From Gammaproteobacteria bacterium UBA6940 (GTDB lineage: Bacteria; Pseudomonadota; Gammaproteobacteria; Pseudomonadales; UBA6940): a stretch of 64,000 nucleotides of DNA. The stretch lies in NCBI GenBank assembly GCA_002450655.1, contig DJZY01000057.1:39128-103127 (forward strand). The letters are read 5' to 3'. The translations under genes were made by a program, and so were the position numbers. Positions 1 through 64,000 of this stretch are shown here, one piece after another (the first letter of the stretch is position 1; the number at the start of each line of letters is the position of its first letter). The notes below the pieces were generated by a model. That model saw only the letters and a list, made by a program, of their open reading frames with translations. It was not told where the DNA came from and did no database searches.

Positions 1-287
1 TTTTACGCCCGTATAAAAACGTGATTGTCCCTGTCTATCTATACCATTAAGCCTTGCTAAAGGAAACATTACTACTAAACTCTGGTCATGTTTTTATCGA
101 TCATTTTTAAATACGCACACTCAAACGACATTAATCTGCAATCAATCTTGTGTTGTTTTCAGTGATTTATCACAGATTATTCTTCTAATCTTGGCTATTA
201 TTAAAGTAAGAGATTTCTCAACATATCTAAAAATATCAGGTATTTCAGCCTAAACAAACTCATTTAATTAGACAAGGTAAACACACT

Positions 288-1211
288 TTGAGCGGATCAG
301 CCAAAAAATCAATACGCAGTAAACTTGTGCACTGGTTGAATTACGACCCTGTTGTTCAACCTGAAGCCAAAAGTGATTTTGAGAGGCTTCGATACGAATT
401 ACGTCCATGTGACGTTATTCTTGTAGAAGGCTACTCTCGTGTCAGCCGCGTCATACGTTGGATCACAAATAGCCCATGGACACATGCGGCGCTTTATATT
501 GGACGATTACACGATATAGAAGACGAACAAGCTCGAGAAAGGCTACAACAGTTTTTAAAATGCTCCCCGGACACTCAAATTGTGATCGAAAGCCAGCTTG
601 GCTATGGCACTATCGCAAACCCTCTGAATCTTTATCGGAATGAACATTTACGTATTTGCAGACCACAGGGCCTTAATCACAAAGATGCTCAAGATGTAAA
701 ACGCTATGCCATATCCCGTTTAGGTGTCGATTACGATGTGCGTCAAATTTTTGACCTTGCACGCTTTCTATTGCCATGGAATTTATTACCAAGACGTTGG
801 CGCTCAAGCTTGTTTAACCACAAGCCTTCTAAAGTTCAAAAAACAGTCTGTTCAACCATGATTGCCGAAGCATTTGGTTATGTGCAATTTCCAATACTGC
901 CTTTGGTGAAACGATCAGATCAACATGGCGTACAACTTTTTAGACGCAATCCAAAGCTGTGCACACCATCGCATTTTGACTATTCACCCTACTTTGAAAT
1001 TATTAAATATCCGTTTTTAGATTTAAGTCATCAACCATCTCATCGACTCCTGCCATGGAAAGGCAATGTATCGCTTACTGCACGAGAAGCGAGCCTCTAT
1101 ATGGCCGACGAAATTGATCAAAGAGCACCTCTTTATGGCGAAGAGCTGCTGAAACAAGTCCAAGAAAAAGAAAAAGCAGAAGAGGACGATTCAGGCAAGG
1201 ATAAAGCTTAA
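288..1211 (+). CDS. Permuted papain-fold (NlpC/P60 superfamily, YiiX/YaeF-like) putative amidase
   Basis: 307-aa ORF with a TTG start in the track. The His motif 'SPWTHAALYIG' precedes the Cys motif 'KTVCSTMIAEAFG'; this His-before-Cys order is typical of permuted NlpC/P60 proteins. The stop lies 2 nt before the next ORF. Confidence 0.5.
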   Translation: MSGSAKKSIRSKLVHWLNYDPVVQPEAKSDFERLRYELRPCDVILVEGYSRVSRVIRWITNSPWTHAALYIGRLHDIEDEQARERLQQFLKCSPDTQIVIESQLGYGTIANPLNLYRNEHLRICRPQGLNHKDAQDVKRYAISRLGVDYDVRQIFDLARFLLPWNLLPRRWRSSLFNHKPSKVQKTVCSTMIAEAFGYVQFPILPLVKRSDQHGVQLFRRNPKLCTPSHFDYSPYFEIIKYPFLDLSHQPSHRLLPWKGNVSLTAREASLYMADEIDQRAPLYGEELLKQVQEKEKAEEDDSGKDKA

Positions 1212-1213
1212 CT

Positions 1214-4012
1214 ATGACGCAAGAAGACGCTCTCCACTTTTTAAAAGCTTACGATCAATCAGAAGCATCTTTAATGAATCAGTTTCAAGTGTATGCAGAT
1301 CATCACAATGAGATTGATCGTGCTATTACATCTACAGCAATTCAGATCATAGAGAAAACAAGGCAAATCCCACCAAAGTTTTCTTTAAGACAAGTGTTTC
1401 AACGCTACCCTATTCAAACAGGTGAAGGACAAACACTTTTTCAACTCATCTCCCAACTGAACCATATTTCAGACTTGGAAGCGCAACAAGCCTTTATTCA
1501 AGAATGCTTCTCTATAGCGCCTTGGATGCGTGACGATGAAAGGCGTGACCGATTTTTTAATACAACATCCACTTGGGGGCTCTCTGTCGCGCAACGTTTT
1601 TTCTCATCTTTTAAACGTCGCAAAAAAAATGAAGACTCTTTTGGTGGCCGCTTAGCTGACAAATTTGGCTCGCCAATTATCCATAAGTCCATTATGCAGG
1701 CAGTGCACCGCCTCACTGAACCACTCATTTATGCTGATGAAATTGAAGATGCACTGGCAAAATCAAAAACAAAAACAGCATTCAAAAAATTGCATATAAG
1801 ACCATCATTTCCCTATGCAATATCACATTCGATTGCACTCAAAAACCAACAAGGTTATATCGATCTCATTCAAAGAGTGCAAAAAAGCATGAGTCAAAAT
1901 AGCAAAAAAAATACAGATTCAATCGCAGCTGCAAGCCATCGACGAGCCAGCATACATTTAGAATTACACCACCTCACTGGCCCTTTAGATATTCGCCAAG
2001 AAATGCGAGTTTTATCATTACAAGAGATGATAAAGCCGATTATAGAAGCAGCACAACAAGCACAAATAACCATCATATTAGCGACAACTCACAGCTATGG
2101 CATGCCTGTATTGCGGCAGATGGTATACGAACTCATCGATGCCTTTTCGACACAACCAAACCAATTTCAACCATGGATTGGTATTGAGATGTCTGCAGCA
2201 GAACCGAGTACTTTTGAGACACTTCAAGAGCTTGTTGAAATTGCAAAAAAACATGATATTCGAATCCCTGTTCGCCTGACCAAAGAGCGAGGCAAACCTT
2301 TTATAGAGCGCAATAACTCGGTACACCTTGCTTATATTGCGATGGTGCAATACACACTAAATAATGCGAAACACTTGCTCCCATTGTACGTCACTCACAA
2401 TGCCTATAGCCTTGCAACAATCCACCATATTGCTAATGCACACAATACGATTGATTTTGAGATTCATCATCGCTGCGGTATGGGACGCCGTTGCCAAGAA
2501 GCTTTTGAGGAAGTCACAGAGCGCCAAAATATTCGATATGAAGCACCAATTGGCGAAGTGAAAAATCATCACCATATGATCCTGCAACGTTTGCGTGAAA
2601 TTGCAGACCCTCATGCATTTTTAAATCGTCTATTTGATAAAGACACAACAACTGCTGGGCTTGTGACAAACCCTTTTTATAAAATGGATAAACAAAAACT
2701 CTCTCACGTGGATTTTTGGCGCGATCGCAAGCTTAAACCACACCAGCCCCATTTATCTGTATTAAATATAAGCGCAACACCAGAGCAGAAACCATCTCTG
2801 CAGGATCTAGCACTGCATTTACAGGCTTTAAAACAGCAAAAGCCTCTACTACAGCCAATCGAAAAAAGATATGAAATGCTACAGCAAGCCCATGCAAATG
2901 CTGTTGAACTTGGCCTACTTCTGGTGAAGCTTTTTGTTGATCATATGAATATTCCTCGCCATATTGCGGAGCTTCATGTGGAAGGTGCCTTGCGTCAACA
3001 AGCCCAGTTTCTAGATAAACCTGTACTCAAAAACGCGGCCCACGTGCAAAGTTTTCCTCAAGGGCAAATTCTTTGGATTGGCAGTGGTCAGCGCCCGCTT
3101 TCACCGCTTCTAGAGCAAATCACACGAGGACTATTACTTGGAAACCAAATCATTATTAAGCCAGCAACTGCAACCTATGACTTAATTGACCAGGTAATCC
3201 AATCATTCCGGCAAGCTGGCTTTACCGAAAACGACATGAGTGTAATTACACCTGATCGCACTGAATTGCAAAAGCTACTACAGACAAGTAATACCCTTGA
3301 TGGCGTAATTTTCGACGGCTTACAGTCCCATAGTCGCCCTCTTGCAGAGCTCACACATAAAAACCAAAAGCAACCAAGTATTTCTTTTTGGACAACACCA
3401 GCAGGCCAATGTCGCAGCCCCCAAGGTGTGTGCTATATCGACGACACTGCATCAATGCAAGAGCTGTACAACCTAGCTCATGATGCATGGAAGCTTGGAC
3501 CAATGGTCATCGCAACGACACCAGCTATTAGACCGCTAGTAGAACAAGCCTTACAGGAGTGGCGCGAATCACTCGTGATAGGTAATGCAGAAGCCCTTGA
3601 TACCCACCTATCTCAAACACAAATGATGGAACCATTTCCTATTGAACTGTCACCTATATGCGTTGAACTCAACATAAAACTGCCAACAACAATTGCAGCC
3701 CCACAGCAACCAATGGCGTTTTTCCAAGTTTTAGAGCTAAACGATGAGCATCTTTTACCTTTCTTAAACCGTTTATCACAAGAAACGCAACTGAATCGCA
3801 TTACACTTCTCACTCGAATGCCCATGCGTATTAAACATATTATTGAGCAGATACGAAGCCATGAAGTGCATCTTGGCTGGCCAAAAGACCAGACATATTT
3901 TGTCTTTAAAGGGCTTGATAATGCTGCGTTTGAGCATAGAACTCACCTTTTGCGCCACCAACGCTTGCACCCATGGAACAATAGCGGCCAATTCGACATT
4001 ACAGAGCTTTAA
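1214..4012 (+). CDS. Highly divergent PutA-like protein (proline dehydrogenase-like plus aldehyde dehydrogenase-like domains), probably non-catalytic
   Basis: 932 aa. 'LYVTHNAYSLATIHHIA...FEIHHRCGMG' aligns by eye to PutA 'QFATHNAHTLAAIYQLA...YEFQCLHGMG'. 'APIGEVKNHHHMILQRLREIADPHAFLNRL' aligns to 'APVG..LLAYLVRRLLENGANTSFVNRI'. 'GNQIIIKPATAT' aligns to the ALDH motif 'GNSVLAKPAEQT'. Confidence 0.55.
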   Translation: MTQEDALHFLKAYDQSEASLMNQFQVYADHHNEIDRAITSTAIQIIEKTRQIPPKFSLRQVFQRYPIQTGEGQTLFQLISQLNHISDLEAQQAFIQECFSIAPWMRDDERRDRFFNTTSTWGLSVAQRFFSSFKRRKKNEDSFGGRLADKFGSPIIHKSIMQAVHRLTEPLIYADEIEDALAKSKTKTAFKKLHIRPSFPYAISHSIALKNQQGYIDLIQRVQKSMSQNSKKNTDSIAAASHRRASIHLELHHLTGPLDIRQEMRVLSLQEMIKPIIEAAQQAQITIILATTHSYGMPVLRQMVYELIDAFSTQPNQFQPWIGIEMSAAEPSTFETLQELVEIAKKHDIRIPVRLTKERGKPFIERNNSVHLAYIAMVQYTLNNAKHLLPLYVTHNAYSLATIHHIANAHNTIDFEIHHRCGMGRRCQEAFEEVTERQNIRYEAPIGEVKNHHHMILQRLREIADPHAFLNRLFDKDTTTAGLVTNPFYKMDKQKLSHVDFWRDRKLKPHQPHLSVLNISATPEQKPSLQDLALHLQALKQQKPLLQPIEKRYEMLQQAHANAVELGLLLVKLFVDHMNIPRHIAELHVEGALRQQAQFLDKPVLKNAAHVQSFPQGQILWIGSGQRPLSPLLEQITRGLLLGNQIIIKPATATYDLIDQVIQSFRQAGFTENDMSVITPDRTELQKLLQTSNTLDGVIFDGLQSHSRPLAELTHKNQKQPSISFWTTPAGQCRSPQGVCYIDDTASMQELYNLAHDAWKLGPMVIATTPAIRPLVEQALQEWRESLVIGNAEALDTHLSQTQMMEPFPIELSPICVELNIKLPTTIAAPQQPMAFFQVLELNDEHLLPFLNRLSQETQLNRITLLTRMPMRIKHIIEQIRSHEVHLGWPKDQTYFVFKGLDNAAFEHRTHLLRHQRLHPWNNSGQFDITEL

Positions 4013-4153
4013 AATGAAGCCCTAGTACATAAATTTAAGACTGTTTTTGTCGGCTTTCCCCCTCCCCATATAAAGCATGTTTACTCGCTCTCAAGGCATA
4101 AACATGCTAATCTCATCTCTCTTCTATTTGAATTGAATGCATAAGGAACTCCT

Positions 4154-4597
4154 ATGAAAGACGTGACCATCTATACAGACGGTGCCTGCAAAAAGAACCC
4201 AGGACCAGGTGGATGGGGCTGCATCATGATTTATGGTGAGCACGAAAAAACACTTTGTGGTGGCGACTTAGAAACAACAAATAATCGCATGGAGTTAATG
4301 GCTGCTATTCAAGGCCTTGAAGCTCTCAGCACACCTTGTAAAGTCGATCTCTATACAGACTCAAAATATGTAAAAGACGGTATTTCTCAGTGGATTCATA
4401 ACTGGAAAAAACGCAACTGGCGTAAAGCTGATGGTAAGCCAGTGCTTAATGGTGACCTTTGGAAACGCCTTGATCAAGCTCGCGATCAACATGATGTCAC
4501 ATGGAATTGGGTTAAAGGCCATGCAGGTGATCATTACAATGAAATTGCAGATCAACTTGCCAATGAAGGCGTCGAAAAAGTCTTAGCTGGCTCATAA
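4154..4597 (+). CDS. rnhA: Ribonuclease HI
   Basis: 147 aa. Catalytic motifs are present: 'IYTDGAC', 'TNNRMEL', 'LYTDSKYV', '[16 protein letters not shown]'. AGGA-type RBS upstream. Confidence 0.95.
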
Positions 4598-4627
4598 CCA
4601 ACGTCTTTAACAAAAGGAATCTCATTC

Positions 4628-5350
4628 ATGACAAGACAAATTGTACTGGATACAGAAACCACAGGTATTGAAATATCTGAAGGCCATAAGATTATTGAGA
4701 TTGGTTGTGTTGAAGTTATTAACCGTGAAATTACTGGTAAGCACTATCACCAATACATCAAGCCAGAACGTGAGATTGATCCTGAAGCGCAAGCAGTTCA
4801 CGGCATCAGTCAAGAAATGCTGGCTGACAAACCTGTATTTGCAGGTATCTCTCAAGAGTTCATCGAGTTTATCCGTGGCGCCGAACTTGTTATTCATAAC
4901 GCGCCCTTCGACGTTGGCCATATCAATGCCGAATTTGCACGTCTCGCTGAGGCTGGCTTAGCAGAGCCTTTAAAAGTTGAGGATATTTGTACTGTACTCG
5001 ACACCCTTACATTTGCTCGACGCAAGCATCCTGGCCAAAGAAACAGTCTTGATGCACTTTGTAAGCGATATGGTATAGATAACAGCTCCCGTACACTCCA
5101 TGGCGCGTTACTGGATTCCGAGATTCTAGCAGACGTTTACCTTGCCATGACTGGCGGGCAAATGGAGCTCAGCTTCGGTCTGTCTGAAGGCAAGTCCTCC
5201 AATGATGCTGAAGGCTTTAAACCTACGCGTTTAAACTTAGGTGAGTCCAGCCTTAAAGTTATTCATGCGAGCGAAGAAGAACTTGAAGCACATCGGGAAA
5301 TGCTGGCTAAGCTTGAAAAAAGCGGCGGCCAACATTATTGGGGCGAATAG
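4628..5350 (+). CDS. dnaQ: DNA polymerase III epsilon subunit (3'-5' proofreading exonuclease)
   Basis: 240 aa. Exo I 'VLDTETTG', Exo II 'HNAPFDVGHI', Exo III 'HGALLDSEILADVY'. Adjacent to rnhA as in many Proteobacteria. Confidence 0.95.
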   Translation: MTRQIVLDTETTGIEISEGHKIIEIGCVEVINREITGKHYHQYIKPEREIDPEAQAVHGISQEMLADKPVFAGISQEFIEFIRGAELVIHNAPFDVGHINAEFARLAEAGLAEPLKVEDICTVLDTLTFARRKHPGQRNSLDALCKRYGIDNSSRTLHGALLDSEILADVYLAMTGGQMELSFGLSEGKSSNDAEGFKPTRLNLGESSLKVIHASEEELEAHREMLAKLEKSGGQHYWGE

Positions 5351-5363
5351 ATTGAGGACGATG

Positions 5364-5395
5364 GATGATCAGCAGCCTTAAAACCGCTGATCATC
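5364..5395. terminator. 10-bp inverted repeat between convergent dnaQ and the methyltransferase gene (possible bidirectional terminator)
   Basis: 'gatgatcagc' (5364-5373) pairs with 'gctgatcatc' (5386-5395) across a 12-nt loop. The T-tract is weak, and the hairpin overlaps the last codons of the minus-strand ORF. Confidence 0.3.
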
Positions 5396-6241
5396 TTGAT
5401 TTGACTGAGTCTTTTTCGATTGATTCGTTGGAATGCGTGCTGTTGCCGCCTCACGAGAAATAGCCGCAGCATTGCCCATCGGCGCCCAGATCGATTTTTG
5501 CTGGTACTCTGCACGACCGACCATAGTCCCAGAAGAATAAGTCTTACGCATGCGCAGGCAATAAACGCCGCCAAAGCGCTCACGCAATGTCTTTCCTAAG
5601 CTTACTTTAGCAGCACGCCAAAATGAACTTTGAACCAGCTCGCGACGGGATTCAGGTACGGCAAATGTTTTCTTTTTAAATGGGTTCAGATTCGACCCAC
5701 CAAGGTACTCAACCTCAAAATTCATCAGAGAAAGCCAATCATATAAACGCTGACGTCGCACAAAATGAGCTTCACTTGGAATTTGCTTTCGTAGACCTGG
5801 TATATAGCGAGCCCAGCCAAGTAAACTTGCAGGATTAAACCCAATTAAAACAAGCTGACCACCTGGACGAATAACACGAGATGCTTCACGAATGGCCTCA
5901 TGAGGGTTCATTACACAATCAAGTGTATGAAGCATTACAAATGCATCAAGACTTGAATCGCTAAAAGGAAGCGCCCCCATTGATGCGACTACAGGCTTAC
6001 CAGCAGGCTTATCCCCAGGGTTCAACTGGATACTCGGCGATATCACATTATAGATTCGACGACAGGGTATCTGCGGCATTAATGCAGCAGTATCATAAAC
6101 GCTGGATATGGCGCAGTGTGCACCAAAAAAACGCTGAGCTGCTCTCTCAACCAATGCCAGTTCTGTTGCAATAAACGGTTTGCCTAAAGAAGACTTAAAC
6201 CACTGCGCGAGTAACTCTGGAGAGTAATAATGAGCTGTCAT
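5378..6241 (-). CDS. Class I SAM-dependent methyltransferase (YafS-like by position and sequence)
   Basis: 287 aa. 'LPFSDSSLDAFVMLHTLDCVMNPHEAIREASRVIRPGGQLVLIGFNP' is a typical Methyltransf_11-type core. It occupies the yafS position between gloB and rnhA. Confidence 0.7.
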   Translation of the reverse strand: MTAHYYSPELLAQWFKSSLGKPFIATELALVERAAQRFFGAHCAISSVYDTAALMPQIPCRRIYNVISPSIQLNPGDKPAGKPVVASMGALPFSDSSLDAFVMLHTLDCVMNPHEAIREASRVIRPGGQLVLIGFNPASLLGWARYIPGLRKQIPSEAHFVRRQRLYDWLSLMNFEVEYLGGSNLNPFKKKTFAVPESRRELVQSSFWRAAKVSLGKTLRERFGGVYCLRMRKTYSSGTMVGRAEYQQKSIWAPMGNAAAISREAATARIPTNQSKKTQSNQDDQRF

Positions 6242-6508
6242 ACTAATTTGCCCTATTGATACTGATTAAATGACCTTTACTGAGATCAAATGCCTATTTT
6301 TCGGCCCTAAACGTAAAATTTCCGTATAATTTGACGAAATTTCAACGGTGAGAGCGTTTGAATACATTTTATTTCATAGAGCTAAGGCAATATACTTCGC
6401 TTTAGCTATTTTAGTGTGAATAAGTGTATCAAATGCCTGCTTAGATATTACTCTAACAAGATCTAACGCCTATGAAAAGTTTGCCAAAGTCTCGAAAGGA
6501 CCTCATTT

Positions 6509-7330
6509 ATGACTCAAAGTAACATTGATGTTCAAGCAATCCCTATCTTTAATGATAACTACATTTGGATAATCATCAACGTGAACGCCAAAACTTGTGT
6601 TGCCGTCGACCCAGGTGACGCAGCCCCTCTTATTGCGTTTTTAGAATCTCAAAAGCTCACGTTAGAGGCAGTTCTGATTACTCATCATCATCAAGATCAC
6701 ACAGGCGGCCTAGACCAATTGCATAAGCAAATCTCTAATCTAAACGTCTATGGCCCTGAACTTGAATCAATTCAAGGGGTTACTCACCCACTTGAAGATC
6801 AACAAGTGGTGAAACTTGCAGCAATTGAAACTGTCTTTACTATCATGCATACACCTGGACATACTGCTGGTCATATCTGTTATTATGCCGAGCATCTAGG
6901 TGAATCACCCTCTTCAGACCAACAAAAGCCTTGGTTGTTCTGTGGAGATACACTTTTTTCTGGTGGTTGTGGCCGGCTCTTCGAAGGGACGCCAGCACAG
7001 ATGTATTCATCATTACAGCGTATTTCTGGTTTACCAAAAAATACAAATATATGCTGTACACATGAGTACACATTGGCTAATTTGCGCTTTGCAAACCTTG
7101 TTGACGAGTCAAACTCATCACTGAAAAACTACATCACAAAAGTTGAAAACTTAAGAAGGGACGATCAAATGAGCTTACCTTCAAATCTAGCACTTGAGCT
7201 TGAGATCAATCCATTTTTGAGAGCAAATAAGCCAGCGCTCATTGCCGCTGCAAGTAGATTCAAAGGTGAAAAGCTTGAAGCAGGTGTTGATACATTTGCC
7301 GCACTAAGAGCTTGGAAGGACGTGAGCTAG
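6509..7330 (+). CDS. gloB: Hydroxyacylglutathione hydrolase (glyoxalase II)
   Basis: 273 aa. Metallo-beta-lactamase motif 'ITHHHQDHTGG', plus 'HTPGHTAGHI' and 'CGDTLFSGGCGRLFEG'. Confidence 0.9.
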   Translation: MTQSNIDVQAIPIFNDNYIWIIINVNAKTCVAVDPGDAAPLIAFLESQKLTLEAVLITHHHQDHTGGLDQLHKQISNLNVYGPELESIQGVTHPLEDQQVVKLAAIETVFTIMHTPGHTAGHICYYAEHLGESPSSDQQKPWLFCGDTLFSGGCGRLFEGTPAQMYSSLQRISGLPKNTNICCTHEYTLANLRFANLVDESNSSLKNYITKVENLRRDDQMSLPSNLALELEINPFLRANKPALIAAASRFKGEKLEAGVDTFAALRAWKDVS

Positions 7331-7537
7331 ACACTGCTCCATCGTTCTTAGGGCATGTGGCTCAAATTTTCAGCTAAAATATATAAACTAAGGTTGCGAC
7401 TTATGTCCCAAAAACACAGAGCAACCAAAAAGAAAGATAATTTGTACCCATGTTAAACTTGAGTTACAAGACTTGTGTTTATTGACTATAAAGAAAATAA
7501 ACAATAATGATGACCTCAAGGGTTAATATGGATCATT

Positions 7538-9214
7538 TTGACAGCAATTAGGCTCAAATCTATGCATTATCAAAACGAGACTAAGTCTCAATCACAGTCC
7601 AGGCGCTCAAAACCATTTCAATTGACGCTTCTCTGTACGGCTTTATTTCTGACTGGGTGTCAGTCATTTTCCGGTATTACTAAAGTACCCCTTAATCAAC
7701 CAGAAGTACGCCCAAATGCACAGCAAGTTCAAAACAAAAGAACTCAAGTGAATCAGAATAAACCTGTAAAGACTTTGACTGAAGTCAATGTTGCACCAGA
7801 ACCTGTATTGCCAGCAAATGCTTGGGAGTTTATTTTAGCGAACCCAGGCATTGACTATTCAATGAATCGTCGAATCAAGGCACAAAAAGATTGGTACTTA
7901 CAGCACCCTGCATTCCTCAGTCAGGTGCTTGCTCGTTCAGAACCATTCCTCGGCTATGTTATTGATGAAGCAGATAAACGTGGCCTACCACGTGCCCTTG
8001 CGCTTCTTCCTATTGTTGAAAGCCGTTATAACCCTCATGCAATATCAAAAGCTGGTGCAGTAGGCACATGGCAGTTTATGCCTGCCACTGCAGCACACTT
8101 TGGGCTGCGTATGAACTGGTGGTACGATGGCCGCCGTGACATTGTCACATCAACTGATGCAGCGCTTACATATCTTGAGCAACTTCATAAACGATTCGGT
8201 GACGACTGGCTATTAGCACTTGCGTCCTACAACGCTGGTGGCGGTAATGTGAATAAAGCGATTCGTCGTAATGAAAATAGAGGGCGTCCAACGGATTATT
8301 GGCACCTTCCTCTACCTCGTGAAACAACAGAATATGTACCTCGTTTACTCGCACTTTTGGAAATCATCCAAGAGCCAGAAAAGTACAATGTAAACCTGCC
8401 TCAAATTCCAGTAGAAGCAAAGGTAACGGCGGTAGACACTGTAGATCAAATAGATGTAGCACAACTTGCAAAGCTTGCAGGTCTGTCGGAAAAAGAATTT
8501 AGAACCCTAAACCCTGGGCTAAGACGTTGGGCAAGTGACCCTCAAGGCCAGTACAAAGTATTACTACCTACAGACAAAGCACCTGCATTTATTGCAGCAC
8601 TTCGAAGTCTACCAAAAGAGCAACGCACGACATGGCGACGTCATACTGTCCAACCAGGTGACACAATCAGCCAAATCGCCAATGCACATAATTTACCGAC
8701 AAGTGAGTTTAAGCGTATTAATCAGCTCAATAGCTCGTTTATTCGTGTAGGTCAAAAACTACTTGTACCTCAAAATGTGCAAACCCTTGCAAGCGCTGGC
8801 TCAAGCACTGCGAAAATACAAAAAACAAGTAATTCACCAAGTAAACTTGTTACATCTAACAATGGTCAAGCTGTAACCCTCTTGCCAAAAAGCGTAGATC
8901 ATACTGTCCAAGCAGGTGACACCCTCTGGGACCTTTCAAAACAATATAAAACATCGGTGCGATTGATTGCTGCGGAAAATAATTTATCAACACGCAAACC
9001 TCTTAAAGTTGGGCAAGTGCTTACGGTGACTTTATCAGATGGTGTACACACTCAACGAGTGAGCTACAAAGTACAAGCTGGTGACTCTCTTTATGGCATT
9101 GCAAAACGCTTTAAAGTCTCAATAGGTGATATTGCCTCTTGGAACTCGATTGATAAATCCAATCATATCAAACCTGGTCAACAGCTCACGCTTTTCCTCA
9201 ATAACGAGTCTTGA
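7538..9214 (+). CDS. mltD: Membrane-bound lytic murein transglycosylase D-like lipoprotein (SLT domain plus 3 LysM repeats)
   Basis: Lipobox 'LFLTGCQS'. SLT catalytic region 'PIVESRYNPHAISKAGAVGTWQFMPATA'. Three LysM repeats begin 'HTVQPGDTISQIA', 'HTVQAGDTLWDLS' and 'YKVQAGDSLYGIA'. The true start is probably the ATG at 7562. Confidence 0.85.
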   Translation: MTAIRLKSMHYQNETKSQSQSRRSKPFQLTLLCTALFLTGCQSFSGITKVPLNQPEVRPNAQQVQNKRTQVNQNKPVKTLTEVNVAPEPVLPANAWEFILANPGIDYSMNRRIKAQKDWYLQHPAFLSQVLARSEPFLGYVIDEADKRGLPRALALLPIVESRYNPHAISKAGAVGTWQFMPATAAHFGLRMNWWYDGRRDIVTSTDAALTYLEQLHKRFGDDWLLALASYNAGGGNVNKAIRRNENRGRPTDYWHLPLPRETTEYVPRLLALLEIIQEPEKYNVNLPQIPVEAKVTAVDTVDQIDVAQLAKLAGLSEKEFRTLNPGLRRWASDPQGQYKVLLPTDKAPAFIAALRSLPKEQRTTWRRHTVQPGDTISQIANAHNLPTSEFKRINQLNSSFIRVGQKLLVPQNVQTLASAGSSTAKIQKTSNSPSKLVTSNNGQAVTLLPKSVDHTVQAGDTLWDLSKQYKTSVRLIAAENNLSTRKPLKVGQVLTVTLSDGVHTQRVSYKVQAGDSLYGIAKRFKVSIGDIASWNSIDKSNHIKPGQQLTLFLNNES

Positions 9215-9259
9215 CCATTAAAGAAACAGCTTTGCTTGTAAATACCCAGAGTGTTTAGG

Positions 9260-10276
9260 CTAAGCTGTTTCTAATGCCTCCCCAGCAAAATTAACCACTG
9301 TTACCCTTGAATGATATCCTTCCGCAGCGCTTCCTCGGCGACTTAATAAAAATTCAGCCGTATCTTTATCGACTTGCGACCAAGGTTCACCATATGAGTT
9401 CAAGCTTTCTCCAGAAATAATATCCTCAAGTTCTTCATCTGTCATTTGCAATGAGATACCCGGGGCATCATTGCTTGCTTCATTCAAAGCATCGTCGAAA
9501 ATTTGTTTATTTTCTGGTGATAGCGAAGCATAAAATCCTGTTAAGGCACTTGGAAGTTCATGGGAAGCATCATCGTATATATCCGCCCCCTCATCAAAAT
9601 AAGAAATAAGTTCTTGAGCCATTTTTTCTTTGACAGTCTGACCATCAGTCCCTACTTCATGCTCAGGCAGGTTGTCGAAATACTCATCAGCATCTTCATG
9701 GCCTTGGCGAACACCCTCTACAATTTTGGAAAATTCTTTATTAAACTTCAGCCCAGACAGGCTGTCTTCTTCTAGCTCTTCTGAATCTTCATCCAGCTCA
9801 TCTGTTTCGTCTAACTCTTCTAGTTCAGGCGTTTCAGGATCAAAGTCAATTTCAATCAGCATCACCTGCTCTTCAATAAACTGACTTAGCTCTTGCGCCT
9901 CATGCTCATCAATAACACCATCATCAAGCATACCCTCTTCAGCTGCATGCTCAATGGCTCGTTCTTCAATTTCATTTAAGAGTGCTTCACGACGACTTGC
10001 GGGCTCAACATGTTCAAGTAAACGATTGGACTCATTGAGAGCGTCTTTCAATAATTGGTCAGCATCACCTTCAAATTCAAGATCTCGCTCGTGCTCCCAA
10101 CCATTTACAGAGTTGATGCGGTCGGAATAACGAGATGCCTTCTGGCTCCACTTCTCTTGCAAAAAGAATTCTTTTGACTCACCCTCATCCTCAAGCCATT
10201 CCTGCTTGCCTTCTGAGTCTTGAATGCTATAGCTCTCTTCACTTTGAGATGTTGGACTAGAATTCAGTACCCTCAT
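9260..10276 (-). CDS. Hypothetical, extremely acidic protein
   Basis: 338-aa uninterrupted ORF, D/E-rich (for example 'EELDETDELDEDSEELEEDS'). No signal peptide and no recognisable domain. Confidence 0.5.
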   Translation of the reverse strand: MRVLNSSPTSQSEESYSIQDSEGKQEWLEDEGESKEFFLQEKWSQKASRYSDRINSVNGWEHERDLEFEGDADQLLKDALNESNRLLEHVEPASRREALLNEIEERAIEHAAEEGMLDDGVIDEHEAQELSQFIEEQVMLIEIDFDPETPELEELDETDELDEDSEELEEDSLSGLKFNKEFSKIVEGVRQGHEDADEYFDNLPEHEVGTDGQTVKEKMAQELISYFDEGADIYDDASHELPSALTGFYASLSPENKQIFDDALNEASNDAPGISLQMTDEELEDIISGESLNSYGEPWSQVDKDTAEFLLSRRGSAAEGYHSRVTVVNFAGEALETA

Positions 10277-10832
10277 CGTTTACTCCTCCAAGATAAAATC
10301 CTTCTTTTTCCAAGCTAGCATTGTTGAGATGGCATTTTGTAACTTTAGTGTTAGTATTCACTGATAATTATGTATATAACTTAGAAATACCCTCTTTTCA
10401 TTTTCGTTATACCCTCGCTCAACATGGCTTTAATACTTGTTTTTATTCTAAAAATCAGGTTTCACCGACGAATAACATTACAAACTTTATTTTAATCGTT
10501 TTTTTAAAGTGTTTTGGCTATCGAATTGAAGTTACTTAAGTCAATAACTTTGCTACAGAACCAATCTAGCTATTCAGCTAAAGCAGCTTTACTATCAACT
10601 TAAGCAGGAGGCTTAAGCGTTAAGAGGGAAAAATGAACGCGCTTATTCTAATTAGCTTTCGTTTCGGCTGATGAAGTCATTGCATGTTGCACCGAACTAA
10701 GGCAAACAATAATTATAAAAAATTTTTTGAAACTCCGACCTTAAACTCAGGTGAGACGCGTTTAAATCAGTAAGTCATAGATTTAAACCTTTTCCAGTAA
10801 TCCAGAGGTCCTCATTCAGGTAAGGATGTTAC

Positions 10833-11213
10833 ATGCAAACACAGATATCAGAAGCATTGAACAACGTAAAAAAGATATTCGCTGCAAAAAAGGCGCAACT
10901 CTTTCCACAAAAAAAGAAATTTAACGTCACAGCCGAGCAAAAAACTCATTTAAAGCTTGTCAATGCTTTAACGAAAATTACAAAGCTTATAGACACACAA
11001 CCAGAAGTCATGAAATCTTGCGAAAAAGCAAAGTTCCTGGTTGCTAATGCCCCTCTTGGCACTATACCTAATAGTCGAAAAATACTGGAAACAGTTGTTG
11101 AGCAGTTAGAAGCAGTTAAAGACCGTGAACCGCAAATTAGATACCCCCTTGAATATTTAAAACCGCTTATTGAGGAATACTTATCAGCGGGAGGTCATGC
11201 TAAGGCAAGTTAA
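10833..11213 (+). CDS. Hypothetical protein
   Basis: 126-aa ORF with 'aggatg' RBS-like sequence upstream. No recognisable motif. Confidence 0.4.
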   Translation: MQTQISEALNNVKKIFAAKKAQLFPQKKKFNVTAEQKTHLKLVNALTKITKLIDTQPEVMKSCEKAKFLVANAPLGTIPNSRKILETVVEQLEAVKDREPQIRYPLEYLKPLIEEYLSAGGHAKAS

Positions 11214-11222
11214 AAACGCTTT

Positions 11223-11678
11223 TTATTTTACCCAGTCTTTTAAAAGGCCTAAGTCACGAAATTGGCCTTTTTCATCAATTGATAATCGCACATCACTTGG
11301 GACACCACTTAAGTTTTGACCTTTTAAACAGCTGGTGACCATCTGAGCATCATTTTCAGATAAAAAGATCACTTCTTTTAAACGTCCATGCCCTTCTTTA
11401 TTACCTTTAAGCGGTTTATCCCCATAAGTACCGCCCTGCATGTCTATTTTTAGATTAGTAAAGCGCAGAATTGCTGGCACTGTATTCCCACGATTAATAA
11501 TTGTTTCTGGTGACAAATGAGACTGTGCATAGCTGCGCATATAGGTGGCCAAATCAGCATCGAATGACTTAGATGCTGCAAGCTTTTGACGATCTTCTAA
11601 GGGTATACGAGAACTCAAAGCATTTGCTTTTACTGGTTGAGACTTAGAGAGGTATTGACCACTGGCTACGCTTGCCAT
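11223..11678 (-). CDS. Hypothetical protein (possibly the 3' part of a frameshifted gene)
   Basis: 151-aa ORF. Its ATG overlaps the stop of the upstream 66-aa ORF by 13 nt. Confidence 0.4.
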   Translation of the reverse strand: MASVASGQYLSKSQPVKANALSSRIPLEDRQKLAASKSFDADLATYMRSYAQSHLSPETIINRGNTVPAILRFTNLKIDMQGGTYGDKPLKGNKEGHGRLKEVIFLSENDAQMVTSCLKGQNLSGVPSDVRLSIDEKGQFRDLGLLKDWVK

Positions 11679-11866
11679 ACTTCTATAGGCTTCAGCATAT
11701 GGTTTTGCACATTGCCAGTCGCAAAAGACTTTGATAAAAAATAGGTGTCTCCAAAAAAGAGACGACCGCCTTTTTGCACCTTGTCCATTGAAAGTTTGCC
11801 AGAAGTTAATATCTGAGTTGTGTATGTTGTTCCATGAAACTTAGAATAATCAGCTGCTTGTGGCAT
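11666..11866 (-). CDS. Small hypothetical ORF (possibly the 5' part of a frameshifted gene)
   Basis: 66-aa ORF directly upstream of, and overlapping, 11223-11678. Confidence 0.25.
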   Translation of the reverse strand: MPQAADYSKFHGTTYTTQILTSGKLSMDKVQKGGRLFFGDTYFLSKSFATGNVQNHMLKPIEVWQA

Positions 11867-11992
11867 ATAAATAGTCCTAGTTATTTAAAATAATATGCAA
11901 AAAGCCATTATGCATAAAAAGGTAAAATAATTTCAACCCTTTTAAATTCAATATGTTAGGACAATAAAGGCAACTTCTATCGGACGACCCGA

Positions 11993-13039
11993 TTATAAAG
12001 TGACATCAAACACATGCTCAGTTAAGACTTCTTCATCCAAGGTTTCGGTCGCAACACGCCATCGACCCTGTTGATTTGGGAGAAGTGTTTTGTAGGAACT
12101 TGCGCGCCACTGATCACTTTTAACATCTATAGCAACGCGAGACATAAGAAGACCTTGGTAATACCAAGATTGATAGAACATTTCCCCATCAGAGTTTGTT
12201 ATTTCATTAAACCAAAATAAACGCGTAGGCTGATTTTGCTGAATACGAACCTGTTTACCGAATCGGTTAGCTGGCTCCAAATCAACAATATTATAGGTTA
12301 AAGCTGAGCGAGTAATTCGATGGTCTGTTTTCGGTGGCTTTAAATCTGAAAACGGAAATGAGCGCTGGGATAACCCTAAATAAAAAGGTTCGCGAGCATT
12401 AGCATTATTAAGTTGATGAGACTTTTCTGGCGGTACAATTGGCTCACTTTTAAAGTTCAGCTCTGGCATTTTTGATTCTTGCAAAGGCATTGGGTTCATT
12501 GAATCAAAACTTAAGCTCTGACTTTGCGCAACTTGAGGTGCTTGAGACTCTCTTTGCTTCGTCTCCTGCGTTAGTTGAGTGTCTTGAGGCACTGCCAATG
12601 CCAAAGGATTCACACTGATATTCTCTTGTGCAGGCTTTTCAATAATGGCAGGTACTTCTTCTACAATAGAAACACGAGCATCAGCAATCATACGATTTAA
12701 TTCAGCATCAGAAACTGGTTTAGATGGGCTGCTTGAGGCTTTGGATTGAGGTGATAATTTCTTCGATGAACCACTCTCATCAAGTTGCACTGCTTGCGGC
12801 ATGGCAATCTCAAAGGGTTTATCATCGGAAAAGTAACGACTATTTGTGTCATCCCAGAGGAAGCTAAAAACACGATTCATTTTAGAATCCCGAAGGCTTG
12901 AATCATCGTAGTCAGCAACAGCGTAACGTGCAGAAATAACAATAAGGCCAATAAGAAAAGCCACTGCGACGGCCAAAACAATCCCTAAAAACCACCAAAG
13001 TGGATTCATTATCGGCATTTGTTTAAGTAATCGGTTCAT
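11993..13039 (-). CDS. Membrane-anchored protein with a DUF2914-like C-terminal domain
   Basis: 348 aa with an N-terminal TM helix 'WWFLGIVLAVAVAFLIGLIVISA' and a S/P/Q-rich linker. The C-terminus 'LFWFNEI...YQSWYYQG...WRASSYKTL...GRWRVAT...VLTEHVFDV' matches my recollection of DUF2914. Confidence 0.5.
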   Translation of the reverse strand: MNRLLKQMPIMNPLWWFLGIVLAVAVAFLIGLIVISARYAVADYDDSSLRDSKMNRVFSFLWDDTNSRYFSDDKPFEIAMPQAVQLDESGSSKKLSPQSKASSSPSKPVSDAELNRMIADARVSIVEEVPAIIEKPAQENISVNPLALAVPQDTQLTQETKQRESQAPQVAQSQSLSFDSMNPMPLQESKMPELNFKSEPIVPPEKSHQLNNANAREPFYLGLSQRSFPFSDLKPPKTDHRITRSALTYNIVDLEPANRFGKQVRIQQNQPTRLFWFNEITNSDGEMFYQSWYYQGLLMSRVAIDVKSDQWRASSYKTLLPNQQGRWRVATETLDEEVLTEHVFDVTL

Positions 13040-13203
13040 TGAAAGCCAGCTTTTTTTGTCATTGTTAAGCCATATTTAGGCTATTTTATGCCTCCAATAG
13101 TATCGCATCTATACCGATTACACTATTAAACTTATGTAAAGGGTTTGTAGGCGCAGAGCATCAAGAAGATGCTCTCTTTTCAATCACTTAAAAGATATTA
13201 AAT

Positions 13204-13995
13204 TTATTTATCATCAGATGATTGATAAATACTCAAGCTATCTGCTGTACCAACAAACGGCAAGCCACCCTTACCTTGAGCATAGGTGATTAAACCTACA
13301 TAGACTTCATCCCCGTATGCTGGTGCATCACCAGGAAGCTTTGCATGGGCATTATATGCAATCCAGCGATCCTTTAACTCACCTGGTTTAGGGTTAGGTA
13401 CCTGCCAAAATACCCTTAATGTTTTATCTTCCAAACCTTGGATTAGGATATCAGCACGGCCATTCAGTGCTTTATCGACGCCAACATCTGTTACCCAAGA
13501 ATAGCCATTAACAGTGTTCTTTCCTTCAACAGTATTAAAGTGGCTACCACGATGCCCTACTACTACATGAGATGACACACGCTCATCTAAATTTAAACTA
13601 TGCACTTGCAAACCTGCAAATACGTAGGTGCTGTCGCTATGTTCCGGGGTAAGCTTTACATCATCAGGCTTATGTATGCCAATATTTCGCACCACAACTG
13701 TAAATGGGAATCGAACCTTTTTGGCATCTAGCCTGCCTTGAGACTGGTTAAAATGAAGGGTTTTATCATCAGTATTATCTTCAAGGAAAGCTTGATACCG
13801 ACCATCTTTTGCTTCCACCAAAGGCAAGACATCAGGATTATTAACAACATAATCACTTAACGGACCATTTGTTGTGAACTCATCTTGAAAAACAAGGGTG
13901 CCAAAATCTTTTTCAACAGGCGCGCTTGTACCACACGCTGTCAGCCCCATACCAAATAAGACAGAAACCGCTTTACGCTTTATTTTATGCAGCAT
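13204..13995 (-). CDS. Lipoprotein of unknown function (beta-rich, lectin or glucanase-like feel)
   Basis: 263 aa with lipobox 'GMGLTACGTS'. No catalytic motif recognised. Confidence 0.6.
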   Translation of the reverse strand: MLHKIKRKAVSVLFGMGLTACGTSAPVEKDFGTLVFQDEFTTNGPLSDYVVNNPDVLPLVEAKDGRYQAFLEDNTDDKTLHFNQSQGRLDAKKVRFPFTVVVRNIGIHKPDDVKLTPEHSDSTYVFAGLQVHSLNLDERVSSHVVVGHRGSHFNTVEGKNTVNGYSWVTDVGVDKALNGRADILIQGLEDKTLRVFWQVPNPKPGELKDRWIAYNAHAKLPGDAPAYGDEVYVGLITYAQGKGGLPFVGTADSLSIYQSSDDK

Positions 13996-14030
13996 AAATA
14001 ATCCTTTAACTCTTTAAATTAAACATTTTT

Positions 14031-14882
14031 TTATGGTTTAACGAACGATGAAGCAAAAGCAACAAGTTGGTCAGACATGGCTTGTTGAGACTCTGGCTCT
14101 GATAAAATATGCGACATTTCAGGCTTGTATTGAACGGAAACAAGCCCTTTAAAATCAACAGTTGAATGCATTTTAAAAAACTGAGACTTGTGATTATATT
14201 CGCCAGACCAATCCCCTGTATAGACAAAGCTCATACGAACTTGACGAGCTACAAGTGTACGATACCCCGCTTCCACTTCTTCTTTAGGTGGGTAAACCCA
14301 CTCAAAACCACCATCACCTAAATCAATAGCTTCACCGGTGACCATTGGCATGGCTTTGCCGATAAGCTTTTTAAAACGATTAATCCAAGGGCTCAGCCTA
14401 AAGACCTGCTTGACATAGTGAACACAATAATAAGACCAATTTTGAAAACCAAAATGATCAATGCCCATAATGCCAACAACTCGATCATCTTTTACGGCGA
14501 GCTTAAAACTATTCTGAGAACCGGAACACAAACCATACATGACCACTTTTGCAGTGTGCTCAAGCATATAATCAGTAATAACCTGATCAAGAACAGCTTG
14601 GAGCTCTTGTATTGTACGCTCATCATCCGTCATGCTTTCGTTGTCTAGACGAGTGCTTGAGTCACCAAGTTGGCATAAGTCTACGCGCAATGCCAAAAAC
14701 CCTGCTTTCGCTAAAGCTCGTGTAAATTGAACACTTGAACGACATGTACCCACATGGTGAACAAGCCCTGAGTTTGGAATAACCACAAAAGGACGATCTG
14801 GAATAATAGTTTCAGGCTCAACAATGACACCGTGTAATTCAAATTCAGGTCGGTCAACTGTAAAAATACGCTCTTTAATCAT
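14031..14882 (-). CDS. Alpha/beta-hydrolase-fold protein with Cys at the nucleophile elbow ('hydrolase 1'-like)
   Basis: 283 aa. 'VVMYGLCSGSQ' gives G-L-C-S-G where GxSxG is expected. Its start lies 9 nt after the stop of the upstream hydrolase-fold gene. Confidence 0.6.
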   Translation of the reverse strand: MIKERIFTVDRPEFELHGVIVEPETIIPDRPFVVIPNSGLVHHVGTCRSSVQFTRALAKAGFLALRVDLCQLGDSSTRLDNESMTDDERTIQELQAVLDQVITDYMLEHTAKVVMYGLCSGSQNSFKLAVKDDRVVGIMGIDHFGFQNWSYYCVHYVKQVFRLSPWINRFKKLIGKAMPMVTGEAIDLGDGGFEWVYPPKEEVEAGYRTLVARQVRMSFVYTGDWSGEYNHKSQFFKMHSTVDFKGLVSVQYKPEMSHILSEPESQQAMSDQLVAFASSFVKP

Positions 14883-14891
14883 AAATCTGGC

Positions 14892-15731
14892 CTAGTGCTG
14901 AATCAGTCGTGTGAGAGAAGTATTTAAAATATCAGTTGGATTCACAAACCCACCGACAGTATTCACAGTGCCCCACTCACTTTGAGTATCTGCAGGCTGA
15001 GCATGCTCTACCTCGTAAGGTAAGTGTGCTTCCTCTCTGTCCGCAATCCACTTCTTGAATATTGAAGTTTGAGGCGCGCCATAAATCACAACATTGGTAT
15101 GCAATGTTTGTGGGTGGGCTTTTACCTTTGCCAGACCATCATGGAATGATGGGCTAATAGGATAGCCATTAACCCACGTCATACCTGCTTTTTCAAGCCT
15201 TGAGGTAATATGTGGGCCTGATAGCTCATTTAAGTATTGTTGACCATCCAATATGGGATCCCAGCAGATAACATCGGTGAGCTCTTCAAATGATGCAAGT
15301 GCATTAAGTGCAATCAGTGAACCAAGCCGTACAGCAAAGACTTTGACTTGACGTGCTCCAGTGGTTTCAAGAAGCCAACTCATAGCAGCTTTCGCATCTT
15401 CTAGAGCGGAATCAATAGAAAACAGCTGATCAGAACCACCACTGTCACCTGTGCCACGATAATCAAAACGTAAGCTTGGAATCCCTTTTTCCTGCAACTC
15501 CATGGCTAGTCGACGGATACCCCTATGTGAGCGTACATATTCCTGCCCCCACGGGTATAGAAATAAAACAGCATGATCTGCGACAAAGTGTGTTGTTGGC
15601 TCGTGGAATACACCATAACAAGCACAGGCAGACAGCTCAGAAACAGGATAGGACTTATTGACTTCTTGAGGCTCAAAAGTCGATTCTTGCTGTTCGATCT
15701 GGAAGAAAAAGGGTTTCATAGAAGCTCGCAA
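14892..15731 (-). CDS. Alpha/beta-hydrolase-fold protein with a degenerate nucleophile elbow ('hydrolase 2'-like)
   Basis: 279 aa. 'LRFDYRGTGDSGG' is a typical alpha/beta-hydrolase segment. The expected elbow reads 'KVFAVRLGSLIA' and has no GxSxG. Confidence 0.55.
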   Translation of the reverse strand: MRASMKPFFFQIEQQESTFEPQEVNKSYPVSELSACACYGVFHEPTTHFVADHAVLFLYPWGQEYVRSHRGIRRLAMELQEKGIPSLRFDYRGTGDSGGSDQLFSIDSALEDAKAAMSWLLETTGARQVKVFAVRLGSLIALNALASFEELTDVICWDPILDGQQYLNELSGPHITSRLEKAGMTWVNGYPISPSFHDGLAKVKAHPQTLHTNVVIYGAPQTSIFKKWIADREEAHLPYEVEHAQPADTQSEWGTVNTVGGFVNPTDILNTSLTRLIQH

Positions 15732-15848
15732 ATCTGGTTAATCTATTCGCTCGAGATTATACCAGATCATGGTTTACTAGATAACTATAAGGATTACAAG
15801 AAGGCAGGACTACCATAGGATTGTGCAAATTACATGCGGCTCAAAAAG

Positions 15849-17345
15849 TTAAAATTCGAAGCGCTTTAATAGACGTGACACTTGTTCAGCTTTTGGAAAT
15901 GGTTCAGCAAAAAGAGGATTGCGCATCTCAGATCTTAATCTAAGGGTCCAATAAGGGCTTGCATCTTCATGCCATATCACCTTCACATTCTTTTGCTTAA
16001 ACATAGCTTTAACCCCTTTCATAAAGGCAAACATATCAGGCCAGTCCGCCCCCATTTCAGCCAAAGCTAAAAAGAGTTGCTGTGCAACGCGGTTTGCATC
16101 CTGTAAATCAGAGCATAAGGTAAAGGAGGTTTGCAATTGTTTGACTTGAGAGACTTTAAAGTTATTACGGTCTTCAGGAACCTCAAAATACTCCAACCAG
16201 CGAAGCTTTAAATGACTTTGCAAATACATCATCATTTCATGAGAAATAGCAACCTGACCTACAGCAATCTGGCCTGGCATCGTAATCAATAAGCGCTGTT
16301 GCGAAGTCATACGACCAATGGCAGGATAATCAATCTGGCCACTTGCATAAAACTCATTAAAGACAGAAAACATATCGTCAAGTTTATGTTCAGTGAGAAG
16401 CAACAGCCCCTGACCGATAAAAAACGCTCGTGTTCCAAGTGTAATAGCAAGTTTGCCCTTTGAACTAAGAGCAGCAAAGCCCATTTTAAAACAAGTGTTT
16501 ATTAAAGCCCGAATTGGCAGCGCCTTAATTTTAAATTCAGAGCGCCTCTCGCCAAGCATAGCTCCCAAACCATGAGCCTCACCCCACTCAACGACACGCA
16601 ATAATAATAAATGAACTTGAATAAAATACCCGTCAGCCAAGTAGTCTTGCGCACCTTCTAGCTGACCAAGCTCTTGAAGTTCAACACATAATATTTTAAA
16701 GGCCGATCGTCCCGGATCAGAGTCCGGCATAGCTTTGACACTTTCAAACAGTGTCTGGAGGTGGACAAAACGCTGCAAAGCATTGCGATATGGCTCTTCA
16801 AGCGTGAAATTAGTACCTGTATCAAAGCCTAAAATTTTAATGAGCTTGGTGTCAGGTAAATATTGAAGTTTAGAAGCAAGCATAACTTCTCGCGCCTGCA
16901 AAAAACGATTAAATGAAGCTTCAACATCTTCGGGATGTTCAAGTAAAGCCTCTGCATTTTGCTGATTCATTGCAGACTCAATAGCGGCAAGTTCATTTTG
17001 CGTTCGCCTCGCCAATGCATGGAGCTTATGTTGGTGTGCTGGAGGTAATTCAGCTAAATCAACCGTTTGTTCACAACGACGCAATAAATCAAGAACACCA
17101 AACAGGTAATCTTGTTTATGGGTTTTTAGATCAAAAAGCTCTTCAGGTGACTCTTTAAGATCCTGCGCGGAGAGATAGAGTTTTTGTGCTGCAAACCAAA
17201 AGGCCGCCGCTTTACCAAGTGCAGGTGAATATTGTTCAGAATCAATACCTAAGCGATGCGCTAAAAGTGCAGGTGCTTGCTTGACAGCTTCCATAAAGAA
17301 GCTTTTAGCGATCGCTGTAACCTTACTCTTTGATTCTTCGCTCAA
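15849..17345 (-). CDS. Hypothetical protein (cytoplasmic, helical)
   Basis: 498-aa uninterrupted ORF, co-directional with its neighbours. No recognisable domain. Confidence 0.6.
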   Translation of the reverse strand: MSEESKSKVTAIAKSFFMEAVKQAPALLAHRLGIDSEQYSPALGKAAAFWFAAQKLYLSAQDLKESPEELFDLKTHKQDYLFGVLDLLRRCEQTVDLAELPPAHQHKLHALARRTQNELAAIESAMNQQNAEALLEHPEDVEASFNRFLQAREVMLASKLQYLPDTKLIKILGFDTGTNFTLEEPYRNALQRFVHLQTLFESVKAMPDSDPGRSAFKILCVELQELGQLEGAQDYLADGYFIQVHLLLLRVVEWGEAHGLGAMLGERRSEFKIKALPIRALINTCFKMGFAALSSKGKLAITLGTRAFFIGQGLLLLTEHKLDDMFSVFNEFYASGQIDYPAIGRMTSQQRLLITMPGQIAVGQVAISHEMMMYLQSHLKLRWLEYFEVPEDRNNFKVSQVKQLQTSFTLCSDLQDANRVAQQLFLALAEMGADWPDMFAFMKGVKAMFKQKNVKVIWHEDASPYWTLRLRSEMRNPLFAEPFPKAEQVSRLLKRFEF

Positions 17346-17423
17346 ACCTGCTCACCTTGTATATATAAATCTCTTCGTTGGGTATATTATAGTGAATATC
17401 AAAAGCTTAAATGTAACAAGAGT

Positions 17424-18854
17424 TTACATCTGATTCTTTTTTGCATCCGACCTTAGAAACTGATTATTCAAGACAAGTGTGTGATGAGAAATAATATCCC
17501 AGGGCTGTCTTAAAGCAATAACACGCTCTTGAAGGTTTGCCTGATCTAGAGTTCCCGAGAAGTATAAATTTGTATTAAAAGTAAAATACTGACCTATGAC
17601 CATACCACGGATTGAATAACCCACATTTGGCCCCTGCCCTGGGTACCGCTCTGGCTCGACTTTTTTTTCACTATCGTCATCATAGACGAGTGCAATTGGC
17701 ACATTAAAGTCTTCATCGAAATCAACAAAAGTAAGAAGGTCAAATCCTTTCTGAGTGGAAAACCAAATCCATGCATCTTGTCCAGATACTTCCTTATCAG
17801 CAAAGGCCTTTTCATGTTCGTCCATTGAACCATTGACAACTAAGGGCTCGTCAGGCCCCCAAGATGTCTGTATTTTACTTCCCCACAAGTTATAGCCATC
17901 AAGTGACACATTCACTCGAGGGGTTTTCACAATCATTTTCGCAATTGGTGGGATTTTAAAACGAGTCATCATTTCAACATGACTTTGATAAAAGTGCACC
18001 ATAATTTGCATATCAAGCACTTTAGCACCTGCAATTTTGACTTTAGTTTTAGCGAACATTGAGTCAAACACAGGGCCATGCTGCACATCAACAATTTGTG
18101 TCTCTAAATTCGAATTATCTAGCTGTATTCGTGCAGACTCACTGAACAAGCCAGCATCAATCATAATTTTAAGTGAATCTAAAAGTGACTTTCCATCTGG
18201 TTTGCCATTTTTAAAATTAACCCCTTTAAAATAGAAGTCTGTCCAGATTAAAGAGTTTTCATCATCTAATTTCAAAGAATAATAGTCTGAATAAGCGCGC
18301 TTTTCATGCTCAGAAAAATGCCCTGCCTCATCGTAAGAAGCAGCTTCAAGAGGCAGCCCGGAACTGACAAGAGCACAGACATAGCGCCTTCGTTCACTGG
18401 ACATATCGCCATGACGAGGATCAACCTGAATTTCAACTAGCTTATGTTGCCTATGTTGACCATTATAATATTGTACGGCGGCGTCTCGACAAGATTCATT
18501 GCCAAGGTGTTCATACATAAAAGACACTCGATCATACTCATCAAGCCGCTCTAAATGTCCTGACATTGGTATTTTTTTATAAGCAGGTGTGTAAACTGTC
18601 CACTCATCTGTCATTTGCGACCACTGAAACGGCACATTAGAAAGCTGTAAATCGCCAGACTCATTTCTATTAGCTTTAACAAATTGAATATTTTTAATGT
18701 CTTCGCCAAATAAATCACTAAAACTATTGGCAGAGATACGAACAGGCACTTGCGCTTGTGGTAATGGTTGAAAGGTTGTATTTTGAGCTGCATAAATTGG
18801 AGAAATAAAAGAACAGATAAGCAACCCTGCAATGAGAAACAGTCCTTGTTTCAT
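17424..18854 (-). CDS. Secreted protein of unknown function
   Basis: 476 aa with a type I signal peptide 'MKQGLFLIAGLLICSFISPIYA|AQ'. Beta-rich. Confidence 0.6.
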   Translation of the reverse strand: MKQGLFLIAGLLICSFISPIYAAQNTTFQPLPQAQVPVRISANSFSDLFGEDIKNIQFVKANRNESGDLQLSNVPFQWSQMTDEWTVYTPAYKKIPMSGHLERLDEYDRVSFMYEHLGNESCRDAAVQYYNGQHRQHKLVEIQVDPRHGDMSSERRRYVCALVSSGLPLEAASYDEAGHFSEHEKRAYSDYYSLKLDDENSLIWTDFYFKGVNFKNGKPDGKSLLDSLKIMIDAGLFSESARIQLDNSNLETQIVDVQHGPVFDSMFAKTKVKIAGAKVLDMQIMVHFYQSHVEMMTRFKIPPIAKMIVKTPRVNVSLDGYNLWGSKIQTSWGPDEPLVVNGSMDEHEKAFADKEVSGQDAWIWFSTQKGFDLLTFVDFDEDFNVPIALVYDDDSEKKVEPERYPGQGPNVGYSIRGMVIGQYFTFNTNLYFSGTLDQANLQERVIALRQPWDIISHHTLVLNNQFLRSDAKKNQM

Positions 18855-18882
18855 GGATACATATACCCTTTTTTATTTTTAA

Positions 18883-20631
18883 TTATGTTGATTCTTTTCC
18901 AAACTCATCTGCATAGGCGCTTAAAGTCGCCATTGCAAGATCCCTCATAAATGGCAAATGCTCCAAGGGTAAATCACCATGAATTAGGTGAGCCATAGTA
19001 TAAAAGTCCACAGACTTTGGTCCACGTCGCTTCGCATTTGAGTGAGCCCAAAAAGCCATACGATACAAACGAAGAGCCCATTTTTGACGAATCGGTTCAA
19101 ACACATGTTTCACACAATGTTCTATCACATTTACAGCTGCATCTGGAATATCGTTTTCAATATAGGTTTCTACATGATCACCAGCCTCAAACCAACCTGC
19201 AGCAAATTCACCTTGACGTAACCACTGGCCACTCGCATCCATCCCTTGGCGAATTTGAAATGGTGTTGGTTTTGTATCTGGATCTAGGTCTAATAAATAG
19301 ACATAGTCATCTGCATCAAAACTCCGTGGGTTAACCTGCGTATCGTGTAAAAGCTCTACCCAATGTAAAAATTCAGGCTTAGGAATAATATTGGAAATAC
19401 TGTTCCAGTGAAGTCCAAGTCTAAAAATAAACTCAACATACTCTTGGGTGACCTCAAGCGTAAATATGCTTTTTTGGAATGAACGGATAATGCGTTCACA
19501 AGCTGTCTTAGTGCTCCAGTCAGATGACCATACATCAATCCAACCAATATTTTCTTTGACAACACCAACAAAAATCTTAAACCCATGTTTACTTTTCATA
19601 AGGGTCATAATATTTTGTGCGCCAGAACCGTCAATACTGCTTGCAAGGTGTTTCACAACTTCAACTTCAGGCACAAGAGAATCATCTTCATTACAAGCCT
19701 CAGAGTTGCGAGTACGAGCCGCTCGAATAACATGGTCCAAGTCTGTATGCCTTGATGCGGGTAACCAGTTACGCATGCTGATGAGGCGACGTAAACCTGT
19801 TGGCGATAGTGTGTCAATAAAGTTCTCAAGCACCTGCAGCGCAATTAGAGAAACCTCTTCACACTTATGTAGCGCCATTAAAGGCATAAGCTCACGTATC
19901 TCTGAACGCTCGAAACTTAAGCCATGACTAAAGATATCAGCAAGGGTTTGCTCAGGTAAAAAAACCAATTGATTTTCGATACTATTAAAGCAATCAAACT
20001 CATCAACGACTTTGCCACCTTCGGAAATTTGATTCAACATGCTCAGAAAAGGATCTTGCCACTGCCAAGCACGATCGACCACATTGGATTTTGGTTGAGG
20101 AGCAGATGATTTCTTGATCTCTTCGTCAAATGCCATTTCCATCCAATTACGCATCACTTGTCGAACTTCGTAAGAGAACTGAAAACCAACATCACCAGCT
20201 AAGAGTAAAAAGTCGCGCAATGGCTCTTCAATAAGATCGATATGCTCTGTTTGCTTTTTAGTCTTCATTGAAATGAGATTTTTAACGGTTTTAACGATAG
20301 TCTCTTCAATTTTTTTCCATGCCTCTTGCGCAAACTGGCGAGAGTCACGAAAGTGAACGATAAGTTCATGCAAGCTTGCATGTACAATTTGCGCAAATGC
20401 TTCTAACTCTGCAGCTCTAGATCCTTCAGGATCAGTAGAAGTCGATGCTCCGTTTAAAATAAACTCATTCACAAGAAGGACTAGAGCATGATCAACGCGA
20501 GTCACGCCAGGTACATCAATGATGTCTTGCCATGCAGCTGGGTGGCCGCCTTGGAGTAAATGCTCACCATATTTTTGCAGTTGAGCCCGAATATCATTTT
20601 TATTACCATCTAATAGTGTTGGTGTACTCAA
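18883..20631 (-). CDS. Hypothetical protein
   Basis: 582-aa uninterrupted ORF and first gene of the co-directional run. No recognisable domain. Confidence 0.6.
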   Translation of the reverse strand: MSTPTLLDGNKNDIRAQLQKYGEHLLQGGHPAAWQDIIDVPGVTRVDHALVLLVNEFILNGASTSTDPEGSRAAELEAFAQIVHASLHELIVHFRDSRQFAQEAWKKIEETIVKTVKNLISMKTKKQTEHIDLIEEPLRDFLLLAGDVGFQFSYEVRQVMRNWMEMAFDEEIKKSSAPQPKSNVVDRAWQWQDPFLSMLNQISEGGKVVDEFDCFNSIENQLVFLPEQTLADIFSHGLSFERSEIRELMPLMALHKCEEVSLIALQVLENFIDTLSPTGLRRLISMRNWLPASRHTDLDHVIRAARTRNSEACNEDDSLVPEVEVVKHLASSIDGSGAQNIMTLMKSKHGFKIFVGVVKENIGWIDVWSSDWSTKTACERIIRSFQKSIFTLEVTQEYVEFIFRLGLHWNSISNIIPKPEFLHWVELLHDTQVNPRSFDADDYVYLLDLDPDTKPTPFQIRQGMDASGQWLRQGEFAAGWFEAGDHVETYIENDIPDAAVNVIEHCVKHVFEPIRQKWALRLYRMAFWAHSNAKRRGPKSVDFYTMAHLIHGDLPLEHLPFMRDLAMATLSAYADEFGKEST

Positions 20632-20881
20632 AACTCTCTCTCTTAAAAATAAAGAAGAAATAACTTAGATAGGCAGCGCTTCTACAATCTAAGCAGGTAT
20701 ATTCATTGGCGTATATCTATGTGAATACCAACATTATATACCCAAATTACAAGAGGGTATGAGCTGTCGGCAAAGAAAGTTAACAGATGGCGTGATCAGA
20801 CAGATCTAAAACCAAGAAAAAACAATTCTATATATAAAGTGATTTGCATAAAAGGCTTTAGATATAGAACGTCAATAGACA

Positions 20882-20909
20882 GAGTGTATAACGGAACTGT
20901 TATACACTC
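20882..20909. other. Perfect 11-bp inverted repeat (etfA terminator hairpin or operator)
   Basis: 'gagtgtataac' - ggaact - 'gttatacactc'. It lies 45 nt downstream of the etfA stop and about 250 nt upstream of the 582-aa gene. Confidence 0.35.
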
Positions 20910-20952
20910 AAGAGAAGAAAGCAGAGCTAGCCCTGCCCTTCTAATGTATCAC

Positions 20953-21882
20953 TTATAGAGCAGCTTCAAGCTCAGGAAGTGCTTCGAAAAGGTCACCAAC
21001 AAGGCCATAATCAGCCACTTGGAAAATTGGAGCTTCTTCGTCTTTGTTGATTGCAACAATAACTTTAGAATCTTTCATACCAGCAAGATGCTGGATTGCG
21101 CCGGAAATACCAACAGCAATATAAAGTTCTGGAGCAACAATTTTACCTGTTTGACCAACTTGATAATCGTTAGGCACGAAACCAGCATCGACTGCTGCAC
21201 GGCTTGCACCAATAGCAGCACCAAGCTTGTCAGCAATACCTTCAAGAAGCTTGAAGTTTTCACCACTGCCCATACCACGACCACCAGAAATAACAACGCT
21301 TGCAGCTGTTAGCTCTGGACGCTCAGACTCTGCTAGCTCTTCTTTAACGAAAGAAGAAACGCCAGCATCCCAAGAACCTTCAAGCTTGGATACTTCTGCA
21401 CTGCCGCCAGTTGCTGCAACTGGATCGAAAGCTGTAGCACGAACTGTAAGCACTTGCTTCGCATCTTGAGACTCTACGCTTGCGATCGCATTACCAGCAT
21501 AGATAGGACGCTTAAAGCTCTTGGCACCAGTGACTTCTACAACATCACTAATCATACCAACGTCAAGCGTGGCAGCAACGCGAGGCAGGAAGTTTTTACC
21601 AAGACTTGTCGCAGAAGCAAGAATTGCATCATAAGCTTGACCAACTTCAGCAACAAGCTTGCCTAGATTCTCAGCAAGGCCATGAGCAAGGCTCGCATCG
21701 TCAGCAACAAGTACTTTTCTTACACCAGCAAGTTGTGCTGCTGCTTCTGCTGCAGCATCAACGCCTGTACCAGCAACAAGTACGTCAATGTCGCCACCAA
21801 TTTTTTGTGCAGCAGCAAGAGTGCTTAACGTAGCGCCCTTGATTTTGCCTTCACCGTGTTCTGCAAATACTAAAACCGCCAT
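20953..21882 (-). CDS. etfA: Electron transfer flavoprotein alpha subunit
   Basis: 309 aa. '[13 protein letters not shown]', '[41 protein letters not shown]' are a canonical EtfA FAD-binding region. Confidence 0.95.
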
Positions 21883-21883
21883 A

Positions 21884-22633
21884 TTAAATCACCTTCGCTT
21901 CATTCTTAAGTTTGTCTACTAGAGTTGCAACAGAATCAACTTTAACACCACCTTGGCGCTCTGCTGGTGGCGCTACTTGCGTTTGCTGTACGTATGTTTT
22001 AAGCGTTACACCGTAATCAGCAGGTGTTTTTGTTTCAAGAGGCTTTTTCTTTGCCTTCATGATGTTTGGAAGACTCGCGTAACGAGGCTCATTCAAACGA
22101 AGATCTGTTGTTACAACCGCAGGAAGGTTAAGCTGAACTGTTTGAAGACCACCGTCAATTTCACGAGTTACAGTCACTTTGTCACCTTCAACAGCAACTT
22201 CAGAAGCAAATGTACCTTGGCCAACATTCATAAGTGTTGCAAGCATTTGGCCTGTTTGGTTGTTATCACCATCGATAGATTGCTTACCAAGGATAACGAG
22301 CTGTGGCTGCTCGGCATCAACAACACCTTTAAGAAGCTTAGCAACGTCAAGTGGCTGAGCAGCTTCTTCAGTTTCAATATGAATTGCACGATCAATACCA
22401 AGTGCAAGAGATGTTCTCAGTTGCTCTTGTGCAGCCTTAGGGCCGATAGTCACAGAGACAAGCTCAGTTGCAACACCACGCTCTTTAAGGCGTACAGCTT
22501 CTTCTACAGCAATTTCACAGAATGGGTTCATTGCCATTTTCAAATTCGTTAGATCCACGTCGCTGTTATCAGCTTTTAACCGTGGTTTCACGTTGTAATC
22601 AATAACGCGTTTAACGGCCACTAAAATTTTCAT
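21884..22633 (-). CDS. etfB: Electron transfer flavoprotein beta subunit
   Basis: '[17 protein letters not shown]' is the canonical EtfB N-terminus. The start is placed at the ATG preceded by a GGGGA RBS (the ORF track starts 12 nt upstream). The stop abuts etfA. Confidence 0.95.
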
Positions 22634-23014
22634 GCTTATCCCCATTTACATTTTTTGTCAGTGCTCGAAGCAACGCCCTTTACACTCACTAATCAAAATT
22701 CCGAGCTCGTTAGCACTCTACATTCAAAGAACACGAGCGTGAACAAGTTTATCAGCTACTTCAAGATAATGCCCTAGCCTTTAATCGTCAACCTGAAATT
22801 AAGGCTCTTAACCACTTTAAATTGGTTTCAATTTATACTACACGCACCTGAAGAGACCATAACTTCAGTGAAAAACTCCAAAATACTAGGCTTCGAACAA
22901 CACCTAAAAACAAGCCGCCAAAGTCCACAAAATTTTCGTAGAGTCTTAACAGTATTTTCGACATATCCGAATCAATTGTACTTCTCTAGGTATATGAAGT
23001 CACTCGTTAAAATT

Positions 23015-24184
23015 TCAAGGCTTCTCTTCATCATCTTTTTTCCGCCCCTTTGAATCAAATTGATACTCATCTGGAATTTCAAACTTCTGAGACAGGTATG
23101 GCTTATCTTGACGGCCTTTCTTGTATTCTTGCATTTGAAATACAAATGCAAGAATCTGTGCCACAGCTTTATACAAGCCACGAGGTATTTCTTTATCTAC
23201 ATCTGTTGTGTAATACACAGCACGACACAGCAATGGTGATTCAATTTGCATTATTTTATGGTGCGTACCAATTTCTCGAATCTTGAGTGCGAGTATATCA
23301 GCGCCCTTGGCGATCAGCTTTGGAGCACCGCCCTCGTCTGGTTTATATCGAAGCGCCACAGAAAAGTGAGTCGGGTTCGTGATAATAACGTCTGCTTCAG
23401 GGACATTGCCCATCATTTTACGTTGCGATAACTCTCGCTGTAGCTGACGAATACGGCCTTTGACTTCTGGTTTACCTTCAGTGTTTTTATATTCGTCTTT
23501 CACTTCCTGCTTTGTCATTTTGAGTTTTTGGCTGTTTTGATAGATTTGATAAGGCACATCAATTGCAGCGATAACAAAAGTCGTTGCCACTAATAAAAAA
23601 TACCCTACAAGCAGATGTCCAAGGCTACGGACAATGGCTTCCATGACAGGCAAGTTGGCCAAATCCATGTATTCACCGAGATGGGTGTAAATCCAAAAAA
23701 CCCCAACACTGCCAATTAAAATAAATTTAATCACAGCCTTTACAAGCTCAACTAAGCCATTTTTAGAGAAGACTCTTTCAGTCAGGCCTTTAATTGGGTC
23801 CATTTTTGACAGCTTTGGCTGCAGGGCTTGCAAACTAAAATTCCAACCACCAACAAGAATTGCAGAGGCAATTGCAGCTAAAAAAACGCCCACCAGTAGT
23901 AATAAAAAAACCTTTGCGACTTCGAGAATACCTGCCACAAGTGAGTCAACCATAACATGTGGCTCAAATGCAGCCATAGGCTCAAAGCCAAAGTTCACTT
24001 TGGCTACATCTAAAATTGGAGTCACCAACATAGAGCCAAGTGAAGTTGCAAAGGTTGCAGTCATCAGAAGTACTATCGCAGAAGAAAACTCTCGAGAGCG
24101 TGCCACCTGGCCCTTCTCTTTCGCTTCCTCCTGCTTCTTACTGGTGGGGTCTTCGGTGCGATCTTCACTTGAATCGTCAGCCAT
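23015..24184 (-). CDS. flhB: Flagellar type III export apparatus protein FlhB
   Basis: 389 aa. 'EDRTEDPTSKK' N-terminus, four TM segments, and the autocleavage motif 'NPTHFSVALRY'. Confidence 0.95.
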   Translation of the reverse strand: MADDSSEDRTEDPTSKKQEEAKEKGQVARSREFSSAIVLLMTATFATSLGSMLVTPILDVAKVNFGFEPMAAFEPHVMVDSLVAGILEVAKVFLLLLVGVFLAAIASAILVGGWNFSLQALQPKLSKMDPIKGLTERVFSKNGLVELVKAVIKFILIGSVGVFWIYTHLGEYMDLANLPVMEAIVRSLGHLLVGYFLLVATTFVIAAIDVPYQIYQNSQKLKMTKQEVKDEYKNTEGKPEVKGRIRQLQRELSQRKMMGNVPEADVIITNPTHFSVALRYKPDEGGAPKLIAKGADILALKIREIGTHHKIMQIESPLLCRAVYYTTDVDKEIPRGLYKAVAQILAFVFQMQEYKKGRQDKPYLSQKFEIPDEYQFDSKGRKKDDEEKP

Positions 24185-24950
24185 AGAACCCCCTCATAAG
24201 AATTAGGGCTTGTTCGGTGAGGACTTCAAATGTTGGTAAAATCCGTGGGAGACTGACACCCACAACGAGAATACCTACAACAACCGTAAAAGCGAAACCA
24301 AAAGAAAAAACATTAAACTGAGGCGCCATTTTTGAAATAACACCAAAGGTCAAGTTCACCATAAGAAGAGAAATAACAACAGGCAGAGCTATCAATAAAC
24401 CTGATGCAAATAACCAAGTGACAGTCTTAAACATAGACTGATTAATGAGTGATACTTTATCCCAAGCACTAAACCCAACAGGTAACTGATGAAAACTTTC
24501 CGCCATGACTTGAAACACAGCTAAATGGCCATTGGTACTAAAAAAGAAAATATTCGCCATCAGCAAATATAATTGTGAAATAGCAGCAACACTGACACCA
24601 TTCACAGGATCAACAAGCTGTGCAAAACCTAGACCTGCTTGCATGGCTATTGTCTGACCACCAACAACTAAGGCTTGAAAGAGCATTTGCACAACGAGCC
24701 CCATTGCAACACCAATTAAAAGCTCCTTTGCAGCAAGTACGACCCAGAGTAATGTGCCAGGCTCTGTTGCCGTCGTGATAGGTATCTGAGGCGCAATTGC
24801 AAAGGTAATCAGCATTGCAAGGATAATTCGAACAGACTTACCAACCAGCTGAGTGCCAATCAAAGGCATAACCATAAGCACACCACCGATACGTGTGAAT
24901 GGCAATGCATAGCTACTTATGTATTCAGTGTAGTAAGTCCCTAAATCCAT
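24177..24950 (-). CDS. fliR: Flagellar export apparatus protein FliR
   Basis: 257-aa polytopic membrane protein between fliQ and flhB. Overlaps flhB by 8 nt. Confidence 0.9.
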   Translation of the reverse strand: MDLGTYYTEYISSYALPFTRIGGVLMVMPLIGTQLVGKSVRIILAMLITFAIAPQIPITTATEPGTLLWVVLAAKELLIGVAMGLVVQMLFQALVVGGQTIAMQAGLGFAQLVDPVNGVSVAAISQLYLLMANIFFFSTNGHLAVFQVMAESFHQLPVGFSAWDKVSLINQSMFKTVTWLFASGLLIALPVVISLLMVNLTFGVISKMAPQFNVFSFGFAFTVVVGILVVGVSLPRILPTFEVLTEQALILMRGFYG

Positions 24951-24960
24951 AGTACGAGCT

Positions 24961-25227
24961 TCAATGAATAAAATGTTGTAAGTCGATCATAATACGACTG
25001 GTAAAATCTGCAACCAATGTACCAAGCCAATCGCCAGCAATCATAAGTGCAGCAAATGTTGCGAATAAGCGAGGTAAAAAACTCATGGTTTGTTCGTTAA
25101 TTTGAGTTGCAGCCTGAAACATCGACACAATGACACCAACAACCAAGCTTGGCAGTATAATGACGCTCACCATTGCACCGCAGATATAAATCGCTTCATA
25201 AAATAAATCGACGACATCTTGAACCAT
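24961..25227 (-). CDS. fliQ: Flagellar export apparatus protein FliQ
   Basis: 88 aa with two TM segments. 'AATQINEQTMSFLPRL' matches the conserved FliQ core. Confidence 0.9.
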   Translation of the reverse strand: MVQDVVDLFYEAIYICGAMVSVIILPSLVVGVIVSMFQAATQINEQTMSFLPRLFATFAALMIAGDWLGTLVADFTSRIMIDLQHFIH

Positions 25228-25244
25228 AGGACACCTCTTCTAGG

Positions 25245-26105
25245 TTAGATTCCGCGGAAACTCGTAGCCAGGGACCCTATGATTAATGTCCAGCCATCAA
25301 CGAAAACAAACAGCATAATTTTAAAAGGTAAGGAAACAATGAGCGGCGATAACATCATCATACCCATCGCCATAAGAACACTGGCAACAACCAAATCAAT
25401 AATCAAAAAAGGAATAAAGAGAATAAAGCCGATTTGAAACGCAGTCTTAAGCTCGCTGGTCACAAAAGCAGGCATAAGCACAGCCATTGGAATATCATCT
25501 TTATTTACTGCACCAGTTTTACCGCTGATATTCATAAAAAGTTGGATATCATCTTCACGTGTTTGCGCCATCATAAATCGCTTAAAGGGATCTATTGCGT
25601 TTTCTAATGCAACACTCGATTTAATTTCTTCGTTTAAATACGGCTGCAACGCATTTTCGTTTACCCTTTCAAACACAGGTGTCATGATAAAAAATGTCAT
25701 AAACAACGTTAAACCAATTAAAATCTGGTTCGATGGTGTTTGCTGTAAACCAATGGCTTGTCTTAAAATTGAAAAAACAATTAAGATTCTTGTAAATGAC
25801 GTCATGCTTAATATTAAGGCTGGTAATAACGTCAGCGAAGTCATGAGAAGCAAAATCTGTACAGATACAGAGTAATCTTCCCCACCTTCGCTATTAGGTG
25901 TGGTTTTCATCACTGGAAACTGAATATCGTCAAATTCCAAGGCGAAACTTGTTCTGGAAAGAAAAATGGCAACGAAGGCCAGTGTTGTAAAAAGCACTGA
26001 TCGACACCAATGCCCTTTTTTAAAAATTAAACTGCTTTTGTTAAGCAGAAGCGTCGCGCTCTGCGGAGTCCAATACTTTTGCAAATTCTGCCTCACTGTG
26101 AGCAT
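25245..26105 (-). CDS. fliP: Flagellar export apparatus protein FliP
   Basis: '[50 protein letters not shown]' is the canonical FliP core. The ORF start overlaps the fliO 3' end by 65 nt, so the true start is uncertain. Confidence 0.9.
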
Positions 26106-26775
26106 CCTTGTTCACGTCAGAATCAGACTGCTGCTCTTTTCCATCCTTAGAAAATCGATGCAAAGTCTGAATTGAGTGTTGCGTGATACCAAGCAACAAC
26201 TCTTCACCATTCACCTTGAATAGTGCAATTTTTTCTTTTTGTCCAACCGAATAGACACTAATGCAGTCAATATTATTATGGCCGCCTCTCATGCGTGCAA
26301 GCTTGCCTGATTTTTTAAGCCAGTTTGATACCCACCAAAAACCAATGAGTAGCACAGTCAGCATACCAATTGTTTTTACGCCTTCCTGCATTAATGATGG
26401 AGCCTCTACAGCTTCTTCCGAAGTAGGCGCCTCTGGCTCATTTGAAGTAGCTTCAACATTATCAGGATGATTTATCACAAGCTCTTTTAAAGGCTTATTT
26501 TCTGGTAGCGCCTCATCAGATGGTGTTTCTGCAGCCGCAATATCTTGCATTTTTTTAGCATCATCAGACTCGGCTGCATTTTCAGTTTTTTGTTCAACCA
26601 CAGCCTCGGTATTCGCTGAAACTGCTTCTTCCGCAAACACATGAGTTGTACTGATAATCCCAAAACAGCTTAGACCAATTACCAGCCCTGCCTTCATTTT
26701 TATTTGCGTTGTTTGCAGCAAGTGTTTCACGTTTACCTCTTTCTTTGCTTTATCCCAATTTTCGAATACGCTCAC
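26041..26775 (-). CDS. fliO: FliO-like protein with a long N-terminal extension
   Basis: The C-terminal part (TM '[20 protein letters not shown]' followed by '[27 protein letters not shown]') is FliO-like and sits at the fliO position. About 120 extra acidic residues lie N-terminal to it. The start codon is ambiguous (GTG at 26775 or ATG at 26697). Confidence 0.65.
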
Positions 26776-27193
26776 TGGGGCTAATAATATCTGTCAAACG
26801 AATACCAAACTTCTCGTTGACCACAACAACCTCACCATGAGCAATTAAAGTGCCGTTCACCTTAACATCAAGGGCTTCACCAGCCAAGCGATCTAGTTCG
26901 ACGACAGAGCCTTGGTTGAGCTGTAAAAGATTTCGAATACTGAGATCAGTAGAGCCAACTTCCATCGAAATAGTGACCGGTATATCCAAAATAACGTCAA
27001 GATTTGGCGAGTCTTCATCATTTAATCGACTTCCAGTATCAACTAATGGCTCAAGCTCAGCTTTTTGTGCTTCCGCCATAAAGTCTTCTGCTGACATATC
27101 CCCCATATCGCCACCAGACTCGCCATCTTCTTGTTCACCAAGTGCAGCGGCCCATTCGGCTGCGAGAGCTTCATCATCTTGTTCATCGCTCAT
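26750..27193 (-). CDS. fliN: Flagellar motor switch protein FliN
   Basis: 147 aa. SpoA domain 'LDIPVTISMEVGSTDLSIRNLLQLNQGSVVELDRLAGEALDVKVNG.LIAHGEVVVV'. Confidence 0.9.
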   Translation of the reverse strand: MSDEQDDEALAAEWAAALGEQEDGESGGDMGDMSAEDFMAEAQKAELEPLVDTGSRLNDEDSPNLDVILDIPVTISMEVGSTDLSIRNLLQLNQGSVVELDRLAGEALDVKVNGTLIAHGEVVVVNEKFGIRLTDIISPSERIRKLG

Positions 27194-27221
27194 ATTGACA
27201 CCTCATTAAAAAAAATCTGTA

Positions 27222-28247
27222 TTACTTTTGTTTCTCGCGCAGTGGATCAGTTACAACTGGCTCTGCAACAGGCGTAGATTGTGGACGTGTTACTTTAATT
27301 TTATCTTCAATTTGCACTGCATATTTGCCACGTGAAGTGCCAAGCTTACCTTTAAAAATAGGGACATCTTGCGCATAGAGCGTTGCTTGCTCTGGCATAT
27401 CCACCATGATAATGTCGCCTTTTTTTAGCTTTGCCAGCTCACGTAATTTCATTTGATGTTTTAAAAGTTTTAATTGCATATGTACATTAGCAAGCATGAT
27501 ATCTTCACGCATTGCTATAGCCCAACGCTCATCAGTATCATCCGTATCACTTTGCACACCAGCATCAAGAATTTCACGAATCGGCTCTAACATTGAATAT
27601 GGAATCGTCAGGTGGATATCACCCCCGCCACCATCAAGCTCAACGTGGAATGTATTAACGACAACCACTTCACTAGGACTTACAATATTTGCTAAAGAAG
27701 GATTTACTTCCGAGCCCATATATTCAAATGTCACAGGATGAACTGGTGACCAAGCCTCTTCCATATCCTCAAAGGCTTTTTCCAACACAATTTGCACAAC
27801 TCTGTTTTCAGTTGGGGTAAATTCACGACCCTCAATTTTTACATGACGCCCTTCTCCACCAAAAAAATTATCAACCAGTTTAAAAACAAGTTTTGCATCA
27901 AAAATAAACAAGCCTGTACCTCTAAGTGGCCGCATTCTGACAAGGTTTAAACTTGTAGGTACTTGCAAACTGTAAAGGTATTCAGAAAATTTAATAATCT
28001 GAACACCCCCAGCAGCAACATCAGCAGTACGTCTTAAAAAACTAAACAAACTAATACGCGTATAACGAGCAAAACGTTCATTAATCATTTCTAGGGTCGG
28101 CATGCGACCACGAACAATACGGTCTTGAGAGCTTAAGTCATAACCTGATACGCCATCTGGTGAAACATCAGATTCAGTGTCTATATCGCCATCACCGACA
28201 CCATGTAAGAGCGCATCAATTTCGTCTTGAGATAAAAGATCTTGCAC
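27222..28247 (-). CDS. fliM: Flagellar motor switch protein FliM
   Basis: 341 aa. The N-terminal CheY-P binding motif 'LLSQDEIDALL' is present, and the middle and C-terminal domains are typical. Confidence 0.95.
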   Translation of the reverse strand: MQDLLSQDEIDALLHGVGDGDIDTESDVSPDGVSGYDLSSQDRIVRGRMPTLEMINERFARYTRISLFSFLRRTADVAAGGVQIIKFSEYLYSLQVPTSLNLVRMRPLRGTGLFIFDAKLVFKLVDNFFGGEGRHVKIEGREFTPTENRVVQIVLEKAFEDMEEAWSPVHPVTFEYMGSEVNPSLANIVSPSEVVVVNTFHVELDGGGGDIHLTIPYSMLEPIREILDAGVQSDTDDTDERWAIAMREDIMLANVHMQLKLLKHQMKLRELAKLKKGDIIMVDMPEQATLYAQDVPIFKGKLGTSRGKYAVQIEDKIKVTRPQSTPVAEPVVTDPLREKQK

Positions 28248-28270
28248 TTCTAGTCCTTACAAAAAAATGT

Positions 28271-28762
28271 TTATTGCAGCACAAAAATTGTGAAATATAA
28301 TTTTTCTACTGTAGGATCACCCAATTCATCAGAAAGCATCGTTTGCAATTCTTCAAGGGCAATATCACGCATTGCTTGTTTACCCTCTGGACTTCTGAGT
28401 TCTTCAAACTCCTGACTTTGAAAAACCTCTACAAGCTTGCTTTTGATTAAAGGCATATTTTCTTCTAATTTGGCCATCAAACCTGCATCACGCCCCATGA
28501 GCGTCACTTCGAGTTGAAGAAAGTGTGTTTTGCCTGCAGTATTAGCAAAATTGACAACAAATGAAGGTCTAATAGGCATGTAGATCGCTGGTTTAAAAGA
28601 GTCTTCAACAGGCGCAGCTGGCGCTGGCGCATCATCACCAGACATAAAGAAAAAAGCCGCACCACCAGCAATAATGACGAGTAATAAAACAATCACAATC
28701 AACATCATTTTTGATTTCGGTGCTTCCTGTTCCACATCCATTTGCAAATCTTTATCAGCCAT
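28271..28762 (-). CDS. fliL: Flagellar basal-body-associated protein FliL
   Basis: 163 aa with a single N-terminal TM segment. 'HFLQLEVTLM' is a FliL-type core. Position is upstream of fliM. Confidence 0.8.
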   Translation of the reverse strand: MADKDLQMDVEQEAPKSKMMLIVIVLLLVIIAGGAAFFFMSGDDAPAPAAPVEDSFKPAIYMPIRPSFVVNFANTAGKTHFLQLEVTLMGRDAGLMAKLEENMPLIKSKLVEVFQSQEFEELRSPEGKQAMRDIALEELQTMLSDELGDPTVEKLYFTIFVLQ

Positions 28763-28891
28763 TGCCTAAGGCTCCCTATCAATGTAATAAACACTTTCCG
28801 ACAGTGTTTGAAAAATTTAAAACGATAAAAGGTTCTTATGAGAATAGACAAAAAATACGTTATAACCAGATTGTCTATTTTGTTTTACACC

Positions 28892-30307
28892 TTAAATATA
28901 GCAATCAACTCGACCTTTGCTTGAATTTCCAACAATAATTGTTGATTCGACCATCTCGTCCTCACCAGTTGCTAGCTCACCCAAGCGCTGATGGCCTCCA
29001 GATTTTTGTTCAGAGTTCTGCTGCTGTTGACCATCTTTTGTCTGCGCATCAACGGACTGAAACCCTTGTGACTCCAAGGCTTCACGCAAACGTGGTAAAT
29101 GTTGATCAAGAATTTCTCGTACTTGTGATGAGTGACTTGTCATCGTGACTTGTGCATGTTCGTTTTTAATCGAAACTTCTACTTTCAGAGGCCCCAAATC
29201 TGGTGGATCAAGTCGAATCTCAGCCTTTTGCTGTGTCGCATTTGCCATCCAGCGAACACGATCCATGACTTTGTCACCCCAATCTGGCTCAGAAACTGGT
29301 TTAGCAATACTCATTTGAACAGGTTTATCATTGACATTTTCTAAGGTAGGTAGAGTAGATTGCCCTGTTTTAGTTGTCTGATTTTGATGTTCAGGTAACT
29401 TAAAATTCTGCAGGTCTGTATCAACATTTTCTATAGTTTGATCAGCTGAAACATCAAGGCTTAGATCAGCGGTTTCAGTATTTTCAGTTTGTGCCCCAGT
29501 AGCAGCGACTGCCACCTCAGCTTTTAAACCAGAAGATGACTGCAAAGAGTCGTCTACTTCAAGAGATGAAGTATCTTGAGCCGTGGCAGTTTTTGCCGTT
29601 TCCTGCACCACATCTTGTGCTGTAACAGCAGTTGTTAAAATTTCATCTCCAACACTTTCATCGACAATTTCTGTAGTATCATTTTCATCATCAGATTCGA
29701 TGTCATCATCTGTCTCAGAGGAGGCATCAACCACCTGACTCGCAGCCTCTGCCTGATCTAGTAAAGAAGTATCAGTTACCTCTAAGTCTTCCTCATCGGT
29801 GACTTGAGTAGAATCGCTCTCAGTATTAAGTGTCAAAATTTCTTCCGACTCATCTATTGCTTCAGCTGTTTCTTCATCAGTTTTTTGACTTTTCAATGCT
29901 TCAGCAAGTAGTGCTTCTTCCGTTGCACTCGCCTCTTTCGATACAGCGTCCTCTGCAGCAACTGCTTCTTTATCATCAGTTTCAGAAGCAGTTGCTGCTT
30001 TATCAGAACCTACAGCCTCATCAGATGCATCTTCATTCTCATCAGCTTTTTTTGACTCATTTGTCTTCGACTGGCTTTGTGTTGCCTGAGACGAATTTTT
30101 TTGAGTATTTTTGGAAGGTGGTTTAGCAGGAGGCGCATCATCATTTGAGTTTTGACGCTGACTGTTTTTTGAATGAGCATTAGAATAGACCTCATCAAAA
30201 GACTGTACGCCATATGATGAGTTGTCAGATTGGTAAGCATTCTGTTTAACGCTACTACTAAAGTCTGGGACAGACTGGGCAGCGCCATTTGTCGATAACA
30301 AAGACAT
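28892..30307 (-). CDS. fliK: Flagellar hook-length control protein FliK
   Basis: Acidic, low-complexity N-terminal two-thirds. C-terminal Flg_hook-type domain 'AEIRLDPPDLGPLKVEVSI...AQVTMTSHS.QVREILDQHLPRLREAL'. Start set at the ATG with a GGAG RBS. Confidence 0.85.
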   Translation of the reverse strand: MSLLSTNGAAQSVPDFSSSVKQNAYQSDNSSYGVQSFDEVYSNAHSKNSQRQNSNDDAPPAKPPSKNTQKNSSQATQSQSKTNESKKADENEDASDEAVGSDKAATASETDDKEAVAAEDAVSKEASATEEALLAEALKSQKTDEETAEAIDESEEILTLNTESDSTQVTDEEDLEVTDTSLLDQAEAASQVVDASSETDDDIESDDENDTTEIVDESVGDEILTTAVTAQDVVQETAKTATAQDTSSLEVDDSLQSSSGLKAEVAVAATGAQTENTETADLSLDVSADQTIENVDTDLQNFKLPEHQNQTTKTGQSTLPTLENVNDKPVQMSIAKPVSEPDWGDKVMDRVRWMANATQQKAEIRLDPPDLGPLKVEVSIKNEHAQVTMTSHSSQVREILDQHLPRLREALESQGFQSVDAQTKDGQQQQNSEQKSGGHQRLGELATGEDEMVESTIIVGNSSKGRVDCYI

Positions 30308-30351
30308 AATACACTCCAATAAGATTAATGATGCTTATTGAAGTGCAAACA

Positions 30352-30711
30352 TTATGCCAAATTATTAAGAGCCTCTAATACAAGCTGACGATTTTTTTCA
30401 ATTTCAACAACAAGGGCTTCAGCGTTAGCTAAATTCCCCTCATGAGCTTGTGTTTCTAGTGTTGCGCACGCAGATGAAAGCTCAACAGCCCCCAAATTAC
30501 TAGAACTGCCCTTTAAACTATGAGCTGCACGCCTGACAGCATCAGAATCTGCTTGAGACACTGCTTCTGCTATAGCTTGGCATCTAACATCCATATCATT
30601 TCGAAATGTTGTTAGAAATAATTCAAAATCATCGCCAAGCATTGACCTTAAATCTTCAACCATATCTACATCAATTGCACTCAAAATAGCTCTCCTAAAT
30701 ACGCCATTCAA
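30352..30711 (-). CDS. hptB: Histidine phosphotransfer (HPt) protein, HptB-like
   Basis: 119 aa. HPt motif 'RRAAHSLKGSSSNLGA' with the phosphorylatable His. Overlaps the stop of the upstream REC-PP2C gene. Confidence 0.8.
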   Translation of the reverse strand: MNGVFRRAILSAIDVDMVEDLRSMLGDDFELFLTTFRNDMDVRCQAIAEAVSQADSDAVRRAAHSLKGSSSNLGAVELSSACATLETQAHEGNLANAEALVVEIEKNRQLVLEALNNLA

Positions 30712-32461
30712 ATTCAGCTTCTACTATATTACCAGTTCCAAAATATTCAAATCTACGACACATACCAAGTAGCAAAGGAATACCACGACCACAATAGCCT
30801 TCTTTTGAACTCAGTTTTTTCTCAAAACCCTTGAAGTCAAAGCCTTTACCTGTGTCTTCAACCCGAATAATTAAAACCCCTCCACCTTCTTCTGGCTTAT
30901 GTCTTAGAACAAATTTAACAGAACCTTCAAAATCTTTTGATAATGCGGCTTCACGCTGGCGATAATATTCTGCGAAGCCATGCGCTGTTGTTTTTAAACC
31001 AGAACTGATACCTAAAACACCATGCTCTAATGCATTTGAATAGAGCTCAGCTAAAATTGTATACAATTTGCTTGAGTGATTTCTTAAACCAGGCACTTCC
31101 ATCAAAACGTGTGTTAATAATGGCAAAGGATTAAAGTCTTTTAACGTTTGCGGTAGCAGTGTGTATTCTAAACACCAATCCATTGGCCCTAATGCTTTTT
31201 GAGATAGTTTTTCTTGTTTTTTCTCACCAAAATAAGAATCAAACTCCTCTTGTGGCACCATGGTAATTTCAACGAGAGTATGATCGTCGTCTTGTTCTTG
31301 TCGACCAGTATACACATCGACAGCATCTAAAATCTCATCAAAAATCTTCGTGCTATCATGATTTTTATTAAAAATATCAACGAGACGCTCACTACCGAAC
31401 ATTTCACCTTTGATGTTATTCGCTTCAAGAATACCATCAGTCCATAAGAAGAATCTATCACCTTCTTGCATCTCAAACACTTGTACTTCAGTATTAAAAC
31501 GTTGAGCTGAAAGCACACCTAAAGGCAAATGTTTTGATGGCACATTAATTATTTCGCCACCCTCTCTCGAATCATCAGGACGATAAATAAACAAATCAGG
31601 TAAACCACCGGACCAAACTTGAATAATATTTTTATCCATCGAAAATTCAACAAGCGCACAACAACAGAAAACACCTACAGGCAAAATATGCGCTAATTTT
31701 TTGTTAATCTCAGCGATAATTTCTTGCAGCGAAAAACCTTTATTGGTCATGCCGTAGAAAATTTCAGAAGCTGGCATTGCACCGATTGCAGCAGGTAAAC
31801 CATGACCAGTAAAGTCCCCAATCAGAACATACATACCACCATCAGGTTTTCGTGATGCTAAGACCATATCACCGTTAAAAACAGACATTGGCGATAAATG
31901 CGCTCTAACACAAGGCGCATTTATACAGCCAGGGTGAGCAATATTATCAAACACCCGCTTTGCAACTTCTTGCTCACGAATTAAATGCTCATGATGCACT
32001 GCCAACCGATCACGTTGCTCACGCACCACTGACTGTAGTCGCCTTAATCGCCCTAAAGCTCTCACTTTTGCTGTAAGAATTACTTTATTATATGGCTTAC
32101 TTAAAAAGTCAGTACCACCAGCGTCTAAACATTTAGCAAGGGAGTTTGCATCCTTGAGTGAAGTCAGAAATACTATTGGGATAGCCTCTTCTGCAGCAAG
32201 CACCCGTATTTTTTCTGCAGCCTCAAAACCATCCATTACCGGCATAAGCGCATCAAGCAAAACAATATCTGGCCGATGCTCAATGTAAAAATCAACGGCC
32301 TCTTGACCATTACGAGCACAAACCACTTCGTGACCAGCATTTTTGATAATGGTTGAGAGAATCAGTCGATCAGAGTCATTATCATCAGCTACGAGAACTT
32401 TGAGGCTGTCATCTTGATGCGCTTCAAATGAGCTCATCTCTTTTTCAACATTGAGTTCCAA
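30695..32461 (-). CDS. hsbR: Response regulator with PP2C (SpoIIE) phosphatase and RsbW/SpoIIAB-like kinase domains (HsbR-like)
   Basis: 588 aa. REC 'KVLVADDNDSDR...DIVLLDALMPVMDGFE'. PP2C 'GDFTGHGLPAAIGAMPAS', 'LWTDGILEA', 'QDDDHTLVEI'. C-terminal HATPase-like 'ELYSNALEHG' and 'VEDTGKGFD'. Confidence 0.85.
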   Translation of the reverse strand: MELNVEKEMSSFEAHQDDSLKVLVADDNDSDRLILSTIIKNAGHEVVCARNGQEAVDFYIEHRPDIVLLDALMPVMDGFEAAEKIRVLAAEEAIPIVFLTSLKDANSLAKCLDAGGTDFLSKPYNKVILTAKVRALGRLRRLQSVVREQRDRLAVHHEHLIREQEVAKRVFDNIAHPGCINAPCVRAHLSPMSVFNGDMVLASRKPDGGMYVLIGDFTGHGLPAAIGAMPASEIFYGMTNKGFSLQEIIAEINKKLAHILPVGVFCCCALVEFSMDKNIIQVWSGGLPDLFIYRPDDSREGGEIINVPSKHLPLGVLSAQRFNTEVQVFEMQEGDRFFLWTDGILEANNIKGEMFGSERLVDIFNKNHDSTKIFDEILDAVDVYTGRQEQDDDHTLVEITMVPQEEFDSYFGEKKQEKLSQKALGPMDWCLEYTLLPQTLKDFNPLPLLTHVLMEVPGLRNHSSKLYTILAELYSNALEHGVLGISSGLKTTAHGFAEYYRQREAALSKDFEGSVKFVLRHKPEEGGGVLIIRVEDTGKGFDFKGFEKKLSSKEGYCGRGIPLLLGMCRRFEYFGTGNIVEAEFEWRI

Positions 32462-32591
32462 AATTCACCTCGACTATATGTGTATTAGCTAAACATAAAG
32501 ATATATTTTGCTTGGCACTTTAACAGGCCCTTTTTTCAAGTTTAGACAATACTCAGCAGCTTATTAAACAATTAATAGAAATCTAAACAAT

Positions 32592-32630
32592 AAAAAAAGG
32601 CCCTTTTGAACAATACAAAGGGCCTTTTTT
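32592..32630 (-). terminator. Rho-independent terminator downstream of the STAS gene
   Basis: Stem 'aaaggcccttt' (32596-32606) pairs with 'aaagggccttt' (32617-32627) across a 10-nt loop. A/T runs on both sides give a U-tract on either strand. Confidence 0.7.
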
Positions 32631-32654
32631 ATATTTAAAGTCTATTTTTTAATT

Positions 32655-32960
32655 TTATTTAATCGTAAAGAGCTGCTCAAAATTAGATATTGTTAGAATC
32701 TTCTTCACATCATTATTACAGTTTACGATTTCAATATGGGATGTATCACCACCAGCATGATCTCTAAGCAGAAGAAGCATACCTAATGCAGAAGAGTCAA
32801 GATAGGTTGTTTCGCTCATATCAACAACATAACCTTCCGGTTTAGAGTTTGCTTTTTCATAAGCATCCCTGAATTCTTGGTGCGCACTAAAGTCAAAGCG
32901 GCCCTGAATTTTAATGGTCAACTTGTTGTCTGCGCCTGATTCGTTAGCCCAAATCGCCAT
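32655..32960 (-). CDS. hsbA: STAS-domain anti-sigma-factor antagonist (HsbA-like)
   Basis: 101 aa. 'MSETTYLDSSALGMLLLLRD' carries the phosphorylatable Ser context of SpoIIAA/RsbV-type proteins. Confidence 0.85.
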   Translation of the reverse strand: MAIWANESGADNKLTIKIQGRFDFSAHQEFRDAYEKANSKPEGYVVDMSETTYLDSSALGMLLLLRDHAGGDTSHIEIVNCNNDVKKILTISNFEQLFTIK

Positions 32961-33204
32961 ATTACACTTCCCCTTAATGGTTATAAAATATTGAAAATTT
33001 CAATAAAACACACAACTTCCAGAAAAATGCTATTCATAAAGCCTTAATCTGTAGGTCCTTCTTTTACTTGAAGCCTTAAAGTTTTTAATCCGTAAAACTT
33101 CATTTCTTAATTTTAAGAATAGTCCAATTCGAAACAACTCAAAGTATGTCGTTAACAAAGGATACAATTTTTTCCTTTTTAAAAACTGATAACTTAACCA
33201 GAAG

Positions 33205-34176
33205 TTACTGCTTAACCACCTTTGTTTGATACAAACTTACAAGCCTTTCATTTAAATTATTGAGATGCTCTAAAAATTGTTTATCAACTAGTCCTAAGCG
33301 ATGAATGAGATCAACTTTCATCAATACAACAACAACAATTTTATGCATCTCACCAATAATTTTACCGTAAGCTTCCGTATTCACAATTCCAGCAGACTCA
33401 AGCAAGGCTAAACCTTGAAGCTGCCCAATAAGCTGATCTACACCTGAGCGTGTCTCTAAAGCAATATGCAGGTCTGAGACAACCATTTGATCAACCATAG
33501 CTGAAGTAGCTTGAACAGAGTTTTTTGCTTTTTGCATCTCTGTTTTAATATCGCCACCAAAATTTTCTGATTGGGCTGAAAGGCGTTGCACCTCTTTCGC
33601 CATATAACTGTATGTTCTACCAACATTACCTGATTTAGCAGCTTCAATTGCCGCATTCAAAGCCAGCAATCCTGTCTGATCGGCAATATGTCGCAGACCA
33701 TCCACAAGCGAAAAAATTGAATCAATTTGTTTTAAAAGCTCTTCAGTCTTGCTTACAGCATCATGCCCTTGCTGGCTGGCATTCACGATGACTTTAACGT
33801 AATCTCGCATAGTGCCTTCTATTTCGACAACATAGGCCTCAACACTTAGCTCACGTAGCTCTTGCACTTCAGGTAATACAATATGTTGTTTTAACCCTTT
33901 AATAGCATTGCTTAGACGGTCTGCATTGGCATTATTGTCAACTAAAGACTTAAGTTCGTTTAAATCAAGATTTGATTCCATCGAAGTAAACTTTTCAATT
34001 AGGCCCTCTACCTCTTCCTGGCATTGCGTAGGAAGGAAAAGCACTTGCTTCGCTGTAGTTTCATCTAAATCCATAGTAAGCCTATCTTCAAGTATGCTGT
34101 TTTTACGACGTTGGTATATGTGGTAGCCAAGGGCTGAACCAATCACCAAAAAGAAAATTAAAACAACAATAGCCAT
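33205..34176 (-). CDS. Short membrane-anchored MCP-like protein (divergent methyl-accepting signalling domain only)
   Basis: 323 aa with an N-terminal TM segment. '[40 protein letters not shown]' compares with the MCP hairpin-tip consensus '[38 protein letters not shown]'. Confidence 0.7.
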   Translation of the reverse strand: [323 protein letters not shown]

Positions 34177-34454
34177 ATTTACAACCTTTTAATTAAGAGT
34201 AGTCAAAGTCTTTAGACACGTCATGCATCTATTAGCTATATCCTAGTATTTACTGACAATTCTATAATGACAGCAGTGATTCGCCTAGCTAATTAAGCTT
34301 AAAAAGACAACATCTCTCACTCTTTTTTATGATGAATACAGAATACATAAATTAATTAAAGTACAAACGAACTAAGGAGGTGTGAATGATGAAGATATTC
34401 AATGGAGAGTATAAAAAGGAGAGACAATAATTTTATCGAATAAAAAGAAGCTCT

Positions 34455-34910
34455 TTATTCGTCACTGTCGAAATCCATTTGACGCATAAAGCCTTGGGTT
34501 GCAAGTTCATCAAGAAATTCAGCTTCATCTTTATCTTGCTTTTCTTTTTCAGCAGCATTCTGCGCTGCCGCAATTACGTTATATGACTCTTTAGTCTTAT
34601 AAAGCTCGAAAAGATGGGCTTTCATTTGGTCTAAGCGCTTTACCTTTTCCGCAATAAGGCCCTGCTGCTGCCTCATAGCATCACGAAGAGAGGCAACAAA
34701 GGAGTGCTGACGAGTGATACTTGAAACAGATTGATATTCAGTAAGTTGAGTTGCTTGCTTTTCAGTTTGTGTACAATATTCAGCAAGTTGTGTGAGCTGA
34801 TTTTTAGATGCATCAAGATCTCGCTCGAATTCAGCAACCTGACTTCGAAACTTCTCAAGATCAATATTGACTAATTCGCCCATTCGGGTCCAACGATCAC
34901 CTGCTGCCAT
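34455..34910 (-). CDS. fliJ: Flagellar export chaperone FliJ
   Basis: 151-aa coiled-coil protein immediately downstream of fliI. Assigned by size, position and composition. Confidence 0.7.
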   Translation of the reverse strand: MAAGDRWTRMGELVNIDLEKFRSQVAEFERDLDASKNQLTQLAEYCTQTEKQATQLTEYQSVSSITRQHSFVASLRDAMRQQQGLIAEKVKRLDQMKAHLFELYKTKESYNVIAAAQNAAEKEKQDKDEAEFLDELATQGFMRQMDFDSDE

Positions 34911-34961
34911 ATAATTAACCTAGCACACCTGAACAATTATTAGCCACTTTAATTACATTAT

Positions 34962-36290
34962 TTAACTTGATACAAGCTGTAATAATGCTTTTTTTGAATC
35001 AGCAAAGGTACGGCATTCTTTCATTTTCTGTACAAGAAATTGTCGAATTGCATCTCTTTTTTCAACAGCTTTATCAAGCTCAGGATCACTGCCTTTTTTA
35101 TAAGCACCAATTCTTAATAAATCTATATTTCGCTGATAACTGGACATCCAACGTCGCATGGTAATTGCTGCTTCACGGTGTTGTTCATCCACAATAGCAG
35201 GCATGACACGAGATACAGATTGTTCCACATCAATTGCTGGGTAAATCCCCTCTTCAGCAATACGTCGGTTCAATACAATATGTCCATCTAAAATAGCTCT
35301 TGCCGCATCAGCAATAGGCCCCTGCTGGTCATCACCTTCAACAAGCACTGTATAAAATGCAGTAATAGAACCACCACCGCTTTCGCCATTACCGGCTCTT
35401 TCAACAAGCGCAGGTAATTTAGCAAAACATGAGGGTGTATAACCTTTAGTAGCAGGAGGTTCACCAGCAGCCAAACTAATTTCCCGCTGAGCTTGAGCAT
35501 AGCGAGTTAAAGAATCCATGAGCAGTAAAACACTTTTACCCTGCTCTCTAAAATATTCAGCAATTGAAGTAGACGTTTGTGCACCATACAAACGCATCAT
35601 TGCAGGATCATCAGCAGGCGAAACAACAACAATTGCTTTTTTTAATCCATCTTCACCAAGAATTTCATCAATAAACTCTTTAACCTCTCGCCCACGCTCT
35701 CCAATTAAACCAACCACGATAACGTCGGCATTGGTATTTCGAGCCATCATACCCAATGTCACACTTTTACCAACACCGCTACCAGCCATTAAACCTATGC
35801 GTTGTCCACGTCCTACTGTAAGCAATCCATTAATGGTACCGATGCCTACATCTAACACTTCTTTAATTGGTGTACGTGCAAGAGGATTTATTTTTTTAAA
35901 TTGAAACGCTTCGTGTCGCACATTGTGTAAAGGCCCCTTACCATCAATTGGACGACCAAGCGCATCAAGAATGCGGCCTATTGTGCCTTCGCCAGCAGGT
36001 AGCGTTAAAGGCTCACCAGTTGGCGTCACCATTCCACCCACAGCAAAACCTGTACTGCCTTCAAGAGGTGTTAATAAAACATTTTTGCCACGAAAACCAA
36101 TAATTTCTGAAACAACAAAGCCACCATCAGCGGTTTCAACATGACATAATGTGCCAACAGGTGCGCGACAGCCTTGTGCCTCGAGTAATAAACCCACTGC
36201 TTTTACAAGTTGACCACTTACTGCTGGTTTAGGCGGCGCCTGAATTGTAGAACGCCATTTATGAAGTTCGTCTTTAAAAAAAGTATCCAA
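34962..36290 (-). CDS. fliI: Flagellum-specific ATPase FliI
   Basis: 442 aa. Walker A 'GSGVGKS', Walker B 'VLLLMDSLTR', F1-ATPase-like fold motifs. Confidence 0.95.
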   Translation of the reverse strand: MDTFFKDELHKWRSTIQAPPKPAVSGQLVKAVGLLLEAQGCRAPVGTLCHVETADGGFVVSEIIGFRGKNVLLTPLEGSTGFAVGGMVTPTGEPLTLPAGEGTIGRILDALGRPIDGKGPLHNVRHEAFQFKKINPLARTPIKEVLDVGIGTINGLLTVGRGQRIGLMAGSGVGKSVTLGMMARNTNADVIVVGLIGERGREVKEFIDEILGEDGLKKAIVVVSPADDPAMMRLYGAQTSTSIAEYFREQGKSVLLLMDSLTRYAQAQREISLAAGEPPATKGYTPSCFAKLPALVERAGNGESGGGSITAFYTVLVEGDDQQGPIADAARAILDGHIVLNRRIAEEGIYPAIDVEQSVSRVMPAIVDEQHREAAITMRRWMSSYQRNIDLLRIGAYKKGSDPELDKAVEKRDAIRQFLVQKMKECRTFADSKKALLQLVSS

Positions 36291-36298
36291 GTAAACCT

Positions 36299-36880
36299 CT
36301 AGGCATTATCTTTAAGCTGTTTAATATACTGATCTAGCAGCTCAGGTAAATTAATTTTGACTCTAGAGTGACCGGACTCAAGAAAAACATTACCATCACT
36401 TAATTTATTATTAAGCTGAACTCGCCAACCACTTTCATCCATATGATTCGCTAATGCATTTTGCACTACTTCACTATTATGTTGATTAACATGAATAACA
36501 ATTTGATGATCTGTCGGCAGTAATTGCTGTACGGACTCATCAACTAAATATTCTAACAATGCTTGATCTTGACTCACTTGGTGATGCAAGAATGTTGCAC
36601 AGATATCAGTAGCCAAGGTTTTCAGTTCGGAAACAAGATCCTGACGGTAATCTTGAAAAGGGTGTTGCATGGCTTGAATGAGCTGACGAATTTTCGTCAT
36701 TTCAATATCCATTTTTTGAGTAAGTTCAGCCTGCCCTTCTGCTAGACCAGCAGCATAACCTTCAGCCTTACCTTCTTTAAAGCCATCATCATAACCTGCC
36801 TCACGAGCATCAGCCATTTCTGCAACTGTAACTCCAGCATCCTTTGCTGGTGATCGAAACCCGGCACGACTTTCTGTCAT
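36299..36880 (-). CDS. fliH: Flagellar assembly protein FliH
   Basis: 193 aa. 'AGYDDGFKEGKAEGYAAGLAEGQAE' is a FliH-type repeat. Position is between fliG and fliI. Confidence 0.8.
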   Translation of the reverse strand: MTESRAGFRSPAKDAGVTVAEMADAREAGYDDGFKEGKAEGYAAGLAEGQAELTQKMDIEMTKIRQLIQAMQHPFQDYRQDLVSELKTLATDICATFLHHQVSQDQALLEYLVDESVQQLLPTDHQIVIHVNQHNSEVVQNALANHMDESGWRVQLNNKLSDGNVFLESGHSRVKINLPELLDQYIKQLKDNA

Positions 36881-36881
36881 A

Positions 36882-37898
36882 TTAAATCATTTCCTCGCCG
36901 CCTTTACTGCCAAGCATAATTTCACCGGCATCAGACATGCGTCTTGCAATGGATAGAATTTCTTTTTGGGCTGCTTCAACTTCAGACACTTTTACAGGGC
37001 CTTTAGACTCTAAATCATCACGTAAAAGATCGGCAGCTCTCGAAGACATATTGCCGAAGATTTTTTCTTTAACTGCTTCATCAGCACCTTTAAGTGCAAG
37101 TATAAGCACATCCGAAGAAATTTCACGCATAAGCGCTTGAATACCACGATCATCAACTTCACTTAGGTTCTCAAAGACAAACATGAGATCCTGAATCTCT
37201 TGCGCCAAGTCCTCATCAACTTCACGTAAGGACTCAATAAGCTGACTTTCAGTTGCAGTATCAAGGAAATTCATGATGTCAGCAGTACATTTAATACCAC
37301 CGAGGTGTGCTGTAGCTGAAGAGTTTGCAGATGAAGCAAATTGTTTTTCCAAAATATTGTTTAATTCTTGCAGTGCTTGTGGTTGAACCGATTCGATAGA
37401 TGCAATTCTTAAAATAATATCTAAGCGGACTCGCTCATCAAGGTTACTTAATACTTCTGCTGCTTGGTCAGGGTCTAGGTATGCAATTACAATCGCCTGT
37501 ATCTGAGGATGCTCAAAACGAATTAAATCACTAATAGCTCGCCCATTCATCCACTTCAGCGTATCTAAACCGGAAGTGTTGCCACCCATCAAAATACGAT
37601 CTGCAAGACTACCTGCTTTTTCTTCGCCAAGTGCTTGTACAAGCATATTTCGAATATAGGCATCCGAGCCAATCCCCAAACTTGTTTGTGTTTGCACATG
37701 CTCAAAAAAAGTGTTTAATACATTTTCAACTTGATCACGTGTCACGTTTTTTAATTGGGTCATTGCAGAACCAATGCGTTGCACTTCCTTAGGACCTAAA
37801 TGTTTTAAAATTTCAGCGGCATCTTCTTCGCCTAAAGACAATAATAAAACTGCAGCTTTATCCACTGGATCTGAAACGCCACCTTTTTCTTCAGCCAT
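36882..37898 (-). CDS. fliG: Flagellar motor switch protein FliG
   Basis: 338 aa. 'AAVLLLSLGEEDAAEILKHL', 'MFVFENL', and the C-terminal torque helix region 'RAADLLRDDLE..GPVKVSEVEAAQKEI'. Confidence 0.95.
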   Translation of the reverse strand: MAEEKGGVSDPVDKAAVLLLSLGEEDAAEILKHLGPKEVQRIGSAMTQLKNVTRDQVENVLNTFFEHVQTQTSLGIGSDAYIRNMLVQALGEEKAGSLADRILMGGNTSGLDTLKWMNGRAISDLIRFEHPQIQAIVIAYLDPDQAAEVLSNLDERVRLDIILRIASIESVQPQALQELNNILEKQFASSANSSATAHLGGIKCTADIMNFLDTATESQLIESLREVDEDLAQEIQDLMFVFENLSEVDDRGIQALMREISSDVLILALKGADEAVKEKIFGNMSSRAADLLRDDLESKGPVKVSEVEAAQKEILSIARRMSDAGEIMLGSKGGEEMI

Positions 37899-37956
37899 AT
37901 TGTGTCCCTAAAAACAAGTGGGTCAAACCTTGACCCTACAAAATAAACTTTTCCAA

Positions 37957-39606
37957 TTAACCAGCGTTAAGCCAGCTCTTCACAACCTGCGCTACCCTGC
38001 GTGGATCATCAGCAACCATACCTTTAATTGCATTTAATTGAGACTCATAACTTTGATCTGGCCCAGGCAATAGTGACTCAGGACCACCTGTGAGGGTAAT
38101 TTCATCCAACTCAGGCTCTGGCGCTAACTCCATTTCATCAGGCAGTTCAAAGCTATTTTCACCCTCGGCAACAGACGCCAAACGGCTTAGAAGCGGCTTC
38201 AAGAAACCAAACACAAGGATAAACACTAAAAGAATACCTAATGCTCTTATAGCAAAGTCTCGTACACCTTGCTGCTCCCATAAAGGTACTTCTGGAATTT
38301 CAACAAGATCATCTTCAAGTCGAACAAATGGCTGATTCATCACATTAACACTGTCACCACGGCTTGCATCATAGCCAACAGCATCTCGTACAAGAGCAGT
38401 TATACGCGCAAGCTCTGCTTCTGGTATTGGTTCATATGTCACTGTTTGTTCTTCACCTGTGCCAGTAATCACACGACGATCATCGATAACAACTGCAACG
38501 GTTAAGCGTTCTAAGCGTCCAACCTGATGGCGGGTATGACTGACCGTACGATCAAGTTCAAAGTTTTTTGCAGCCTGTTTACGCTCGTTAATCGCTTTTG
38601 CTGTACCACCTTCGACAGCATCATTTGTCGCCTGTTCTGGTGCAACACCACCACCTGGAGGCGTATTTGCAAGAGCACCAGGCACACCCATGGCGCCTGA
38701 GCCCTGCATCATATTTTCTTCAACAATACGTTCGCTTCGTAATGCATTAACATCTGGGTTAAATCGCTCTTCTGCTTGCTCAACCACTGTGAAATCGACA
38801 TCTGCAGATACTTGGGCGCGGAAATTATCATTACCAACGATAGGTAAAAGAATATCGTCTAAACGTTGCTGGATTTTCTTTTCCAAGCTCATTGTGTAAT
38901 CAAGTTGACGAGCTGCTCGAACAAAGTCTTCGTTTTCTTGATCGTCAGATAACAACATACCTTTGTTATCAACTACAGAAACATGCTTCGCCTGCATTTC
39001 GGGGATACTGGAACTGACTAATTGCTGTATAGCAACAACCTGATTTGGTTCTAATTTACGACCAGGATAAAGCTCGACCATAACAGAGGCCGAAGGATTA
39101 CGTTGCTGGTCTATAAAAACAGCAGGTTTCGGGATTGCTAAATGCACACGTGCACCACGAATGGCAGACATACTTGCAATCGTTTTAGAAAGCTCACCCT
39201 CTAAGGAGCGATGGTATCTGGCTTTTTCCATAAATTGGCTTGTGCCAAATTGTTGCTGTTTATCAAGCAACTCATAACCATTGGTATCACCAAGGGAATA
39301 ACCAGCTCTCGCTAATTCAAGTCGTGCATCATGTATACGATCCGACTCTACCATGATCACACCATTATTAGTGTCAACTTTAAATTTGATTTCTTGCTGC
39401 GATAAAATATCAACAATTTGACTCGCATCAGCATTACTCACATTGGCCTGTAATGGGCGATATGTTGGTTCTTGCGACCAAAGAACAACACCAAAGCCTA
39501 AAGCAACACTCGCTGCTAGGCCAATCATGATACCGATCTGACGAAGAATCGAAAGGTTACTTAAACCTTCCATTACTGCATTGCTTCCAGAATATTCAGC
39601 TGCCAT
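37957..39606 (-). CDS. fliF: Flagellar MS-ring protein FliF
   Basis: 549 aa with N- and C-terminal TM segments and YscJ/FliF-type periplasmic domains. Position is fliE-fliF-fliG. Confidence 0.95.
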   Translation of the reverse strand: MAAEYSGSNAVMEGLSNLSILRQIGIMIGLAASVALGFGVVLWSQEPTYRPLQANVSNADASQIVDILSQQEIKFKVDTNNGVIMVESDRIHDARLELARAGYSLGDTNGYELLDKQQQFGTSQFMEKARYHRSLEGELSKTIASMSAIRGARVHLAIPKPAVFIDQQRNPSASVMVELYPGRKLEPNQVVAIQQLVSSSIPEMQAKHVSVVDNKGMLLSDDQENEDFVRAARQLDYTMSLEKKIQQRLDDILLPIVGNDNFRAQVSADVDFTVVEQAEERFNPDVNALRSERIVEENMMQGSGAMGVPGALANTPPGGGVAPEQATNDAVEGGTAKAINERKQAAKNFELDRTVSHTRHQVGRLERLTVAVVIDDRRVITGTGEEQTVTYEPIPEAELARITALVRDAVGYDASRGDSVNVMNQPFVRLEDDLVEIPEVPLWEQQGVRDFAIRALGILLVFILVFGFLKPLLSRLASVAEGENSFELPDEMELAPEPELDEITLTGGPESLLPGPDQSYESQLNAIKGMVADDPRRVAQVVKSWLNAG

Positions 39607-39677
39607 GGGTATTCCTTCTTTATCGCACTACTTTCAACATGAGCTCTATATTTAATTTGCTAACTTAATGCTCGGCA

Positions 39678-40025
39678 TTAAACTGGCATATTCATAATTT
39701 CTTTATACGCATCAACTAGTTTATTTCTCACATTTAACATAGCCTCAAAACCTATTGAAGCTTGTTGAGATGCAATTGTGACTTGCTCTAAAGTGACACC
39801 AGGGTCACCTAACTCAAATCGAGTTTTTAAATCAGCACTTTCCATTTGTGCATCACTGACTGATTTTATTGCGTTTTGAAAAGTTGACTGAAATGAGTCT
39901 TCATCCGTATTATCAACATTGAATTGACCAACACTCGAATCCATGTCATCGAAGCCAGCACGAATCTGGCGGATATTATTTAAAATGCTTTGAACCGATG
40001 CCGTGTCGCCGCCGATAGATTGCAT
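39678..40025 (-). CDS. fliE: Flagellar hook-basal body complex protein FliE
   Basis: 115 aa. C-terminal 'VRNKLVDAYKEIMNMPV' is the conserved FliE ending. Confidence 0.85.
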   Translation of the reverse strand: MQSIGGDTASVQSILNNIRQIRAGFDDMDSSVGQFNVDNTDEDSFQSTFQNAIKSVSDAQMESADLKTRFELGDPGVTLEQVTIASQQASIGFEAMLNVRNKLVDAYKEIMNMPV

Positions 40026-40065
40026 AACAATACCCTCTTATTCCTTTATTTCATGATCCACTTGA

Positions 40066-41595
40066 TTAAATTTCACCAAGTGCTGGCCAACATTCTTTAA
40101 TTTTTGCAATTTTATATCGCAATGTACGTGGACTAATACCGAGCATTTCTGCTGTCTTTTTACGGCTGCCATTATTTTTTTGCAGGCATTCCACGATTGT
40201 TCTCAATTCTTTTGTTCTTAAATCTTCACCCTGCATGTCACCAGCAAACAAAACCTGCTGGGCATCTAAAGTGTCAAAATTATGTGACTGATCTTGCAAG
40301 CTGTCTTTGTTACTCTGCTCAGCCGTCGTCAAAGTTTTGCCACTTAAAGGTTTTTCTTCTTTAATTTCAAGCACTTTACACTTTGACTGATCAGCATCTG
40401 TCACTTCAATATATGTACTTGCATTTTTAATGCCAGAATCAGTCATATCAATTAGAAGATCAGCGGCAGTAATTTGATCATTTTGCACAAGCACCAATGC
40501 TCGCTGCATGACATTATCAAGCTCACGAACATTTCCAGGCCAGTTATAAGACATTAATTTATCTTTAGCTTCTTGCGTTAGAATTGGACGAACTGTTTTA
40601 CTGGATACATGTCGATTTAAAAAAGTTTCAGCTAAAGGAATAATGTCATCACGTCTTTCACGAAGCGGTTTCCATTGCAATGGAAATACATTAATTCTGT
40701 AATACAAATCTTCTCTAAAGTTTTTTGCTGCAACTTCTTCAGCAATATTTCTGTTCGTTGTCGCAACCACACGTACATCAATTGCAATAGGCTCTTTACT
40801 TCCAATTCGTTCAACTTCTTTTTCTTGAAGCGCACGAAGAATTTTGGCCTGCAGACTTAAAGGCATTTCAGTAATTTCATCAAGTAAAAGAGTGCCGCCA
40901 TCAGCTAATTCAAACTTACCTGGCATGGCTTTATGAGCACCAGTAAATGAGCCTTTTTCATGCCCAAATAAAATAGCTTCAAGCATATTTTCAGGGATTG
41001 CAGCACAATTAATTGCTACAAAGTTTCGGGAGTGCCTTGGAGAACTGTCATGAATATACCGTGCCAATACTTCTTTTCCAGTACCACTCTCACCAGAAAT
41101 AAGAACATTGGCATTGGATTGGGCTACTTTAGCCGCCATAGCAAAAACTGCTTTGCTTTCATTACTGACCATGACAGGCTGATCAGCCTGATAATCTTCA
41201 GCAAGTGTTTGCGTATATTGCTTCACTTTTGCTGTTAATTGAGAGAGGGAAAAAGGCTTGGCAAGGTAATCAACCGCCCCACGTTGTATTGCTTTAACAG
41301 CACGGTCAACACTTGAATATGCTGTCATTAACATGACAGGCAGGTATGGATATTCTTGACGTATTTGTACCAGTAATTCTTCCCCACTCATATTCGGCAT
41401 ATTAATGTCGGAAATAACCATATGAACACTTTCTGACTTTAATTGAATCAAGGCTTCTTCAGCAGAGTTAGCACAAATCACATCTACTCGCTCAAGCTCC
41501 AAGGATTCACGTATCGCTGTTTGTAGGGACTTATCATCTTCAACTATTAATACTTTTAATGCCGCATTTTGTGTTTGATTTGAAATAAACGTCAT
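40066..41595 (-). CDS. fleR: Sigma-54-dependent flagellar response regulator (FleR/FlrC)
   Basis: 509 aa. REC 'MVISDINMPNMSG', AAA+ 'GESGTGKE', 'GSFTGA' (GAFTGA loop), 'ATN', C-terminal HTH 'KKTAEMLGISPRTLRYKI'. Confidence 0.9.
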   Translation of the reverse strand: MTFISNQTQNAALKVLIVEDDKSLQTAIRESLELERVDVICANSAEEALIQLKSESVHMVISDINMPNMSGEELLVQIRQEYPYLPVMLMTAYSSVDRAVKAIQRGAVDYLAKPFSLSQLTAKVKQYTQTLAEDYQADQPVMVSNESKAVFAMAAKVAQSNANVLISGESGTGKEVLARYIHDSSPRHSRNFVAINCAAIPENMLEAILFGHEKGSFTGAHKAMPGKFELADGGTLLLDEITEMPLSLQAKILRALQEKEVERIGSKEPIAIDVRVVATTNRNIAEEVAAKNFREDLYYRINVFPLQWKPLRERRDDIIPLAETFLNRHVSSKTVRPILTQEAKDKLMSYNWPGNVRELDNVMQRALVLVQNDQITAADLLIDMTDSGIKNASTYIEVTDADQSKCKVLEIKEEKPLSGKTLTTAEQSNKDSLQDQSHNFDTLDAQQVLFAGDMQGEDLRTKELRTIVECLQKNNGSRKKTAEMLGISPRTLRYKIAKIKECWPALGEI

Positions 41596-41612
41596 GACAT
41601 ATCTCCTACTGC

Positions 41613-42671
41613 TTAAGAATTCATAAATGGCACACTAATAGAAACGCAACTGCCTTGCTTCTGTGGTGATAACAACAAACGACCACCATGCTTATTTGCC
41701 ACTGTTGATGCAAATCTCAGGCCAATACCACTTCCAGATTTTTTTGTTGAAAATGCTTTTTTACCGAAATTATCTTGCGCTTTCTCAGAAAAACCACAGC
41801 CACCGTCAAAAATATCGAAATAAAAAAAACCTCGTCCGGATTGCTGACACTGCATTCGACGAACAGCAATCCGGACAACGGCTCCAGGTTTTGAAGCTTC
41901 ACAGGCATTTGTCACTATATTTGAGAGCGCACCAATAAGTGCATCGTAATGACACTGAATATGTTGAATAGCAATATCTGTATCGCATTGAATAACCGGA
42001 TGCATATTTTTTATTGCACTTTTGCTCATTTGTAATACTGCATTTAAAATATCACCGACAGTTTGGCTTTCCTCTACAGGCAAATCGCCTTTAACGAAAA
42101 ACAGCAAATCATTCACTTGTCGATTCATATAATTCAATTGATTCGCCATCGTATCGCAGACAGTTTTGCGTCTTTGCGCTGGCAATTCATAATGGCGAAG
42201 CTGATCTGCATAAAGCAGACATGTTGATAAAGGCGTACGTAATTGATGGGATAATGTTGCGCTTAGAGCACCTAATTCTCGCAAGCGATCTTCTTGATCA
42301 ACTTGCTGCTGTAAACGTCGTGTTTCCGTCACATCACTTAATAAAATAATTTGCTCAAGTTGTTGTGGGTTTTCCAGGCTTGGTACAGCTTGTGTTGAAA
42401 CATCTAGCCTACGTCCATTTTTAACAAGCACCTCAAAACCAGGTTTACTTTGCGGAACAACGCATGCATTAATAACATCGCGCCATAACTGGCCAATCAT
42501 CTGCCCTTCAAAACCTAAGAACACTTTTGAAAGTTGATTTTGTTTTTTAATCTGTCCTTTTTGATCTAACCAAATTAACCCTAAAGGTAATGATTCAAGA
42601 AACTGCGTAAAATACGCTTGAAACTGATTAAAACTGGCTGATTCATTCCAATATTGCGCCGCTGTTGACAT
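41613..42671 (-). CDS. fleS: Flagellar sensor histidine kinase (FleS/FlrB), cytoplasmic PAS-HisKA-HATPase
   Basis: 352 aa with no TM segment. H-box 'LSHQLRTPLS', N-box 'NIVTNACEAS', G-boxes 'DGGCGF' and 'GSGIGL'. GGAG RBS 5 nt upstream. Confidence 0.85.
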   Translation of the reverse strand: MSTAAQYWNESASFNQFQAYFTQFLESLPLGLIWLDQKGQIKKQNQLSKVFLGFEGQMIGQLWRDVINACVVPQSKPGFEVLVKNGRRLDVSTQAVPSLENPQQLEQIILLSDVTETRRLQQQVDQEDRLRELGALSATLSHQLRTPLSTCLLYADQLRHYELPAQRRKTVCDTMANQLNYMNRQVNDLLFFVKGDLPVEESQTVGDILNAVLQMSKSAIKNMHPVIQCDTDIAIQHIQCHYDALIGALSNIVTNACEASKPGAVVRIAVRRMQCQQSGRGFFYFDIFDGGCGFSEKAQDNFGKKAFSTKKSGSGIGLRFASTVANKHGGRLLLSPQKQGSCVSISVPFMNS

Positions 42672-42720
42672 ACTTGCTCCTTCGAGTAGATCAATTTTTG
42701 TTCAACACAACAACTCTAAG

Positions 42721-42735
42721 GCAAGCAACGTGCCA
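42721..42735 (-). promoter_or_regulatory. Sigma-54 (-24/-12) promoter of fleS-fleR
   Basis: The minus strand reads 'TGGCACgttgcTTGC'. This is an exact match to TGGCAC-N5-TTGC with correct GG-N10-GC spacing, about 50 nt upstream of the fleS ATG. Confidence 0.75.
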
Positions 42736-43041
42736 ACACGGCAATATATGCCAGAAATCAACTATTAAGGTGGCAATATTTGGAGGATTAAGCCTAAATC
42801 AGCTTATTAATAAGATAAATCAAGCTAATTCAGCTCATAAAAAAGTAAATGAATAAAATTTTTTAATTAAAAAATTAATAAAAAGTGACAAAAAAATGAC
42901 TCTACAATCACCGCTTGACCCGTATTTTAAGAATACGTACATCGATGACATACCAGTGACAACTTATTCTTTATGATCAAATTATCAAAAACAGCTAAAC
43001 CAAAAATGGATTTCGTTTTTTAAGAAATAAGGAGTCTACAC

Positions 43042-43743
43042 ATGGACACAAGTATCGACCCTATACATTTACAGCAACAGGAATTGAATCAACTACCAGC
43101 AAATAGCAGTGCTAATAATGCTAACAACCCTATACAGAACGAAGCTGTGCAACATTTATTAGAGCAAGACATTGAGCTTGATCAAGAGGTAAAAGATTCT
43201 TTTAATAATTTACTTGATAAATCTAAAATAGACTCTGATGCTCTTTCCCAAGAAGCTGAATTTCCAACAGAAGCGTTATCTACCATCGACCAACAAAAAG
43301 TAAATACCATTAGCACAATATTTAATAAAATGGAGATTGGCACTAATGGTAGCCAAGTGACTGACGATGATATTCAAACAGTAGAACACATGGTCAATAA
43401 TCATCTTGATGCCCCAATGGCAGTTGCAGAGGAAGCAGATCAACTTGATGCTCTCATTAATGAAACTTCAGATTTAGATAATACAGACGAGGTATTAAAT
43501 GCAGCTCAAGAAGAAGGTATGGCCAACCTAGAAGATTATCAGGGTTGGCTCGTTCCAGTGGTTGCAACTGCAAGACGACTCCCAGAAGTTGAACTGAGGA
43601 GAGAGCTTCCGACTGAAGAAGCCCATTCAGAAAATTTAAATCGAATAGAAGAAAAAACGCTAGACTCTGACTCTTCTCGTTCAGGTAGTGGCTACAAACA
43701 ACAAGAAGCCCTTGAAGAAATGAGAATGATGCTTGAAGAGTAA
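43042..43743 (+). CDS. Hypothetical acidic protein
   Basis: 233-aa ORF with an 'aaggag' RBS 7 nt upstream. D/E/Q/N-rich with no recognisable domain. Confidence 0.5.
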   Translation: MDTSIDPIHLQQQELNQLPANSSANNANNPIQNEAVQHLLEQDIELDQEVKDSFNNLLDKSKIDSDALSQEAEFPTEALSTIDQQKVNTISTIFNKMEIGTNGSQVTDDDIQTVEHMVNNHLDAPMAVAEEADQLDALINETSDLDNTDEVLNAAQEEGMANLEDYQGWLVPVVATARRLPEVELRRELPTEEAHSENLNRIEEKTLDSDSSRSGSGYKQQEALEEMRMMLEE

Positions 43744-43748
43744 TAAAC

Positions 43749-44357
43749 TTACCTTGTGGTAGCCAAGCCTACACCAAAGCATACAAACAGGCTGCCACTT
43801 GCTTTATTTAATAACGACATGCCTTTTTCTGATGAAAGCTTAGCTTTAGCCATGCCTGCACACATAGCGTAACTTGTGTGAATAACTACAATTAAAAGAC
43901 AAAACGTGACCGCTAACAGCAAAAATTGGGGCAAATAAGCTTCCTGCACATTTATAAATTGTGGAAAAATCGAGATAAAAAAGACAAGCCCTTTAGGGTT
44001 TGTAATAGAGATTAAAAAACCTTTGAAAAAAACATTGAAATAACTCATTTGAGCGTGCACAGCTGTCGTTTGCAATCCGCCCTTGGTACGAAACATCTTC
44101 ACACCTAAATATATCAGATATGCAGCACCTAAAACTTTAATAAGTGTAAAAGCAACTAGTGAACTTTCGAGGACAAACCTAATACTTGTTGCAGATATAC
44201 TCGCTATAGCAAAAACACCTAAAGAAACACCACATATACCAGCAAAAGTTTTGCTAAACCCTTTCATAACAGAGTTATTCAAAGTAAAAACAACAGCTGG
44301 ACCTGGCAGCATAATCGTTGCAACAACAACACCTATATACACCAAATAATTATCCAT
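43749..44357 (-). CDS. LysE/RhtB-family amino-acid exporter
   Basis: 202 aa with about 6 TM segments. 'PGPAVVFTLNNSV' N-terminal motif and 'NPKGLVFF' are typical of the LysE family. Confidence 0.8.
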   Translation of the reverse strand: MDNYLVYIGVVVATIMLPGPAVVFTLNNSVMKGFSKTFAGICGVSLGVFAIASISATSIRFVLESSLVAFTLIKVLGAAYLIYLGVKMFRTKGGLQTTAVHAQMSYFNVFFKGFLISITNPKGLVFFISIFPQFINVQEAYLPQFLLLAVTFCLLIVVIHTSYAMCAGMAKAKLSSEKGMSLLNKASGSLFVCFGVGLATTR

Positions 44358-44430
44358 TCACGCCCCCTTAGGCCCATGCTTTAAAAAAGCAATTTTATCG
44401 AAAGATTTACTTTTTCGATAGTGATAGATA

Positions 44431-44465
44431 AAAAAAAGGCCACATTCTTTCGAATGTGGCCTTTT
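44431..44465 (-). terminator. Rho-independent terminator of the ompA-family gene
   Basis: Stem 'ggccacattc' (44438-44447) pairs with 'gaatgtggcc' (44452-44461) across a tttc loop. A 7-nt A-run on the plus strand gives a U-tract on the minus strand. Confidence 0.8.
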
Positions 44466-44490
44466 AAGAGCTTTAAACTCAAATCTGCTT

Positions 44491-45603
44491 TTATTCAGCA
44501 GTCTCTTGTGTTTGCTCTTGTGCACGTGGTTGTTGTGCTTGCTCTGGGTCTAACTGACGAGTTGCAGTTACAAGAGTTGCTGCACGTCTGTTACGACTAC
44601 GACCTTCTTCAGTTTCATTCGTTGCAATTGGCTTTTCCTCACCATAACCAACGATTTCAAGACGATCTTTTTGAATTTCAAAATCACGTACTAGAATATC
44701 ACGAATTGCTTTTGCACGTTTTTCAGAAAGCTTCTGGTTGAAAGCTGATGGACCTGTTGAGTCAGCATGCCCTTCAATTGTTACGATACTGTCTTTGTAA
44801 AGTTTCAAGAAAGTCGCCAGTTCTTTAACATCAGAATAGAATTCTGGCGGCAGGTTTGAACTTTCAAATGCAAAGTTCACGTTAAGATCCATTGAAACTG
44901 TATTTTCGATAGGAATTGCACAACCGCGCTCATCAACCATTAGGCCAGCAGCTGTATCAAGACACTCATCAATATTATCAAGAATGCCATCACCATCTGC
45001 GTCAGCAATCATCTCGCCTTGCGCTGCACCAGCATCTACAAGATCAATATCACCTTCACTTGAATTCTCATTGCCGCCGAACGTCATTGTTAATGCAAGA
45101 CTAGCAAGAGTATCTGTGTAATCACCTTCAAAGTTATCAATTGCTCTGAAGTCACCACGAACTGAGAAGTCTTCGTTGAAGAAGTAACGAACACCAGCAC
45201 CAACGTTAGCAATAGTGTCATCTAAATGAATATTTTTTTCTTCTTGATCAAGGTTGATCATACCAAAACCTGCTGAAAGGAAAGGCTGTAGTTTTCTTTC
45301 AGGCATAAAATAATAGTGACCATCTAGGCGATACTGTTCAACATCATACTTTGCAAGTGAATTGATTTTCTCATGTGTTTCACCATTCATGTATTGCACT
45401 TCAGCTGCAAGATTTTGAGTAAAACGGTATTCAAAACCAATAGCAGGTATTGTTTTATCTTTGATAATAAGGTCTTTATCAAAGTTGTAATAACCAGCAC
45501 CTGGGTTAATAGATAAACCTTCGCCATAAGTTTCTGCCTGTGCAGTAGCAGCGCCAAAAAGGCTTAGTGCAACAATTGCAGATGTTAAACCTGTTAGTTT
45601 CAT
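44491..45603 (-). CDS. OmpA-family outer membrane protein (N-terminal beta-barrel, TSP3-type Ca-binding repeat, OmpA_C peptidoglycan-binding domain)
   Basis: 370 aa. Signal peptide 'SLFGAATAQA|E', 'DADGDGILDNIDECLDT', 'VTIEGHADSTGPSAFNQKLSEKRAKAIRDIL'. Confidence 0.9.
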   Translation of the reverse strand: MKLTGLTSAIVALSLFGAATAQAETYGEGLSINPGAGYYNFDKDLIIKDKTIPAIGFEYRFTQNLAAEVQYMNGETHEKINSLAKYDVEQYRLDGHYYFMPERKLQPFLSAGFGMINLDQEEKNIHLDDTIANVGAGVRYFFNEDFSVRGDFRAIDNFEGDYTDTLASLALTMTFGGNENSSEGDIDLVDAGAAQGEMIADADGDGILDNIDECLDTAAGLMVDERGCAIPIENTVSMDLNVNFAFESSNLPPEFYSDVKELATFLKLYKDSIVTIEGHADSTGPSAFNQKLSEKRAKAIRDILVRDFEIQKDRLEIVGYGEEKPIATNETEEGRSRNRRAATLVTATRQLDPEQAQQPRAQEQTQETAE

Positions 45604-45806
45604 AGATAATCCTCTCGTAGATTACAGGTATGGTGTGATCTTGTTGTTTTCTATGGGTTAAGTCTTGCGTTAAATACAGCCAACAAAGAATCAAACCCTA
45701 CTTATGTGTGGTTACCGCAAGCTAGATCACGTATAAGTCCTAAACCCACCACATCATACACATTTTAATTTATAAGTATATTTTTAGACAAAATAGACCA
45801 TGTTCA

Positions 45807-45915
45807 AAAATAATCCACAATTTTTGTGGATAAACCTGTGAAAAACATTAGCTATTTCACCTAAAAGCCCCATAGATTGGAAACCTCAAAAGATTGATCA
45901 ATTTTTAACCAACCT
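45807..45915. repeat. Copy A of a ~110-bp repeated non-coding module with a palindromic DnaA-box pair
   Basis: 'TAATCCACAAtttTTGTGGATAAacctgtg'. TGTGGATAA (45825-45833) is the exact complement of the DnaA-box consensus TTATCCACA, and TAATCCACA (45811-45819) matches it 8/9. Downstream blocks 'cacctaaaagcccca' and 'tttttaacc' are shared with copy B. Confidence 0.7.
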
Positions 45916-46192
45916 AACTATAGGCCTGATGCAGACACTTTACGGCTTATTTTATGAACGCAAAGTGAAAAGGCACAAAGCCCATAAAATTAATAACTTA
46001 GACCGTTCACACAACTTAGACACGAATTTGTACTTTTTTTATAAGTCAGTCAGAAAAAAAATATATTGTGATTATTCTGTCCTTAAAATGTTTATTCACA
46101 ACTCATATCTTGCAAAAAATTCACATCAAGCTATTATTTCAAATAGTTATAGAACAACCTTTCAAAAATTGCTTTTGCGCTATTAAAATACA

Positions 46193-46305
46193 AATAATAT
46201 CCACAATTTGTGTGGATAAACCTGTGCGTTACTCTAAAAAGCACCTCCAAAACCCCCATTAAATCGGCACATCTTAAAATTGGTTATTTTTTAACCGCTT
46301 TATAT
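46193..46305. repeat. Copy B of the repeated module with a palindromic DnaA-box pair
   Basis: 'ATATCCACAatttgTGTGGATAAacctgtg'. TGTGGATAA (46211-46219) is exact and ATATCCACA (46197-46205) is 8/9. Followed by 'cacctccaaaaccccca' and 'tttttaacc', as in copy A. Confidence 0.7.
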
Positions 46306-46718
46306 CTTGACCAGATACATTTTGAAAAAAAAATCTTTGACAATTATGTAGATTCACCGTGTCATTTAGTATTGAATGTGTCAGAATCCCTTGGACTGTT
46401 TTTCAGCTATACATATTGTGCTTATTTGCTTGAAAGCGTCAGTTCCAGACATGTCTCTGCGTTTACGCTTTGTAGCTTGTGAATCCCTTAGTGTATGCGC
46501 TGGTTAAATATTCAACTTGCCGGAACTTTAATAGTGTTACCGAACTCTGATAAACTTGTCAGAATTTTTGACACCCCCATTTAGAACCTATCTACCCCAC
46601 TTCTAATTACTGATAGAAAGTTGGTTGGATATCTATAGTTTTTGACGAGAGAAACACCATGGCTCATTGCTTCGCAAGGCAAAGACACGATAATAAGACA
46701 AACAAAAGTGCCCTTTTC

Positions 46719-47513
46719 ATGAATCGAATTTTTACTTTTTCCATTACACTTTTCGCTCTAATCTCGACAGCTGCACAGTCAGCAGAGCCAACCTACCCAG
46801 ATGATCAAAAGCAAATTGTGGGTACAGCAGCCTCTATATCTGAAGAGACTCAATCAGTTTGGGTCTCCGGCCCTCTTATAGATGTTTATGCAGGCCCGGG
46901 TCAAAGCTACCCTATTGTTCACACTTTAGAAAAAGGTGAGAAACTTGAGCTTCATAAACAATACACACGCTGGATTAAAGTCACATCTCAAAGTGGTATT
47001 GACGGCTGGATTGCAGCAACAGACACAGCTAAGCTTTTTGATGCAAATGGAAGACCGCTCACTGAACGTAAGCCAATCAACGATCATGCTGGTCGTTTTT
47101 CATTACAGCTTGCATTAGGTACATTTGATGGGGATAGCTACGGATCAATGGGCATCGGCTATGGCCTTTCAGAAAACCTCAGAATTGATGGCATCCTAGG
47201 TCATTCAACTGATGGTCCACTTCAAGGTCGCCATCTCTATGGCGCTCTAACCTTAGATTTAAAACAATTCAAATTTGTTGCAGAAAAACCATGGCAACCT
47301 TACGCAAGCTTGGGCTACGGTGTCTATAACGCTGATGGTAATATAAATGGTATTAAAAACTTCGATACGTTCAAATCATCTATTGGTGTGAGATATAACT
47401 TCTTTCAAGAGATTGAAGCAACATTCGAATACAGTCGAGATGTAATTTTAGTAACAGGCAACAATAATATTCATGCAGACGGCCTTAAAGTCGGCGTAAT
47501 GACATATTTCTAA
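46719..47513 (+). CDS. Secreted SH3b-domain protein fused to a small OM beta-barrel-like domain
   Basis: Signal peptide 'MNRIFTFSITLFALISTAAQSA|EP' (the ORF track starts at 46659). SH3b-like 'IDVYAGPGQSYPIVHTLEKGEKLELHKQYTRWIKVTSQSGIDGWI'. The C-terminal half alternates Gly/aromatic residues and ends in 'GVMTYF'. Confidence 0.65.
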   Translation: MNRIFTFSITLFALISTAAQSAEPTYPDDQKQIVGTAASISEETQSVWVSGPLIDVYAGPGQSYPIVHTLEKGEKLELHKQYTRWIKVTSQSGIDGWIAATDTAKLFDANGRPLTERKPINDHAGRFSLQLALGTFDGDSYGSMGIGYGLSENLRIDGILGHSTDGPLQGRHLYGALTLDLKQFKFVAEKPWQPYASLGYGVYNADGNINGIKNFDTFKSSIGVRYNFFQEIEATFEYSRDVILVTGNNNIHADGLKVGVMTYF

Positions 47514-47674
47514 ACAATTTAAAGTTTACACCCCCATTATCGAATAAATTAAAGCAATGATTCAGGTACATTCACCATAATGCTGCTTGAATCAAGTTGC
47601 CCTATGCTGGCAAACATATAATTGATTTCAAATGCGCATTTGCATTGACGAGAGGCATAACAGTGAGATTGACC

Positions 47675-48325
47675 ATGACAACACAAAAACGAAAGCAGAT
47701 TTTCAACGCATTATTAGGCTCTACAGTGCTACTTACATCTATTCAAGCAACTGCTGCTGAATACCTGCCTAATATTGAAAGACGTGAAGTTGTCACACCT
47801 GGTATTGATACTGAAAATTTTGAAATTAGTACATTTATGAGCCTTCTCAGCGTACAAGACTTTAGCGTTGAGCCTCACTTTAGTGTACGCCTTGCGTATC
47901 ATGCACATGAGAACTGGTTCTTCGAAGGTAGCCTTGGTCAAGCGGATATTGGCGCCTCTGCAATGGAACGTACTTTTAATGGCACAGGTGGTATTTCCAA
48001 CTTAGAAACAGTCAGCGACCGCCGTTACACTGATTACCATTTCAATGTTGGCTGGAACTTTCTCCAAGGCCAAACATCATATCTTGGCAAAAAAAGCATG
48101 ATTAACAGCACTTATTTAACAGCAGGCGCTGGTATTACAAACTTTGCAGATCAAAATAATATGACAATTAACTTTGGTATTGGTCAACGCCTCCTCTTTA
48201 ATGACAATCTGGCTTTCAGAGTTGAAGCGAAAGACTATGTTGTTTCTTATGACAACCCACCTGGCGGTACTAAAAGCAGCCAACATAACCTTTCCATAGG
48301 TGTAGGTCTTGGTCTTTTCTTCTAA
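47675..48325 (+). CDS. Small outer-membrane beta-barrel protein (GltA/GltB-size class)
   Basis: Signal peptide 'LLGSTVLLTSIQATAA|EY' (the ORF track starts at 47597). Alternating beta-strand pattern with the terminal OMP signature 'GVGLGLFF'. Confidence 0.65.
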   Translation: MTTQKRKQIFNALLGSTVLLTSIQATAAEYLPNIERREVVTPGIDTENFEISTFMSLLSVQDFSVEPHFSVRLAYHAHENWFFEGSLGQADIGASAMERTFNGTGGISNLETVSDRRYTDYHFNVGWNFLQGQTSYLGKKSMINSTYLTAGAGITNFADQNNMTINFGIGQRLLFNDNLAFRVEAKDYVVSYDNPPGGTKSSQHNLSIGVGLGLFF

Positions 48326-48373
48326 AGCAAGAAAAGAAACCAAGTCAAAATAAGATTAAGGAAACCATACCCT

Positions 48374-50182
48374 ATGCTTACACTTAAAAAACTAGCACTG
48401 GCCAGTAGCTGCCTTCTTGCCGCACAACTGTGTTCTACACAGGCAGTTGCTGCTAATGCAGATTCTACATATCAGCTTATGCAACAAAGTTACCTCAAGC
48501 TTGATGTTGTTGATGCAGCTTATGGTTCAGCAAAAGACTTCTCTGAATACGTTGGTGCACCGCTGGTTATTTACTTTTGGAATGATCTTTGCGACCTTTG
48601 CTTACAAGATATTGAAACACTCAATGATTTCGCAAAAGAGAACCACCTCAAAGCAGTTGCTATCCGTTTAGGAGGTCAAAAAAACACAGCATTTGGTCCT
48701 AAAACACAGTCTGAAATTCGTCTGCAACAACGTCTAGCTGGATTTGATCAAATTGATCATCTCTATGCTCCGTACTTAAAGAAAAACCAGCTTGAGCTAC
48801 AAAAGTTACCAGCTATTCAAGTTTTAAACTCATCAGGTAAAACTGCTGCTGTCTACCCTGCATTCAAAGGGCAGTGGTCTGAAATTGCGACCCTTGTAGA
48901 ACAACTCGATACTCTTGCATTCCAAGATTACAGCATTCAACAAAAGCCTGAATTAATTGAAACGCAGAATAAATATGAGAACCCGCTTAAGTTAAAACGT
49001 ATTTCAGAAGAAACCCTTGATCGAGATGATGAGCAACCATTATTTCTCACTCAAACTTTTTTTGCTGATTCATCGCAGAAGCGTAACGCTCTCAATCACG
49101 ATGGCATGCCTGCAAGTCATGATCTTGGCCTAACAGCTGCTGGTTCATTTGTGAACTATAACTTTCAAACTGGTGCAAAATCATCATCAAATTGGCAGGG
49201 CTTGCAATTTGCATATGTCCACCCTCTCAGTATTGATGAGCGTTTGGCTTTTTATAGCCAATTTGCAACCGCAAGTGGTTATGAAACTCAAAGTGTAGCA
49301 GCAGAGATAGACTCTCCAGAAAATAATATTCTAGGTATCAACTACGAAACTTACCTCAGCACAACTCGTGTTGCAGTTGGTCTATACCAAGAAACTCAAT
49401 CTTACAGAACTGACACTGGTTTAAAGTTTGATTTTGCATCCATGTTTTGGAAAGACAGAACCAAAATCACAGTAGGTATGGACTTATTTAGCGCTACACA
49501 CGAAGAAGCAAGCACTATTACTGCCGCTGATGATGATACAAACCGTCGTCACCGTGTTGGAATATCTCACCGCATTGATGAAAAGCGCCGTCTTGTTTTT
49601 AACTGGTATCACGACGCCCTTCAAGGCGTTATTGAAAATCCAGATGAGATGGTCGACTACAGATTTAACGGCGGTAGTACTCTAGCTCAGCAATATGCTT
49701 TATACCCTGCAACAAAAACACAAAACAACTATGTTTTACAGCTTGTAGAGTCTAAAGAAAAATACGATATCGCTTACGGCTATGGTGCATATGACGACTC
49801 TTGGGGTACTGAGCAACATCGCTTGTTCACAAGCATCAATACCCAAGTTAACCAGTGGCAACTTCAAGGGACTGCTCGTCTAACACATCAGCATAGAGCT
49901 GTTATGTTCAATGATCTGTATCCTATGGCAAATGCTGAAACCCTTATGTCTCGTAACCCTGATTTAGCTGGCTTTGATAGTTTAGGCGTTGGCGTTAAAG
50001 GTGTTTATCCCGTGCAGTGGTCACTTTGGCAGAAACCTACATTTGTAACCCTTGGCGCTGATCTTGATTATTATGATTTTGAAACATTATCAGACAACAC
50101 AAAAAGCACAAATGTGAATGAGAGAGAAGCACTGCAAGAGCTTATTATCAGCACATCTATTGGCTTAGAAATTAAACTTTAA
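48374..50182 (+). CDS. Secreted thioredoxin-like (CxxC) domain fused to a large predicted beta-barrel
   Basis: 602 aa. Signal peptide 'LLAAQLCSTQAVA|AN'. 'PLVIYFWNDLCDLCLQD' is a redoxin-type WxxxCxxC context. The C-terminal ~400 aa are rich in alternating Y/F/W/G strands. Confidence 0.6.
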   Translation: MLTLKKLALASSCLLAAQLCSTQAVAANADSTYQLMQQSYLKLDVVDAAYGSAKDFSEYVGAPLVIYFWNDLCDLCLQDIETLNDFAKENHLKAVAIRLGGQKNTAFGPKTQSEIRLQQRLAGFDQIDHLYAPYLKKNQLELQKLPAIQVLNSSGKTAAVYPAFKGQWSEIATLVEQLDTLAFQDYSIQQKPELIETQNKYENPLKLKRISEETLDRDDEQPLFLTQTFFADSSQKRNALNHDGMPASHDLGLTAAGSFVNYNFQTGAKSSSNWQGLQFAYVHPLSIDERLAFYSQFATASGYETQSVAAEIDSPENNILGINYETYLSTTRVAVGLYQETQSYRTDTGLKFDFASMFWKDRTKITVGMDLFSATHEEASTITAADDDTNRRHRVGISHRIDEKRRLVFNWYHDALQGVIENPDEMVDYRFNGGSTLAQQYALYPATKTQNNYVLQLVESKEKYDIAYGYGAYDDSWGTEQHRLFTSINTQVNQWQLQGTARLTHQHRAVMFNDLYPMANAETLMSRNPDLAGFDSLGVGVKGVYPVQWSLWQKPTFVTLGADLDYYDFETLSDNTKSTNVNEREALQELIISTSIGLEIKL

Positions 50183-50274
50183 TTCTTTAAAAATAAATTT
50201 AATAACGGTCTTACAAGCTTAAGCAACACAAGCATAAGACCTTTAAGGTTATCCAAATTAGTAAGGAACACCAC

Positions 50275-50853
50275 ATGAAATTAAGCGTAAAACTACGTCA
50301 CTTTCTTCAAATTTCAAGCCTTGGTCTTTGTCTGTGTGGCATGGGCCCAGTTTCAGCAGAGCCTCTAAAACAAAAAGGTGATGCTGCTAATGGTTCTTCA
50401 TTTGCAAGTGCTTCCTTAGAAGAAATCGAGCAACTTAAAACAGATATTATTGAGCTTAATGCCGAGTTCAAACAGCTTGAACAAGATCAACTCTATCCTG
50501 CATCAGTAGATACAGCTTTATTTGTTTCTGTTGATACTGGACAGTATTTCCAACTTGAAGCGATTGAAGCTCGTGTTGATGACCAGCCTGTTATTGGTCA
50601 CTTCTACACAGACAAACAACGTGGTGCTCTTGAAAAAGGCGGCATTCACAAACTATCACAGATTCATGTTAAGCCAGGTCAACACCAGCTTGTTATTACG
50701 GTCATTGGTAAAACACCAGATGGTCAATCTATTAAGCGTGGCATAACCCATGACTTTGAAAAAACAAAAGACTCTCTAGGTCTTGAGCTTCAGCTTTTTG
50801 ATAGCCTTAAGAGCCTATCAATGGAAATGCGCATTAAAACTTGGTCCCTCTAA
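50275..50853 (+). CDS. Secreted protein of unknown function (coiled-coil plus beta domain)
   Basis: 192 aa. Signal peptide 'LGLCLCGMGPVSA|EP' (possible lipobox at 'LCLCG'). Confidence 0.55.
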   Translation: MKLSVKLRHFLQISSLGLCLCGMGPVSAEPLKQKGDAANGSSFASASLEEIEQLKTDIIELNAEFKQLEQDQLYPASVDTALFVSVDTGQYFQLEAIEARVDDQPVIGHFYTDKQRGALEKGGIHKLSQIHVKPGQHQLVITVIGKTPDGQSIKRGITHDFEKTKDSLGLELQLFDSLKSLSMEMRIKTWSL

Positions 50854-50901
50854 AGGACATTTAAATCGCTTCCAGATGCAGATTAGATCGAGCAATAAAG
50901 T

Positions 50902-50926
50902 ATAAGAAGTGCAATGCACTTCTTAT
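50902..50926 (+). other. Intra-cluster perfect hairpin
   Basis: 'ataagaagtgc' - aat - 'gcacttcttat' with an 11-bp stem. No U-tract follows. Confidence 0.3.
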
Positions 50927-50951
50927 GATGAATGATAATTTTGGATAAACA

Positions 50952-53126
50952 GTGAAAATGCTCAACATGATGATGAACTCACCTCAATTGGATCCAAAGG
51001 GCGCCAGAGGTCAGAATGAGACTTCGGCTCTGACTCGAATGAAAACAAAAACAATGCAACTTTCGAGGTTAGCCGCTGCTGTAATAGCTCTAACGCCTCT
51101 CATGAGTGCAAGTGTTCATGCAGAACCAAGAATTAGAGCTAACAATGCCGCCTACTTCCAAGATGAAGACTTGGCAAAAGCACAATCTCATAAAGTTGAT
51201 AGCCTTGCCTATGGCGAAGCTATTTATTTAATGCATTCAGATCAGGATCTGAAGGCATTGGTGCGTCTTGCACAAGCAGGCCTTGAACATCAGCTCAGTG
51301 TATATCCAACATTATTACAAGCATCTATTGCTTCAAATCAAGGCTTAAATCAGCACGCAATGCAGGCGCTAGATAAAGTAGCGACTCAAGAAAATACACA
51401 AGATGATTTAAACCGACTCTATTTATTCCAGGCCGAGCTTGCTTATGAGCATAAAGATTTTGACAAACTTGCAGAAAAAATCATGCAAGTACGTCAGCCT
51501 AATGGTTTAGAAGATCCTGATCTTTATTACTACCTACGTATTCAGTCTGCTCTTGAGCGTGATCAAGTTAATAATGCAACAGACATGATGGGCCGCATGG
51601 CTGTTTCACCATGGAAAGCAATTAGTCATACTAATATTGCCCTGTGGTATTACAGACAAGGACAGTTCCAAAATGGGATCGATACTCTTAACCGCGTGTT
51701 AGAAGAGCTTGATACAACATCAACTATGGATGCTTACGAATACTGGTATACAACTGGTCGTCGTGCCTCAACAATTCTTGGCCAAGAAGAGTTTGAACGC
51801 CAAAAGTACGAGCTGCAAATTCTCAGCGAACGTGTCCTCAATTTGATTGGCTTTGGCTATGTTAAATTAATGACAGAACCTGGTGTTAGTGTTGGAAGTC
51901 AAGTCTTTGAAGATTCATTAGAGTCTGCACAGAATGCGATTTTCCAAATTCCGCAAGATAGCATTTATGCAACACAAGGTCTTGAACTCCTTGCCCAAAG
52001 TTTGATGCAAGTCTATGAAGGTCGTGAGTCTAAAGAAATTAAAGACAGCATGATCGTTAATGATGAAAAACTTGAAGCACGCCTAAAAGATGATAAAGCA
52101 AAGCTTAAATCTATTTTGACTCGATTAACACAGCCTACAAACCCTGTTCTGACTCGTTTAAGAAGTCACTTTGCACTCCTTAAGCTTGAAGAAGACAACC
52201 AAGACAAATACCAAGCAGCACAGGCAAAGCTTGTAACAGTGATTGAAAAAGAAATTGCAGAACGAACCGCTGTACTCAATCGATCTGATGATTACTTTAA
52301 TCGTCTTGTTGCGCCTTTTTATAGCCTAGATCAACTTGGTAATGAGTATGGTTTTGACTTAGAATCTTTAACAATTAAAGATTACCCTCTTCACCCTTCT
52401 ACTCTTATTCACTGGTTAAGCCAACCTCAAACTCGTGAATATTTAAAAACACTGCGCTTCTTAAATGAAGGTCTTGCATTCACACAAGAATGGGAAGCTA
52501 AAAAAGTATTATTTAATCTTTATGACGATACTGTATTAGAAAATAAGCGTAGCCTAGCCAAGCTGGAAGCTGCTCGTTCAGAGTATGCAAAACTAGAGAA
52601 AACCTATGCCTCATTAAAAAATCAACTTGAAAATACACATGTTACATCAACAAAAGAAAAAGACATGCTGAAATCAGTTGATTCATCTTTAGAAACGCTG
52701 CAAAACTTAGCGGCACAATCACCTGAAGATGCAAGCGGGACTCAACGCCATATAAATCAACTGCGCTTGTTTAAAGGTCAGCTGATTTGGAAAGCAGAAC
52801 TTGAGCAATCCACTCGTGATGAACAAGCTAAAGTTGCCCTTTCTAAAATTAAGCAAATGATGGCTCAAGTTGAGCGACACATTATCAATATTGAAAACGC
52901 GCCAGCACAAAAACCAATTGACCGTGAAGCTGTACTTAGCTTAGACGATCGAATTAGCAACTTAGATATGCGAGTTGAGCGTGCCCTTTCAAGCAACAAA
53001 ACACTCTTTACCGATTCATTTAAAAATCTAATCGGATACGAACAACAATATCTCCAGGCAGCACTTGTGAAACTCAGACTACAACAAGCTGTCTCTATTC
53101 AGAATTCAGGAGAGCCAAATGAGTAA
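50952..53126 (+). CDS. Periplasmic TPR/coiled-coil protein (GltC-like position)
   Basis: 724-aa ORF. The likely true start is the ATG at 51039 or 51054, giving signal peptide 'MQLSRLAAAVIALTPLMSASVHA|EP'. Helical-repeat N-terminal half and a long coiled-coil C-terminal half. The stop overlaps the next start by 8 nt. Confidence 0.6.
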   Translation: MKMLNMMMNSPQLDPKGARGQNETSALTRMKTKTMQLSRLAAAVIALTPLMSASVHAEPRIRANNAAYFQDEDLAKAQSHKVDSLAYGEAIYLMHSDQDLKALVRLAQAGLEHQLSVYPTLLQASIASNQGLNQHAMQALDKVATQENTQDDLNRLYLFQAELAYEHKDFDKLAEKIMQVRQPNGLEDPDLYYYLRIQSALERDQVNNATDMMGRMAVSPWKAISHTNIALWYYRQGQFQNGIDTLNRVLEELDTTSTMDAYEYWYTTGRRASTILGQEEFERQKYELQILSERVLNLIGFGYVKLMTEPGVSVGSQVFEDSLESAQNAIFQIPQDSIYATQGLELLAQSLMQVYEGRESKEIKDSMIVNDEKLEARLKDDKAKLKSILTRLTQPTNPVLTRLRSHFALLKLEEDNQDKYQAAQAKLVTVIEKEIAERTAVLNRSDDYFNRLVAPFYSLDQLGNEYGFDLESLTIKDYPLHPSTLIHWLSQPQTREYLKTLRFLNEGLAFTQEWEAKKVLFNLYDDTVLENKRSLAKLEAARSEYAKLEKTYASLKNQLENTHVTSTKEKDMLKSVDSSLETLQNLAAQSPEDASGTQRHINQLRLFKGQLIWKAELEQSTRDEQAKVALSKIKQMMAQVERHIINIENAPAQKPIDREAVLSLDDRISNLDMRVERALSSNKTLFTDSFKNLIGYEQQYLQAALVKLRLQQAVSIQNSGEPNE

Positions 53127-55959
53127 TAAAAATATATATGCTCGCATGCTCGCCTTAAGCGCATTTGCTCTTATTACACAAGGCTGTTCAACAGCACCAA
53201 GACATGAGCAAGCCAACTTAGGTGATTGGTATAAAGCACAAGATGAATCTACAGATGCACAAGAAAAAATGCCTGTAGAGGAAACTGAAACAATTGCAGA
53301 AGTCACGCCAGAAAAAAGCAAAACTGAACAAATGCAAACCGAGCTTGATATCTATAAAAATGCATTAAACAGTCTTGATAATAATGAAGCTAATCCTGCT
53401 CTTGTTTCTACGCTAAAAACAAAAATTCTAGCGATGGAAATCAAAAAAGCAGACGAAGCTTACAACGAAGCACCAGATCAAACGCAAGTCTATGAACCTG
53501 TTATTCGTGACCTTAGAGTATGGCTTGAGAAAAACCCTGACCATGCTTTAACGCAAAGCTATAAATATCAACTTGCTCGCTTATTAGATATTACAGGTCA
53601 ATCCACTGCAGCTGAAGAAACATTAACCGAACTTCAGCAAACAGCTTCGACAACATCAAAAAATAGCGAAGTCCAGTTCCGTCTTGCAGAAGCTGCATTC
53701 TCTCAGCGCGACTATGACAAAGCGATTGGACATTATTCAAATGTATTAAAAGATGAATCAAGCAGCTCATCCGACAACCGTAATAAAGCAATTTATATGC
53801 GTGGCTGGAGTTACCTTCAAGTCAATGAATTTAAACTTGCAGCACAAGACTTTCTAACACTTTTAACAAACAGCAATTTCTCTATCGATAATCAGCAAAT
53901 GCTAGATGACACTTATCGTGGCTTTATATTGTCGATTAATGATGCAGGCGGTGTTCAAGAAATTCCAAGCCTCGTTTCTTTAGATGAATTGCAACCTATT
54001 GCAATGAATTTATATAAACAGCTTATTGAATTCTACACATCTGAAGAGCGCTGGAGTGAAGTTATCATGGCTTATCAAGCGTTTCAGGATCATTACCCTG
54101 AATCGCCACAAGCAATTGAAATGGAACTCGAACTTTTATCTTTCCTCGAAAAGAAAAAGCAAAAAGCCTCATTACGTGAAGAAAAAGCCAACTTTATTGA
54201 GCGTTATGCTGATCGTGCACCTGAAAAAACAGCAATCTTTACTTTAGAGCTAGCTGAATACAACAGAGCTGAAGCACTTGAGTATCGTAAAGCTGAAGAT
54301 AAAAAACAGCGTGACCTTGCGGATAAATCTTTTGCTAAAAGTTTAGAGTATTATGAATTTTTCCTCGAAAAGTTTGCTGATAGACCAGAGTTTGCTGTTA
54401 TTAAATTTAACTATGCAGAAACACAACTTGAAGCTGGATTTATTGAAGAAGCTCGTAAAACCCTTGCAAGCTTAGACACGCCTGCAATACCAGAAGCAAC
54501 ACGTGAGAAAGCAGCTTATCTATCCATCACTACACTGAACGACATGATTCAAGCAATGTCTTCAAACTCTATGGATGTAGCAAAACTTGAAGAAGAAAAG
54601 TATTTACTGGCTGAAAACTTTGTTAAAAATCACCCTCAGCATGCTAAAGCAAGTTCTATTTTAAGCTGGCTTATGATTGAAAGCTTCAAGCAAGATAACT
54701 TTAAAGATGCTTTAGAGTTTACTGCTATTGCTCAGCAACAGTTCCCTGCTCTTGAATACCAAGCAACGCAAATTCGAGCGGATATCTTGTTCGCTCAAGA
54801 AAACTGGAATGAAGCAGCTCAAACTTATGAAGCTTTATTAGTGATGACACCTGTAAATGCAGAAGATGCAGCGAAGCCTGAGCAAAAGACAATATGGCGT
54901 GATAACGCACTTAAAGCTTATTATCAAGCAGCTCGCCAAGAACAAAATCCTCAAGCAGCTATTGCGCTTTACGCTCAAGTTTTCGATGGTGCTCGCAATC
55001 ATGAGTTAGCACCTGCAGCACTTTATGAGGCAGCGATTCTTGCTTCAACACAGGAAGACCCAGTTTATAAAGATAAGTCTATTGAGTTGCTCAAGCGCTA
55101 CATTGCTCAATACAAAGCTGGCGAACAATTACGTGACGCGAAGATCAAGCTTGCCGAAATATATGTTAAAGAAGAGAACTGGGCTCTTGCAGCACCACTT
55201 ATGCAATCTGTGGCAGGCCAAATTGATGATCCTAGCTTGAAAAGAACAGCTGTTCTTGAGGTGGCTGACCTTTACCGTAAAGGCGGTAATGCAACTCGTG
55301 CAATTAAGGCCTATAGCTCATTTATAACAAGTGCTGACGCAACAACGCCATACCAGGATATCAGCAAAGCACGCATGGCTTTAATTGAACTCTATTACGA
55401 TAATGGTCAAAAAACACAGGCTTACAAAGAAATGAACACCTTTGTAAACCAAGATCTTAATGCAGCTGAAGCGACTAAAGAAACCCGTAATGCTGCACTT
55501 GAGTACGCTATTTTACTTGCAAATAGACAAGCGAAAGCTTACAGACGCATTCGTCTCACAGGAAATCTGCAAGCAAGCTTCCAGCGCAAACAAGCAGAGC
55601 TGGAAAAAGCAATTGATGCCTACAAGCGTCTTGAGCGTTTCGAAGGTGAAAGAGCCAAACAAACTGTTAATGCTGGTATAGGTGATTTATTTGCACACTT
55701 AAGTCAATCATTACTAAATGCACCAATACCATCACAGCTCTCTGAATTAGAGCAAGAAGAATACATGATGATCATTGAAGAACAGGCATTTCCTTTCGAG
55801 GAAAAAGCCCTTGCATCTCATGAAAAGAATGTTTCAGAGCTTCATAACGGCCAGTGGTCACAAGCAATCCAAGACAGCTTGAGCACTCTGCGTCAATTAA
55901 TGCCTGCACGTTTTGACAAGCAAGAACAGTTTGAAGGAGCAATTACTCATGTTGAATAA
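53119..55959 (+). CDS. Large TPR-repeat lipoprotein (GltD/AgmU-like)
   Basis: 946 aa. 'LSAFALITQGCST' is a lipoprotein-type signal. Numerous TPR-like helical repeats follow (for example 'AIYMRGWSYLQVNEFKLAAQDF', 'ALYEAAILAS'). Confidence 0.65.
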   Translation: MSNKNIYARMLALSAFALITQGCSTAPRHEQANLGDWYKAQDESTDAQEKMPVEETETIAEVTPEKSKTEQMQTELDIYKNALNSLDNNEANPALVSTLKTKILAMEIKKADEAYNEAPDQTQVYEPVIRDLRVWLEKNPDHALTQSYKYQLARLLDITGQSTAAEETLTELQQTASTTSKNSEVQFRLAEAAFSQRDYDKAIGHYSNVLKDESSSSSDNRNKAIYMRGWSYLQVNEFKLAAQDFLTLLTNSNFSIDNQQMLDDTYRGFILSINDAGGVQEIPSLVSLDELQPIAMNLYKQLIEFYTSEERWSEVIMAYQAFQDHYPESPQAIEMELELLSFLEKKKQKASLREEKANFIERYADRAPEKTAIFTLELAEYNRAEALEYRKAEDKKQRDLADKSFAKSLEYYEFFLEKFADRPEFAVIKFNYAETQLEAGFIEEARKTLASLDTPAIPEATREKAAYLSITTLNDMIQAMSSNSMDVAKLEEEKYLLAENFVKNHPQHAKASSILSWLMIESFKQDNFKDALEFTAIAQQQFPALEYQATQIRADILFAQENWNEAAQTYEALLVMTPVNAEDAAKPEQKTIWRDNALKAYYQAARQEQNPQAAIALYAQVFDGARNHELAPAALYEAAILASTQEDPVYKDKSIELLKRYIAQYKAGEQLRDAKIKLAEIYVKEENWALAAPLMQSVAGQIDDPSLKRTAVLEVADLYRKGGNATRAIKAYSSFITSADATTPYQDISKARMALIELYYDNGQKTQAYKEMNTFVNQDLNAAEATKETRNAALEYAILLANRQAKAYRRIRLTGNLQASFQRKQAELEKAIDAYKRLERFEGERAKQTVNAGIGDLFAHLSQSLLNAPIPSQLSELEQEEYMMIIEEQAFPFEEKALASHEKNVSELHNGQWSQAIQDSLSTLRQLMPARFDKQEQFEGAITHVE

Positions 55960-56905
55960 TCAGGCTCCTGAAAATCAAGCGATTTTAAAAAATGATAAGT
56001 TTATGAATAACAAACGTTTTGTGACAGCTTTTAGCTTAATGGGCATTGTTCTTTTAAGTGGTTGCTCTAGCGTCCAGTGGCGTGAGGGCTCCATTTTTGA
56101 GCGCAATGGTGGTGCTCGTGCTCAAGACGAGTATGTCGTTTACAACGGTGAAGAAGCTGAAGAGCAAGCATCTGAAGCCGAACAAAAACCTGATACAAAT
56201 CAGCAAGAGCCTGCACCTATCGAAGCTGCACCAGAAGTCGCTGTCGTAGAAGCACAAGCTGAAGAGGTCTTGCCTGAAGAAACCCAGGAAGATGTTATGG
56301 CAGCAGCAGAACCTCTACCAGAAGAGAATATTGCAGAAGCAGCAAACCGTGTATTCACCCCTGCCCCATACCCTGCTGGTGATCAAGATGCTGATGATTT
56401 GCGACTCAAAGAGAACCTTGAGTCAATTATCTCAAGAAGTTCTTCAAAATCAGATATTCCGGCTCAAATGCAAGACTTGGAATTACTGTTACAGGAGAAG
56501 CCTGATTCCTCTGGAATACTTTACCATCTAGGCAGACTTGCGTTCTTCAATGATCAGCCAGACCAAGCAGTCCAGTATTTGGATCAAGCACTTGAAATTG
56601 AAGATAAAAATTTCTATGCTGCAAACCTATTAGGGCTTGTCTACCGCTCACAGGGTCAGTTTGATCGTGCTGAAGCAGCCTACAAGCAGGCTCTTAAAAT
56701 CTGGCCAGACTATGCTACGGCTTGGTATAACCTTGGTATTCTTCAAGACCTATACCGTAATAATTTAGCAGATGCTTTAGTTGCTTATAAGAACTATCTA
56801 GCCATTGACGAGTCTAAGACTTCCGAATCTGAGGCTAGAACAAAAACACGCCAACATGTTGAACTTTGGGTAAAAGATCTTGAAATGAGACTTTCACGCC
56901 AATAA
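55913..56905 (+). CDS. TPR-repeat lipoprotein (GltE-like)
   Basis: The likely start is ATG 56003, giving 'MNNKRFVTAFSLMGIVLLSGCSS' with lipobox LLSGC. Acidic linker, then canonical TPRs 'AANLLGLVYRSQGQFDRAEAAYKQALKIWPDYATAWYNLGIL'. Confidence 0.7.
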   Translation: MTSKNSLKEQLLMLNNQAPENQAILKNDKFMNNKRFVTAFSLMGIVLLSGCSSVQWREGSIFERNGGARAQDEYVVYNGEEAEEQASEAEQKPDTNQQEPAPIEAAPEVAVVEAQAEEVLPEETQEDVMAAAEPLPEENIAEAANRVFTPAPYPAGDQDADDLRLKENLESIISRSSSKSDIPAQMQDLELLLQEKPDSSGILYHLGRLAFFNDQPDQAVQYLDQALEIEDKNFYAANLLGLVYRSQGQFDRAEAAYKQALKIWPDYATAWYNLGILQDLYRNNLADALVAYKNYLAIDESKTSESEARTKTRQHVELWVKDLEMRLSRQ

Positions 56906-56931
56906 TATTTTAAACATGCTGAAACAATGAT

Positions 56932-56961
56932 AATGGAATATGAATCTGTTCATATTCCATT
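56932..56961 (+). other. Intra-cluster perfect hairpin
   Basis: 'aatggaatatgaa' - tctg - 'ttcatattccatt' with a 13-bp stem. No U-tract follows. Confidence 0.3.
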
Positions 56962-57009
56962 CAGAGGCGAAAGTATATTTAGTCACCAAGACACCGTACG
57001 AGAAAATTT

Positions 57010-57348
57010 ATGAAGCAGGACATGAAAAAAAGCAAAAGCCATACGAGGCATTCACACAACAACCTCATATTCGGCCTTATGATGATTCTCGGATTATGTT
57101 CCGCCGCAAGTGCCGCACCAGAAGTGAAGCAGCCAAGTCGGCAAGTCATGGAGCTTGAAAGTCAGGTTCAAGGTCAGAGAAGCCAACCAAAAGTTCTTTT
57201 TATTCTCCCTTGGGAAGAGTCTGTTGAGACTCAAGACCTAGAGATAGATGATAGTATCATCAGCGAAGAAGACTTCTTGGCCCCCATCGATCGAGCTGTT
57301 TTTCAACAGACAATAAATATGTACAAACAGCTGGACAATAGCCAGTAG
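57010..57348 (+). CDS. Small secreted protein (GltF-like position)
   Basis: 112 aa. Basic N-terminus followed by 'LIFGLMMILGLCSAASA|AP' signal peptide. No known domain. Confidence 0.5.
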   Translation: MKQDMKKSKSHTRHSHNNLIFGLMMILGLCSAASAAPEVKQPSRQVMELESQVQGQRSQPKVLFILPWEESVETQDLEIDDSIISEEDFLAPIDRAVFQQTINMYKQLDNSQ

Positions 57349-57440
57349 TTTGGCAGAATATGGCAAAATTATAGCCAAATTCACAACAACTTAAACAATA
57401 AAACCCTAATAAGGTCATTAACATTTCGAGGTTTCACCCC

Positions 57441-64000: not shown

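Follow-up and report, generated by a model that had tools for sequence, protein, structure and literature searches.

The window (the whole 64-kb stretch of DNA that was analysed) has its longest stretch without an open reading frame (ORF) of at least 100 amino acids at positions 45604 to 46658 (1055 nt, against 556 nt for the runner-up), and the GC content of this stretch is 33.6%, compared with 40.4% window-wide; the initial annotation, made by reading the letters, had singled it out as the longest non-coding and an AT-rich stretch, correctly on both counts. It is bounded by two genes for predicted outer-membrane proteins:

44491 to 45603, minus strand: left flanking gene, outer-membrane protein of the OmpA/OprF family (Pfam OmpA, 6e-24; OprF, 2.5e-10), transcription directed away from the modules described below
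46659 to 47513, plus strand: right flanking gene, SH3 domain and outer-membrane beta-barrel (Pfam SH3_3, 5.5e-10), opening the plus-strand cluster

The list of ORFs places the genes at 9.2 to 42.7 kb and 43.7 to 45.6 kb on the minus strand, with a single plus-strand ORF at 43.0 to 43.7 kb, and those at 46.7 to 60.3 kb on the plus strand, so the switch in gene orientation described at the outset is real. Short ORFs of 85, 90 and 64 aa within the region are treated as non-coding because, among the loci searched, they gave no significant tblastn match beyond the near-identical strain loci L001 to L005 (best E = 0.26). The intergenic region contains a duplicated module made up of DnaA boxes and matches to the Fis consensus, each copy of which we regard as a candidate DARS-type (DnaA-reactivating sequence) unit:

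45810 to 45922, plus strand: module A, candidate DARS-type unit (core and Fis-consensus site), one copy of the repeat; family profile E = 5e-10
45811 to 45819, plus strand: module A DnaA box I, TAATCCACA, 8/9 to TTATCCACA, in the opposite orientation to box II
45825 to 45833, minus strand: module A DnaA box II, TGTGGATAA, perfect consensus (9/9), 5 bp past box I
45837 to 45845, minus strand: module A DnaA box III, TGTGAAAAA, 8/9 to TGTGNATAA allowing N, 3 bp past box II and oriented as box II
45896 to 45910: module A Fis consensus, GATCAATTTTTAACC (pattern GNNYAWWWWWTRNNC), perfect, +85 from box I
45945 to 45959: extra Fis consensus, GCTTATTTTATGAAC, perfect, +134 from module A box I
46092 to 46100, plus strand: lone DnaA box between the modules, TTATTCACA, fitting TTATNCACA
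46198 to 46303, plus strand: module B, candidate DARS-type unit (core and Fis-consensus site); family profile E = 1.1e-8
46197 to 46205, plus strand: module B DnaA box I, ATATCCACA, 8/9
46211 to 46219, minus strand: module B DnaA box II, TGTGGATAA, perfect (9/9)
46223 to 46231, minus strand: module B DnaA box III, TGTGCGTTA, 7/9 to TGTGNATAA
46282 to 46296: module B Fis consensus, GGTTATTTTTTAACC, perfect, +85 from box I

The two imperfect direct repeats noted initially share a 36-nt core (45805 to 45840 versus 46191 to 46226) with 89% identity and an offset of 386 bp, and weaker repeat blocks beyond this core reach about 110 nt. A 28-mer taken from the core has exactly two sites in the window, both in this intergenic region, compared with none in 100 shuffles. 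Both inverted pairs of boxes with their five-nucleotide gap (TAATCCACA-N5-TGTGGATAA and ATATCCACA-N5-TGTGGATAA) were recovered, as was the additional box between the copies, and with the third box the full layout reads TAATCCACA-5-TGTGGATAA-3-TGTGAAAAA in module A and ATATCCACA-5-TGTGGATAA-3-TGTGCGTTA in module B. The spacers between boxes I and II are ATTTT and ATTTG, 5 bp each, and the spacer between boxes II and III is ACC in both copies; box I conforms in both to [T/A][A/T]ATCCACA, its first two bases being off consensus. The conserved blocks reported for the two copies are real, but the identity of two of them had gone unrecognised: 'ACCTGTG' is the 3-bp spacer followed by the start of the third DnaA box, and TTTTTAACC is the end of the perfect Fis consensus at +85. 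The layout of the module as a whole is that of a DARS core, which had likewise been missed. Another block, CACCTNAAAGCCCC, is kept between the core and the Fis site and is without explanation.

Perfect matches to the Fis consensus number six in the 64 kb, and three of the six fall inside this intergenic region. The module A Fis consensus is overlapped at +76 by a one-mismatch IHF-like site, CAAAAGATTGATC; the perfect IHF consensus, WATCAANNNNTTR, does not occur in the intergenic region, and module B has not even a one-mismatch candidate at the +76 position.

Variation among strains and close relatives spares the positions that define the boxes. In the strain loci, both single-nucleotide polymorphisms inside DnaA boxes strike the degenerate N position: a T>C change in strain L004 converts the lone box at 46092 to 46100 to TTATCCACA, and a C>A change lies at position 46227, in box III of module B. 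In relatives whose OmpA is 55 to 71% identical the module persists, with intergenic region and orientation unchanged, and in their alignment (A2) the ATCCAC core of box I and the entire box II are invariant, and the interval from box III to the Fis site is free of gaps despite the diverged sequence between them. The spacer between boxes I and II varies in sequence but keeps its length of 5 bp in the uncultured relatives L006, L007, L300 and L303, all four of which are also matched by the family profile. A perfect Fis consensus lies exactly at +85 in both window modules, in L006A and in L300 and L303, and L007 has a Fis site at +85 with one mismatch.

More than 120 genomes of beta- and gammaproteobacteria share the same core, which also turns up on many metagenome contigs. 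A search for the core motif elsewhere had been suggested in the initial annotation, and it returned two copies in the 64 kb and single loci in those other genomes, where a locus usually holds one copy and sometimes a tandem pair. A profile of the family, built from 119 sites that all come from other lineages and exclude the window, matches window modules A and B as listed above, E. coli DARS1 with E = 1e-7 and E. coli DARS2 weakly (E = 0.07); a profile of the downstream region alone gives marginal matches (E of 0.17 to 0.2), though at the expected places. Across the family, those positions of boxes I and III that are unconstrained agree with the DnaA-box consensus (TT at 73% and 84%; G-A-T-A/G-A). 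The wider family also has accessory sites, on one side of the core only and in fixed phase: a Fis site at +86, an IHF site at +120 and a further DnaA box at +204. When metagenomes were scanned for inverted pairs of perfect boxes 5 bp apart, 77 of the 120 pairs found were followed after 3 bp by TGTG, on one side only in 75 and on both sides in 2, against a chance expectation of about 1%. The TGTG side carried a Fis site at +83 to +88 in 39/67 cases, an IHF site at +116 to +123 in 35/67 and a distal DnaA box in 43/67, compared with 1/72, 0/72 and 1/72, respectively, on the other side. The IHF site and distal DnaA box, carried by about half of the wider family, are absent from both window copies.

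Genes next to the family sites include priA, xseA, a hemW-like gene, gltA, exbB and a DUF1232 gene, and as these neighbours differ between lineages, the element is not tied to one gene. Orthology with DARS1 or DARS2, judged by the neighbours uvrB, bioD, mutH, rppH and ptsP, was considered and rejected; a single Pasteurellaceae genome, at Rodentibacter locus L076, has uvrB adjoining the site. A preference for divergent intergenic regions was also considered, but gene orientation around 99 family sites (35 divergent, 48 co-directional and 16 convergent) was not decisive.

Chromosomal DARS were reportedly defined by Fujimitsu et al. in 2009 (Genes Dev). In the DARS core, boxes I and II are opposed and lie 5 bp apart, box II has the full consensus and box III stands alongside (PMC6868365; PMC5742627). 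Each of these sequence-level features (opposed boxes I and II, the 5-bp space, a full-consensus box II and an adjoining box III) is present in both window copies, and box order, orientation and the 5-bp and 3-bp spacings are identical to those of E. coli DARS1 and DARS2 (PMC6868365). The initial annotation had listed four possible roles without choosing among them: a replication origin or a datA- or DARS-like locus, promoters of two small RNAs, and operators at which an unrelated regulator acts on the neighbouring cluster; of these, the DARS-like option is the one that the analysis favours. We consider that the region probably consists of two tandem DARS-type sites, being neither a set of genes nor an origin, and this proposal starts from features that can be read directly in the DNA, namely, the boxes with their sequences, orientations and spacings, the Fis consensus at its constant distance, and the conservation across lineages.

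Under the scheme drawn from E. coli DARS1 and DARS2, ADP-DnaA would bind the perfect box II and bring in two further DnaA molecules, one at the inverted box I, at a distance of 5 bp, where the AAA+ domains would meet head-to-head, and one at box III, at a distance of 3 bp, in head-to-tail fashion; ADP would then be released by the head-to-head pair, and the empty DnaA would dissociate and rebind ATP, restoring initiation-competent ATP-DnaA. We infer the binding of DnaA and Fis from the consensus matches, and ADP release and an effect on the timing of initiation would likewise be expected of such sites. The phased Fis consensus at +85 suggests, by analogy with E. coli DARS2, that Fis may tune the activity with growth rate.

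It is possible, although we think it unlikely, that the modules are DnaA-dependent operators or titrating sites and nothing more, regulating the divergent ompA and SH3/outer-membrane promoters or soaking up DnaA without nucleotide exchange. Both E. coli DARS lie in DnaA-regulated promoter regions (uvrB P3 and mutH), and only 2 of 52 similarly arranged box pairs in E. coli proved to be active DARS (PMC5835720); at our locus, box I of module A is abutted by a promoter-like site (45785 to 45814) that agrees with the consensus at 10 of 12 positions. However, the module accompanies unrelated neighbour genes in different lineages, L008 has an OmpA homologue without a module upstream, the phasing of Fis, IHF and distal DnaA sites, fixed and confined to one side over about 215 bp, exceeds the needs of a simple operator, and the exact 5-bp and 3-bp spacings are those that DARS activity requires. 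An operator through which some unrelated regulator controls the neighbouring cluster is similarly argued against, because the genes beside the module in other lineages are unrelated. As it is repeated and contains a palindrome, as well as an unexplained conserved block, CACCTNAAAGCCCC, between the core and the Fis site, the module could be a dispersed REP- or MITE-like repeat or the target of an unrelated palindrome-recognising regulator, but the 64 kb contain just two copies, both of them within this intergenic region, each match in the more than 120 genomes is a single locus or a tandem pair, and the free positions of boxes I and III follow the DnaA-box consensus; we judge this reading improbable. 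A direct repeat of the PhoB/OmpR type (TGTG...TGTG) was dropped, since its period is 12 instead of 11 and box III agrees with the DnaA consensus.

The suggestion of promoters for two small RNAs gained no positive support. If the minus strand is considered instead, there could be two small-RNA genes of about 110 nt each, with the DnaA-box palindrome as the hairpin of a Rho-independent terminator followed by a U-run; terminator-like sites are called on that strand at both palindromes, and its folds have z scores of -3.1 and -2.4. Searches with the Rfam 15 covariance models found nothing at the gathering threshold in the whole window and nothing even at E<=1 at 45500 to 46760, and the predicted middle hairpins of copies A and B are unlike. 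The arms of the hairpin do not covary but are invariant, the palindrome is broken in E. coli DARS1 and DARS2 whereas the box layout is kept, and the wider family is T-rich 5' of box I, so that on the minus strand the hairpin would be followed by an A-run instead of a U-run. The folds have moderate stability and are not conserved, and much of their energy comes from two palindromic protein-site consensuses, which explain them; small RNAs are thus a very doubtful reading. An origin of replication, chromosomal or secondary, seems to us scarcely credible, although a cluster of DnaA boxes in an AT-rich 1-kb intergenic region at a switch in gene orientation might call one to mind, and a gammaproteobacterial oriC has the same DnaA-box consensus as the window, along with IHF and Fis-type sites. 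Such an oriC has arrays of boxes, an AT-rich unwinding element, clustered GATC sites and a switch in GC skew, none of which was seen in the window region. GC skew, a check proposed initially, is negative throughout the 64-kb window, without a change of sign; its mean is about -0.13 to the left of the region and about -0.05 to the right, a difference that tracks the coding strand and not a replichore switch. The intergenic region has three GATC sites, or 3 per kb, the window average, and reading its sequence by eye revealed no apparent DNA-unwinding element. Neither dnaA nor fis lies within the 64-kb window, dnaA is also missing from the family loci (8 kb each), and the family adjoins priA, xseA, hemW and other genes instead of occupying the usual positions at dnaA, rpmH or gidA. 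The unchanging sign of the skew, the absence of dnaA and the unclustered GATC sites are therefore our grounds for not regarding the region as an origin.

To our knowledge, work on the reactivation of DnaA by DARS has been confined almost entirely to E. coli. Conservation has been reported for eight E. coli-proximal species and Vibrio cholerae (PMC4245941 supplement; PMC6090056), and the DARS-type core, as judged from its sequence, appears to be far more widespread. A known kind of control site is now placed in an uncultured marine lineage, as a tandem pair, and a tandem DARS reading would account for the longest non-coding stretch of the window without recourse to an origin or a new RNA. If the sites are active, control of replication timing through DnaA nucleotide exchange would be a general proteobacterial mechanism, and the natural variants, which differ in tandem or single arrangement, in the presence or absence of the IHF site and in the order of Fis and IHF sites, would provide a ready-made set of mutants for the contribution of each accessory site. 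More tentatively, and with rather less than even confidence, we propose that DARS is not an E. coli peculiarity but an ancient composite of about 215 bp (core, Fis site, IHF site and distal DnaA box in fixed phasing), which most Beta- and Gammaproteobacteria would keep at one locus, or as one tandem pair, and which would hop between unrelated intergenic regions; the window would then hold a trimmed version of core and Fis site, in tandem, that supplies all of the DnaA reactivation of its genome, and the bare cores that phage-like contigs carry would serve to manipulate the DnaA of the host.

Among known systems, E. coli datA is, like the window region, a cluster of DnaA boxes in non-coding DNA outside oriC. 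It changes the nucleotide state of DnaA, as the window modules are proposed to do, but its effect is opposite to that of DARS, in that it inactivates DnaA through hydrolysis of DnaA-ATP. The datA-like option found no support in the layout: the boxes of datA are widely spaced, about 65 bp apart, with an IHF site between them that is essential, and its inverted pair is separated by 3 bp, whereas the window pairs are 5 bp apart and no IHF consensus accompanies them. The DARS of plasmid ColE1 is 70 bp long and has three DnaA boxes, two of which need the correct orientation (PMC5835720); it is plasmid borne and shares the number of boxes with the window module, which itself had no match in a plasmid collection. 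DARS2, in the rppH/ygdT-mutH intergenic region, is built as TTATTCACC-5-TGTGGATAG-3-TGTGAAGAA, the same core layout as in the window, with boxes more degenerate than those of the window. Its activity depends on phased IHF and Fis sites whose spacing to the core matters (PMC4245941). In DARS2 the core is followed by IHF sites (+93 to +121) and then by a Fis consensus (+145), whereas the wider family has Fis and then IHF; the window modules share with DARS2 a Fis site at a fixed distance, at the level of the consensus and at a different position (+85), and have no good IHF site in the place of the essential one that DARS2 has between its core and its Fis site. DARS1, TTATCCACT-5-TGTGGATAA-3-TGTGTATTA, is a single copy at uvrB, in the bioD-uvrB intergenic region, has no perfect Fis consensus at +85 and is known to be active by experiment, whereas the window modules form a tandem pair at ompA and are known from their sequence. 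Like them, it is a non-coding element upstream of a gene, and its 35-nt core is identical to that of module A at 26 of 35 positions, counted by hand.

The non-coding region at 45604-46658 comprises 1055 nt without ORFs of at least 100 aa and, as the initial annotation had claimed, is the longest such stretch in the window (the next has 556 nt); at 33.6% GC it is more AT-rich than the window as a whole (40.4% GC). It houses two copies of a repeat whose 36-nt core (45805-45840 and 46191-46226) was detected by a repeat finder at 89% identity and a 386-bp offset, with conserved blocks that reach about 110 nt in pairwise alignment. A 28-nt core, ATCCACAATTTNTGTGGATAAACCTGTG, occurs in just two places in 64 kb, copies A and B, and in none of 100 shuffles; the DnaA-box sequences quoted in the initial annotation, including TTATTCACA at 46092, proved to be exact. 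The best-supported reading is that the two modules are probably a tandem pair of sites of the DnaA-reactivating sequence (DARS) type. The features on which the argument draws are as follows.

25245-42671, minus strand: flagellar cluster on the left flank (FlrB/FlrC-like sensor kinase and sigma-54 activator, FliF, FliG, FliI, FliK, FliM, FliP)
44491-45603, minus strand: OmpA/OprF-family gene, left neighbour of the region
45810-45922 and 46198-46303: modules A and B, each with boxes I to III
Box I, each copy: TAATCCACA or ATATCCACA, 8/9 consensus match, then 5 bp
Box II, each copy: TGTGGATAA, 9/9, opposite strand to box I, then 3 bp (ACC)
Box III, each copy: TGTGAAAAA or TGTGCGTTA, same orientation as box II
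46659-47513, plus strand: SH3-domain/outer-membrane-barrel protein gene, right neighbour of the region
46659-60292, plus strand: right-flank cluster (SH3-domain outer-membrane barrel protein, second barrel protein, TPR proteins of 946 and 330 aa, ExbB/MotA, two ExbD, TonB-C-like protein; proteins of 602, 192 and 724 aa without assignment)

The flagellar cluster also encodes a protein with an MCP signalling domain and one that joins a response-regulator receiver, a SpoIIE phosphatase and a HATPase-like domain. A gene at 60396-61811 (minus strand) encodes a 471-aa protein whose protein-tyrosine phosphatase domain is of the eukaryotic type (Pfam Y_phosphatase, 1.5e-15), an unusual find in a free-living marine gammaproteobacterium. 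The OmpA protein of the window is also present in MAG GCA_002721025.1 and in Tara and other ocean samples, and the source of the window is an uncultured marine gammaproteobacterium.

The sequences of the two experimentally defined sites of E. coli K-12 were fetched and their DnaA boxes located. DARS1 reads TTATCCACT-attcc-TGTGGATAA-cca-TGTGTATTA and DARS2 reads TTATTCACC-ttttc-TGTGGATAG-agt-TGTGAAGAA, and the window modules agree with both in box order, orientations and both spacings. The DARS core is defined by opposed boxes I and II, 5 bp apart, with box III beside box II; in DARS1, box II matches the consensus in full, and head-to-head contact of DnaA on boxes I and II frees ADP (PMC6868365; PMC5742627). 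A DARS-like role had been among the options of the initial annotation and is the one favoured here; DnaA binding and catalysis at the window modules we infer from the E. coli work. [quoted passage not shown] The Fis consensus GNNYAWWWWWTRNNC is matched perfectly at exactly this offset in both copies (45896 in A, 46282 in B), and three of the six perfect matches in the whole window fall inside this intergenic region. Downstream of box III and ahead of the Fis consensus, the modules share the block CACCT(A/C)(A/C)AAA(G/C)CCCCAT (45862-45877 and 46244-46260), faintly echoed in the logo of DARS-core sites from other genomes (enriched in A at +44/45 and +53 to +55 and in C at +50/51 and +57 to +60). 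Further downstream, 252 and 216 nt from cores A and B, a 14-nt repeat, ATATTGTG(A/C)TTATT (46063-46076 and 46413-46426), includes a weak DnaA-box-like TGTGNTTAT; the repeat may be a degenerate version of the distal box of that family.

The anatomy of the modules and its conservation are matters of direct observation. Loci of relatives were retrieved through OmpA protein homology (55-71% identity) and not through the motif, and the module is kept in the same intergenic region between the SH3 gene and ompA, in the same orientation, with two copies in locus L006 and one in each of L007, L300 and L303; it was sought and not found at L008 (a 54% OmpA homologue with another upstream neighbour) and L305 (a 46% homologue in another context). 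In an alignment (A2) that takes in E. coli DARS1 beside the modules of the window and its relatives, the box I core ATCCAC and the entire box II never vary, the spacer between them keeps its 5-bp length but not its sequence, and the stretch from box III to the downstream AT-rich block shows no gaps despite largely different sequence. The Fis consensus is perfect at exactly +85 in L006A, L300 and L303 too, with a single mismatch there in L007. No SNP of two related strains lies in box I, box II or a Fis site; two hit the degenerate N of DnaA boxes and one the 5-bp spacer, a pattern that lends weak support to the DARS-type reading.

Exact matches to ATCCACA-N5-TGTGGATAA-N3-TGTG, searched for in one genome per species, occur at no fewer than 120 loci, against about one expected by chance (estimated from pattern length and collection size). 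Among the matches listed, nearly all belong to Beta- and Gammaproteobacteria (Pseudomonas, Legionella, Xanthomonadales, Woeseiaceae, Nitrosomonas, Rhodocyclaceae, Oxalobacteraceae), cores occur either singly or as tandem pairs, and the pattern-free positions track the DnaA-box consensus, box I starting with TT (73% and 84% of sites) and box III continuing G-A-T-A/G-A. With at most one mismatch, and again among the matches listed, the Fis consensus lies at +84 to +87 in 60 of 114 family sites, the IHF consensus WATCAANNNNTTR at +118 to +122 in 62 of 114, and a DnaA box in the orientation of box II at +191 or +202 to +206 in about 55 of 114. As a control for pattern bias, metagenomes were scanned for TTATCCACA-N5-TGTGGATAA, the inverted pair on its own; TGTG followed 3 bp beyond in 77 of 120 (75 one-sided, 2 on both sides) and was absent beyond either box in 43 of the 120 perfect pairs (loci L133-L252), so that inverted pairs lacking box III form a second class. 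At the 67 of the 75 one-sided sites with at least 215 nt on the TGTG side, that side carried Fis in 39/67, IHF in 35/67 and the distal box in 43/67, against 1/72, 0/72 and 1/72 on the opposite side. A profile built from 119 genome sites, with the window lineage and E. coli left out, matched window A (E 5e-10), window B (E 1e-8), L007 (E 6e-12), L006 (E 1.6e-9), L300 (E 2.8e-10), L303 (E 8e-8), E. coli DARS1 (E 1e-7) and, only weakly, E. coli DARS2 (E 0.07). Tandem pairs of complete units were seen at L042 (core spacing 781 bp), L048 (435 bp), L094 (375 bp) and L114 (1332 bp), in one Duganella genome and three MAGs, two of them labelled just Pseudomonadota; in every copy an IHF consensus lies close to +119 and is followed, at +179 to +203, by a distal TGTGNATAA box, mostly TGTGCATAA, and tandem duplication thus recurs independently of the window lineage.

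Neighbouring genes, named by reading representative protein sequences, vary by lineage: among the matches listed, family sites adjoin divergently transcribed priA in 23 loci, xseA in 17, a hemW-like radical-SAM gene in 14 and, in smaller groups, gltA, exbB and a DUF1232 gene (Pseudomonas), with uvrB, the neighbour of E. coli DARS1, in one Pasteurellaceae genome only; dnaA is absent from all of these loci. Because neighbours differ in this way, the element is autonomous and not the operator of one particular gene, which counts against the earlier proposal of operators for a "Glt-like" cluster; the gene content of that cluster (46659-60292) is instead that of a Ton/Tol-like energised outer-membrane system with several large unassigned proteins. 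Binding of DnaA without nucleotide exchange, as at an operator or titration site, we regard as unlikely. The DARS-type reading is itself weakened by the lack of an IHF site and a distal box in the window copies, each of which about half of the family carries, by the family order of Fis then IHF, against IHF (+93 to +121) then Fis (+145) in E. coli DARS2, and by the activity of just 2 of 52 similarly arranged E. coli box pairs (PMC5835720).

Two further proposals of the initial annotation fared worse. That the region is a replication origin is very improbable: cumulative GC skew falls monotonically through the window, averaging about -0.13 at minus-strand genes and -0.05 at plus-strand genes, and the opening 9 kb is negative too, though its genes are plus-strand, so that a constant replication bias with a coding-strand effect accounts for the skew and a replichore switch is unneeded; the region's three GATC sites equal the window average. 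Small RNAs or RNA elements are scarcely more credible, for although folding of the minus strand gives structures of moderate stability (z = -3.1 and -2.4) and terminator-like sites were called at both palindromes, an Rfam search gave no matches, the middle helices differ between copies A and B, the hairpin arms lack covariation, the palindrome is broken in E. coli DARS, and the run after the hairpin is of A, not U, in the wider family. Spread as a dispersed repeat was not seen within the 64-kb window and the fetched loci.

Among known systems, E. coli datA spaces its boxes by about 65 bp, includes an IHF site and has an inverted pair separated by 3 bp. This layout differs from that of the window modules and does not support the datA-like identity that had also been suggested. 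IMG/VR viral contigs (L254-L299) hold 46 exact core matches in a few recurring sequence groups (for example, L259 64-91, L265 3209-3236 and L255 1574-1601); with enough downstream sequence (n=45), five have Fis, two IHF and three the distal box, and host neighbour genes were found at none. Such matches are comparable to the ColE1 DARS and have the look of bare cores of DARS type carried by phage- or plasmid-like elements. At the E. coli bioD-uvrB locus (L131, 1486-1545), the family downstream profile gives a weak alignment (E 0.03) with GATTGACTGCAATTTAACCAAT..., which lies some 115 bp upstream of the DARS1 core, and remains of the accessory part, rearranged, may persist there. Our literature search, with the founding paper outside its reach and earlier notice possible, found no DARS-like elements in other groups than those reported, namely, eight E. 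coli-proximal species, i.e., Enterobacterales, Vibrio, Shewanella and Aeromonas (PMC4245941 supplement), and V. cholerae (PMC6090056); a 2025 paper still has the wording "E. coli-related bacteria" (PMC11724364). DARS itself is a known kind of element, and the family-wide picture is a more interesting by-product than the element in the window.
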